DNA of 64,000 nucleotides, taken from NCBI GenBank assembly GCA_964016885.1, contig OZ024741.1, forward strand, positions 181,412,001-181,476,000, in the 5' to 3' direction. Both the position numbers and the translations under genes were made by a program. Shown here one piece after another: positions 1 to 64,000 of the stretch. Every line of letters starts with the position of its first letter. Within the stretch, counting starts at the first letter, position 1. The notes below the pieces were generated by a model. It was not told where the DNA came from. It saw nothing but the letters and a program-made list of their open reading frames with translations, and did not search any database. Origin of the DNA: Eledone cirrhosa. Taxonomy: Eukaryota.

Positions 1-869
1 TGTTAACAGCGCAAGTGAAATTATTTTAAATGGGAACCGAAATCGGATTCAAGGATTTGTTTCTCGGGAGCTTATATTTGCCTTGCGACGCAAAAAAAAA
101 AAAAAATCGAAAAAATAAAGCATTTCTTCTCTGCTGTTTTATCATCAAAATATTAATTGTTTAAAGTACATTATTTGACTAAGTTAATTAACTTGCAAAG
201 CGTTTCTAATTATTAATAAATTTTTAATTTGTTATAGTGTAATTAAAGAATTTTCCGTTAATGAAGAACTGACAGAAGAACTGACTGGCTAAAATGTTAT
301 TCAGTGCTAAAATATTTATAATCAACTGTAATTTAATATTTGTTCTAATATTTTATATCTGTGAATACAGCACGGTTCAATGTTTAAGAAGTTCTCTGTA
401 CAATCGTTTCGATTCCAGCGCGCAGCATTTTGGGCAATTTTGAGCCATTTTGAGCCATTTTCCATAACAACGGAGCGACCAATGCTTTGTGAGTGAAATT
501 AGGCAGATGGAGAGTGTTTAGAAAACAACCATTTGTATATTAATTACACGAAACCGACGGAGATTGGAATCTACTGTGGTTATAAAAAGAGGAAACAATG
601 TTTATATATGTATTTTAGATTTTGCATACTTTGAATGGGTTAGACGAAACCCAGTTTCATGGGTGTTAAGTACAAAATCTCCCCATGCCAAGACGCTACA
701 ATCGTGAGCTCAATCCCTTAGTCATTAGGCCACACGCCTTCACTTTTACAATCAACTGAAAATATATAAAACATTAATTTTTCTATACGTAAATACAAAT
801 ATGCAAACTTTTAAACACACACACAAGCTCTTTACTCCCCCATATATGTATATAAGGTGTACATATATA

Positions 870-963
870 CAGGGTGTCAAAAAATGTATACACACTTCAA
901 CAGCATTCTAATAAACATTGCCTGTACAGGTAATCAAAGTGTGTGTACAATGTTTGGGACACA
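870..963. mobile_element. Tiny Tc1/mariner-type MITE remnant
   Basis: TA|CAGGGTGTCAAAAAATGTATACACACTT at the left and an imperfect inverted copy (AAGTGTGTGTACAATGTTTGGGACAC) at the right. Confidence 0.4.
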
Positions 964-989
964 CACACACACACTATATATATATATAC

Positions 990-1025
<36 letters not shown>

Positions 1026-1032
1026 AAAAAAG

Positions 1033-1106
1033 TAGAATTGAGATGGAGGGTTTGTGGTTTTTCTCGCAGATGCGAGAAAAATCACAAACCCTCCATCTCA
1101 ATTCTA
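1033..1106. repeat. Near-perfect 36-bp fold-back between (TA)n tracts
   Basis: TAGAATTGAGATGGAGGGTTTGTGGTTTTTCTCGCA-GA-TGCGAGAAAAATCACAAACCCTCCATCTCAATTCTA, with one G-T pair. Confidence 0.9.
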
Positions 1107-1259
1107 GTTTTGAAAAGCATAAGAACTGTGAAACCGCTAAAGGAACGAAATAAATATTCTTAAAAAGACTCCAGTTGCATTTTCGATTTCATCTTTCTTC
1201 CTTACACTTTCACTCGTGTAGGACATCTCGTCTTTTTTCATTTTGGAATAAAACCCCTC

Positions 1260-1440
<181 letters not shown>

Positions 1441-2224
1441 ACAACAATGAAGCAGGGACATAGAAAACAACATCCGATTGCAAATCAATGTGAATATAGT
1501 TCAATATACTTCTCTAATGAGATGTAACAAGATCAGAACATGTCCGCTGCTTTCGCCAATTGGCTTCAATAACGAAATCCATTTACTCTCAACCTCATTA
1601 CCAGTATTTTTAAAAAGGTGGGTGAGCTGATATTGGAGTTATCTCTTTTTGACTGTTTATAGAATTTAGATACACATAGAAGATTTTGTCTTCTAATTGT
1701 AAGGATGTTGTCAGTTGTAGTTTTTCGAGTAAACATACTATAAACAGACAGGGAATTGGCAGACTCGTTAAGAGGTCGGATAGAATGCTTTGCGGTATTC
1801 GTTCCGGCTCTCTGCACAAAGAGTTCAAAACACACCGAGGCCAGCTTTGCTTTTCATCCTTTCGAGGTGAGGTTGATAAATATGTACCAGGCCAGTGTTG
1901 GGGTCCATTCTTCCTTTACATCTCTTTCATAATTCATCTCTAACCTTTTCTCACTTTCTCCAGAAGAAATCGACTGTACTCTGACCTGGTGAGGGGGATG
2001 GGCTCCGCCAGATTTAAAATGTCCCCAATCAACGTATGTCACCACAGCGTTCCTATGACACTATCGGGAGTTATGCGTCTATACATACATATTACATGTG
2101 AGATACTACCATATGTATTGAGACCTGCTGTAATATTAGGCGCATCATGATCGTCTCTGTTGTTTAAGATGTGGATCAATGCGGTTTTATCGGTTTCATT
2201 GATGTTTAACAGTTCATTTTTTTA

Positions 2225-2520
2225 AATTGATGATGGAACCCCCATCCGTTTCGACGATGAGCATTCAGTTATTTGATTGATCTAACGTTCAACATGTGAG
2301 CTAATGTGTAAGTGATTGAGTATTATCAAACACGTGTACTCTTAACGTAATTCTAAAGCTGAACAAACGTGACACAATATGTGACAAAGCTGGACATTTT
2401 ATTTAAAGGCATATTCCACTTAACGAGTTTCTATGCAGTTACGCCAAGGCTTTAAGCGAACCAACGGTACGGTACAAAAGTTCCTCATAATTTTACAGCA
2501 AACTCCTTAACCGCCCACCC
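2225..2520 (+). mobile_element. Degenerate interspersed repeat (second SINE-like family)
   Basis: The motif series GTTTCGACGATGA...TTAACGTAATTCT...ACAAAGCTGG recurs at ~60040-60400 and, in part, at ~47620-47900 and reversed at ~18800-18965. Confidence 0.55.
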
Positions 2521-2974
2521 ACGGCATCATCCATGGTAAAGGCTAAGTGATTGGGAAAAGTAATGCCATAGCTACAAACATAGCGTTAATGCAGTGTGAG
2601 TTATACAAAATCCTAGCCTTTCGGTTAGCAAATTAGCCGGATTTCTAGTTAGCCAGCGGCTCTTTTCCGTGATTGGAATTGAAGCAGTAACAAGCAAAAT
2701 TGTTCTTCTAACAGGAAAAAGATAAAGAATAAAACCATTTCTGCTAATGTAACCCATTCATTTTATGAATGGATATTAACAGTAGAAGTCTTGGTTCACC
2801 AAATGATAAAGACAAAGCAGAAATGACTTAGCAGCTGATCTTTACTTATTGAAATTTAGAGTTGTCAGTAACATCTAGCAATTCGCTTGAAGCGACATTT
2901 CAGTTGGAAAACAATTGAACCGAAATCTCATATTATTTATTCTCTTCAACATAACCTCCAATATCTCTACCAAA

Positions 2975-5565
2975 ACAACCAATACCACCACCACAAACAT
3001 CAATACCACCACCACCACAACCACCAATACCACCACCACAAACATCAATACCACTACCACAACCACCAATACCAACATCGCATATCAATACCATCACAAC
3101 AAACATCAATACAACCGCCACAACCACCAGTACCACAACCACAACCACCAGTACCATCACCACAACCACCAATACCACCAATTCCACCACCACCACCACC
3201 ACTACCACCACCACCACTACCACCACCACCACAACCACAACCACCACTACCACCAATTCCACCATCACAATCATCAATATCACCACCACCACTACCACCA
3301 CCACAACCACCACCACCACCAATACCACCAACACAACCACCACTACCACCAATACCACCAACACAACCACCACTACCACCAATTCCACCACCACCACCAC
3401 CACCACCACCACCAATACCACCAATTCCACCACCACAAAACCACCACCACCACCAATACCACCACCACACCCACGACTACCACCAATTCCACCACCACCA
3501 CCACCACTACCACCAAATCCACCACCACCACCACTACCACCAAATCCACCAACGCAACCATCAATACCACCACCACCACTACCACCACCACAACCACCAC
3601 TACCACCAATTCCACCACCACCACCACCACTACCACTACCACAACTACCACCAATTCCACCATCACAACCACCAATACCACCACCACCACTACCACCACC
3701 ACAACCACCACTACCACTAATTCCACCATCACAATCATCAATAACACCACCACCACCACAACCACCACCACAACCAACACTACTACCAATTCCACCACCA
3801 CCACCACCACCACCACCACCACTACCACCAATTCCACCACCACAACCATCAATACCACCACCACCAATACCACCACCAAAACCACCACTACCACCAATAC
3901 CACCACCACAACCGTCAATACCACCACCACCACCACCACAGTTACCACTACCACCAATTCCACCACCACAACCATCAATACCACCACCACCACTACCACC
4001 ACCACAACCACCACTACCACCAATTCCACCACCAAAACCACCACTACCACCAATTCCACCACCACAACCATCAATACCACCACCACCACTACCACCACCA
4101 CAACCACCACTACCACCACAACCACCACTACCACCAATTCCACCACCACAACCATCAATACCACCACCACCACAACCACCACTACCACCAATTCCACCAC
4201 CACAACCATCAATACCACCACCACCACTACCACCACCACAACCACCACTACCACTAATTCCACCACCACAACCACCACTACCACCAATACCACCACCACA
4301 ACCACCACTACCACCAATTCCACCATCACAATCATCAATACCACCACCACCACCACTACCACCACCACCAATTCCACCACCACCATCATCAATACCACCA
4401 CCACCACTACCACCACCACCACCACCACCACCACAACCACCACTACCACTAATTCCACCACCACAACCATCAATACCACCACCACCACCACCACCACTAC
4501 CACCAATACCACCACCACAACCACCACTACCACCAATTCCACCACCACCACCACCAATACCACCAATACCACCACCACCACCACCAATACCACCACCACA
4601 ACCACCATTACCACCAATACCACCAACACAACCACCACTACCACCAATACCACCAACACAACCACCACTACCACCAATACCACCAACACAACCACTACTA
4701 CCACCAATTCCACCACCACCACCACCACCATTACCACCAATTCCACCACAACAAAACCACGACCACCAATACCACCACCACCACCACCAATACCACCACC
4801 ACCACCACCACCACCAATACCACCACCACCACCCACCACTACCACCAATTCCACCACCACAACCACCACTACCACCAATTCCACCACCACCACCACCAAT
4901 ACCACCACCACAACCACCACCACCACAACCACCACTACCACCAATACCACCACCACTACCACCACCACCACCACCACCACCACCACCACCACAACTACCA
5001 CCACCACCAATACCACCACCACAACCACCACTACCACCATTCCACCACCACAACCATCAATACCACCACCACCAATTCCACCACCACAACCACCACTACC
5101 ACCAATACCACCACCACAACCATAAATACCATCACCACCACTACCACCACCACCACCACCACCACCACCACCACCACCAATACCACCACCACAACCATCA
5201 ATACCACCACCACAACCATCAATACCACCACCACCACAACCATCAATACCACCACCACCACAACCACCACTACCACCACCACAACCACCACAACCACCAC
5301 TACCACCAATTCCACCACCACCACCACCACCACCACTACCACCGCCACAACCACCACTACCACCAATTCCACCACCACCACCACAACCACCACTACCACC
5401 ACCACAACCACCACAACCACCATTACCACCACCACTACCACCGCCACAACCACCACTACCACCACCACCACCACTACCACCACCACAACCAACACAACAA
5501 CCAATACCACCACCACAACAACCAATACCACCACCACAACCACCACTACCACCACTACCACCACT
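2975..5565. repeat. Large degenerate (CCA)n-based low-complexity array
   Basis: CCA/CTA/CAA/ATA triplet mosaic with a recurring ~30-bp unit (CCACCAATWCCACCACCACAACCACCACTA). The poly-T/P/H and poly-G/V ORFs come from it. Confidence 0.95.
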
Positions 5566-5824
5566 GTTTCTCATTACTACACCTTTACCTATCAATGTCG
5601 CCACCACTACAGGCAACCATCAACACCACCCGTATCTCTATCATTAGTTCTACTTCAAATAATCATATCTGAAAGCGATATTCGGAGTTGCTTCTACTAT
5701 AAATAGCCATTATCAATATCGCTAGCAAATTAAAACCATTTTTACTCGCCGAGTGTGTGAGGTGTCGGCAGTGTGTAGACAGAAAAGTGTTGCAGCTATT
5801 TTCGTCGTCGTTGTCGTTGGAATA

Positions 5825-6361
5825 ATGGTGGTGGTGGTGGTGGTGGTGGTGGTAGTAGTGGTGGTAGTGGTGGTGGTGGTGGTCGTTTTGGTGGTGGTGG
5901 TGGTGGTAGTAGTGGTGGTGGTCGTGGTGGTAGTAGTAGTAGTGGTGGTGGTGATGGTGGTGGTGGTGGTAGTGGTGGTGGTAGTAGTGGTGGTGGTGGT
6001 GGTCGTTGTGGTGGTGGTGGTGGTAGTAGTGGTGGTGGTCGTGGTGGTAGTAGTAGTAGTGGTGGTGGTGATGGTGGTGGTGGTGGTGGTAGTAGTGGTG
6101 GTGGTGGTGGTGGTGGTGGTAGTAGTAGTGGTGGTGGTGATGGTGGTGGTGGTGATGGTGGTGGTGGTGGTGGTGGTAGTAGTAGTGGTGGTGGTGATAG
6201 TGGTGGTGGTGGTAGTAGTAGTGGTGTTGGTGGTGGTAGTATTAGTGGTGGTGGTAGTAGTAGTAGTGGTGGTGGTGACGGTGGTGGTGCTGGTGGTAGT
6301 AGTAGTGGTGGTAGTGGTGGTGATGATGGTGGTGGTGATGGTGGTGATGGTGGTGGTGGTG

Positions 6362-6402
<41 letters not shown>

Positions 6403-6750
6403 AGTGATGGTGGTAGTGGTGGTGGTGGTGGTAGTAGTAGTGGTGGTGGTGGTGGTGGTGGTGATGGTGGTGGTGGTGTAAGTAGTAGTAGTAGTAGTAG
6501 TCGTGGTGATGGTGGTGGTGGTGGAAGTAGTAGTAGTCGTGGCGCTGGTGGATACTTTGGAGAGCCGGTCGTCGTCGTCGTCGTTGTAGTAGTTGTAGTA
6601 GTAGCAGTAGTAGTAGTAGTAGTAGTAATAGTAGGTTTAGTAGTAGTCGTGGTGTTGGTGGATACTTTCGGAGTGCCGGTTGTCGTCGTCATAGTAATAG
6701 TAGTAGTGGTGGTGGTTTTAGAAGTAGTAGTAGTAGTAGTAGTGGTGGTG
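5825..6750. repeat. Degenerate (GGT/AGT)n array
   Basis: Read directly; its composition is the reverse complement of the 2975-5565 array. Confidence 0.95.
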
Positions 6751-6965
6751 TTGCAGTATCGGCAGAGCGTCAGACGCCATGCTTTGCAGCATAGGTGTTA
6801 TGGCGCTTTACGTTGTGAGTTCAAATCCCGCCGAGGTTAACTTTGCCTTTCATCCTTACGGGGTTGATAAAATAAAGTACCAGTCACACATTGGGGTCGA
6901 TTTAATCGACTTTCCCTTCCCCCGAAATTGCTGGCCTTGTGCCTATATAAGAAACCATTATTATT
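6750..6965 (+). mobile_element. tRNA-type SINE with Meta/MESC-like core (long variant)
   Basis: B-box-like GAGTTCAAATCC, core GCCTTTCATCCTTACGGGGTYGATAAAATAAAGTACCAG, tail GCTGGCCTTGTGCCTA...(ATT)n. Many copies in the window. Confidence 0.85.
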
Positions 6966-6969
6966 AGTG

Positions 6970-7024
<55 letters not shown>

Positions 7025-7035
7025 CAGCAGCATGA

Positions 7036-7230
7036 AGGCGGTGGATTGGCAGTATCGGTAGAGGGTCGGACGCCATGCTTTCTAGCATAGTTACGTCCCT
7101 TTACGAGCTGAGTTCAAATCCCGCCGAGGTTGACTTTGCTTTTCATCCTTACGGGGTCGATAAAATAAAGTACCAGTAATGCACTGGGTAATTGCTGGCC
7201 TTGTGCCTAAAGTAGAAACAATTATTATTA
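7036..7230 (+). mobile_element. Same SINE family (short variant)
   Basis: Head GGCGGTGGATTGGCAGTATCGGTAGAGGGTCGG and the same core; lacks the internal GGGGTCGATTTAATCGAC segment. Confidence 0.88.
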
Positions 7231-7233
7231 GTG

Positions 7234-7294
<61 letters not shown>

Positions 7295-7384
7295 CAGCAG
7301 CAGCATGAGGGCATCATCAGAAGAAAAAAGAGAAGAAAAGAGAGAAGAGGTTGAAGATGTATACGGAGAAGGGTTTTAAGCTCA

Positions 7385-7955
7385 ATGAGGGTGTATATCG
7401 GATGGATGTCGCTGCTGATCCACCCTTGACTCTTTTGGCTTCCATCCGATGTACTGTCGCTACAGTGCCAGCCACTTCCCACGCCATGCTGCTCTCAATG
7501 AGATCATAAAGCATAGCTTAGATGCTACATGCTTCCCCTCCAATCTTGAATTGGCAGGGCTGGTCCGAGGGGATGGTAAAAGGTTTAACGGCATAGCCAT
7601 CTTCCCGTTCCGCGGTGGTAAACCCCTCATCTGGGATGCCACATGCAGCGACATTTTCTCCAGCGGTAACCTGATGCAGTCTGAGTCTAATCCAGGCTCT
7701 GCTACACTTCGGGCCAAGGAGGATCAACTCTCCAAATAATGGTCGCCCTCTGACAGGTTTGCGGTCGAGCCCGCAGCAGTGAAGACTTCTGGTGTCCTTG
7801 GCACTAGGACCACCTACCTACCCACCACGATCGACACGGAGTTCGCTACCCACATGTGTGAGCCTCGCGAGCTGGAATGGCTCTTCCAGCGCATCTCATT
7901 CACCATCCTCCGGGGAAACGCCTTCTCTATTCTTTCTGCATAGGTCCCCATTTGC
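7385..7955 (+). pseudogene. CRE-like non-LTR retrotransposon 3' fragment (restriction-like endonuclease region)
   Basis: Translation RHAALNEIIKHSL...GLVRGDGKRFNG...PFRGGKPLIWDATCSD resembles the RH...DGKRPDG...PW..GK.L.WD.T pattern of CRE-clade endonucleases. Interrupted by a stop. Confidence 0.7.
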
Positions 7956-10051
7956 TTAATATAGTAAGAGATTGGAAGTGCGAGAGAGACGGGGGCAGTG
8001 ACAATAGGTATTTGATTCTTTTATGTTCAGTCCTTGTTAGAAATTTTTTGTTTCAGTGTATGTATAGATTCACATCGGATGGATTGAACCTGTAATTCAA
8101 AGGCCCAGCCTTGTCTCGCATTGTATCAAGCTTAGTCGGCTTTAGAATAACGGCAGAATCATGGCAGAATCACTAGAGCACCAGACAAAATTCTTTATAC
8201 TTCTTAAGTCGATTACATTGACTTCTTACTGGAGTCAATGTAATCGACTCTTCCTTCCTCAAAATGTTCTGGCCTTGTGCCTATTTGGGGGACTCATTTA
8301 AATATAATGCGATGTTTAGTTACAGCCCTTTGCGTTATGAGTATAAATCCCGCTGAGATCAATTTTGCCTTCTATCCTTCCGGAGTCGATAAAATAAATC
8401 CTTAGTCAGATAATTACTGGAGTCGATTTAATCGATTAACTCATCCACACTTGTGTCTTTGTTAGAAACTATATGACAGGTTCGGCGGGTAGCGCTATCA
8501 CCCAGTACATCGCAAGATACAGAGTTTAGTGACGAGTGCAAAGTTGTGGGGAATGGTTTACAAACAGCATTCCATTATCAGCTGTATTTATTTAAGCAAA
8601 TATCAAATGAATTAGAGTATTATGAGAAGAAAAAGACACTAAGGTTTCGTCTGCAGTTTAAAAAAAGATAAAAATTATAGATAGTGATGTTTATTGAATT
8701 GATGTTCGCCGACTAAGATCAACAATTATTTTCACAAATTCTAGCGTGTATCGCTGGGTATTTCTTTTTACGACTTGTAGAAATGTTGCAGTTGCCGTTT
8801 ATTATTTTTTAGATATAACCATTGCGGTATACAATTGGTTGAAACTGCACCACAGAAAATACAGATATTTGGCGTTTAACCATTCGACAAAGAGATTGAT
8901 AAAGTAAGTGCCAGGCTTGAAAAATATGTCCTGGGGCTCATATCCCTTTTAGGTAGTGCTCTAACATGCCAGCAGTCAAATGACTGAAACAAGTAAATGA
9001 ATAAAAGATTATGAAATAAGTAGTTTAAGTGCAGTAAACCAAAATGTAAACCCACGGAGAGTGAGGTGTGTGATGCAATCTCGATTCCAATATGAAGACA
9101 TGTCAAATGGATTTCGCTTCACTTATAGACTGTAATGCACTGGGGAAAGTAAAACAAAATAGAAATTCACCATTTCGTTTTCATAAAATAGAGACCATTG
9201 ATGCTATGTTGAAAGAAACTAATGTATTTGGTTTTTTCAATGTGACATCCTTTTCGGCCGAATTTACAAATCTCTTATGTTATTGGTTGAATCTATTCTT
9301 ATTCACTTCACTTAAACCTGCTAATTCCCTTACGGTAAACTTTCTAACTTTGAAACCTAAGCAAGAAGTGGATACATATTTTTCATTTGCTATTTCGTAA
9401 ATCCAGTCTGACTCATTTTCAATATCATACGATACTGAAATATCTAGTAAATATTTTTCTTGGTATTCATAAATTGTTTTACTTATACATTTCTGGTATT
9501 TACCATAAATAAACTTATCGAGAATATTCTAATGCTGTGAATGTTTTATTTAAATTGATGATTCTAACACTGCAGTAAGTTTAAAGGACATGTCTAAAGT
9601 AAAAATTGAAATATATCATCTTATTTACAGTCGTAAAGGAAATATATTAAGAGATTTAGTAACAGAAAGAGGACTACTTACTCTACTAGGTGAAGGCTTG
9701 TACACAGTCTAGTTAGAGTATACTAAACACATTAGCAGTCAATGATTTAAGAGAAAATTGAAATTCATGAAATGCATTGATAGAAGGTGAGCTTGATGCA
9801 CTAAAAGAGCCAGTCCACCTCACGATCGTAGTAAGTAGGGAAGTGGTTTAAGGACACAAGATGCCAGATGTATCTACCACTTGTGCCGTTGAAACCGACA
9901 GAGTCGAAATTTAGCCGTTAACACAACGCATGATTAAAGCAGAGAACACAATCTATTTAATAATTTCTCAGATGAATAATTAGAAATAAAGCAAACTCAA
10001 TATATGACCTAATGTCTCTGGATAACCCTCCTAATGATAATATATATATAT

Positions 10052-13000
10052 CGATGAAATGCCGAGGACGGTTGGAGGGTCACTGATGAAGGACTCACTT
10101 TTGCATATGTATCCCATTTGCAACGCCGCAGCTCCATTATTATCATCATATTTACACATATTACTTTTCCATGCTGCCTGTCTGTTTCGTTCCTTGTATC
10201 TTTACCACTTCTAGCAGTCTCCCTCTCTGTTACTCTCTCCTCAACTTTCACTCACTCATTCTCTGTCACTACTTCTCCTCCTCCTCTTTCCTCCTCCTCC
10301 TTCAAGTTTGACCTGTGTGTAATTCTTTTCTCGCGCAGTCTTGACCGAGCTGGTATGGAATTTTTTTTCTCTCTCTCTTTCGTCTGTGACTTCACAAAAC
10401 TTGCGTTTACCGAATTCGTAGACCAGACCACCTTATCTTCTTCTTCTTCTTCTTCTTCTTCTTCTTCTTCTTCTTCTTCTTCTTCTTCTTCTTCTTCTTC
10501 TTCTTCTTCTTCTTCTTCTTCTTCTTCTTCTTCTTCTTCTTCTTCTTCTTCTTCTTCTTCTTCTTCTTCTTCTTTTTTCTTTCTCTCTCTCTCTCTTTTT
10601 TCCCCCCCGTCAAACTTGGGCGAAATTCTTTCCTTGCTCACATTTCTACCAGGTTCGATGGTCTTTCGTCTCTTGTTCACGATTTCACAGAGTTTATATT
10701 CATAGAGATCTGGGACTTGTCTATTTCTACTCACTTTCCGTTGCTTAAACCCTTTTGTTGTTACTCTAGCGTCCCCCTTTATTTACGTGTCCCAACGACT
10801 TTTTTTAGCCGTTGTTCGCACCAACCTGAGGCATATGGCCCTTAAAGCGATGAAATGCCGAGGACGGTTGGAGGGTCACTGATGAAGGACTCACTTTTTC
10901 ATATGTATCCCATTTGCAACGCCGCAGCTCCATTATTATCATCATATTTACACATATTACTTTTCCATGCTGCCTGTCTGTTTCGTTCCTTGTATCTTTA
11001 CCACTTCTAGCAGTCTCCCTCTCTGTTACTCTCTCCTCAACTTTCACTCACTCATTCTCTGTCACTACTTCTCCTCCTCCTCTTTCCTCCTCCTCCTTCA
11101 AGTTTGACCTGTGTGTAATTCTTTTCTCGCGCAGTCTTGACCGAGCTGGTATGGAATTTTTTTTCTCTCTCTCTTTCGTCTGCGACTTCACAAAACTTGC
11201 GTTTACCGAATTCGTAGACCAGACCACCTTATCTTCTTCTTCTTCTTCTTCTTCTTCTTCTTCTTCTTCTTCTTCTTCTTCTTCTTCTTCTTCTTCTTCT
11301 TCTTCTTCTTCTTCTTCTTCTTCTTCTTCTTCTTCTTCTTCTTCTTCTTCTTCTTCCTCTTCTCTCCTTTTTCTTTCTCTCTCTCTCTCTTTTTTCCCCC
11401 CCCGTCAAACTTGGGCGAAATTCTTTCCTTGCTCACATTTCTACCAGGTTCGATGGTCTTTCGTCTCTTGTTCACGATTTCACAGAGTTTATATTCATAG
11501 AGATCTGGGACTTGTCTATTTCTACTCACTTTCCGTTGCTTAAACCCTTTTGTTGTTACTCTAGCGTCCCCCTTTATTTACGTGTCCCAACGACTTTTTT
11601 TAGCCGTTGTTCGCACCAACCTGAGGCATATGGCCCTTAAAGCGATGAAATGCCGAGGACGGTTGGAGGGTCACTGATGAAGGACTCACTTTTTCATATG
11701 TATCCCATTTGCAACGCCGCAGCTCCATTATTATCATCATATTTACACATATTACTTTTCCATGCTGCCTGTCTGTTTCGTTCCTTGTATCTTTACCACT
11801 TCTAGCAGTCTCCCTCTCTGTTACTCTCTCCTCAACTTTCACTCACTCATTCTCTGTCACTACTTCTCCTCCTCCTCTTTCCTCCTCCTCCTTCAAGTTT
11901 GACCTGTGTGTAATTCTTTTCTCGCGCAGTCTTGACCGAGCTGGTATGGAATTTTTTTTCTCTCTCTCTTTCGTCTGCGACTTCACAAAACTTGCGTTTA
12001 CCGAATTCGTAGACCAGACCACCTTATCTTCTTCTTCTTCTCTTCTTCTTCTTCTTCTTCTTCTTCTTCTTCTTCTTCTTCTTCTTCTTCTTCTTCTTTC
12101 TCTCTCTCTCTCTTTCCCCCCCCCCCGTCAAACTTGGGGCGAAATTCTTTCCTTGCTCACATTTCTACCAGGTTCGATGGTCTTTCGTCTCTTGTTCACG
12201 ATTTCACAGAGTTTATATTCATAGAGATCTGGGACTTGTCTATTTCTACTCACTTCCGTTGCTTAAACCCTTTTGTTGTTACTCTAGCGTCCCCCCTTTA
12301 TTTACGTGTCCCAACGACTTTTTTTAGCCGTTGTTCGCACCAACCTGAGGCATATGGCCCTTAAAGCGATGAAATGCCGAGGACGGTTGGAGGGTCACTG
12401 ATGAAGGACTCACTTTTTCATATGTATCCCATTTGCAACGCCGCAGCTCCATTATTATCATCATATTTACACATATTACTTTTCCATGCTGCCTGTCTGT
12501 TTCGTTCCTTGTATCTTTACCACTTCTAGCAGTCTCCCTCTCTGTTACTCTCTCCTCAACTTTCACTCACTCATTCTCTGTCACTACTTCTCCTCCTCCT
12601 CTTTCCTCCTCCTCCTTCAAGTTTGACCTGTGTGTAATTCTTTTCTCGCGCAGTCTTGACCGAGCTGGTATGGAATTTTTTTTCTCTCTCTCTTTCGTCT
12701 GCGACTTCACAAAACTTGCGTTTACCGAATTCGTAGACCAGACCACCTTATCTTCTTCTTCTTCTTCTTCTTCTTCTTCTTCTTCTTCTTCTTCTTCTTC
12801 TTCTTCTTCTTCTTCTTCTTCTTCTTCTTCTTCTTCTTCTTCTTCTTCTTCTTCTTCTTCTTCTTCTTCTTCTTCTTCTTCTTCTTCTTCTTCTTCTTCT
12901 TCTTCTTCTTCCTCTTCTCTCCTTTTTCTTTCTCTCTCTCTCTCTTTTTTCCCCCCCGTCAAACTTGGGCGAAATTCTTTCCTTGCTCACATTTCTACCA

Positions 13001-13973
13001 GGTTCGATGGTCTTTCGTCTCTTGTTCACGATTTCACAGAGTTTATATTCATAGAGATCTGGGACTTGTCTATTTCTACTCACTTTCCGTTGCTTAAACC
13101 CTTTTGTTGTTACTCTAGCGTCCCCCTTTATTTACGTGTCCCAACGACTTTTTTTAGCCGTTGTTCGCACCAACCTGAGGCATATGGCCCTTAAAGCGAT
13201 GAAATGCCGAGGACGGTTGGAGGGTCACTGATGAAGGACTCACTTTTTCATATGTATCCCATTTGCAACGCCGCAGCTCCATTATTATCATCATATTTAC
13301 ACATATTACTTTTCCATGCTGCCTGTCTGTTTCGTTCCTTGTATCTTTACCACTTCTAGCAGTCTCCCTCTCTGTTACTCTCTCCTCAACTTTCACTCAC
13401 TCATTCTCTGTCACTACTTCTCCTCCTCCTCTTTCCTCCTCCTCCTTCAAGTTTGACCTGTGTGTAATTCTTTTCTCGCGCAGCCTTGACCGAGCTGGTA
13501 TGGAATTTTTTTTCTCTCTCTCTTTCGTCTGCGACTTCACAAAACTTGCGTTTACCGAATTCGTAGACCAGACCACCTTATCTTCTTCTTCTTCTTCTTC
13601 TTCTTCTTCTTCTTCTTCTTCTTCTTCTTCTTCTTCTTCTTCTTCTTCTTCTTCTTCTTCTTCTTCTTCTTCTTCTTCTTCTTCTTCTTCTTCTTCTTCT
13701 TCTTCTTCTTCTTCTTCTTCTTCTTCTCTCCTTTTTCTTTCTCTCTCTCTCTCTTTTTCCCCCCCGTCAAACTTGGGTGAAATTCTTTCCTTGCTCACAT
13801 TTCTACCAGGTTCGATGGTCTTTCGTCTCTTGTTCACGATTTCACAGAGTTTATATTCATAGAGATCTGGGACTTGTCTATTTCTACTCACTTTCCGTTG
13901 CTTAAACCCTTTTGTTGTTACTCTAGCGTCCCCCTTTATTTACGTGTCCCAACGACTTTTTTTAGCCGTTGTT
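10052..13973. repeat. Tandem array of five ~0.72-0.83 kb units, each containing a (TTC)n tract
   Basis: Units start CGATGAAATGCCG at 10052, 10848, 11643, 12367 and 13197. They are nearly identical apart from microsatellite and homopolymer lengths. Confidence 0.97.
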
Positions 13974-14482
13974 AACGAAACGAAATTAAATTTTAAGTTT
14001 AAGCGTCAGTCATACAAAAGTGAGTTACAAACGAAACGAAATTTAATTTCGGTTCGTTATTTGTTTTTATCGTCTCCGCTGAACCGGTGCGTACTCACAC
14101 TCTATGCAAATTAGTCTGCCCACTACTAATTTTCATAGAAAAGGCATATAACGATATGTGCTTTTACAATTCTCCAGAAAGGCCGGTAGATAGGTAAATA
14201 TTGCTGATGAGTTGTAACAACAACGAAACTAGTTCAATATTCCTTGTCTGGCTTTCTGGAGAATAGGGGGAAGGTGTTCCCCCGAAAAACCAGTATGACT
14301 CTAAAAACCGGTTTGTCTGTGTGTTTACATACAGAATAGCTGGGCCGCTCACTGTAAAGCGACCAGTGAAAGACTTGGTACACCTACATATGTATACGTG
14401 TGTGTATTCATATACACACTAGTATTTCAGTATGCATATGTAGATGTACATTTTTAACTTAATTATATATATATATATATAT

Positions 14483-14737
14483 AATCAAGGTTTAGCAAAT
14501 AGAGAAAAGTTTTAAAATAAATTTTAAAAAGTTCACTGTACTTATTACTAAATGTGCCTTTACCGCGCGGTTTCAAACCCTAAAATAAATAGATAATCTA
14601 AACGGATTTCCATTGAGAAAGGGAATTTTCGTCAGAAAGTTTTTCTCTCTCGGAGAATATAAAATCCTCGAGTTCAAGTACAGTGAACTTTTTAAAATTT
14701 ATTTTAAAACTTTTTCTCTATTTGCTAAACCTTGATT
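14483..14737. mobile_element. Fold-back element (~60-bp inverted arms), Penelope pseudo-LTR-like
   Basis: 14483-14543 is inverted at 14676-14737, next to (TA)n, with a hammerhead motif in the spacer. Confidence 0.7.
14557..14639 (-). ncRNA. Type I hammerhead ribozyme (intact core)
   Basis: Minus strand: CUUU-CUGACGA-AAAUUCCC...GGGUUU-GAA-ACCGCGCGGU-A-AAGG. Stem I CUUU/AAGG, palindromic stem III, GUA cleavage triplet. Confidence 0.8.
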
Positions 14738-14844
14738 TTATATGTTCTGGCTTGTTAATTTATTAACCTGCCATAGAATCACATTGGCATACGGTTGGAC
14801 AATACTTGTATCCCTATATGTATTTTTTACACGTAGGAACACAT

Positions 14845-16684
<1,840 letters not shown>

Positions 16685-16720
16685 TAATTAGAATTGGAGC
16701 TCTGAAATAGCAATATATAT

Positions 16721-17125
16721 ATGGATGTATATATAATGTATTTTTCAATACACTTTATGCTTAATTAAAAGCATTTTGAAGACCGTAAGCTATTGTTTTA
16801 AAGTAGTGACAAATTCACTCACTTTGATCTCAGCAAACAGGGGGAGATAAGCCGACAAGACTTGTTTCGCTTTGGTTGCATAATCAGCTCCTGATTATTT
16901 ACTAGATTTCTATAAGAATATAACATCAATGATCTCAGTAGACAGGTGGGGGTAGTTGGCCTTGATAAGCTTCAACCAAAGCGAAACAAGTCTTGTCGGC
17001 TTATCTCCCCTGTTTGCTGAGATCAAAGTGAGTGAATTTGTCACTACTTTAAAACAATAGCTTACGGTCTTCAAAATGCTTTTAATTAAGCATAAAGTGT
17101 ATTGCAAAATACATTATATATACAT

Positions 17126-17129
<4 letters not shown>
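16721..17129. mobile_element. Fold-back element (~158-bp arms) with degenerate hammerhead
   Basis: 16721-16878 is inverted at 16973-17129, between (TA)n tracts. Confidence 0.75.
16958..17001 (+). ncRNA. Minimal type I hammerhead-like motif with variant core
   Basis: GGCC-UUGAUAA-GCUU-caacca-AAGC-GAAAC-AAGUCUU-GUC-GGCU. All three stems pair; the core differs from CUGAUGA at two positions. Confidence 0.6.
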
Positions 17130-17213
<84 letters not shown>

Positions 17214-17224
17214 TATAAATAATA

Positions 17225-17385
17225 TAATTGTTTCTACTTTAGGCACAAGGCCAGCAATTAACCAGTACATTACTGGTACTTTATTTTATCGACCCCTGTA
17301 AGGATGAAAGGCAAAGTTAACCTCGGCGGGATTTGAACTCAGATCACAAAGGGACGTAACTCTATGCTTCAAAGCATGGTGTCCG
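17225..17385 (-). mobile_element. SINE (Meta-core family)
   Basis: Reverse complement of the core and tail. Confidence 0.85.
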
Positions 17386-17451
17386 ATATATAAATAATAT
17401 AATAAAATAAAACAAGGACGTGTGGTTACTCCTTCATTACTTTTATTGGTT

Positions 17452-17530
17452 GGTGACGCGCGTTTCGCCACTGATCAGTATCGATCTGTATCGATCTAGC
17501 CCGACTCTGTAATCCACGGCTCGTCAGGCC
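17452..17530 (-). ncRNA. Type I hammerhead ribozyme
   Basis: Minus strand: GGC-CUGACGA-GCC...GGC-GAA-ACGCGCGU-C-ACC. Palindromic stem III, GUC triplet, one stem I mismatch. Confidence 0.75.
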
Positions 17531-17802
17531 CCTTTTAATGGTAATGAAAAAATGATGCGCATTCACCCATCTACACGTCAAACTATCTAGCGACAATCAC
17601 TACGCCGTACACCGCCACCCACCTCAATCTACACCCCGCACCACCAACTAATCACCCCCCCCTCCACCACCCCACATACACTACAGGCAAAAACACCCCT
17701 CTGGATTAAACCACCAATCAAAACAAATCTCACTGACCAGCATAGGAACATCAGACTATCTCATAAGCCATGTATAATCATTTTTTCATTACCATTAAAA
17801 GG

Positions 17803-17887
17803 GGTCTGACGAGCCGTCGATTACAGTATCGGACTACATCGATACAGATCGAACCTTGAGCTGATCAGTGGCGAAATGAGCGTCACC
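17803..17887 (+). ncRNA. Type I hammerhead ribozyme (stem III mutated)
   Basis: GGU-CUGACGA-GCC...GGC-GAAA-UGAGC-GUC-ACC. Confidence 0.65.
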
Positions 17888-18119
17888 AACCAATAAACGT
17901 AATGAAGGAGTAACCACTTGCCCTTGTTTTATTTTATTATAATACACTCTCTCTAGCTCCACACCTCGACACAGAAGTGAAGGTAAACATCGAGTGCTCA
18001 CCCTGGTGAACCTACAGTAACTCCACGTTACACTCCCTGGTGAACCTACAGTAACTCCACGTTACACTCCCTGGATACACAGACACACAGACACACACAC
18101 ACACACACACACATATATA

Positions 18120-18658
18120 TTGGGTTGGTGCATAATTATTGCGGCTTTTTTTCAACAAATTTTATTTAACAAAAACAATAACAATAGTTAACAAAAACAT
18201 CTTTAAATGACGGTCGGGTTTTTCTCTTTTCAGAATGCGTATCGAAAATCATATCCACATCCGTCATATTATGCTCTACCACTTCGAGAAAGGTTGGAAT
18301 GCAGCCACAGTCATTTCGTGATCTCAATGAACTTTTTGGTGAAGGAACAATCAGCAAAAGCCAAGTTGAAAGATGGTTCAGGAAGTTCAAATCGGGCGAT
18401 ACAAACCTCGCAGATGAAGAAGGAAGAGGTCGACCATCAAATTTCAACGACCAGCCGTGGAAGAGGACGAAAGCTGGACAACGAGAATGTTGGCCGAAGA
18501 CTTCAATGTGGACCATTCGACCATCGTTCGTCGTCTCAAAAAGCTCGGAAAAGTATGTAAATTGGCTGGGTGGGTCCCCCACGAACTCTCCGATAACACG
18601 AAAGCCGAACATGTCCTAACTTTTACCGATTTTTATCAATAATTATGTACCAACCCAA
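18120..18658 (+). mobile_element. Internally deleted mariner transposon
   Basis: TIRs TTGGGTTGGTGCATAATTATTG / CAATAATTATGTACCAACCCAA with TA on both sides. Frameshifted transposase N-terminus (WFRKFKSGD...GRP, WVPHEL); no catalytic domain. Confidence 0.92.
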
Positions 18659-20320
18659 TATATACACATAGGGATAGTTGAATTGTTAGGAAGTTCGATT
18701 TGCAATTATGAGTTCTGCGGTTCAATTCTGCTACTAAAAAATTAGTTAGTGCTTTTACTATATCCTCGGATCAAGGGACGAATGATGTGTAGAAGCCCGA
18801 CGGACTGACTGTACCGGTAATTCAAATTTCCAGCCTTATTACATATCCTGCCACTTTGCGAATTACTTTAAGGGTAAATGTGTCTGGGGATTACTCAAAC
18901 CTTTATACGTTAATTCACGAATCAGACTAAATGTTCATCGCCGAAATCGACGGATGAACCATCATGTGTCAGAAGAAGGTGTTTGCGAGATTACATTGAC
19001 CCTCTGGACATTAGTATGTGTCTGTTCTATGATTAGTATGTGTCTGTTCTATGATTCAGAAGAAAAAAATTGAAAAATCAAATCAAAATAATTCCAATCA
19101 TTTCTTATCAATATCGATAACTTATGTTTTTTTTTATCGTAATTAGAAACCAATGCGTCAAAAGAGAGAAGATAATTAACATTTTGAAAGAAGAAAAATA
19201 AATCTGTCAAATGTTAGTCGCAAGAGGAATAATGTAAAGATGATTTTAGTTCAATGAACTCTGGAGTATACCAGTATTCATAAGGGATTGCTTCGACATC
19301 ATACCGAATTATGTTCTTATAGGTGATTATTAATATTGAAAAGGCGAATCGTTAGAGTCGGTAGAGCATAAGATTAAATGCTTTTTTATTTGTTCCGCCG
19401 CTCTGCGCTCTGAGGTAAAATCACAATAACGCCACCTTTCATTAATTTGGGAGTCGATAATTACAGTATGGGTTCAAAGGAGGATATGTCAAAATGTCGG
19501 GCGGGCTGTGTTCAAATTCTGCCTCCTGTCACCGGGAAAGCGGTGAAGCTTCTACCAGGAGTTGTTATCAACAGAAATAGCATCAGCCATAGAACACTAA
19601 TGGAAACATAATATCCTTTGTCTGATCTGGTGATCAGTTACTTTCTTTTTTAATGCTGAATTTATATAAGATGTGTCTGAGAAAAGTCGACTGTACGGTA
19701 AAGTGTTATTAAATGAAAATTATAAAAAAGGTTTTCTGCTTCCCATTTAGGAAATTAGTTACAAAAGTGAAGAGAATAATCGTTTTGAAATATTCTACGT
19801 TTGGCCACATGAAATAGCTTCATGTCTTGGCTCGTTAATGAGGCGATAAATATTTAAATTGGAATTTATAGTATATCGTAAGGAAAAACAATTTCACATT
19901 GTTAGATGATGTCTTTTTTTTTAGAGAGAAAAAAAAATGACTGCATCGACAGAGCAAGTTGTTAGTTTATGGCAAGGTTGCTATAGTATCACGAGCTAGA
20001 GTTCTTGTTTCAGTCAACTTTTAGGCCAATAACCTGATCTGAACCTGTATTCTCTATTTCATATCTACATGATATTTGCAGTAGATGAGATATCACACTG
20101 CGTGAAATGAAACTTGGGTTACATTAACATTGTAAGTTTGCTGTACATGATAAAGAATAGAATGTTTCAAGGTAATATATAAAACCAATAGTAGTCACTA
20201 TTGATATATATACTGAATATCATATTGAATCATTAAACAGTAGATGAGTCCTTCATTCAATACGTGTTTAACACAAACCCATTAAACAAGCATATGTATG
20301 TATGCATGAACGTATGTATG

Positions 20321-20948
20321 TTTTTCTGGTTTTATAATTTCACAAAGTTTTACTAATAGAGAGAGTCGGTTTCTAACATAGACACAAGACTCTCCCATTG
20401 GAATTTACTCAACATCAACTAGGTAGATATGTATGTATGTCTGCATGCATGCATGCATGTGTAGATATGGATGTTATTGTATGTGTGGATGTGTATGTTT
20501 TGAGTTGTATGTGTGCATGTGTATATGCAGTTATTAGATGCAACATTTTTGGAATGTTTTACATATTTTTACTGTTCCATTAATGGATTGTACTTGTAAT
20601 TTCCTAACTAGTTGTGTTCTTTCTGTTCCTGTGAAGCGTAGCTTCTCAAGATTTGTATTGAGGCAGTTACTAACATACCCCAGTGACCCAATAATCACAG
20701 GCATAAATCTGAAGGTGTAATCAGGGTGGAGTATCTGCAGATTTCTCATCAGTTCTGCATAAATATTCTCCTTTTCACTAATCTTTGATATTATATTGGC
20801 ATCTGCTGGGCAGCTAATTTCCACTACTGTGCATGTTTTCTTCTCCCTGTCCCATATCATAATATCTGGTCTGTTATGCCTGCATTTTATTGGGGTTTTT
20901 ACTGGAACATTCCACCAGTACTCTTTCATATTATGTACATGGATGTCT
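20321..20948 (-). mobile_element. 5'-truncated R4/Dong-like element, family 2
   Basis: Endonuclease motif HNRPDIMIWD...VVEISCP...KENIY, then a 3' UTR. (TATG)n on both sides. Confidence 0.85.
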
Positions 20949-21010
20949 TGTATGTATGTATGTATGTATGTATGTATGTATGTATGTATGTATGTATGTA
21001 TGTATGTATG

Positions 21011-21190
21011 TTGAAATCTGGTCGTTTGACTGAGTGATGTATATACACACATATACATACATTCAGTCAAACGACCAGATTTCAACCCCAACATCTACAA
21101 CAACAACACCGGCACTAATGTTTACAGCAACAACAGCTTCAGAATGAACTGAAATGAACATTTACAACAACAACAACAACAGCGGCATCA

Positions 21191-21221
<31 letters not shown>

Positions 21222-21625
21222 GGAAAAAAAACACAAAAAAAAACCTCAAAATAACAAAACACACACACACACGCACACAACACAACAACAACATCAACTG
21301 CCACCACCACCACTACCGCCGCCGCCATCACCATCACCAGCGACCGGGCCTTAAGAAAACAACTTCAATAACAATTTTTCTGCTTTTGGCACGGATCCAG
21401 CGACTGGCCCAGCGCATCACTGGTACTCTCTTTTGTTGACTCCGTGGGGATGGAAGGCAAGGTTGATCTCGGCGGGATTTGGGCTCAGAGCGTGGAGGGC
21501 CGTGACTCTATGCTGTAAAGCAATTATAATAATACTGGACTGTAGTACGATCGGCTTCAACTATACAAACTCTTGAAAGTCAACAGTTGACATAATCTTG
21601 TAATCTTGTATCAGTAATGACGGTA

Positions 21626-21659
<34 letters not shown>

Positions 21660-22099
21660 AAGTGAGTAGAGTAGCGTGTGTGTGTGTTTGTTTGTATGTA
21701 TGAGTGTTGCTGTGTGCGCGCATATGTATGCGTGTGTGTGTATGTCGTACGTATAAGTGTCAATAAGTGATTTTTTTTTTTTTTTTTTTTTTTTTTGCGC
21801 GGGGACAGAAATAATCGGGCAGGATGCCCGATCGCGCAGTTAAACCACTGGGAGTGAAGAACCCCTAGCCCTTGTCAGGGCATTTTTCTAGGAGAAGGCA
21901 TCTCAGGAAACTGGGTTATCTCCGACATAAAACCTGCGGCTCAGTAGTTACCGATGATGTTGATCTTTTCTTCTTTTCGGGTTATAGCTACTGTCGCTCA
22001 GAGAGTGGGATTGGCTCAGTGCACAGTCTTTCCTCACTTTAAAAATATTCGTCACGCACAGGCATTGCACGAGTGCATTAATAATTATCAATAGTGTAC

Positions 22100-22147
<48 letters not shown>

Positions 22148-25100
22148 TATTATTACTTTTTAAGAAATTTTTTTTTTTTACCAATTCAATGATGTTCCAG
22201 AACAATATAAAAGAGATAATTGGCAGTTTAGGTTCTGGAATAAAAAAGATCATTGGCAATAAGGGCAGGGGCCCCAGGTTATCACAGCCTGGGCCCGATC
22301 GTCATCGTGCCATTGCAATAGAGCCAAACAAGGCATTTAGTCTTGGCAGCTGGAACGTACGGACGCTGCTTGACAGGGATTCCTTGGGGCGTCCTGAACG
22401 AAGGACCGCTCTTGTTGCAAAGGAGCTTCGACGTTACGATCTTGACATCGTGGCTTTATCTGAGACGAGGCTAGCTGGAGATGGTCATCTTACGGAATTT
22501 TGTGGAGAATATACATTCTTCTGGAAAGGAAGAGATGAAGGAACCAGAAGAGAGGCTGGGGTAGGATTTGCTGTTAAGACTGTGCTTGTGAACAAATTAG
22601 AAGAATTCCCAGTAGGGATTAGTGAGCGTCTTATGTCCATGAGAGTTCCGCTGGACAAGGGAAGATATGCTACCCTGGTGAGTGTGTATGCTCCAACTAT
22701 GAGTTCTGTCGATGAGGAAAAGGTGTCCTTTTACCATGCCTTGAAAGGTGTTTTAAGAAATATCCCTCAGGCAGACAAAGTCATCGTGCTTGGTGACTTT
22801 AATGCTAGAGTGGGTAGGGATTTTAACACATGGAATGTAATTGGAAGGTATGGGGTGGGAAAGTGTAACAGCAATGGTATGCTCCTGCTGCAGATGTGTG
22901 AGGAACTGGATCTGTGTGTTACCAACACCATGTTCCAACAAAAGAACAAATTCAAGACCACATGGATGCATCCTGCATCTAAGGAATGGCATGTTTTGGA
23001 CTACGTCCTAGTCAGGATGCGTGACAGACAGGATGTGCAGTGTGTTCGTGTTCTTCGTGGAGCTGAGTGCTGGACGGACCACCGCCTGGTACGCGCAAAA
23101 GTGAAACTAATCACTAAACGTAAAATCCGGGCTCCTGGTGTTGCCCTGCCCAAAAGATTGAATGCTGCTCGTCTTAAGGATAAAAATGTGAAGAGGACAT
23201 TGGAAGAAGAGATGCAGGCTGCAGATCTTGGTGAGGATTGGCCGACACTTAAAAAGTCGGTTTATGATGTTGGCAGGCGTGTTCTGGGATTGGCGCAGAG
23301 GAAACATCAGGACTGGTTTGATGAGAATGATATACATATAGAAGACTTGTTGGCTGATAAGAGGCGTGCTCTGTCACGCTACTTGACGGCAAAACCACAG
23401 GAGAGGAATACGTTGCATGAGGAACTCAGGGACGTAAAATCACGTGTTAGGCGGAGTCTTTCTCAGATGAAGGATCAGTGGTGGAGTGAGAAGGCTGGTG
23501 AGATACACACTGCGTCTGATTCCAATAACACAAAGCTGTTGTAGTCAGTTGCGTGAGGTTTATGGACCGTCTTCTTCTCTGGCGACACCGCTTCGCAGCA
23601 AGGATGGCAAAGAACTTCTTCGTGACTCACAAGGAATTCTACGAAGGTGGCGAGAGCACTTTGATGATCTTTTGAATCAGCCGTCTGTCGTCAGTGAAGA
23701 TTTCCTCAATCTCATTCCAGAAAGTCCTGTGAAAGTAGCTCTCGCAGAACCTCCGACGCTTGTGGAGGTTGCAGTGGCTATTTCGAAGCTGAACAGTGGA
23801 AGATCTCCAGGTATGGATGGCATACATGCTGAGCTCCTACAATATGGTGGTGAGAGACTCCTGCAAAATCTTCACTCTTTGTTTGGCAGGATATGGGCTA
23901 ATGAATCCGTACCTGAGGACTGGAGAGATGCAGTAATGGTGGTCTTGTACAAGGGAAAGGGTAACAGGAATGATTGTGGGAACTACAGAGGTATATCATT
24001 GCTTTCTGTCGTAGGGAAAGTTTTATGTAGGGTGCTTCTGGACCGTCTGCTGACACACATTGCAGATTGTGTTCTTCCTGAAAGTCAATCTGGTTTTCGT
24101 GCTGGACGCGGCACTACTGATATGATCTAGACAGCTCCAGGAGAAGTGCATGGAACAAGGCTTGGATCTGTATCAGGTTTTTGTCGATCTGACAAATGCT
24201 TTCGATACTGTTAACAGAGATGCATTATGGAAGGTTCTCCAGAAACTTGGTTGCCCTGATAAGTTCCTTGCTTTAGTTAGGTCTTTCCATGACGACATGA
24301 AGGCTTGGGTTAATGTCGGAGGTAACATGTCGGAGCCTATCTCAGTAAAAAATGGAGTGAAACAGGGGGATATTCCAGCACCGACCCTGTTTGCCATATA
24401 CTTTGCAATGGTTTTCTGTATTGCATTCAGGAATTGCGAGCATGGTGTTTACATCCGATATCGAACCTCAGGCAGTATATTTAACATCAGATGCTTTGCT
24501 GCGAAGACAAAAGTATTTACATCAATCATAAGAGACCTCTTGTATGTATGCAGATGATTGCGATCATGTAGCGCACACAGAGAGTGATATGCAGCACATT
24601 TTGAATGCATTTTCTGAGCTTGCACTGCCCTAGGTCTGACTGTCAGTCTCAAGAAAACCGTCGTCATGTACCAACCTGCCCCTGGTAAGCAGTACACTGA
24701 ACCAAACATCTATGTGTATGGCAAACGACTTGGAGTGGTTGATCAGGATGAAGGATTCTAGAATACCAAAACAACTCTTTTATGGAGAGTTGTTTAAAGG
24801 AAAACGACCGCCACATAAACCAAAAAAGAGGTATAAGGATTCCTTGAAAGCCTTTCTGAAAGACGCTAACATCTCTGCTGATACATGGGAGAATATTGCT
24901 GCTGATCGTAATAAATGGAGAAAGACTGTATATGAGGTAAAAGTTGCCTTTGAGGCACCTCGAATCGCATACGAGAAAGTAAAGCAGGATGTGAGGAAGG
25001 GCATTGCTGTCGCACTTCCAGACGGCGAGGGTCCTCCTATGGTGCTGACATACAGCGTATGTGCGAGACTCTGCCTAAGCAAAGCTGGACTCGAAAGTCA

Positions 25101-25347
25101 TCTTCGCAGTCACAAAGTAAAACCAGTGGTTGACTACCAGGCTGCTGTTGGAGATGCTACTCATCATGCTTGCCAAACATGTGGTAGAGAATGTAAATCA
25201 GCAGGAGGGCTCAAGCGACATGCAAAAGTACACGAACTCCAACCACAGCCGACTATTCCCAGTGAATGTTTTGGTTGCCGACTCTGTGCAAGACATTTTA
25301 GATCATTGGCTGGGCTAAAAAGCCACATTCGATCGCAGCGCTGTTAG
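21011..25347 (+). mobile_element. RTE-clade LINE, decayed copy 1 (long leader, APE, RT, 3 C2H2 fingers)
   Basis: GSWNVRTL, ALSETR, GDFNARVG, TDHRLV (AP endonuclease); YRGISLL, QSGFR, GVKQGD (RT). Stops and frameshifts, plus an internal deletion near 24746. The coding part is 22189-25347. Confidence 0.93.
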
Positions 25348-25514
25348 TTGCTATCGTGTGTGTGCGAGTGTGTAGATATGCTTATGTGTGTGCGTGTTTG
25401 TGTGTGTATATATATATGTATGTGTATATTATTATACGTTGTTGTCGTTATTATTATTGTTGTTATTATTATTATTATTATTATTGTTATTAATGTATCT
25501 GTGTGTGTATATGT

Positions 25515-25558
<44 letters not shown>

Positions 25559-25565
25559 ATATGTG

Positions 25566-25596
<31 letters not shown>

Positions 25597-25639
25597 CTTT
25601 TTTTAAATTTTTTTATAAAATTTTTATTTTATTTTTATT

Positions 25640-25675
<36 letters not shown>

Positions 25676-25681
25676 GTTGTT

Positions 25682-28600
25682 ATTCCTTGAATCTCCGTCA
25701 TTGATGTTGGTTAACTGGAAAGTCCGTTGGATTGAATATCAAGCCACTACCTGCAGCCTCAGATATTCAGGACGTATCGGAGGGTTCTTGCTGTTCCAAG
25801 CAAGCATGCCTTTTGAAGCGTTCCAAAAAGCGTGAAGGGGTCGATTTTCTTTAACCATCCCTGGAAACTTTTGGAGATAGTCCCCAGTGCGCCTATGACA
25901 ATCGGGATCACTTTGACTTCATGGCAGTTCCAAATCCTTTTCACCTCCCACTTTAGGTCTTGGTATCGGTTAATTTTCTCCCTCTCCTTCTCTTGCACTC
26001 TCGTGTCGAACGGGCAGGCCACATCCACAATCAGACACGATCTTTTTTCTTTGTCCACAACCACCAGGTCAGGTCTATTGTGTTCCAGTTTTTTGTCCGT
26101 CTGTATCCTAAAATCCCACAGCACCTTCACCTGATTGTTCTCCACCACCGCCTCTGGCCTATGCTCATACCATTTCTCAGAATGTGGTAAATTGTTTACT
26201 TTGCACAGGTGCCAGTGGATCACCCTGCCCATCACATCGTGTCTCCAGCCCTTATAGTGGGTCTGGGCTAGGTGTTTACACTCGGACACAATGTGAGCCA
26301 CAGTCTCCTCTCTCTCTCCACAGATCCTGCACAGTGGGCTAGCCTCCTCCTTGTAGATATGGTGCTTCAACCACTTCGTTTTGAGGGCCTGCTCCTGCGC
26401 AGCCATTAGCATTCCTTCTGTAGCCTTTTTGAGGTCTCCTCTTCTCAACCAGTTCCATGTCTGTGGATCTCTAAATTCAGTTTTCTCAAAGAAGGTACTA
26501 TGAAGGGATTTTCCCTTAAGGCTGCTCTTCCTCCTTGATGTTATTTCCTCCTTGGACATCCCCTGGCCTACTGTCCCCTCCTTCAGTACGGTTCTGAGCA
26601 TTGGCTCCTTACTATAGGTCACGTATTTGTATAGGTTGTTTTTCTCCATCCGAACACAGTCCTCTATGCTGATAAGACCTCTTCCACCCTCAGATCTCCT
26701 TAGGTAGAGTCTATCGACATCACTCCTCTTGTGGAACATGTTGTAGATAGTCAATAGCTTCCTAGTCTTCCTATCCATTTCTTTTTGTTCAGCAACATTC
26801 CATCTCAGAATTCCCGCACTGTACCTAATAATAGACACAGCTCGGGAATTTACTGCGCTTATGGCATTTCTGCTGTTCAGATGTGACTTCAATACGCTCC
26901 TTACTCTCCGAATGTATTCAGTTCTTAACAATTCCTTCATTTTTTTGTTCTTTATGCCATCAGCCTCCAGAACGCCCAAATACTTGTATCCTTCCTCAGA
27001 GTCAATTTCCTTTATCATCTCACCTGTTGGTATCTGGATCCCGTTACTTCTGCTCAACCTACCCCTCTTCATCACAATGACTCCACATTTACCAATACCA
27101 AACTGCATACATATATCACTGCTGAAAATACGGACAGTGTGAACAAGCACATCCAACTCCTTCTCACTTTTCCCGAAGAGCTTAAGATCGTCCATGAAGA
27201 GGAGGTGATTGATGGTAAGCTCTCCCCTTCCCAACTTGTATCCTGCTCTCACTTTTCGCAGCATAATGGTCAAGGGCATCAGGGCAAGGACAAACAACAG
27301 AGGGGACAGGCTATCTCCCTGGAAGATACCTCTCTTGATCTTCACGCTTCCCAAGGATACTCCAGTTGATGTCAACTCTGTCTCCCAGGACCCCATACTC
27401 CTGCCTAACAACTGTCTGATGTTATCTGCCACCCTGAAGATCTCCAGGCTTTTGGTGATCCAGGAATGAGGCACCATGTCAAATGCCTTTCTGTAGTCTA
27501 TCCATCTCATGGCAAGATCAGTGTGTCTCCTCCTGCAATTCCCCATTACCATCTTATCAATAAGTAACTGGTCCTTTGTACCACGTGACTTCTTTCGGCA
27601 TCCTTTCTGTTCGTCCGGTAACAAGTTGTTTGTGTGGAGGTGATGGTAGATTTCCTCAGACACAATGCTCGTCAACAGTTTCCACATTACGGACAGACAT
27701 GTGATAGGTCTATAGTTGGTAACATCATTACCCTTGATTCGGTCTTTCATTATCAGAACTGTGGTACCTTTTGTCAACCACTCTGGCACCTCACCCGACA
27801 CCAAGCAGTCATTGAACATGGCCGTCAGCTTCGGGTGGAGGGATGTTAAATGTTTAATCCAATACCCCTGCACACCATCTGGGCCTGGTGATTTCCAGTT
27901 GGTTAGTTTTTTGGCCTGCCCCTTAAGAGTTTCAACTGTGATACTCAAATCAGTCTGTTGTTGTGCCTGCTCACCGATCTCCCTCTGTACTGTCTCAATC
28001 CACCCTGCCTGGGCATTGTGTCTAACATCCTGCTCCCATATTCCTCTCCAGAATGTTTTAGTTTGCTCCGCCCCAGGGATCAAGTCGTTGCCTCTTTCTT
28101 TCCCCTCAAGCTGTCCAAACAGCATCTTCTGGTTGTTGTCGAACATGCGGTTCTGTTTATACTGACTGACTCTGTTCTCGTATCGCCTGATTTTTGCACT
28201 CTTTGCTACAATGCGTTGCTTCAGTTCCTCTATGATAATATTTAGCTTTTTCCTCCTAGTTTTGTATTTTATTTCCAGTCTATTTTTAGTGCCTATGTTT
28301 TTTAGTGTCCCATTCAGTAGTGACTCAAGCTTTCCTATGTCATTTCTCATTTCCCCGATTTGCCCACTCAGTCGCTTCTTCCACCACGGCTCTGCTCTTT
28401 CTTGTCTGTTGTTTCCTCTCGCTTTTATACCAAGTAGTTTCCTCACCGTATTTGCTGTTGCTTTGAGGATATTGTTGCACTGGTGAAGGCTCCTCGCCTC
28501 AAGGTATGGGATGACTTTGTTTACCTTAGCTGTTGTTTCTTTTAACTTTTTCCTGTCTACAAATCTTAGGTTCATAGGTCTCCCACTATCATTGTTCAAT

Positions 28601-29460
28601 TCATCTACCACTAAATTTAGGATGTCAACCGAATCTTGTCCTAGCCCGTCAGCATTCATCTCCTCAGTGGCCGTATCTCTGTTCCAGGTATTATTTATCT
28701 CAGTATTCAGATCATTGTCTGCTTCGGGTGGTTCCTCCGTTCTCAGGACCTCTTCACCTTCATTTCCCACTGGCTCGCTTGTCTGGCATACTACACCCGC
28801 CATCTCCAAGCCATTCTCTCTGCTCAGTTCCTCCAGTTCCAGCTCGCTTATCCATCCATTAGTTCTTATTACCCGAGCCTGCCCGGCCAATTTTTGTTCA
28901 TCTAATTTAAATAAACCAATCTCGTTCCAGATGTTATGCATCCGTCTCCTGTAGCCCCTCTCCTTGGGGTTACTTTTCAGGTAACATTGCATAACAGTTC
29001 TATTCAATTCTTTCGTCCAGTTGGTTCTGGCCCCTTTCCTTCTTCTCCTTCCTCCAACATCAGCAGTATTTGGTTGACAGTCAGGTTCCTGCTGCTGAGC
29101 CAGGGGGCACCTGTTGGGTGAGAGTCTGTCACATGACGTTCTAGTCTCCATTTCACCGTTATTCGAACTGTTTATGTTCGATATTTAAACACTCTTATCG
29201 AGGATTGGCGAATGTATGGTTACATATCCATCTGTGGATCCGCCATTCCACTTGGCCCTTGTGTGGCATTATCACCACGCTGTATACGAACACACATAAA
29301 CAAACAAACACACAGGCAGAAAGGGCCCCAAAAATGAATAAGCATAAGTTTCATTGTAATGTAGTGTTCGAATGTCTGACTTAGTTTTTGTTTTTTAAGT
29401 TTTAGTTTTTCCCCCCTCTTCTCTGTCCGTCCGCCTGCTTCTCTCTTCATTCTTATTTTC

Positions 29461-29491
<31 letters not shown>

Positions 29492-30035
29492 GTTTTTCTC
29501 TGTTTGTTTTTCTCGTTTTTTGCTGTTGTTGCTGTGCTGCTTTGGTTTTGTTGTTTGTTTTTTCTTTTGAGTCTATCTATATATTTTGATGCCTTCCTCT
29601 TTTTTAGCAGTAGGGATTCTATAATGTGGTGGCAGCAGCCAGCCGAAAGAGGTGGGAGACTGGCGGCGGTAGCGATACTGAGACAGTGGTGGTGGTGATG
29701 TCGATACCGAGGCAGTGGTGGCGGTGATGTGACCGTATTACTGTAGTGATGGTGCTGTAGCGGTGGTAGCAGTGAAGGAGTGAAGGGGTGGTGGCGGCGG
29801 TGATGGGATAATGGTTGTAATGATGGCCGTAGTGAGCGGTGGTGGTTTAGTGTACACAGGTGATGGGGTGGGTGGTGTATCTAGTTTCTGGTGTTGGTGA
29901 GTTTGGCTGTTCTATATAGTGTAGACAGAGGAGGAGGGGGGGGGGGTTCTTCTTCCATTTATGGCCATTTTCTTTTTTGGATATACAGTGTACAATACAA
30001 AGTTGAATATTTGAATATTTGAGCCTTATAACAAT
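25682..30035 (-). mobile_element. Apparently full-length R4/Dong-clade non-LTR retrotransposon in (TAA)n
   Basis: Single long ORF with a ~0.9 kb 5' region and a short 3' UTR; (TAT)n tracts on both sides. Confidence 0.9.
25759..29151 (-). CDS. R4/Dong polyprotein: reverse transcriptase, CCHC knuckle, restriction-like endonuclease (1130 aa, uninterrupted)
   Basis: KSPGPDG, NYRPITCL, IDYRKAFD, GIFQGDSLSP, FMDD, YKYLG; CRICGEREETVAHIVSEC; RHD...RPDLVVVD...DVACP...KINRY. Confidence 0.95.
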   Translation of the reverse strand: METRTSCDRLSPNRCPLAQQQEPDCQPNTADVGGRRRRKGARTNWTKELNRTVMQCYLKSNPKERGYRRRMHNIWNEIGLFKLDEQKLAGQARVIRTNGWISELELEELSRENGLEMAGVVCQTSEPVGNEGEEVLRTEEPPEADNDLNTEINNTWNRDTATEEMNADGLGQDSVDILNLVVDELNNDSGRPMNLRFVDRKKLKETTAKVNKVIPYLEARSLHQCNNILKATANTVRKLLGIKARGNNRQERAEPWWKKRLSGQIGEMRNDIGKLESLLNGTLKNIGTKNRLEIKYKTRRKKLNIIIEELKQRIVAKSAKIRRYENRVSQYKQNRMFDNNQKMLFGQLEGKERGNDLIPGAEQTKTFWRGIWEQDVRHNAQAGWIETVQREIGEQAQQQTDLSITVETLKGQAKKLTNWKSPGPDGVQGYWIKHLTSLHPKLTAMFNDCLVSGEVPEWLTKGTTVLIMKDRIKGNDVTNYRPITCLSVMWKLLTSIVSEEIYHHLHTNNLLPDEQKGCRKKSRGTKDQLLIDKMVMGNCRRRHTDLAMRWIDYRKAFDMVPHSWITKSLEIFRVADNIRQLLGRSMGSWETELTSTGVSLGSVKIKRGIFQGDSLSPLLFVLALMPLTIMLRKVRAGYKLGRGELTINHLLFMDDLKLFGKSEKELDVLVHTVRIFSSDICMQFGIGKCGVIVMKRGRLSRSNGIQIPTGEMIKEIDSEEGYKYLGVLEADGIKNKKMKELLRTEYIRRVRSVLKSHLNSRNAISAVNSRAVSIIRYSAGILRWNVAEQKEMDRKTRKLLTIYNMFHKRSDVDRLYLRRSEGGRGLISIEDCVRMEKNNLYKYVTYSKEPMLRTVLKEGTVGQGMSKEEITSRRKSSLKGKSLHSTFFEKTEFRDPQTWNWLRRGDLKKATEGMLMAAQEQALKTKWLKHHIYKEEASPLCRICGEREETVAHIVSECKHLAQTHYKGWRHDVMGRVIHWHLCKVNNLPHSEKWYEHRPEAVVENNQVKVLWDFRIQTDKKLEHNRPDLVVVDKEKRSCLIVDVACPFDTRVQEKEREKINRYQDLKWEVKRIWNCHEVKVIPIVIGALGTISKSFQGWLKKIDPFTLFGTLQKACLLGTARTLRYVLNI

Positions 30036-30036
30036 A

Positions 30037-30096
<60 letters not shown>

Positions 30097-30111
30097 CGTT
30101 ATTATTGTTGT

Positions 30112-30471
30112 TATTCCTTGAATCTCAGTCATTGATGTTGGTTAACTGGAAAGTCCGTTGGAATGAATATCAAGCCACTACCTGCAGCCTCAGATATTCA
30201 GGACGTATCGGAGGGTTCTTGCTGTTCCAAGCAAGCATGCCTTTTGAAGCGTTCCAAAAAGCGTGAAGGGGCCGATTTTCTTTAACCATCCCTGGAAACT
30301 TTTGGAGATAGTCCCCAGTGCGCCTATGACAATCGGGATCACTTTGACTTCATGGCAGTTCCAAATCCTTTTCACCTCCCACTTTAGGTCCTGGTATCGG
30401 TTAATTTTCTCCCTCTCCTTCTCTTGCACTCTCGTGTCGAACGGGCAGGCCACATCCACAATCAGACACGA
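30112..30471 (-). mobile_element. 5'-truncated second copy of the same Dong element
   Basis: Near-identical to 25682-26041 and flanked by (TAT)n on both sides. Confidence 0.95.
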
Positions 30472-30564
<93 letters not shown>

Positions 30565-30574
30565 TTTTTTTTTT

Positions 30575-30760
30575 CTCGTGCAATGGCCATACTCGATAAC
30601 GAGGGGGCAGCGATCATCATGTATGTATGTATGTATGTCATGAACATTGCTTGTTCAGGATATGTTACAGGTCCGTGTAGCTGGCTATAGCCTAAAGGTA
30701 CACCATTTTCTGTAATCTGACAAGCGATTGTAATACTCTTAGCAGAGTTTGCAGCCACCA
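30575..30760 (+). mobile_element. Two short LINE/SINE 3'-tail fragments ending in (TATG)n
   Basis: GGCCATACTCGATAACGAGGGGGCAGC (also at ~58866-58918) and ...GAGTTTGCAGCCACC-ATGT resemble the tail of the 31118-31703 element. Confidence 0.6.
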
Positions 30761-30810
30761 TGTATGTATGTATGTATGTATGTATGTATGTATGTATGTA
30801 TGTATGTATG

Positions 30811-31055
30811 TCTTTCTCTTAATTTCGAGTACATTTTTGACTGGCCACCTTCCCGGTGGCAAGGTTGTAAAAGAAAAGAAATTGTCATCCCTTGAATCGC
30901 AAAGTTTGAAGGTGCCAGCTATCGCAGCCATTTGTAGTCTATGAATTAGGGATCTGGTCTCTTTGTCCACAAATCAAAGTTCAGTTATACTTTGGTCCAA
31001 GCGGGTTGGTATATAACCTGTAGCTCTAATAATGATGGGTATGAAGCTGAAGGTG
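30811..31055 (-). mobile_element. Short 3' fragment of a third R4-like family
   Basis: YTFSFIPIIIRATGYI...LIHRLQMAAIAGTFKLC aligns with family 2 (YTFRFMPVIIGSLGYV...LVRKLQVQSINGTVKIC). (TATG)n on both sides. Confidence 0.75.
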
Positions 31056-31117
31056 TATGTATGTATGTATGTATGTATGTATGTATGTATGTATGTATGT
31101 ATGTATGTATGTATGTA

Positions 31118-31703
31118 CTGGTAACATGTATCCCAGTACAACCTGTCCCATGGTCGGGTCATTGGCGACTAAACTGGCAACCCTACCAAGGTTTCTTGGT
31201 GAGGAGGGTGACTTTGGACATCCTGCAGGACTAAAAACAAAACCTGTCAAAGAGCAAAGGAGCTCTTAAGAGTCAATGGCCATCCAAAATCACTGGGAGA
31301 GATGACCCCTTAGCCTTTGTCAAGGCAGAATTCTAGGAGAAGGAAAACTCTGATATAACACCTGCAACCTTGATGGTATCCAATGATGTTGACTTGTTCT
31401 TCTTTTTGGTAAATATCATCTTGGTTAAGAGAGTGGGATTGGCTTTGTGCAGTGCTTTTGCTCACTATAAAAGCTTCATGGCACAGGCATTGCTTTATAT
31501 CTGGAGATCCCTCTGCACTTGTCATCACATCGTACCATGGGCCCAGCACTATGTGTCAGTAATTGTCACAAGTGTAGTGTTTGTACCAGAGTTTTCAAGT
31601 CGCTGGCTGGACTAAAAAGTCACACTCGTTCAGCGCATCGGTAGGGGTTCTCCTACATGGATATAAAGTAGTGGCCGTACTCGAAAACGAGTTGGCAGCC
31701 ACC
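31118..31703 (+). mobile_element. Non-autonomous RTE-derived element (family B), copy 1
   Basis: Shares leader motifs with the RTE LINE 5' UTR (CTAGGAGAAGG, AGAGAGTGGGATTGGCT, GCACAGGCATTGC). No RT; has a hairpin tail followed by ATGT repeats. Repeated at 50409-51014. Confidence 0.8.
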
Positions 31704-31887
31704 ATGTATGTGTGTATGTATATTTGAAATATGTCCTTCATAAAGCAAAAAAAACACACACAATAATAATCGATCACTTGAGAAAATCGGACATGTAAAA
31801 AAGTAGATAGAAGTACCTTTGTCTACATTTTTCCATCACCAGGTGCACTTTACCCGATTTTTGCAACTATTATTTTATACGTATCGA

Positions 31888-32108
31888 GGGCGCTGGATTA
31901 GCAGTATCGGTAGAGGGTCGGGCGCCATGATTTTCAGCATAGAGTTACGGCCTTTTATGATCTGAGTTCAAATCCCACCGAGGTTAATTTTGCCTTTCAT
32001 CCTTATGGGGTCGATAAAACAAAGTACTAGTCACGTATTGGAGTCGATTAATCGACTTTCCTCTCCCCCCAAAATTGATGACCTTGTGCCTATATAAGAA
32101 ACCATTAT
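31888..32108 (+). mobile_element. SINE with target-site duplication
   Basis: Full head, core and tail; TTTTATACGTATCGA is repeated on both sides. Confidence 0.9.
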
Positions 32109-32227
32109 TTTATACGTATCGACTATAATCATGATCATTTACGATGGGAGGCATCTTAGTTCAACTTCTAACGATTTACACTCTGAAGATTTTGGAGGTA
32201 GTTTTGCATATCTTCAGATAAAACATA

Positions 32228-32328
<101 letters not shown>

Positions 32329-32357
32329 ACATATATATATACATACATATATATGTT

Positions 32358-32395
<38 letters not shown>

Positions 32396-32448
32396 CATAC
32401 ATATATATGTACACACACATACACACACACGCACATATATATATATAT

Positions 32449-35249
32449 GTTAGTGGGGGACTGGAATGGAATCCTAGATGCACGTTGGGACTATGTGGGA
32501 GCATGTCCCGATAAGGGGGGGGGTGTAATAGCCTCAAACAGTTAATCGGCCGATTTGACCTGGCCGATAGATATCGACTATATTTTCCAACTGTGCCACT
32601 GTGGACGTGGACTAATCATAGCGGAACATCTAGATCGAACCTAGATAGGGTTCTAGTTAGAAAGAAGGATAGGGACATGTTAAGCTGTCCACAAATGTTC
32701 ATGGTTGCCTATTTAAATCACAAATTAGTGACCTGCTTAGTCAACCTTGACAAAACCCATAGACAGAGACGCGGCTACTGGAAGCTGAACTTGTCGTTAC
32801 CGACATGCAAAGCCTACAGTAGACGGATTAGCACTTTAGTTAAGCAGCACTTGACGGGGCCATTGTCAACAACAGAAGGTAGTACTCTCTCAAGAGGGCA
32901 ATTAGATTAGACTCGATAGATTTTAGTAAAGAATTAGCGTTAGATAGAAATAAGAGCGAAAAGGAACTGGTAGATAAAGTAGAAGAGGCACTTAGGAGTG
33001 GCAACGTAGCCAGCGTGCTAGCGACGAGAACGGCCTTGGACCAGTTCTTCGACGCAAAGCACGAAGGCTTCGTTGTCAGAAGCATAATACGTGCTCTGGG
33101 TAACAAGGGAGCCAAAACTGTTAGCTGTGCCTGGGTGACGGAGTCGAAAAGTGGCAACAAGTTCACGATTCGGTTTTTGAAGGACCAAAACGGACGCGTG
33201 ATACGTGAGCCGAAGCAGATGTGCTTTCAGCGGAACTTTGCTCAGCTGTTCGGGCAGAGCAGCGCGCCGGGAGGGGCTATAGATTTCGGTCCATACCTGG
33301 ACGGCCTACCGCCACTCTCGGACAGCGAGGCGAAGTTCTGCGAAAAGCCGATTTCAGCCGCTGAGATAAGGGACGCGCTGAGCTAATGCGGCAAACGCAA
33401 ATCTCCAGGTCTCGACGGTCTACCCTACGAATTTTACGTAGCAATGCCCGACTTGTTCTCCAGTCTCCTGGAAGCGGTATACTGCAACTGGCAGCAGAAC
33501 GGGAGAATTCCCAGTTCTGTGACCAGAGGCGTAGTCACACTAGTCAGGAAGGACGAGAATAAGGGGGATGACATAGGAAACTTCCGGCCTATAACTCTGC
33601 TTAACACAGAGTTACAGATTTTGGCTAAGGTGTTGGCAAAGAGGCTGGTGATTGTCGTCGAAAACCCGGTGGGAGAAGCGCAGACATGCGCAATCCCGAC
33701 CAGGTCCATACACGACAACCTCCACCTCATGCGATACATCATAGAGAGGGTAGGGTGTAAACCGGCTTCGGTGGAACCCTGATCAACTTGGATCAGTCTA
33801 AGGCTTTCGATAGGGTTGACTATCGTTTCCTGGATGCGGTGCTCGAGGCGGCAGGCTTCGGACCCGTGTTCAGGAACTAGATTGCTGCAATGCACAACAG
33901 CAACATCTGCTCAAGGGTCACGGTGAACGGCTACCTCTCGAAGCCGTTACATATCACGCGATCCATTCGACAGGGATGCCCTCTCTCCTCCCTTCTGTAC
34001 GTACTGACTCTCGAGCCACTACTTCGTAAGTTGGAGTTATTGCAGGAAATCCCCCTGGAACCGGGACTGCGGAAAGCGGCGTCGGCCTACGCCGCCGACG
34101 TGACAGTAATGGTGGTGAGGACCTCCCAAATCGAGGAAGTCGGCACCTTACTGAAGGAATACGAAAAGTTCACAGGAGCCAAGCTGAACCGGGACAAGTC
34201 CATCGGTTTGCAACTCGGATCGTGGAGAGGCAAACCGATGCCTTCCGATGGTGTCGTCGGACGCTGGACGGAAGGACCGGTAAAGCCTGTCGAGGTCTCG
34301 TTTGGTCTGGAGATCCAGGTGGAGAAGAACTGGAACGAGGTGACGGCCAAGGTGTTTGCACTCATCCAGAAGTGAGCCGAGTGCAAACTATCCTTGAAAG
34401 GTCGAGCGGAGGTGGCGAACACTTTTATAGCGTCATCTACTACCGCTTGACCGTTGTGCCTTGTCCAGCCAAAACGCTCACCAAAATGGAGCGCGCGCTC
34501 TTCCAATTCCTTTGGAAGAAGCGGGATCATTTGGTGAGAAGATCCATCTGCTGCCAACACCCTTCCAACGGAGGGTTGGGGAGGCCGTGGCTGACGATGC
34601 GCAAACACGCGGTCAGGCTTCGGCATCTCTATGTATTCCTCACCGGACAACCGGTGTGGACCCCGTTCGTGAGGCGAGCCTTCCCACGACTCGTCTTTCT
34701 GACAGAGCTGAAGTCCTGGGTCAAGCAAAGACCGAGGAAAATGGGCAACTGGCACATCGAATGTGCTTAGGTGTTCACAGCCCTCTGGCAGGCGGACCCG
34801 GCGATCAGTGGAGTCTACACTTCGTCATTCTATAGAGGGTTGGTCCGCAGCAAGTGCGACGACGCGCTCGGATAAGCACTAGGTGTAGAGGAAGACGAAC
34901 TGGCCAGTCTGTTCGGTAGGACCTTCCGCCCGGGACCGATGGACAACTTCCAAAAGTCCCTGGCCTGGCAGTGCTACCGAGGAGCTCTACCAGTTCGAGA
35001 CAAGATCTACTGACACGGGCGCCCGGGCAGGGACCCCTCGTAAAAGATCTGTCCGAGGTGCGTGCGAGACGAAGAAACCGTCGCGCACGCATTCGTACAC
35101 TGCCCGGGCGTTACCGACCTGTGGGGCTATGTGGAACGACTATATAGTTTATTGTTATTTATTAATGTTAAAGTTATTTTTATGTAAAATCCCCGCCGTC
35201 ACGTCTTGTAATGTCCCATTTTTGTACGCCCCTGTGGCAAATAAAGAAA
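32449..35249 (+). mobile_element. Decayed L1/Tx1-clade LINE ORF2
   Basis: WTWTN...LDRVLV and GYWKLN (endonuclease C-terminus); NFRPITLLN, RQGCPLS, YAAD (RT). Many frameshifts. Ends AATAAAGAAA followed by (TATC)n. Confidence 0.9.
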
Positions 35250-35282
35250 GATATCTATCTATCTACCTATCTATCTACCTAC

Positions 35283-35338
<56 letters not shown>

Positions 35339-36290
35339 ATATCTATCTATCTATATACCTACCCCCTCTCTCTCTATCTATCATCACATCATTTTCGTTG
35401 GTACGTGAACATTGTCTGGTGCTGGTGTGCGTTAAGCCATCGACTGACCTCCTGTGGCTATCTGAACGATGCACATGTCAGACTACTTTTAGTTCTATAG
35501 TTCATTACTTGAATGTACTCTGTCCCATGTAACCCATTTTCTTTGGACTTTGCGATGTCAGTCAAGGATACACCACACCCCTTTTTCGTTCTGAATTCAA
35601 ACGCATACCGGTGCAAAATAGTTTGATTATCCCTTAATCTTCTAATAATTTAGTTTTGAGAATATTCGGCGTTCGGATTAAAATTAACCACCTATATTAC
35701 CCCACACTCTCAACACTTATCTATATTTCTTCACAATTTATCTTGTCTTATTTTATTCTTCTTAATTCATTTTTCTTAATTTATCTATATACGACATGCT
35801 TGCTTACTTGTCTGTAATGTAATACAGCCAAAAGGGCGCATGATGGGAAAATACTTCGAAAGGAAGTTGAACCTGAAATGGGGATACAAATGGAATAAAA
35901 CAAGTTTCGCGTAAATCAGAGCACGGAATCCTGAGATACGGGTTTTTTCGGTTTCGGGTACCTTCATAAATAAAGAGAGAGAGAAGGATAGAGAGAAAGA
36001 GATAGTGGTTGTGAGAGAGTAGAATGAAATAGAAACATAGAGTGAGGGAGAAGAGACAGAGAAGGAGAATGGAAGAGAGACAGAGAGCTGGTGGTGTTAT
36101 TGTGTGTATATATATGTGAGTGTGTGTGTATATATATATATGTGTGTGCATATGTGTGTGTGTGTCTATGACCAGTGTATATAGATCACAGACACCCATA
36201 TATATATATATATAACGGAAGAAATGTGGTAAGGAACCAGGTGGACCATAACGCACCAAAGTACTCAATACTTAGGGTAGTAGAGTGGGT

Positions 36291-36370
36291 AATAGGAACG
36301 AGTAGGACCCCGACGGCTGAGCTCAAGCCGTCGAAACGGCTTGAGCTCAGCCGTCGGGGTCCTACTCATT

Positions 36371-36374
<4 letters not shown>
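36291..36374. repeat. GC-rich ~40-bp fold-back with nested palindromes
   Basis: ATAGGAACGAGTAGGACCCCGACGGCTGAGCTCAAGCCGT-CGAA-ACGGCTTGAGCTCAGCCGTCGGGGTCCTACTCATTCCTAT. Confidence 0.9.
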
Positions 36375-36461
<87 letters not shown>

Positions 36462-36860
36462 TAGAGTGGCCCTTATTTTTCAACTTTCTAAAGGTTTAAC
36501 CCCCCCCCCCCCCCTCCCGCCATATCTAGTTCCAATTAACAGAAAAACAATCTATGCAAAACTTTGGCTCAGGTGGACAACTGCAAGGCGACCCTCATCG
36601 ACCATGACATTTTGAAGCTTTCGTCCGGAAAGTCATTTTTTCAGATAACATTTTTTATCTCTTATATAATTTTCTCTTAAATTAAAAACTTGTTCAGACT
36701 TATTCTTGGTATTATAAGGATAAGTGACAATGAATATAATGGGGAAGGCAACTTGCAAAGCTGGAGATAGAGCGCAGGTATAGGGCAAATACCTATTTTT
36801 CGCTGGGGAACAGCAACATTTTAACTTTCGGAAAATTACATATTGCTAAGGGCCACCCTA
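36462..36860. mobile_element. hAT-type MITE
   Basis: TIRs TAGAGTGGCCCTTA / TAAGGGCCACCCTA with 8-bp flanks ATATACAC / ATATACAT. Confidence 0.75.
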
Positions 36861-36909
36861 ATATACATATATCCGTATGTCAGCTGAGAGAAATGAGTAC
36901 TCGGTATTG

Positions 36910-36987
<78 letters not shown>

Positions 36988-36999
36988 TTATTAAAATAA

Positions 37000-37713
37000 C
37001 AGATTAAAGTTTAAGCAAAGAATCGCTGCTTTCACCCTTAACGGGACACTCCTTGCTTTCCTTGCTTTCATTTTTCTCCTTGCCCTGCCCCCCTTTTCTC
37101 ATTGTATTTGTATATAAACATAGATACAAGAAGAAAAGGAGAGCAAAGAGAAAAGGAGAGCAAGGAGAACAACGAGAAAAGGAGAGCAAGGAGAACAAGG
37201 AGAGCAATGAGAACAAGAGAGCAATGAGAAAAGGAGAGCAAGGAGAGCAGGGATAAAAGGAGAACAAGGATAAAAGGAGGAGCAATGAGAAAAGGAGAAC
37301 AAAGAGAGCAAGGAGAGGTTAAGACAAATATTGCTCAAGTTATGCTGGAGGTAGACAAAGGGGAAAAGACAACTGAAGAGGTACATTCTGCACCAAAATG
37401 ACTTTTCTTCCTTTACAAACATCGAGTTTTCATCCTTTGTAACTCCTGGTACAAATTTTTCTTCCCGAGATTTTCTATCAGCACCGATTTCCTCGACAAA
37501 CACCCTCAACATGGAGAATAGTATACCGCTTTTGAACAGAATTAATCGTTGCGTATACTATGTTCCAAATTCAAGGCGTATGAGGGTCGCCTAACAGTTG
37601 TCGGATTGAGCTGAAATTTTGAACACGCCGTTTTTATGTTGATTGGAACTGGATTAGAGAGTGGGAGCAAATTTTAACTTTCGGAAAATTACCTATTGCT
37701 AAGGGCCACTCTA
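37000..37713. mobile_element. Second hAT-type right end with an internal AAGGAGARC minisatellite
   Basis: TTTTAACTTTCGGAAAATTAC.TATTGCTAAGGGCCAC.CTA matches 36819-36860 and is followed by GTATACAC. The left boundary is uncertain. Confidence 0.6.
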
Positions 37714-38458
37714 GTATACACACACACACACATTTATATACATAGACACTCGCATATAAATGGGCTTTCCAGTTTCATTTCACATTATATACATGTCTGT
37801 GTATATTTTAATTGTTTAAAAATTATTTTTAAGTAAACATGATTTTAAAAAGTTATTTTGTAGTGAACGGGTGGTCTAGTTTAATATAAAACTCATACCT
37901 AAATTATATATAACTTTTGTAATCTTTATAATTCTTATACATTTTGTTAATCCCATAATTCTTGTAACCTTTATGTACTTTTATAACTGTTTATAACTTT
38001 TTATAGTTTCATACGCCTTTATAGCGCTTTAACCCTTTGCGTTGTCACAGTCACGGTACGCTGGTTTTTGGACAATGTCTACCGACAAAGAGTTTAATGC
38101 CCCTACATTTTAGTAGCAGTGAAATCTTTGGTTTTGATTAATGGATGGCATTTTCTATCTCCTCCATCCCGCCTACTAACCCACAATGCTTAACATTGAT
38201 GCCTGTACGATATTCGGGGACGGTTTGCCGTTATAATATCACTGAATTTGCAGGCCATTCCCTAATGAAATCTGTCCTATATTTTCTATTCCCTGTTTGT
38301 GTTCGCCGTAATTCTGTTATCTTATATAACTAATTCTGCAATCAACACCTGATGAAATCATCGCCTAGATCTTTCATCGTGATCGGTTGATGAAACTAGG
38401 CCATTGAAATATATATAGTGTTTCCGCAGAATTAACATTTTAAAGTTCTGCCTTCTGT

Positions 38459-38504
<46 letters not shown>

Positions 38505-38716
38505 CGTTTCTGAATTTGTTTAGCAAGATTCTTTATCTGAAAACGTGTGTTGAAACCGATATTGTTATACTTTGGGAGTGTCATGTTGCCAATAAGAAAC
38601 ACACGCACCAGTTGCTTTCACTTCAATTTATTATAATAAATTTATAAATTTAGGAATTTATAAATTTCCGGTTGGTTGGTTGGTTGGTTCCACAACCAGA
38701 TGGTTGTTTATATATT

Positions 38717-38759
38717 GTCAAAGTTCTTTCGTCACACATTCTGTGACCTCTTCAGTGAC
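38717..38759 (-). ncRNA. Minimal hammerhead-like motif
   Basis: Minus strand: GUCA-CUGAAGA-G-GUCACA-gaaug-UGUGAC-GAAA-GAAC-UU-UGAC. Confidence 0.6.
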
Positions 38760-38923
38760 TGGGGATCCTTTTCTTTGTTTTTGTGCCTCTCCTTTGTTCT
38801 GTCCTACGCCATTTTGTTTCTGTGTGTAATTCTGTTATCTTATATAACAAATGGCGTAGGACAGAACAAAATGGCGTAGGACAGAACAAAGGAGAGGCAC
38901 AAAAACAAAGAAAAGAATCCCCA

Positions 38924-38966
38924 GTCACTGAAGAGGTCATAGAATGTGTGACGAAAGAACTTTGAC
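38924..38966 (+). ncRNA. Minimal hammerhead-like motif (mirror copy)
   Basis: GUCA-CUGAAGA-G-GUCA...UGAC-GAAA-GAAC-UU-UGAC. Stem I GUCA/UGAC, 2-bp stem III, CUU triplet. Confidence 0.6.
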
Positions 38967-39096
38967 AATATATAAACAACCATCTGGTTGTGGAACCAAC
39001 CAACCATTCCTAAATTTATAAATTTATTATAATAAATTGAAGTGAAAGCAACTGGTGCGTGTGTTTTTTATTGGCAACATGACACTCCCAAAGTAT

Positions 39097-39141
<45 letters not shown>

Positions 39142-39757
39142 ATTATAATTATCATTAAATTCGGTACTACAACGAAGACATAACATGGAGTAAAGCAGGA
39201 ACACTCGTTTCGTTGAGATTCACTCTATAACGCTTCAACAAAAAAGGACTTCCAGTAGGGGAAAACATAGGAGAGTTCTGAGTTTTAGGGGGAAGTAATT
39301 TACAGACAAGTGAAATTACAGAGAAGTTATTTAACATATAAATGGGAGTAATTGTCAAAACTCTATGATAGCCGATAGGTTAACAAATTTATTATTAAAG
39401 AAAGTAGAAACTTCAGATGGACTATCTCTTTAAAAGGTTCTTCGAAGCATGAGTACAGTGATTAAAAATCCAGCCGAGTGTTTAGGGGTCACTTGTTGCT
39501 GGAAAGGATTTTTAGGATAAACCACATTTTGTCCGTGCATAAATTGCAGATTTTTATCCTTTTATATAGGGCCTAAATTTTTTAGTATTTTCCAAGTCCT
39601 TTATCATAAGATGGAATGTGAAATAAAAGAAGAAATATAGAGGAGAGTGAGAAGAGGTAGAAACGAAAAAAAAAAACTGGGGAGCAAAATCCCGTGTGCT
39701 CTGTCAGCCATTTTTAGGGAAATATATTTCTATTTTATATGTCTGTACACACACACC

Positions 39758-39908
<151 letters not shown>

Positions 39909-39916
39909 CTATATAT

Positions 39917-40009
39917 CCAGGTAGTGTAACTTGGAGTTACTGTAGGTTCACTCGGGTGAGCACTCGATGTTTAGGTTCACTTCAGTGTCGAGGTGTAGAG
40001 CTATACAGA

Positions 40010-40010
<1 letters not shown>
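39917..40010. repeat. Short dispersed repeat shared with ~17950-18077 (opposite orientation)
   Basis: GTGAACCTACAGTAACTCCA.GTTACACT.CCTGG and ACATCGAGTGCTCACC occur at both sites, each beside CA/TA microsatellites. Confidence 0.8.
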
Positions 40011-40088
<78 letters not shown>

Positions 40089-41837
40089 CACCCACACATA
40101 CACACACATATAGGTATATATACTTCATATGTTTCACAAAACGCCACCAAATCACATGTTATGCAACACATACTTAGAAAATCAATACCCACTATAATAT
40201 ATTTTTCCGCTAAACCCCAACATAGAAATCAATAAAAATAAAAATAAAATCTAAACTGTCAGAGACACACCATATATCTAACAAAACAATATCAGACCAT
40301 ATATAACACATAGATAGAACACTGACATCCACCACAAACACTTGTATTCAATTGTCTCTTATTTTACCAATATAAAAGTAAAAAAACATTACTCTATATA
40401 TTAAGATTACAAATAAAAAGTTAAAATGACTACAGATATTCACAATCTTTGTCAGCCTACAGATGTCACAATCACTTAGATTCTGTTAAAATTGCAGCAA
40501 CCAGACTAGTCATACTATAATCTTTGTGGTGTACATATATTTTATATATTCACCATCTCACCAAATATTTATTGAACACTTTAGATCACAACAGTAAGTC
40601 TATTTACTATTTTGCTGTTACATTTATTATTTAATTCATAACTCAATTGCTAGCATAAAGTAACACCAAAATCCCCCATAAGGCTTTAATTAATGTACTT
40701 AATTAACAATGTTTTATTATATCCTTGGTTAATTATTTGTTCTACCAGATTATTCACCTTTTCATTTCCAACAATAATATTAGATTAACTATTCTGCCAT
40801 ATCTTATTATTTGACTAGAATAATATTATATTCTAATTTCTCTGGAGTGCAATCTGATGGATATGGCATTAATGACACTGCAGCATACAATTCAATCTTT
40901 TCATTAAAAAAATACTGTCTAAATTATTTATATGCATAGCATATCCAAATGAATGGGAAAAAGAAATACGGAGATTAAAGTCCCGACAATGGATGAATGG
41001 AGGAGAAGGAAGATATTCTAGTTGGATGGGTTATTGACCATTGGAATCCTTCTAATTTACAGAAGAATATTGTATTAACGTTTATCAGTATATTACTTTA
41101 ATTTGCTATAAGTATGTAAAACCCCCACCAAAATATGACCGTTGTATGTTTTATTGTAAACATTGTTGTCTGTACATTTATTTAATTTAATGCTATTTAA
41201 AATAAAAAAAATTTTTTTTCTACTTTTGCTTTCTCTCCTTTTCTTTCCCGATGTCTTTCTCTGTCTCTTGCCATGTTTATCTTTTTCTCTGTCTCTTTAT
41301 TCCCCTTTCTCTCAGTTTTTCTCTCTCACAGTCTATTACGAATTATAAATTCCATAGACTTTCGTACACCAAACTCTTTTATTCTGCCTCCTATAACCTT
41401 TCGTTGATTATTCTGTACTTCTTTTCTACCCTTTCTCTCTCTCTGGTCATGAAAACTGTATTCTATTACACATCACCATTTCCTTACCTCTCTATTTCTG
41501 TCGCATTCTCTCTCTTTCTCCTTCTCTCTTTTTGTTTCTTTATTTTTCCTTTCTTTTATTCTCTCTCCCTATTTGTTTTATTTTTCTCTCTCAACACAAC
41601 AACAAAGATTCTATGAAGAACTATTTGTTAGTAAAGTCGGAAGAGTGAGAAATAGGGAAGAAACAGAAAGCTGCAAAGATTTTATAAAAGTTAAGTACAG
41701 ATAATTAATATATAAAGATATAAATACATGATGCCTATTATTATATTGGATTATAATTTACAACCAAGATACACTGATGAACCACCTATGTTTCAGTTAA
41801 ACAAGAAACTCACATGTTCTGTTTCATTATTTTGAAC

Positions 41838-42025
41838 GGTAGATTGGCAGTATCGGTGGAGGGTCGGACGCCATGCTTTCCAGCAAAGTTACGTCCCTTT
41901 TCGATCTGAGTTCAAATCCCGCCGAGGTTGACTTTGCCTTTCATCCTTACGGGGTCGATAAAATAAAGTACCAGTAATGCACTGGGTAATTGCTGGCCTT
42001 GTGCCTAAAGTAGAAACAATTATTT
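41838..42025 (+). mobile_element. SINE with TSD
   Basis: Core match; ATTATTTTGAACG on both sides. Confidence 0.9.
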
Positions 42026-42679
42026 TGAACGAATGGTAGATTTAGAACGTCACCCGATTTAACGTCATAATTTGGCCCTTGAACAATGCTTTTTTTAGAG
42101 CAGTAAAATCTACAGAAAAGATTCGAAATAGTTTTCTTTGGCTGATACAAATGAAATACAAACGAAAGACACAGAACACCAAGGTCTTCAGACACCGAGA
42201 TGGACTTCTGGCAGTTTCGAACCCTTTAGAAGGTACTGCTGGTCCACCTGAGGTAGCAGCGTCTGACAAGCCAAAGCGCTGTCTGTGGAGTAAGAGATAA
42301 GACAAAGCAATAGCTTATGGCAATTAAGCTATAATAGGTACACATAGAATTTTATGTGACGACTGGGAGAAGGTATTGTGGTATTTATAGCTACGAAAGA
42401 CTCGTGAGACTGAAGGAAAAGAAAAGAAAGAAAAAAATGAAGAAAGAAAAGGGAAAAGAAGAAAGTTATATATCGTGTCAAAAATGTAAACCATTGAAAT
42501 TCTTTGGTTTAGAAGAGAACACGCTCGTCACAGATTAGTAATAATAACATTTTGGAGTTTTGTGTCTTTCTTTGTAATTTTATTTTCAAAAATATTTTTT
42601 AAGGGTTCCCTTTCAAAAAACCCTTTTTCATTTTTTCTTGTTTTCTTTCATACTTTTCCTAATTTTATTATTACTAATC

Positions 42680-42873
42680 TGGCGGTGGATTGGCAGTATC
42701 GGTAGAGGGTCGGACGCCCTGCTTTGACGCAAAGAGTTACGGCCCTTTATGGTCTGAGTTCAAATCCCGCCGAGGTTAACTTTGCCTTTCATCCTTACGG
42801 GGTCGATGAAATAAAGTACCAGTAATGCACTGGGAGAATTGCTGGCCTTGTGCCAAAAGTAGAAATAATTATT
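42680..42873 (+). mobile_element. SINE with TSD
   Basis: Core match; TTATTACTAATCTG on both sides. Confidence 0.9.
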
Positions 42874-42924
42874 ACTAATCTGTGGAGAACGGGTTCCGTC
42901 TTGTTCCCCCTAATTATTTCAATG

Positions 42925-42960
<36 letters not shown>

Positions 42961-43084
42961 CATTATATTATATTATATATATTACTGGCGTAACCACAGT
43001 AAGTAAGGTACTCAATACATAGCAGACTATAAATATCTAATGTAGAAATGTCCTGTAGGAAAATTCATGCACACGCACACGCAT

Positions 43085-43129
<45 letters not shown>

Positions 43130-44111
43130 AATCAGAGTTGACCATCAGTTAGTGGATGTCTGTAATCATCAGATATCAAATAACTAAACCAATCCCTTGA
43201 AATTTATGAATCGAATAAAGAAGAACTTATACCAAATATCGATCCCAGGTAGCAAAACCTGAGTCGCGAATAACATACCTTTATATACACGGAAGATAAG
43301 CAAGCGTATAAACAACACAGCCCACCAGATAAACAAACAGAGAAACAACAATATATTAACTTCGTAGCGGTTGAAGCTATCTTTGTTCTTTCTATTAATT
43401 ACTTCCCTTTATGTCTTAAAAAGTATTTATCAGCTTGTTTCCTTATTTAAGTAGTAACAAAATCACTTTTAGAAGCCATTATTTTAATCAGGTATAAGTC
43501 TTTGATCTAAATAAACAAACTAGAAGTAATGAATAATACTCTCTCTCACTTTAACACACATACACACACACACACATACACACACACACACACACAGACA
43601 CACACACTCCCTCTCTCTCTTTATATATATAGGTAAAGAATAAATAAGACTAACATAGAGATGCAAAAAGTCTTACTAGGTTTACGCTTGGGAAGAAGTA
43701 AATGAGGGTTTCAACTTATCGGATATATATATATATATATATATATATACACGCACACACACACACCTATACACTCATACATGTATATGTGTGTTGTTTG
43801 TGTGTGTGTGTGTCTGAGCATGAATGATTGCAATTCGTACTTATGTTGCAAAATAGATTCAAATTGTAGTCCGGGTTTAAGTTGTAATATTTTATATTGG
43901 GAACATCAAAGGAGAAAGTTTAATTAATATGGACGTATTTTCAATGGACTTAACAAAATATAATCTAAGCATGATATCAGTTACACTGTTCATTAAACTA
44001 TATAGCAATATTAGAGAAAAATCTGCAAGAGGCCAAGCAGCCAATCGAGATAAATTAGTTGATAAGTTGTCAGTGCTACTTTCCTGAATTTGCGGCCATG
44101 ATATATGTATG

Positions 44112-44175
44112 TTTTTCTGGTTTTACAATGTTTTAGAATGTTTTACCAATAGAGAGAGAGCGAGAGAGAGAGAGA

Positions 44176-44259
<84 letters not shown>

Positions 44260-44947
44260 TTCTAATATAGTCACAAGACTCTCTCATGGGAATTTAAACA
44301 TCAACTAGGTAGATATGGCTGCATGTCTGCATGCATGTGTGTGCAGGTGTAGAGGGTATTGTATGTGTGGATGTGGATGTTTTGAGTTATATGTGTGCAT
44401 GTGTATATGCTTTATATCTTTGTATCTGTACATTCTGTATCAAATAACTGTTTCTATTTTTGGCACAAGGCCAGCAATTATCCCAGTGTATTACTGGTAC
44501 TTTATTTTATCGACCCCGTAAGGATGAAAGGCAAAGTTAATTCTGTATCTAATAACATGCAGTTATTAGATATAGAATTTTTAAAACCTATTTTTACTGT
44601 TCTGTTAAGGGATTGTACTTGTAATTTCCTAACTAGTTGTGTTCTTTCTGTTTCTGTGAAGCCCAACTTCTCAAGATTTGTACCGGGGCAGTTACTAACA
44701 TACCCCAGTGTCCCAATAATTTCAGGTATAAATCTGAAGGTATAATCAGGGTGGAGTATCTGCAGATTTCTCATTAGTTCTGCACAAATATTCTCCTTTT
44801 GGCTGATCTTTAGTATTATATTGGCATCTGCTGGGCAGCTAATTTCCACTACTGTGCATGCCTTCTTTTCCCTGTCCCATATCATTATATTTGGTCTGTT
44901 ATGCTTGCATTTTATTGGGGTTTTGACTGGAACATTCCACCAGTACA
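44112..44947 (-). mobile_element. 5'-truncated R4-like family 2 copy with a nested SINE fragment and expanded (GA)n
   Basis: Same endonuclease and 3' UTR as 20321-20948. A SINE piece lies at ~44445-44542. TATG repeats at both ends. Confidence 0.85.
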
Positions 44948-45015
44948 CTTTAATATTACGTATGTATGTATGTATGTATGTATGTATGTATGTATGTATG
45001 TATGTATGTATGTAT

Positions 45016-46934
45016 GTTCTTCTGGTTTTATAATTTCACATTTTTACCAATAGAGAGAGAGAGTCGGTTTCTAACATAGATACAAGACTCTCTCATTGGA
45101 ATTTACACATCAACTAGGTAGATTATGTATGCATGTCTGCATATGTAGATATGTGTGGATGTGTATATTTTGAGTTGCATGTGTGCATGTATATATGCTT
45201 CGTATCTGTACATGTGTATATGCAGTTATTAGATGCAAAATGTTTGGAATGTTTTACATACTTTTACTGTTCCATTAATGGATTGTACTTGTAATTTCCA
45301 AACTTGTGTTCTTTCTGTTCCTGTGAAGCCTAGCTTCTCAAGATTTGTATTGAGGCAGTTACTAACATACCCCAGTGCCCCAATAATCACAGGCATAAAT
45401 CTGAAAGTGTAATCAGGGTGGAGTATCTGCAGATTCCTCATCAGTTCTGCATAAATATTATCCCTTTCGCTAATCTTTGATATTTTATTGGCTTCTGCTG
45501 GGCAGCGAATTTCCACTACTGTGCATGCTTTCTTCTCCCTGTCCCATATCATAATATCTGGCCTGTTATGCCTGCATTTTATTGGGGCTTTTACTGAAAC
45601 ATTCCACCAGAACTCTTTCATATTATGTACATGGATGTCTTCCACATTGCTGTAGCTTTTAATGTGTTTATTATCGGGGCTATCTTTTTTACGAACTGCA
45701 TTGTACAGTGTTTTGGCCACTACATCATACCTCATAGGTAGATAGTACCGCGATGACATCTTTGGACAGCTGCTGATGACATGGGTGATATCCTCGATGT
45801 TAGTTCTGCAGAGTCTGCACTTGTTATCACATCTAGGTTTTTTACCTGCATCCCTATCTCTTTTGTGAAACAGGTATTTCGTGTTAATCTCCTGTTCTTG
45901 GATTGCAAAAGCATATCCTTCAAAGTGGGAGCCAATATAGCGGTAGTTGGTCCAAGATAGACTACTTTACTTATCTATATTACTCTCACTCTGGAGCTTC
46001 CTGGCAACATATCCATGCATGATGTTTTGCTGATAAGCATGCAGTTTTTCAATGGATTTACTGCGATGCTGCTGAGCGACTTCCTTGGGTGTGAGTTTTT
46101 GATTATCACACAAGGAATATCTCTCGAGGAGTTCCTTCCCAACTCTCATGATCTTATCTATTTTATGCAGATAGACTTGCTCGAGAAACGGGCTCCTACG
46201 CTTCGAGGTTCGTAGATGTTGTCGGAGAGATATGATGCGACATTCAAATGTTGTCTGGACTTATGGTAGGCCTCTGCCCACGTTTCAAGTAAAGTCGGTC
46301 TATGTCACTGTTGATGTAGAAGTTTCCGGTGTTGTTTAGTATTTTTAGAGTTCCAGCATCAACTGCTCGGATTTCGACTATCGTCCAATTGAGTATTCCA
46401 AACGTTGGTGTTAGGACAGGCACAGCAAACACATTGTGAGCCACTGATTTGTTTTGCACAGAGAGTTCCGATGACCAGATTTTTCTTAATCGGGTGTAGT
46501 ATTCCCTGGTTACGCGTTCTTTATTACAGATACCATTATAGGATATGTTCTCATCTATCCCCAGGTATCTGTAGCAGTCCTCATCAGATATTGGTGAAAC
46601 AGTTAGGTCATTGATGACAATGTTGCTAGATTGGGTTGTTGTTTTTCCCCGCGTTACAGTCATGTATGAGCATTTATCTTGGCCAAACTCCATTCCTATA
46701 TCCTTTGAGAACGTTGTAACCAGGTCAAGAATTTTCTTCATCTCATCCATGTTCTTGGCATAGAGTTTCAGATCGTCCACAAAGAAATTATGGGTTAGGT
46801 TCGTATTTCTGTCCTCCTGTGAGTCAATGATGTACCACTCACATTTCTTGAGCAGAAAGGACAAGGGGTTTAATGACAAGATGAATAATATCACAGAGAG
46901 ACTCTCCCCCTGAAATATACCCCTGCAATATTTT
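45016..46934 (-). mobile_element. Longer 5'-truncated R4-like family 2 copy (partial RT and endonuclease)
   Basis: RGIFQGESLS, FVDDLKLY, YRYLG, SDIDRLY, HNRPD; frameshifted; bounded by (TATG)n on both sides. Confidence 0.9.
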
Positions 46935-46937
46935 ATG

Positions 46938-46971
<34 letters not shown>

Positions 46972-47916
46972 TGTATGTATGTATGTATTGACGCATAACT
47001 TTTGACTGAGTCGTACCTGGATACCTGAAACCTGGCGGAGTCCATCCTGTCTCCAATTCTGAACGGATATTTTTTTTAACGACCTCAAAATGAATGAAAA
47101 TTCCATTGCCATGATAGTTAACGCCAAACGGCTGAATTAACATAGTTTAAAGATGTGTTCGTTTATTCATCCGTATTGGGTGAAGTCCATGAATTAGGCT
47201 ATCTGATTGGTTAGTTTTTATGTGTTTGTAGATGGCTGGTTAGTTCGACACTGGAACGGATGTAGCGGCCGAAAATAAAACTCATGTATCCTGTAGCTTC
47301 TTTTGACGTGCATCCGAGGAGGTTTTGTAGAGCACGCGTTTGGTTTCCGCTGACTTGATGTGTGTCTCTTGCGAGGATTTGAAGGAGGATCTGCAAGGTA
47401 CACAGGTATTAAAGTCACTTAACTGGCGGAGAATAACGTGCTGTAAGAAGAAAGCTTCTTATGAACAACAGACACTCAGTTGTCAGTTGAAGTAACTTCA
47501 TTATACTTACGTTTCATAGACATCTATATGAAAATAACATATTCCCCTTGGCTTAAAATTTGAACCACTGGACAAAGACTTCAAAAATGCACATATATAA
47601 TTGTGTTTAAGTAAAACGGAATAGATCTTCGTTGGTTTCAATGACGAGTGTTACAGGATTTAACTGAGCATTCCAAAGACATGTGTATCTTTAAAATAAT
47701 TATTGGCGAGATTCGGCGTGACCCCTCGTGCAATAAAGCTGGCCCTTTGAATATTTGCAGGTACACTTCATCTGACGGACTTCCAAACAGTTTACATATC
47801 TTCAATTTCACTCATAAATCGACCACGGTTTATTTAAATAGTTTTCTTCACAACCATGCGCTTCCAGTTTGATCCTCCTCAGAACTTGGACAGGTGTTAT
47901 TTATTGTAGAGCCAAG

Positions 47917-48135
47917 GGCGGTGGATTGGCAGTATCGGTAGAGGGTCGGATGCCATGATTTGCGGCATAGAGTTATGGCCCTTTATGATCTGAATTCAAA
48001 TCTCGCCGAGGTTAACTTTGCCTTTCATCCTTACGGGGTTGATAAAATAAAGTACCAGTCACGCACTGGGGTTGATTTAATCGACTTTCCCCCTCCCCAC
48101 ACAATTGCTGGCCTTGTGCCTATATAAAAAAACAC
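47917..48135 (+). mobile_element. SINE (long variant) with TSD
   Basis: TTATTGTAGAG(C/T)CA on both sides. Confidence 0.9.
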
Positions 48136-50408
48136 TTATTGTAGAGTCAGGTTTTACAAAATATTCTGAGTGGAAACAGAAACTGTGTGTGTCTTTAGTC
48201 TGTTAATGGTTTTGTTTACACATGTCTAAAAAGCAGCGTATTTTTGTTGATGTCAATTTATGTCTTGTAGCTTAGCGATTCGACAAATAAAGGCCGATAA
48301 AACAATTACTAGACTGAAATAATTAGTGTGATACTTCTAGTTATTATAGTTCAGTGATTTTAAACTCTATTGGACAATGTAATCACTACAAGAATAGTTT
48401 GTCTCTTTCGAACACTATTAATACTATACACACATTAAGGCACTACAAGCATCACCAGTCTTAGTAGTCACATTTTAAAGACCCTGTTATCAAAACCAGA
48501 CTCTATACACATTTACACTATGAACAAGTTAAGCAAATCCTCATTTGAAGATCGGATTTTATAATTATTTCTAGAAACTATAGTAATGCATATCAATTTA
48601 TAGAAACCTTCGCTCTCTACAAAAAATAGCATACTATATAAAGACTTTGCGATACTACTTGTCCTAAGGCCAATTAAATAATGAATTATACGACCAGATT
48701 GTAGGTTAAAAGATCAAATGCACTGTATATATCTAAGTATCTTTGACCTCATAGCTTTAGGGAATATTAAACTGATGTTTTGTGTGAAGTAAAACGCCTA
48801 ATGTTCATAAAGGTTTTAACTGGTTGACTTTACAGAAAATACTATTTTAGATGCTATTCGGTTCCCATGACCAAGCCACAACTTTCAAATGCCTATTCCA
48901 TTTGGTTTCAAAAATAACCATGGGGAGAGGAGAACTGCATGTCAGTTTAAGAATCAACAGAATTGTATAACACCCGAAGAAATAACTCCAGGCAATAAGC
49001 ATGATTTCCAAGAACTTTGATGGGTGAGGAATTAAATCTGTCAGATTCATTTTCTCTTCTTATATTACATAAATAAACTCTAAAATGGTGTCCGTTTCGA
49101 CTAGGTTGATTAGTCGGTTCACTACTCTGATGATATAAATCGATCAATATTTCAAACCTCAATGCATTTATATCGCTCTTCTGAAATTTTATATATTCAA
49201 TAACGTTTTCGTGGATTTTCGAAAATAACATGTTCACCAACGTGGAATCATTATCTAAGATATTTCAATAATCTGGCAAAATCTGTAGATATAGTAACGT
49301 AGCAACATAAACGCATATTACTATTAAAGTATGACACCAGGTCAACATGAGTAGCAGCTGCATAAGCAACAGCAACAGCAGCAGTCGTAGCTTCATCAAC
49401 TGAACAATGCCATCAGCAAGAGCAGTATTGACAGAATTAGTAGCAATAACTTCCTATTACTCTATTAAGTAATATACATGCACATCACCAGCAAAAGTGT
49501 AATTGTGCCACACGCAAAATATACTATGACGCAAGTTATTTTAGTTTTAGGCAATTTGTTTTGTATACAGTATTGTTTAGAAACTGTAATGCTGCACTTG
49601 ATAAACATAAGTACAATGAGATGGTTATTTTTTATAATCTTATTTTTCTGTACTGACTACTGGAATACACAATTTAGTTAAACGTGGGCGTAATTCCTAT
49701 GAATCGAACTGGTTAGAGATCACATTAAACTGTTACCTGGCATTTAAATGACATTAAAACTATATTGATTGCTTTTTTTCATTCGTAAATTAATAATATT
49801 TGACTAACTGATGGGGAATGCGACCAAAGCAATTTAATTACTTAACGTGTATCATTGCCAAATCGTTCAATATTAATGTAGTTAGCTTCGTTTCATCAAG
49901 AGCGCAGAACTTTGCCTATTTCTCATCGAAATATATTGATTTACTTCATATATAGACGAGTAATTCTTTTTAGGGGTGTGTTACAGTAAATTGAGTTCAA
50001 CCCAACTATAATAATTTCTGACGTAAGCACAAGCCACCAATTTTGGAGAGCGGAGTTTCGTCGATTAAATAGTTCTCAGAATTTGAGTGGTACTTCGTAA
50101 AGAAGAAAATCAAAGTTAATTTCGGTAGGATTTGAACTCAGTACATAAAGGGTAGAAATAAATACTGTAATTTTGTCCCACGGTCTTACGATGTTGACAA
50201 TATTCATGAAACCTGCTTCTAGAACTGGGAATATATGACATTCATGCTTTTCATCGAGATATTTGCAATATGAAATACGTCCAATTAGGGATCGAAAACA
50301 AATTCTTCCTGATAGAACTATTAAATGTATGTATGTATGTATGTATGTATGTATGTATGTATGTATGTATGTATGTATGTATGTATGTATGTATGTATGT
50401 ATGTATGT

Positions 50409-51014
50409 CAGGTCACCAGTTGGTGCTACTGGTAACATGTATCCCAGTACAACCTGTCTCATGGTCGGGTCGTTGACGACTAAACTGGCAACTCCACCAA
50501 GGTTTCTTGGTGAGGAGGGTGACTTTGGACATCCTGCAGGACTAAAAACAAAACCTGTCAAAGGGCAAAGGAGCTCTTAAGAGTCAATGGCCATCCAAAA
50601 TCCCTGGGAGAGATGACCCCTTAGCCTTTGTCAAGGCAGAATTCTAGGAGAAGGAAAACTCTGATATAACACCTGCATCCCTGATGGTATCCAATGATGT
50701 TGACTTGTTCTTCTTTTTGGTAAATATCATCTTGGTTAAGAGAGTGGGACTGGCTTTGTGCAGTGCCTTTGCTCACTATAAAAGCTTCACGGCACAGGCA
50801 TTGCTTTATATCTGGAGATCTCTCTGCACTTGTCGTCACATGGTACCATGGGCCCAGCACTATGTGTCAATGATTGTCACAAGTGTAGTGTTTGTACCAG
50901 AGTTTTCAAGTCACTGGCTGGACTAAAAAGTCACACTCGTTCAGCGCATCGGTAGGGGTTCTCCTACATGGATATAAAGTAGTGGCCGTACTCGAAAACG
51001 AGTTGGCAGCCACC
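50409..51014 (+). mobile_element. Non-autonomous RTE-derived element (family B), copy 2
   Basis: Highly similar to 31118-31703; long (TATG)n before and after. Confidence 0.85.
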
Positions 51015-51106
51015 ATGTATGTATGTATGTATGTATGTATGTATGTATGTATGTATGTATGTATGTATGTATGTATGTATGTATGTATGTATGTATGTAT
51101 GTATGC

Positions 51107-51494
51107 ATGTCCCACTCTCTTAACCAAGATGATATTTACCAAAAAGAAGAACAAGTCAACATCATTGGATACCGTCAGGGTTGCAGGTGTTATATCAGAG
51201 TTTTCCTTCTCCTAGAATTCTGCCTTGACAAAGGCTAAGGGGTCATCTTTGCTCACTATAAAAGCTTCACGGCACAGGCATTGCCTTATATCTGGAGATC
51301 TCTCTGCACTTGTCGTCACATGGTACCATGGGCCCAGCACTATGTGTCAGTAATTGTTACAAGTGTAGTGTTTGTACCAGAGTTTTCTAGTCGCTGGCTG
51401 GACTAAAAAGTCACACTCGTTCAGCGCAACGGTAAGGGTTCTCCTACATGGATATAAAGTAGTGGCCGTACTCGAAAACGAGTTGGCAGCCACC
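51107..51494 (+). mobile_element. Family B copy 3 with a 5' inversion
   Basis: ~51110-51248 is the reverse complement of ~50611-50750, followed by the forward 3' half. Confidence 0.85.
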
Positions 51495-51799
51495 ATGTAT
51501 GCATGTATGTATGTATATGGAAGTTACACAAATATTTTCGTATACTTTACCAGAGCAATCCTTATTTATATTTTACATTTTACATTCTACATTTACTTAC
51601 ATCTCAATATAACATGGCTAAAATTCAAATTTAGCAAAGAGAAGAAAACGGACAAATGAACTAGATACATCTCACTGGCCCCCGCCACCACGATAACGTC
51701 TACACTCTCTCCCCGACCATCACATTTACATTTACACATGTCATTACCCTATCTAGACTAAAGTCACCGACCTCTACTCTGTGTTGAATGTGTGTATAT

Positions 51800-54700
51800 A
51801 TATATATATGTATGTATATGTGTGTATATACATCATTCAGTCAAACGACCAGATTTCAACCCCAACATCTACAACAATAACACCGGCACTAATGTTTACA
51901 GCAACAACAGCTTCAGAATGAATTGAAATGAACATTTACAACAACAACAGCGGCATCAAACGATTAAAAAAAACAAAACCCAACAAACAAACAAAAAAAC
52001 TCAAAATAATAAAACACACACACACACACGCACACAACACAACAACAACATGAACTGCCACCACCACCACCACCACCACCGCCGCCATCACCATCACCAG
52101 CGACCGGGCCTTAAGAAAACAACTTTAATAATAATTTTTCTGCTTTTGGCACGGATCCAGCGACTGTCCCAGCGCATTACTGGTACTCTCATCCGTGGGG
52201 ATGAAAGGCAAGGTTGACCTCGGCGGGATTTAAGCTCAGAGCGTGGAGAGCCATAGCTCTATGCTGTAAAGCAATTATAATAATACTGGACTGTAATACG
52301 AACGGCTTCAACTATACAAACTCTTGAAAGTCAACAGTTGACATAATCTTGTATCAGTAATGACGGTAATATATATATATATGTGTGTGTGTGTGTAAGG
52401 GAGTAGCGCGTGTGTGTTTGTTTGTATGTATGAGTGTTGCTGTGTACGCGCGTATGTATGCGCGTGTGTGTATGTCGTACGTATAAGTGTCAATAAGTGA
52501 GTTTTTTGTTTTTTTTGCGCGGGGACATAGAAATAATCGGGCTGGATGCCCGATCGCGCAGTTAAACCACTGGGAGTGAAGAACCCCTAGCCCTTGTCAG
52601 GGCATTTTTCTAGGAGAAGGCATCTCAGGAAAATGGATTAACTCCGACATAAAACCTGCGGCTCAGTAGTTACCGATGATGTTGATCTTTTCTTCTTTTC
52701 GGGTTATAGCTACTGTCGCTCAGAGAGTGGGATTGGCTCAGTGCACAGTCTTTCCCCACTTTAAAAATATTCGTCACGCACAGGCATTGCTCGGTACCTG
52801 GCGGCGGTCCTCGAGGCAGCCGGTTTCGGGCCCGTTTTCAGGAGTTGGATCGCAGCAATTTACAGCGACATCTGCTCAGTTGTGAGGGTGAACGGTCACC
52901 TGTCGCATCCGTTCAGCATCATGCGCTCAGTCCGCCAGGGTTGTCCCCTCTCGTCCCACTTGTACGTATTGGCTCTCGAGCCGTTACTGCACAAACTGGG
53001 GGCGATGAGGGGCGTCCCACGCGAACTAGGATGCGGGAAATCCGAGTTGGCTTACGCTGACGACATCACCGTGGTGGTGTCGAGCACCCGACACGTCCAG
53101 ATGCTCGGCACCGCTCTCAAGGAATACGAAGCGGTGACAGGAGCAAAGATAAACCAGGAAAAGTCGGTGGGCTTGCAGCTCGACACCTGGAGAAGCAAGT
53201 CCATGCCGTTCGACAGCGTCGTGAGGCGTTGGACGGACGGACCGGTTAAATTGCTCGAGATCTGGTTCGAACCGGACCTCCAGATGGAGAATAACTGGAA
53301 CGAGGTGACGAGCAGGGTGGCCTCCCTCACCCAGAAATGGGCCGAGAAGAAGCTGTCCCTGAAAGGCCGGGCGGAGGTGGCGAATGCGTACATCGCATCC
53401 GTCATCTGCTACCGCCTCACCGTCGTCCCTTGCTCCAGCCCAACTCTCACCAAAATGGAGCGCCTCCTCTTCCGCTTTTTGTGGAAGGGACGCGTTCCCA
53501 TGGTCAGACACTCCATCTGCTGTCAACACCCGTTGCGTGGAGGACTGGGCATGCCATGGCTGATGATGCGCAAACATGCGCTGAGGCTGCGACATCTCTG
53601 GTGCTTCCTTGATGGTGAACAGGTGTGGTCGCCGTTCGCCAGGCACGTTTTCCCACAGCTTGTCTCCTTGACGGAGCTGCAGTCCTGGGTCAGAAAAAGA
53701 CCGAGGGATAGCGCTTGGAAACTGGAATGTCTCCAGGTGCTCACTGCCCTCTGCCAGCTGGGCACCAGTATCGGTGGAACATCCACCTCGGCGTTCTATA
53801 GAGGACTAGTAGAGGGGATGAGCGACGACATTCTCGGAGAGATCCTGGGCGTCGAAGAAGATCAGCTGTTTGCTCTCTTCTGGAGAACTTTCAGCTCGAG
53901 GCCTTTGGATAACTTCCAAAAATCCCTGGCCTGGCAGTGCTACCGGGGATTGCTGCCGGTTCGAGATAAGCTCTACAGGCACGGAAGTACCGTCAGCCGA
54001 GCCTGTCCGAGATGCGCGCAGGGCGACGAAACCGTCGTGCACGCACTCGTTCAGTGCCCGAGCATTGCTGACTTGTGGAGCTATGTCGAACAGTTGCTGT
54101 CGCGTGTAGGACTGATCTGGTTATCGACTGAGTCCATTGTGCAGATGGTCTCGCCGTCTTCCTTCGAGGAAGAAGGGCAGGCGGTTTTCATCTGCCTGGT
54201 GGCCATGGCGAAAGAGATTGTGTGGACAAGGTTAAAAGGGTTAAAGACAGACACTTTCCTCTTCGGCGAATCCCTAATTAACTTTTTCAAGTTTCACTTG
54301 AAGAGGAAAATCAGGGTGGAGAGGCAAGTGCTGCTTTCTAGCAAGTTTGTTGAAAGGTGGGTGAATGTAGCGAGAATGGTCCGAGTGAACGGGACCACTC
54401 TGAATATACGTCTGTAGTTTGAGAAATGGAAAAATTGAGAGAGGGCGCTTGCCCTGGTGGTCAGGGTGGCCGTGGTCTTTTGTGTGGTTTTCGCCACTAG
54501 TAACCCTTGGAGGTTTCCTCCCTATTGGGGAATGTTTCATTGTTTTAATTTTCATTTTTATTGTTTATATATGTTTCTATGTCCTTCTTTTTCTTTTCTT
54601 ATATAAATAATATAAAATATTTAGACGCACAAAACCCACATCGTACCGTCCTGTACCGTCCTGTGCCGTCTGTAATGTTTTTCTTGATGTCAGCCCTTGT

Positions 54701-57700
54701 GGCCAATAAAGAAATCATTAATAATTATTAATAGTGTATTATTATTATTATTATTATTATTATTACTTTTTTTTTTTCCCAATTCAATGATGTTCCAGAA
54801 CAATATAAAAGAGATAATTGGCAATTTAGGTTCTGGAACAAAAAAGATAATTGGCAATAAGGGCAGGGGCCCCAGGTTATCACAGCCTGGGCCCGCTCGT
54901 CATCGTGCCATTGTAATAGAGCCAAACAAGGCATTTAGTCTTGGCTGCTGGAACGTACGGACGCTGCGTGACAGGGATTCCTTGGAGCGTCCTGAACGAA
55001 GGGCCGCTCTTGTTGCAAAGGAGCTTCGACATTACGATCATGACATCGTGGCTTTATCTGAGACGAGGTTAGCTGGAGATGGTCATCTTACAGAATTTTG
55101 TGGAGAATATACATTCTTCTGGAAAGGAAGAGATGAAGGAACCAGAAGAGAGGCTGGGGTAGGATTTGCTGTTAAGACTGTTCTTGTGAATAAATTAGAA
55201 GAATTCCCAGTAGGGATTAGTGAGCGTCTTATGTCCATGAGAATTCCGCTGGACAAAGGAAGATATGCGACCCTGGTGAGTGTGTATGCTCCAACTATGA
55301 GTTCTGTCGATGAGGAAAAGGTGTCCTTTTACCATGCCTTGAAAGGTGTTTTAAGAAATAACCCTCAGGCAGACAAAGTCATCGTGCTTGATAACTTTAA
55401 TGCTAGAGTGGATAAGGATTTTAACACATGAAATGTAATCGGAAGGCATGGGGTGGGAAAGTGTAACAACAATGGTATGCTCCTGCTGCAGATGTGTGAG
55501 GAGCTGGATCTGTGTGTTACCGACACCATGTTCCAACAAAAGAACAAATTCAAGACCACATGGATGCATCTTGCATCTAAGGAATGACATCTTTTGGACT
55601 ACGTCCTAGTCAGGATGCGTGACAGACAGGATGTGCAGTGTGTTCGTGCTCTTCGTGGAGCTGAGTGCTGGACGGACCACCGCCTGGTACGCGCAAAAGT
55701 GAAACTAATCACTAAACGTAAAATCCGGGCTCCTGGTGTTGTCCTGCCCAAAAGATTGAATGCTGTTCGTCTTAAGGATAAAAATGTGAAGAGGACATTG
55801 GAAGAAGAGATGCAGGCTGCAGATCTTGGTGAGGATTGGCCGACCCTTAAAAAGTAGGTTTATGATGTAGGCAGGCGTGTTCTGGGATTGGTGCAGAGAA
55901 AACATCAGGACTGGTTTAATGAGAATGATGTACATATAGAAGACTTTTTGGCTGATAAGAGGCGTGCACTATCACGCTACTTGACGGCAAAACCACAGGA
56001 GAGGAATACGTTGCACGAGGAACTCAAGGATGTAAAATCATGTGTTAGGCGGAGTCTTTCTCAGATGAAGGATCAGTGGTGGAGTGAGAAGGCTGGTGAG
56101 ATAAAAACTGCGTCAGATTCCAATAACACAAAGGTGTTGTACAGTCTCTTGCGTGAGGTTTATGGACCGTCTTCTTCTCTGGTGACACCGCTTCGCAGCA
56201 AGGATGGCAAAGAACTTCTTCGTGACTCACAAGGAATTCTACGAAGGTGGCGAGAGCACTTTGATGATCTTTTGAATCAGCCGTCTGTCGTTAGTGAAGA
56301 TTTCCTCAATCTCATTCCAGAAAGTCCTGTGAAAGTAGCTCTCGCAGAACCTCCGACGCTTGTGGAGATTGCAGTGGCTATCTCGAAAGGTCTCCAGGTA
56401 TGGATGGCATATATGCTGAGCTCCTACAATATGGTGGTGAGAGACTCCTGCAACATCTTCACTCTTTCTTTGGCAGGATATGGGCTAATGAATCCGTACC
56501 TGAGGACTGGAGAGATGCAGTAATGGTGGTCTTATACAAGGAAAAGAGTAACAGGAATGATTGTGGGAACTACAGAAGTATATCATTGCTTTCTGTCGTA
56601 GGGAAAGATTTATGTAGGGTGCTTCTGGACCGTCTGCTGACACACATTGCAGATTGTGTTCTTCCTGAAAGTCAATCTGGTTTTCGTGCTGGACGCGGCA
56701 CTACTGATATGATCTTCTCAGCTAGACAGCTCCAGGAGAAGTGCATGGAACAAGGTTTGTATCTGTATCAGGTTTTTGTCGATCTGACAAAAGCTTTCGA
56801 TACTGTTAACAGAGATGCATTATGGAAGGTTCTCCAGAAACTTGGTTGCCCTGATAAGTTCCTTGCTTTAGTTAGGTCTTTCCATGACGACATGAAGGCT
56901 TGGGTTAATGTCGGAGGTAACATGTCGGAGCCTATCTCGGTAAAAAATGGAGTGAAACAGGGAGATATTCCAGCACCGACCCTGTTTGCCATATACTTTG
57001 CAATGGTTTTCTGTATTGCATTCAGGAATTGCAAGCATGGTGTTTACATCCGATATCGAACCTCAGGCAGCATATTTAACATCAGGCGTTTTGCTGCAAA
57101 GACAAAAGTATTTACATCAATCATAAGAGACCTCTTGTATGCAGATGATTGCGATCTTGTAGCGCACACAGAGAGTGATATGCAGCACATTTTTAATGCA
57201 TTTTCTGACGCTTGCACTGTCCTAGGATTGACTGTCAGTCTCAAGAATACCGTCGTCATGTATCAACCTGCCCCTGGTAAGCAGTACACTGAACCAAATA
57301 TCTATGTGTATGGTAAACGACTTGGAGTGGTTGATCAGTTTGTCTACCTGGGAAGCACTGTCAATCGATACAGCAACCTTGATAGTGAAATCTCACTTGG
57401 TATTAGGAAAGCAAGTGATGCTTTCGGAAAGCTAGAAAGGTGACTCTGGGGTCGGCGAAACATATGCAGGAGGACAAAGGTAAAGGTGTACAAGGCATTT
57501 GTGCTCTCTTGTCTTCTTTATGCCTGCGAGACCTGGGTCACATATCGACACCACCTTAAGCAATTGGAGCGTTTCCATCAGATGTGTCTCAGACGGATCC
57601 ATGGCGTTCACTGGAGGGACCACATCAGTGATGTCGAGATTTTGGAAAGCTCTATGTGTGACAGTATAGAAGCTCTTGTGCTTAAGCAACAACTCCGTTG

Positions 57701-58319
57701 GAGTGGTCACCTTGCTAGGATGAAGGATTCTAGAATACCAAAACAACTCTTTTATGGAGAGTTAGTTAAAGGAAAACGACCGCCACATAAATCAAAAAAG
57801 AGGTATAATGATTCCTTGAAAGCCTCTTTGAAAGACGCTAACATCTCTGCTGATACATGGGAAAATATTGCTGCTGATCGTAATAAATGGAGAAAGACTG
57901 TATATGAGGGAAAAGTTGCCTTTGAAGCATCTCGAATCGCATACGAGAAAGTAAAGCGGGATGTGAGGAAGGGCATTACTGTTGCACTTCCAGACGGCGA
58001 GGGTCCTCCTATGGTGCTGACATGCAGCGTCTGTGCGAGACTCTGCCTAAGCAAAGCTGGACTCGAAAGTCATCTTCGCAGTCACAAAGTAAAACCAGTG
58101 GTTGACTACCAGGCTGCTGTTGGAGATGCTACTCATCATGCTTGCCAAGCATGTGGTAGAGAATGTAAATCAGCAGGAGGGCTCAAGCGACATGCAAAAG
58201 TACATGAACTCCAACCACAGCCGGCTATTCCCAGTGAATGTTTTGGTTGCCGACTCTGTGCAAGACATTTTAGATCATTGGCTGGGCTAAAAAGCCACAT
58301 TCGATCGCAGCGCTGTTAG
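51800..58319 (+). mobile_element. RTE-clade LINE, decayed copy 2, interrupted by an L1/Tx1 insertion
   Basis: Same leader and ORF as copy 1. Coding part 54787-58319 includes YADD and FVYLGS; stops and frameshifts present. Confidence 0.93.
52791..54716 (+). mobile_element. 5'-truncated L1/Tx1-clade LINE (open 511-aa reading frame at 52882-54417)
   Basis: RQGCPLS, YADD, GGLG, CPRC...ETVVHALVQC zinc-binding motif. The 3' end GTGGCCAATAAAGAAA resembles that of 32449-35249. Confidence 0.92.
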
Positions 58320-58423
58320 TTGCTATCGTGTGTGTGTGTATAGATATGTTTATGTGTGTGTGTGTGTGTATATATTTATGTATACGTATATTATTATTGT
58401 TGTTGTTGTCGTTATTATTATTG

Positions 58424-58467
<44 letters not shown>

Positions 58468-58648
58468 TGGCAGTATCGGTAGAGGGTTTGACGCCATGCT
58501 TTCCAGCATAGTTACGTCCCTTTATGATCTGAGTTCAAATCCCGCCGAGGTTGACTTTGCCTTTCATCCTTACGGGGTCGATAAAATAAAGTACCAGTAA
58601 TGCACTGGGTAATTGCTGGCCTTGTGCCTAAAGTAGAAACAATTATTG
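58468..58648 (+). mobile_element. SINE inserted in the (TTA)n downstream of RTE copy 2
   Basis: Core and tail match. Confidence 0.88.
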
Positions 58649-58709
58649 TTATTAATATATGTGTATGTATATGTATGTATGTGTATATATATATGTATGT
58701 ATGTGTGTG

Positions 58710-58758
<49 letters not shown>

Positions 58759-58828
58759 GGAAATGTGGTAAGGAACCAGGTGGACCATAACGCACCAAAG
58801 TACTCAATACTTAGGGTAGTAGAGTGGG

Positions 58829-58863
<35 letters not shown>

Positions 58864-58989
58864 TTTTCTCGTGCAATGGCCATACTCGATAACGAGGGGG
58901 CAGCCATTATGTATGTATGTATATGCATACATACATTATATACGTATACGCAGACACATACACAGGCACACACACACATATATATATTG

Positions 58990-59640
58990 ATTTCTAATTT
59001 AGGCACAATACCACCAATTTGAGGAGAGAAGGTCGATTAAATCGTCTCCAGTACTTGTGTAGTTCTCTCTTTTATCAACTCTGGGAGGATAAAAAACAAA
59101 ATTGACCTTGGTGAAATTTAAAGCCATATCGTAAAATCTCGGAACAAATTCCGCAAATAATTTTCTTTGACGCTCTAACTGTTTTGCCAACCCTCTACTC
59201 TTAATCGTTTCTAATTTAGACACAAGGCCAGCAATTTTCAGGGTGTGAAAGTTGTTTTTAACGACCCAAATACTTGAGTGGAATTTTAACAATTTTGGAA
59301 ATTGTGGCTGAAGTTGATCTCAGTGGGATTTGAACTATGAACATAAAGGGCAGCAACAAATGCCACAAATCACTTGCCTGCCGCTCAAACGATCCTGCCA
59401 AAGCACTGCCTTTTTTCAAGTAATAAAATTTCTTTTTAAAATTGCCCCATGACTAATCATTTGGAGGGAAAGGTTAAATCGATGATATCGATTCCATTCC
59501 TTAACTGATAATTTATTTTATCGACCCCAGAAGGATGATAGACAAAGTTAACTTCGGCAGGATTTGAACTGAGAACGTAGAAAGTCATTATTGAATACTG
59601 CAAAGTATTTTGTTCGGTCCTCGACTCTAGTAATAATAAT
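58990..59640 (-). mobile_element. Cluster of three older SINE copies
   Basis: Degenerate reverse-complement cores (TTTATCRAC...GGAT...GGATTTGAACT) and tails (TTTCTAATTTAG.CACAA). Confidence 0.65.
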
Positions 59641-60574
59641 GGCATTGTTATTATCGATTCCAGATGACGAAATCAAAGATGACCTCGGTGGTGTTCGGTC
59701 ATCGAATGAGACATTATAGAACTAAATTAGCAACGCATTTGGCTAATTCTCAAGAGAGTTGACCATCTACTCCTTTTCCATTTGTCTTCTAAGCATATTG
59801 AAAATATTTAAAACTTAAATCGACAGAACAATCTATTTGAAGTTCTTTCTTTGATGTACTATGAAGAAGGACGAAATTTTACGATCGAATTAGATTGTAG
59901 ATGTGCACATAATGGGTCTCTTGCAGATGTATTATTATATAGAGTAATGCACGTAATTTTAAATAGCTTAAATCTACCCAGATGTTGACAATATATTATG
60001 AGGCTTTGATGGCAAACTTACGGGCGTTGGAATGGAATAGGCCTTCGTCAGTTTCGACGATGAATGTTCCAGTTTTTCGATCAACGGAACAGTCTGCTTG
60101 TAAAATTAACGTGTAAGTGACAGTATTCCATAGGTAGATGTCTTTTTAACGTAATTCTGGGGTAGATTTAGCAGCTCACAGTGTGGGACAAAGCTGGCTT
60201 TTTGAATTACCGGTGCAATCGATCCGACGGACTTTCAAACACTTTCCGTCTATCAAATTTTACTTCAGAAGGTTTGGGTCAACACATATCTATGGCAAAT
60301 GACTCTTGTCCAAGATGCCAAAATTACAATGAAATGACCAGAAGTATAGATCGAACTCAGGACTTAATGATTGCAAAACGAATTTCTTAAACCATTTGAC
60401 CCTGTAGCATCCACAACTGGCATTAGGAAAGATATCCATTACATGCATGGTCTTGTAACTGACGATAGAGTCATAGGGCGCTGTATTGACATACGGCGTT
60501 TCTTGGGCATTTGAAGCCTGACGGAGCCTATCCTTCTCCAGGCCTGAGTACAGCAGATTTATTCCAGAGAGAGG

Positions 60575-60735
60575 AAGAATCGACCCTAGTACTAGACTGG
60601 TACTTTTTTTTATCGACCTCGAAAGGATGAAAGGCGAAGTTGACCTCGGCGGGCTTTGAACTCAGAGAGCAGAGAGCCAGAATTAATACCATAAAGTATT
60701 CTATCCGACATTCTAACGACCCTGCCAATTCGCCT
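60575..60735 (-). mobile_element. SINE
   Basis: CTGGTACTT...TATCGACC...GGATGAAAGGC...TTTGAACTCAG. Confidence 0.75.
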
Positions 60736-61264
60736 CTATACCCATTATATATATATAGTAACAAATAAGAATATTAAAATGGAAGCAGTTTCAAAATATC
60801 TATTTTTCCTGTAGATATTTCCCATGAATTTATTGGCATACAATTGTAGAATTAAGACTTGTAAATATTTCACCAATGTCTGATATAGTAATACCAGCGG
60901 AAGATGTGCCAAACGGCTAGGAGTATATATAGAGTTAGTAGAAGTATCATACGGGTTTCAGGATTAAATATGACTATTCCATGATTTTGAAGCAACCCAA
61001 GCCATTAGTTATCTGCTAATTCGCCAATTATTGGATTCACCTTGTTATTTCAATGCTTTCAGAAAACAAGATTGCGCATAAAAAGAAACAGAAATATTTG
61101 ATACACACATTAAACACGGCCACCACTACTAACACTACACTCCCGCCTCCACCACATAGATGTTCTAACACTGATATAACTGAAATTCCTGGTGGACATG
61201 CAAATAATTGGCAATCTACAGGTAATAATATCAATATGCTATTAAATGACATGAGACGAGAGAA

Positions 61265-61460
61265 GTGAATTTACTGATGTTGCAATGGAAAAAAGAAACA
61301 CATATACGGATGCGAGTAACACACGGGCTGCGTGAATGGATCATTGAATCATGGAAGGAAATGAGAGCTGACACTGTTGTTACATCATTCAAGAAATGTG
61401 GTATTTCCAATGTATTTAATCATGCAGAAGGCGATTATATTTGGAATGACAGAAATGAAG
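61265..61460 (+). pseudogene. pogo/Tigger-type transposase C-terminal remnant
   Basis: EWIIESWKEM...VVTSFKKCGISN...DYIW matches the post-DDE motif typical of pogo-like transposases. Confidence 0.6.
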
Positions 61461-62619
61461 AAAAATGGATGATTCGCCATCTGTAACTACAGTAAACGAA
61501 TATGAAGAAGATCGATATGATAAAATCATTTATTCTGATGATTATCAAGCTTTGTTTGGAGTTGAAAACGTTGAACATTGGACTTTTATATTTGGCATCA
61601 TTATTGTTATTCATTTTGTTTGTTGTTTCCATGAATTTTCATACTTGGTTTTCAATATTTGGAGTCATTAAACTGCTATGGATTTATTGAAATATTGGTA
61701 ATAATACATTAATGATACATACACCTCTGCATTAGACAGCTGTAAACTATTCAACTATAACCAAATGTAATACATTGTATTTAAAGTTATGCTGCAATAC
61801 TGTAGTAAGACAAGTAAGTATTTGTACAATATTAGATTATTTAGCATTTGTACATAAACCATGAATTGATTTCAATATGATAGTGTTTTGAATGTGATAA
61901 ATATACAGTAAAGGATTGTGTGCAACATTATTAGGAGCTACATAATTTTATTATGTGTGTGTGTTTGATGTGTAGAGTTGTGTCATAATTTGTTGTACTT
62001 CATCATATGTCATCAGACATAAAAACGTTGACCATGTCCTCAAGAATGAGTGAAATGATTGGTTGTTTCCGAGAGTCATTAAGGATATTAGTATAGAAGG
62101 TGGTAACTTGTTGTTAGTTACTGAGTCAAGGGAACTTGTCTTAGTTAGGTTGGCATATTTATTAGTAGTCGGAAAAAATATTCATTATATTCAAAGTCGA
62201 CTTTAAATAATGAAATATATCTTCCTAGCTTGGATTATCTTCTTGTAACGCTAAACTCCGCCAGTTGCAGACTGCGCAACAACATGAGATATTTTTCTCC
62301 AAAAAGTTCGATCACCAGCAGCAGAGTTCAAAGAGCAAAGATCAAGTCCAGTCCATAAATTGACATTATCAAGCCATCGTTTTCGCCTTTGCTTCTCTTA
62401 CTAGCCAACCTTCCTTCCAGGCATAACCTAGTCACACCACGAGTTGATACTTTTATATGACCGTATAATTTGAGTATTCTTAACTTGACAATTGATGTAA
62501 TTGGTCTAAGTTTGGTAATGTTGTGCAGGTCACTGATACAGATACGTTATATGAGCCGCTTGCCAGTCATAAGTCTCATGATGCGGTTCTGGAATGTAGA
62601 GAGCTTCTGCAGTGACCTT

Positions 62620-63329
<710 letters not shown>

Positions 63330-63369
63330 TTAGTATGTACGTTCTGAAAATTATTGTATATAATATCAA

Positions 63370-63550
63370 TTATTTTTACTTTTGGTACAAGGCCAGCAAT
63401 TGCCCCAGTACATTACTAGTGCTTTATTTTATCGACCCAGCAAGGATGAAAGGCAAAGCTAACCTCGGCGGGAATTGAACTCAGAACGTAAAAGGGCAGT
63501 ATCTCTATGCTGCAACGTATAGTGTCTGAGGTTCTACCGATACCGCCCTA
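63370..63550 (-). mobile_element. SINE
   Basis: Reverse-complement tail, core and head. Confidence 0.8.
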
Positions 63551-64000
63551 AAATTAATATAGAACCATACTATGTTAGATAACTGACCAACTATTTTATA
63601 GAGATAAAAATATAACATTTACAAGATAGATTTAAATAGGTAATCTAAGTGACAAAGTTGGTGTAATTTCAATAATCTAATGCTTCCAAGGCTGCAACAC
63701 ACTAGATTAATTACATTAAATCGCTGAATTTCATCAGTTTGTAGATGCCGAATTAAATTCTCAAAGGCATTAACTTTGATTTTCATCCCTTAATGTAATA
63801 TAAACGTACCGGGCACCTATTGACATTACTATCTCGAAATATACCTAAAACCGTTTAACCCTATATTAATTAGAAACCTCTCGCTCTCATTCAAGTTTAA
63901 AACCCTCTATTGACGGACTCCCTCATAATTCATATGACAAATACAGACGTTAAGCTATATATAAGTTGAAAACATATGAATTTGTAAAATTTCTTATTTG

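Follow-up and report, generated by a model that had tools for sequence, protein, structure and literature searches.

The window, a stretch of 64,000 nt from the Eledone cirrhosa genome (contig OZ024741.1, positions 181,412,001 to 181,476,000), contains copies of two retroelement families: family A, an RTE-type LINE, and family B, an element of roughly 600 nt that has sharp ends and no ORF. Positions are those of the window, loci elsewhere are designated L, and papers are cited from extracts of their text. The copies are as follows:

21051..22188, plus strand: 5' UTR of family A copy 1 (A1); many copies have the start at 21051 in common, and the ATG is at 22189
22189..25347, plus strand: single ORF of A1, which encodes an endonuclease, a reverse transcriptase and C2H2 zinc fingers and is interrupted here by frameshifts
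30576..30618, plus strand: 3' end of A1, with 3' arm 30576-30585, terminal hairpin 30592-30603 and tetranucleotide tail, displaced by a minus-strand LINE insertion
51826..52792, plus strand: 5' UTR of family A copy 2 (A2), with the module described below at 52568-52790, from sequence comparison within the window
31116..31706, plus strand: family B copy 1, 5'-truncated and without ORF, module at 31291-31487, from sequence comparison and a covariance model
50407..51003, plus strand: family B copy 2, full length, module at about 50600-50800, from sequence comparison and a covariance model
51110..51512, no single strand: family B copy, partly inverted and truncated, from blastn and a covariance model

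In the 3.0-Gb assembly that was searched, family A has 1918 first-look candidates and family B has 4528. The A1 leader is part of the family A LINE: in 19 of the 30 loci examined, it continues into the endonuclease ORF. Two features of an RTE-type LINE are present: a single ORF in which an AP endonuclease is followed by a reverse transcriptase, and a short terminal hairpin followed by a microsatellite tail. Here, the reverse transcriptase and zinc fingers were scanned on the second copy. By sequence similarity, the ORF is mostly 36–69% identical to ORFs found behind the same module in other elements and, compared by layout alone, it is similar to that of the published RTE-2_OV (PMC9115989). 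The 3' motif common to A1 and the related family C ends 16 of the 19 other A copies that reach the stop codon, and one more has the motif with a small deletion. The first ~730 nt of the A1 5' UTR consist of a SINE-like piece and microsatellites, which are unrelated to what families B and C carry in their 5' part. Copy A2 is cut inside its 5' arm by the 3' fragment of an unrelated LINE (about 52793–54690); its ORF resumes near 54720 and its 3' end is at 58869.

Several further features of these copies and their surroundings were recorded. The start of family A is an inverted duplication of about 50 nt (21010–21086), which recurs in many copies. Both UTRs contain microsatellite and poly-T tracts (22090–22185 and 25350–25600), into which other LINEs and SINEs have repeatedly inserted. 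The 3' UTR of A1 holds a 1141-codon LINE ORF with a C-terminal nuclease-like region (25620–29184, minus strand) and a second LINE 3' fragment (30050–30654, minus strand). The insertion in A2 is the 3' part of an L1/Tx1-like LINE, and similar insertions lie near the same point in L012 and L022. Elsewhere in the window, two hammerhead-like matches to Rfam HH9 on the plus strand, 14186–14257 (38.6 bits, E 3e-6) and 16945–17019 (25.6 bits), fall below the gathering score and possibly come from Penelope-like elements, while long perfect inverted repeats at 38781–38902 and 36293–36374 are probably miniature DNA transposons.

The subject of this study is the segment 21850–22072 of the A1 leader. On our structural model, this is a widely conserved structured RNA module of RTE 5' UTRs, larger than the first-pass annotation had it, with a predicted fold of two pseudoknots around a long hairpin. 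Its parts are:

21850..21888, plus strand: domain I; a pseudoknot is predicted from S1 (21850-21855 with 21861-21865, one bulge) and S2 (21856-21861 with 21883-21888)
21868-21872 with 21877-21881, plus strand: domain I linker hairpin, inside the pseudoknot linker
21891..21923, plus strand: small hairpin after domain I (21891-21894 with 21920-21923)
21940..21997, plus strand: domain II, long hairpin, the earlier helix 2 (21943-21950 with 21985-21992; 21951-21954 with 21978-21981)
22004..22059, plus strand: domain III, a predicted pseudoknot whose stem pairs 22004-22009 with 22033-22038; it has a short inner stem, and loop 22019-22022 pairs with 22056-22059 past an A-rich linker
22063..22072, plus strand: 5' arm, able to form ten Watson-Crick pairs with this element's own 3' end, read directly from the sequence

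The first-pass annotation had placed four copies of the leader in the window and aligned that of the LINE with family B, and both statements hold: the A leader is 69% identical to B across some 228 nt, with a blastn E value near 1e-20 in a comparison confined to the window. Moreover, a covariance model built from 14 metagenome-derived relatives only gives the four window copies 51–63 bits and the partly inverted B copy 23 bits; the next match has 11 bits. Retention of the leader in an element with no ORF is likewise borne out, and it extends to several ORF-less families. The description of the leader as an unnamed RNA needs a qualification. Rfam searches over the module returned no family reaching significance, but the sequence itself has been published as a conserved part of RTE 5' UTRs (Kojima 2018, PMC5786205). 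In the supplementary alignments of that paper, domain I corresponds, by eye, to the Ceph sequence over the latter's 3' half, and domains II and III match RTE 5' UTR pieces aligned to WALLSI and IdioSINE2 (such as RTE-9_LCh, RTE-1_MD, RTE-2_NV). The module lies inside the 5' UTR and not at its end, which also matches the published domain: it lies 190–430 nt within the element, and copies extend upstream of it.

Relatives were collected by several routes. Pattern searches of the genome led to the ORF-less families C, D, G and J, the LINEs E and H, and a domain I element, F. The module was found in the ORF-less families B, C, D and G of this genome and in RTE elements from metagenome contigs, and short derivatives elsewhere (L200/L232, L207-type) also keep it. 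A search with a domain III pattern gave 48 metagenome loci and a single locus in 596 Gb of prokaryote genomes, with an endonuclease match downstream in 21 of the 49. L215 and L235 were dropped as chance bacterial matches of this pattern. The sole match in a prokaryote genome, L244, has the same upstream features and a tetranucleotide tail; its sequence suggests a stray RTE-derived piece, that is, animal DNA in that assembly. In L198, L202, L209, L214, L224, L227, L238 and L167, a further non-coding stretch is conserved some 330 nt beyond the knot, in the interval that separates domain III from the endonuclease; it is absent from A.

A selected cis-acting RNA domain had been proposed for the leader, and this is supported by covariation in a larger alignment, which backs helix 2, helix 3 and the 3' pseudoknot between loop and downstream strand. 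The alignment has 21 rows drawn from 27 cluster representatives of 51 stretches. L222, L219, L198, L203, J170 and G166 were left out as truncated, deleted or duplicate and L220 because of a knot mismatch; L217 was added, and other members of the respective clusters stood in for L240, L236, L239, L243, L242 and C. In the five-helix model, 82.6% of cells are paired as compared to 73.6 ± 0.9% after shuffling, and 81 cells are changed on both sides as compared to 33, where the shuffles ignore relatedness; structures slid along the alignment reach 35–43%. The 14 metagenome rows alone give 86.1% versus 80.1% paired and 32 versus 14 cells changed on both sides, whereas neither the number of pairs showing a both-side change (20/500) nor that of pair types (45/500) rises clearly over the shuffles.

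A test of the long hairpin that needs no alignment is stronger than these shuffle controls. Identity among the hairpin arms is 42%, yet an arm pairs with its own partner at –9.95 kcal/mol as compared to –4.9 kcal/mol with a foreign one (0 of 20,000 permutations). The own arm ranks first in 10 of 21 hairpins and last in one (L226), and the length is 127–132 nt in 21 of 21 representatives. In the domain III knot of the 21-row alignment, pair 97:133 is C-G in 13 rows, U-A in six and U-G in one, and pair 98:132 is G-C in 18 and A-U in three. All five knot pairs are kept in 43 of the 49 pattern matches, the pattern having left two knot pairs free while the other three and most of helix 3 were fixed. 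As both variable knot pairs are CpG sites, some of the wobbles are read as decay. Single-sequence folding is unremarkable (z –1.49 for A and +1.08 for B), RNAalifold recovered helix 3 only from the 21 rows, and an unbiased scan of column pairs ranked the true pairs among many chance pairs. For the last two reasons, the structure tested was set by hand from single-sequence folds.

Domain I required the largest revision. The earlier helix 1 consisted of an inner hairpin within an outer pairing. The inner 5-bp hairpin stands, with a C-G pair in A that is U-A in B and in a U-G state in C. The outer pairing does not: although it can form with five of five pairs in A, B, C and G, the other families have three to five as the best of 12 possible matches. 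Here, the 3' strand is an invariant anchor and the 5' strand changes on one side only, with no both-side change. These bases are probably better modelled as a second pseudoknot, whose S2 ends just before the anchor. The domain I pseudoknot is present in 13 of 19 sequences, 11 of which are related metagenome families, as compared to three expected and a maximum of eight in 1000 shuffles. Further support comes from published elements (Sepioth-SINE1, AviRTE, RTE-1_NV, RTE-6B_HRo, RTE-7_AMi and RTE-2_Gav), where S2 has, by eye, at least six different sequences with all seven pairs kept. A wobble is present in S2 of A1 and A2 where L002 has six Watson-Crick pairs. Only three S2 pairs remain in the very abundant family B, so that the earlier helix 1 pairing may be an alternative there. 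In the small hairpin that follows, the loop holds an inserted hairpin of 17 nt in families A and C, and the third pair is A-U as compared to G-C in published RTE sequences (by eye).

Immediately after the domain III knot lies a strand that is complementary to the 3' end of the same element. In A1, 22063–22072 pairs perfectly, by eye, with 30576–30585, which directly precedes the terminal hairpin; in full-length A copies, the whole ORF separates the two arms. In family B copy 1, 31488–31501 is complementary to 31660–31673 over 14 pairs, two of them wobble. Arm sequences are distinct by family among the examples noticed, which were seen by eye and not sampled: 10 bp in A and C, 14 in B and 13 in G (L162). 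Also by eye, LINE H (L167) has arms of 8 bp across a full-length LINE, while its derivative L168 has nine with one pair changed on both sides; L208 has 11 and L213 has 10. The published RTE-3_AMi and RTE-1_PSi have nine each, with one pair changed on both sides between them. The pairing is weak, by eye, in J (L170) and L232. Simple arithmetic over 20 by 20 offsets puts the chance of a 10-pair match near two fixed landmarks at about 4 in 10,000.

In families B, C, D, G and J, which have no ORF, part of a 5' UTR is joined to an RTE-type 3' end. They are like the bipartite non-autonomous RTE elements Bov-A, WALLSI3 and RTE-N in layout (PMC5786205, PMC7245038). Both parts are common to one autonomous LINE in two cases: C with A, and L168 with L167. 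Family C combines the module of A with the 5' part of B and a 3' end homologous to that of B; both ends of B are homologous to those of C, and a search for a LINE with B's own module found none. Judging from these matches, family B is not derived from A, and the ORF-less relative that has A's module and 3' end is C. Since A and C have both of these in common, we infer that C is a bipartite derivative of an A-like LINE, and that present-day A has had its 5' portion replaced.

What does the module do? On balance, and by a modest degree, we favour the view that it is part of an RNA signal that is recognised by the element's own endonuclease/reverse transcriptase. If the two arms paired in full-length RNA, the 3.2-kb ORF between them would be extruded as a loop, and the module would lie next to the 3' end, the point at which reverse transcription begins. 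The element protein would then bind the joint 5' and 3' structure. Were the enzyme to jump over the loop, bipartite, ORF-less elements would arise, such as C from an A-like LINE, and these would spread only while the fold is kept. Joint recognition is favoured because ORF-less elements keep the fold and because each family keeps its own 5'–3' stem. To initiate reverse transcription, the R2 protein attaches to a UTR element with a pseudoknot (PMC12222951), and the likeness lies in the use of such an element as the protein's template handle; R2 differs in that it belongs to another LINE group and uses its 3' UTR, with no sequence or fold homology to the module shown. The 3'-terminal hairpin of RTEs has been described (PMC6007223) and A, B and C likewise end in a small hairpin before a microsatellite tail; the extract of that paper covers the 3' hairpin only and describes no 5' UTR partner. 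Gene-writing templates based on RTE-1_MD carry both UTRs (PMC13708176).

Some observations count against template recognition. The module is divisible: LINE E has domain I twice, in tandem, and is without domain III, LINE H has no recognisable domain I, Ceph-SINEs retain domain I only, and S2 of B is short. Derivative breakpoints are not all near the knot, with 3' ends also at +198, +381, +403, +655 and +794. In plants, Au-like SINEs share their 3' terminus with RTEs, and this region was considered essential by the authors (PMC6007223). Bipartite elements could arise from the pairing alone, with no selection acting on the module, and the compensatory changes may date from LINE ancestors that are absent from the set found.

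The first-pass annotation had offered two functions, an IRES-like translation element or recruitment of the reverse transcriptase. The second fits better than the first, because the distance and frame from knot to endonuclease vary while the stretch complementary to the 3' end directly follows the knot. An IRES would load ribosomes on uncapped RTE RNA, and ORF-less elements would keep it to sit on ribosomes and so capture the nascent protein, as is supposed for Alu; we regard this as unlikely. In its favour, the module holds two knots in about 210 nt and is like a dicistrovirus intergenic (IGR) IRES in size, in multi-knot layout and in its final knot, formed by a hairpin loop that pairs past an A-rich linker; the topology of domain III is similar to that of the anticodon-mimic knot of those IRESs. 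An AUG occurs 4–5 nt after the knot in many metagenome copies, and of 27 A copies, 14 have the knot and the ORF in one frame, on either side of a variable poly-T. Leaders of LINEs that begin with ribozymes promote translation (PMC6765202, PMC8501958), which also speaks for an IRES. However, a dicistrovirus IGR IRES is followed by a fixed reading frame and none lies directly after the module's last knot. The endonuclease motif is 81–463 nt past the knot, with frames 0, 1 and 2 in 4, 7 and 4 of the 15 true matches (two locus pairs being near-duplicates, and two further, spurious matches set aside), and only one of these decayed copies is open. In addition, the conserved stretch downstream is without codon periodicity (0.218, 0.246, 0.221), A, B, H, L208, L212 and L238 lack a nearby AUG, and the loop words of IGR IRESs are not in place.

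The frame spread, the indels and the lack of periodicity also led to rejection of an encoded peptide, an upstream ORF and a fixed frame after the knot. The peptide was the alternative that the earlier annotation had itself named; it cannot explain the conservation, because the A/B indels are 17, 1 and 2 nt and the module is kept in families without an ORF.

It is rather improbable that the main task of the fold is to protect or localise the RNA (stability, export or escape from silencing) through host proteins, with the element protein not bound to it. Domains have been swapped and duplicated among elements, as also described in PMC5786205, and a fold that is likely to block nucleases is modelled upstream in the same UTR, both of which would suit such a role; it would not account for the pairing of the post-knot arm with the 3' end in each family. 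Conservation at the level of DNA, whether as an internal promoter or factor sites as Kojima proposed or by passive inheritance, with an incidental structure, has a very small probability. Several unpaired words are nearly invariant, and decay at the two CpG knot pairs can mimic part of the pattern. Nevertheless, pairing is kept where helix arms are down to 42% identity, and S2 of domain I is entirely different across families and still fully paired, so that DNA-level or passive conservation is largely refuted as the sole cause.

The slimmest chance of all is given to one domain being an unrecognised self-cleaving ribozyme, for which we note that the strand order of domain I is that of P1-P2-P4 in the HDV fold. 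RTE elements with HDV-like or twister ribozymes at their 5' ends have been reported (PMC5786205, PMC8501958), but the module is internal, with copies extending upstream, and has no P3/L3 core; the nested double knot, P3/L3, P1.1 and catalytic C of HDV-like ribozymes were not found in it, an HDV-like descriptor gave only scattered, non-recurring matches, and hammerhead, twister and pistol yielded neither core motifs nor an Rfam match over the module.

Template recognition thus remains our preferred reading of the module. A second structure is predicted at the exact 5' end of family B, upstream of the module:

50407..50463, plus strand: 5' head of family B, predicted layout like that of a class 1a xrRNA, from Rfam alignment and cross-family comparison
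50409-50413 with 50452-50456 and 50414-50418 with 50421-50425, plus strand: head helices P1 and P2, followed by the single C at 50426
50427-50432 with 50444-50449, plus strand: head helix P3; loop 50436-50439 with 50460-50463

Copies of B begin at 50407, 98 of 124 heads in the loci examined keep the first bases, and the preceding DNA varies and is mostly microsatellite. Heads of this kind begin B and its relatives L131, L162, L170, L172, L178, L217, L225 and L237. The LINE family E (L171, L172, L178), which bears the head of B, is decayed and distant from A. The 5' ends of A and other RTEs (H, L208, L228) are different.

Judged on sequence, heads in B, C, G, J, LINE E and the metagenome RTE loci L217 and L225 have the published features of flavivirus subclass 1a xrRNAs (PMC7527734, PMC8374639). 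These are a three-way junction, a P1 of 5 bp, a P3 of 4–8 bp, a variable P2, which differs and stays paired in B, C, G, J, L217 and L225, and a lone C separating P2 from P3 (the same in 10 of 10 heads aligned, with T in one further copy). Alignment to the Rfam consensus places the bases for the U.A-U triple and the first-knot G-C, and a second knot would link loop L3 to the strand after P1. The latter has four pairs in B, where it is a palindrome, and 5–7 in C, E and L225; L217 has one both-side change and one mismatch. P1 and P3 hardly vary, and therefore give no covariation. Unlike the flavivirus xrRNAs, the B head is the 5' end of an animal-genome retroelement. Its Rfam match to flavivirus xrRNA RF01415 is 20.7 bits (E 0.42) against a threshold of 54.5, and was seen in a 606-nt search only, being unreported in other Rfam searches. 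A generic xrRNA descriptor was lax, as it also matched about a dozen unrelated places, while a flavivirus-type P3 head pattern had no match in this genome and the head pattern had none in viral contigs. Were it to block 5'–3' decay, the head would trim read-through transcripts to unit length. In other LINEs, this is a job given to ribozymes.

Taken together, these models permit a wider and more tentative proposal, with the chances somewhat against it as a whole. RTE RNA may be a closed-loop template, in which a double-pseudoknot 5' module docks on the 3' end as the protein's site and, in one lineage, the 5' end is set by a flavivirus-type xrRNA and not by a ribozyme. The module is known as sequence from Kojima 2018 and apparently not as structure. 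The extract of PMC5786205 deals in sequence similarity only, suggests transcription-factor binding and proposes no RNA fold, pseudoknot or 5'–3' pairing. In a literature search that took in neither patents nor subscription journals, none of the matches listed concerned the module fold, the 5'–3' pairing or a retroelement xrRNA. A 2021 review has xrRNAs in cellular RNAs as still to be found (PMC8374639), so that a working xrRNA heading these elements, if true, would be a notable first. RTE-1_MD is an RNA gene-writing system whose UTRs have been tuned by screening (PMC13708176) and, because it has the same domain III sequence, a structural model would be of direct use there. Why RTE makes bipartite elements is stated as unknown in the extract of PMC5786205, and the 5'–3' pairing offers a testable reason for these frequent derivatives. 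The module model also offers a testable reason for a second point left open there, the reappearance of these stretches of 5' UTR as the bodies of SINEs in distantly related animals.

Follow-up and report, generated by a model that had tools for sequence, protein, structure and literature searches.

Families A and B of Eledone cirrhosa are best read as R4/Dong-type non-LTR elements with a restriction-like endonuclease (RLE) that lie in (CATA)n in one orientation, were likely inserted by TPRT and would belong to an old sublineage targeting tetranucleotides (CATA/CTTA), a reading to which we assign a probability of roughly four in five. The window analysed here is a 64-kb stretch of contig OZ024741.1 (181,412,001 to 181,476,000), and window coordinates count from its first nucleotide. 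The window contains 89 occurrences of (CATA)4, whereas 100 shuffles yielded 0.

The window holds four pieces of the two families, all on the (−) strand, so that TATG on the + strand reads as CATA in the element sense at both ends. A family A copy at 45017..46934 (−) is cut at its 5′ side within the RT domain and keeps the C-terminal half of RT, CCHC, RLE and the 3′ UTR; it is frameshifted and 93% identical to L038, a full-length family A copy. Head-to-tail below it lies an older family A copy (44112..44960, −) consisting of the RLE end and 3′ UTR, and with this arrangement a stacking already proposed in the preliminary description is confirmed. A (TATG)14 tract (44961..45016, +) separates the stacked copies, (TATG)11 (46942..46985, +) occupies the truncated 5′ side of copy 45017..46934, and (TATG)2 (44104..44111, +), on the 3′ side of copy 44112..44960, adjoins sequence that by eye resembles the 3′ end of an RTE-derived short repeat. 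The third family A copy (20321..20948, −), likewise an RLE end plus 3′ UTR, has (TATG)15 at its 5′ side (20951-21010) and short tracts of 2+3 units at its 3′ side (20293-20320), and the family B copy (30812..31054, −), the last ~270 nt of the element, is flanked by (TATG)12 (30763-30810) and (TATG)15 (31056-31115). The number of the pieces, their division into two families and their repeat-bounded ends thus agree with the preliminary description, although its end at 44947 falls ~13 nt short (the copy ends at ~44960), the 3′ tract of the copy starting at 44112 has just two units, and the 5′ truncation points, given there as all different, are clearly distinct in three cases and not four: they lie at ~2179, ~3488 and ~3485 of the family A reference and ~3930 of the family B reference, the two short A copies having cut points that almost coincide, a few bases apart. 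Identity between the stacked copies is 88% over the ORF part (291/329), and a fragment of an abundant unrelated short repeat (SINE; 44443..44540, no strand assigned), in the 3′ UTR, and a (GA)n expansion are confined to the downstream one (44112..44960); to judge from these differences, the two copies were inserted separately and are independent insertions.

A search of the genome (3.0 Gb, 1796 contigs) returned at least 1184 first-look candidates for family A and at least 2974 for family B. Extension of hits gave seven full-length A copies of about 4.1 kb, 94–97% identical pairwise, and five full-length B copies of about 4.2 kb; recovery of a full-length ORF, suggested earlier as a check, therefore succeeded in length but yielded broken frames throughout, with no intact-frame A or B copy among those recovered. 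The natural ORF pieces of the full-length copies together cover one single ORF in each family. It contains an RT domain (RVT_1, PF00078, E 8e-20) followed by CCHC and a PD..E/D..K RLE, with motifs that align across A, B, their relatives and family D, while an APE endonuclease is absent from the A/B ORF pieces. The order RT, CCHC, RLE is that of R4/Dong, in line with the R4-like identity first proposed, and the A/B protein weakly resembles R2 proteins of solved structure (E 2e-11). A and B are 50–56% identical in protein, and either is 30–38% identical to D.

The N-terminal region, alignable with that of family D, is modelled by AlphaFold as a three-helix domain (pLDDT 89–97 over residues ~51–110). 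Most of its top structural matches are DNA-binding domains of the Myb/SANT/trihelix kind at Z 5–6.4, the top value being a middling 6.4 (rmsd 2.4, 60 aligned). Foldseek with the predicted domain gave no match at E<=0.001, and Pfam gave neither a Myb nor a zinc-finger match in A/B. The region is accordingly described here as a predicted Myb/SANT-like domain lacking an N-terminal zinc finger. A GG(A)YGTG motif ~17–40 nt inside the 5′ end is common to A, B, L181, L183, L185 and L186 (the L loci are described below), and one TAA-type control has this motif nearby also; it is reminiscent of a downstream promoter element. Rfam reported nothing at gathering score for these sequences, its E-value matches being repeat-driven noise. 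A 5′ HDV-like self-cleaving ribozyme is ascribed to the R4/Dong clade in an earlier report (PMC3774820); our descriptor for it found no match at the 5′ ends of the elements, but it missed every TAA-type control too.

The preference for CATA extends beyond the window. Junctions were tabulated for copies with the 3′ end and both junctions visible (60 A and 52 B after removal of identical junctions, with 17 A rows and 7 B rows left out for want of a 3′ end), a sample of best BLAST matches and array neighbours, not a random one. A CATA-like 16-mer lies directly 5′ of the element at 49/60 A and 39/52 B junctions, against a background of 1707 of 56680 positions (3.0%) in 200 kb of arbitrary genome DNA; TATG-like 5′ junctions number 0/60 and 1/52, respectively. 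This tabulation had been named beforehand as the test that unrelated 5′ flanks would decide against specificity, and most flanks proved CATA-like. The proposed (CATA)n specificity stands as a preference but is not absolute: by inspection the non-CATA junctions comprise about six internal-deletion artefacts, several degenerate tracts and about ten (of 112 junctions) with unrelated sequence. In the cleanest subset, B loci chosen by an RT-region query (n=20), CATA was found upstream of all 15 truncated copies, whose cut points differ, and clearly so in 4 of the 5 full-length ones, and all seven full-length A copies have a CATA tract upstream, one of them degenerate. The 3′ ends of A and B are constant and followed by CATA, with CATACATA directly 3′ in 41 of the 47 A copies whose alignment reaches the final base of the reference, so independent copies with variable truncation have the same target at either junction. 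Exceptions include L138, which is the sole A copy that 200 kb of arbitrary DNA contained, is old (79% identity) and has an unrelated 5′ flank, and a diverged A-like copy (68%; L016:759-1166) with TATG at its 5′ side that sits tail-to-tail with an A copy. A TSD search in impure tracts gave 14/112 matches of >=12 nt, compared with a mean of 10 and a maximum of 18 after shuffling. Paralogous searching of the genome found no true empty site among 109 copies tested; joined flanks at 18 of the 109, considered as empty alleles, were ruled out as self-matches or generic array junctions.

Family D serves as a control from the same genome. It is an RLE element flanked by (TAA)n, represented in the window by a Dong-like copy (25685..29400, −; 5′ end unmapped) with an uninterrupted 1141-codon frame (25759-29184) and by a truncated copy (30116..30471, −) with (TAA)n on both sides. 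Among the 19 D junctions that are visible, fifteen are TAA-like and 0 are CATA-like, whereas TAA-like junctions number 0/60 in A and 0/52 in B. With 0/112 TAA-like junctions, A and B fall outside a strict definition of Dong by (TAA)n insertion. Family D is young; its best genomic copies are 96–99% identical, some of them stacked in TAA trains.

The CATA repeat is occupied from the opposite strand by a third family. Family C, 608 nt long and 98–99% identical between its best copies, is full-length at 50408..51015 (+), between (TATG)20 and (TATG)22; a further copy lies at 51109-51495 (+), and another at 31116..31704 (+), non-autonomous and with an (ATGT)n tail, has a tract in common with the B copy 30812..31054, which lies in the opposite orientation. 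Family C often borders A and B copies, and its 5′ junctions are TATG-like in 23/33 full-length and 21/32 truncated copies and CATA-like in none, the copies having been partly sampled beside A/B. Within the window it can be matched to an RTE LINE, both to its 5′ region and to its C2H2 end, and its own terminus is (ATGT)n. The family is bipartite and non-autonomous, with several 3′-end variants that each end in a hairpin plus (ATGT)n. It was also considered as a CATA-tailed partner of A/B and rejected in that role, its best match in the window being both ends of the opposite-strand RTE LINE. Two RTE LINE copies (APE, RT, C2H2) lie at ~21600-25450 and ~52500-58460 (+) and are about 95% alike; the 5′ part of the latter contains an L1/Tx1-like RT fragment (about 52791-54400) related to 33823-35137.

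Relatives of A and B occur beyond this genome. In a metagenome scan, of which 80 of 244 relatives are listed, nine loci among the matches listed are closer to A than to D. Five of these, at ~50% protein identity, have an informative flank: the full-length L183 and L186 are bounded on either side by (CATA)n, L181 likewise by (CTTA)n, and (CTTA)n adjoins the 3′ end of L184 and the 5′ end of L185. Four of the nine have no informative flank; the other 71 relatives among the matches listed mostly have AAT/ATT repeats or none. Intact frames of 1153–1217 codons are present in L181, L183, L185 and L186. The DNA of L186 has no close copy in the Eledone genome, where the search gave one 75-nt match. No relative was found in viral contigs, prokaryotic genomes gave two weak RT matches, and a cluster look-up of homologs returned named proteins only from Hydractinia and Euphydryas, these without element names.

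In a C-terminal tree (~580 residues; 23 chosen rows, quick search, midpoint root) A, B, L181, L183, L184, L185 and L186 are united in a single clade (SH-aLRT 100) to which the TAA types do not belong, and a second C-terminal tree of 54 of 68 rows gave a similar result. The four CATA types (A, B, L183, L186) group at 97–98 in the two trees, and the CTTA types are paraphyletic with weak support in the C-terminal tree, which hints that CTTA targeting may be older than CATA targeting. An RT-only tree of 82 rows assigns the two families to the same long-branch group, which has ~35 unnamed proteins, but they are not sisters there. Since the trees are made up of unnamed homologs, of insect proteins that bear no family name and of family D as a TAA proxy, the R4/Dong placement of A and B is inferred from architecture together with that proxy. 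The preliminary description had envisaged that a related lineage switched to a tetranucleotide target; a switch peculiar to these families did not survive the comparison, because the tetranucleotide habit is common to distant elements of other hosts, some of them flanked by (CTTA)n, and points to an old sublineage in place of a family-specific switch. Judged from these sequences, tetranucleotide targeting is likely older than this host lineage. Within the TAA clade, L195, L197, L198 and L206 have (ATT)n or (CTT)n flanks in the element sense, so strand and motif vary there too.

If A and B act as R2 and Dong do, their RLE and Myb-like domain would attach to the repeat and a nick would be made in its TATG strand, the 3′ end so released would prime cDNA synthesis, probably aided by pairing with the (CAUA)n RNA tail, and early joining would generate the 5′ truncations. 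Each insertion would leave CATA on both sides, thereby re-creating the target and allowing head-to-tail trains to be built, and RTE-derived elements with (ATGT)n tails may supply these tracts from the opposite strand and occupy them jointly with A and B. The Myb-like region of A is 61% identical (44/72) to that of the CTTA-flanked L181 and 36–40% identical (24–28 of 67–70) to those of other CATA types; this closeness either weakens a protein-based model or means that specificity lies in a small number of residues. In helix 3 the two CTTA types that have an N-terminus carry LRDQA, and the four CATA types carry LRQQA or LNE[Q/R]A. A broader proposal, which we advance tentatively and at slightly less than even odds, is that these elements represent an undescribed, widespread sister lineage of Dong reading tetranucleotides, in which the CTTA and CATA members (Myb-like regions at most 61% identical) would be one-base variants of a compact, zinc-finger-free RLE system with helix 3 as candidate determinant and would, in this genome, make up a self-renewing target network with the opposite-strand RTE elements.

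Site choice might also lie in the RNA. A relaxed nuclease, accepting for example TA-rich purine-pyrimidine repeats, could leave it to the (CAUA)n tail to pick pairable sites, so that the switch would have occurred in the tail; this is compatible with the main explanation, and we consider it rather unlikely while giving it real weight. CATA-like sequence stands upstream of 137 of 208 (66%) random CATACATA sites in arbitrary genome DNA, and the 5′ flank therefore shows repeat insertion and not protein recognition. The resemblance of the A Myb-like region to that of L181 and not to other CATA types points the same way, as does the similar behaviour, on the other strand, of family C, an unrelated APE-type RTE derivative with 21/32 truncated junctions TATG-like. 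However, target type tracks the protein tree across deep branches, and the observed 75–82% (higher without deletion artefacts) exceeds 66%, though not decisively. One report proposes tail-dependent site choice for RTE and describes R2Bm as working without tail pairing (PMC6007223).

That the 5′ repeats were made by the elements themselves at unrelated targets, through a template jump onto the tail of another RNA or through slippage, is very improbable. All eight window tracts of >=4 perfect units abut an A, B or C-type element, as such a process would have it, and the lack of a true empty site among the 109 copies fits it as well; but the stacked copies are 12% apart and have different secondary insertions, the 5′ tract is often the tail of a different family, and a jump onto a tail should often be followed by 3′ UTR sequence from that same family. 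Moreover, the alignment of one contig, from a related organism, crosses the repeat at the 20293 site and the contig extends ~1.9 kb further, a hint of an element-free repeat. Random insertion followed by survival or duplication in repeat-rich junk is scarcely credible. Some copies are indeed tandem or segmental duplicates (L019/L020, L022/L023, L033/L035), yet (CATA)3+ makes up 0.23% of arbitrary DNA compared with 5% for (TA)n, and the flanks are nonetheless CATA and strand-specific. Family D, which selects TAA within this genome, contradicts randomness as a control, and so does the orientation bias.

Insertion of A and B into (CATA)n has close precedents. Dong elements of the R4 clade combine RT and RLE with a Myb/SANT-like domain at the N-terminus, without zinc fingers, and a microsatellite target, according to two reports (PMC7998251, PMC3812793), and Bombyx Dong, DongAg, DongBg and ostracod Dong share these traits with A and B, where the Myb/SANT-like domain is predicted. 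Dong targets (TAA)n, whereas A and B occur in (CATA)n and their relatives in (CTTA)n, and A and B stand on a separate long branch from the TAA-type family D. In Octopus vulgaris, Dong-R4 LINEs are given as abundant and recently active, with 5 families and 1129 recent insertions, in PMC13282606. Other LINEs insert into simple repeats as A and B do, namely Togen (TG)n, some HERO, Kibi (TC)n, Koshi (TTC)n and Waldo/Mino (AC)n (PMC4640811, PMC3812793), but they belong to other clades, and the excerpted texts list di- and trinucleotide motifs for them and no tetranucleotide. Family C is of the type of RTE LINEs and SINEs with microsatellite-like tails, and differs from A and B in its APE endonuclease and opposite strand. 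The R4 elements of nematodes and R2 are rDNA-specific RLE elements which have the RT-CCHC-RLE order of A and B but a different target, and the N-terminal zinc fingers of R2 are not seen in A or B.

Microsatellite targeting by Dong is thus already known, and CATA/CTTA is well supported as a new target variant. No CATA or CTTA target for R4/Dong was found in the literature as far as the consulted sections of its reports extend (including PMC8967140, PMC13580325 and PMC10294476), although Repbase or the O. vulgaris repeat library may already record such elements. How RLE retrotransposons change target is an open question that bears on R2-type gene insertion tools. TAA- and CATA-targeting relatives lie side by side in this genome, and outside it there are CATA and CTTA versions that are intact, which makes a test of protein or RNA siting by domain swap versus tail swap feasible. 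Tract targeting would also explain why LINEs form trains and why one microsatellite is abundant in this repeat-rich genome.

The window contains further repeats. A tandem array of ~800-nt units, 96–99% alike and each with a (TCT)n run, occupies 10052-13973, a long degenerate (ACC)n array (2984-5564) is followed by an inverted (TGG)n array (5826-6524), and self-complementary stretches of 550–630 nt lie at 16594-17226 and 38559-39104.
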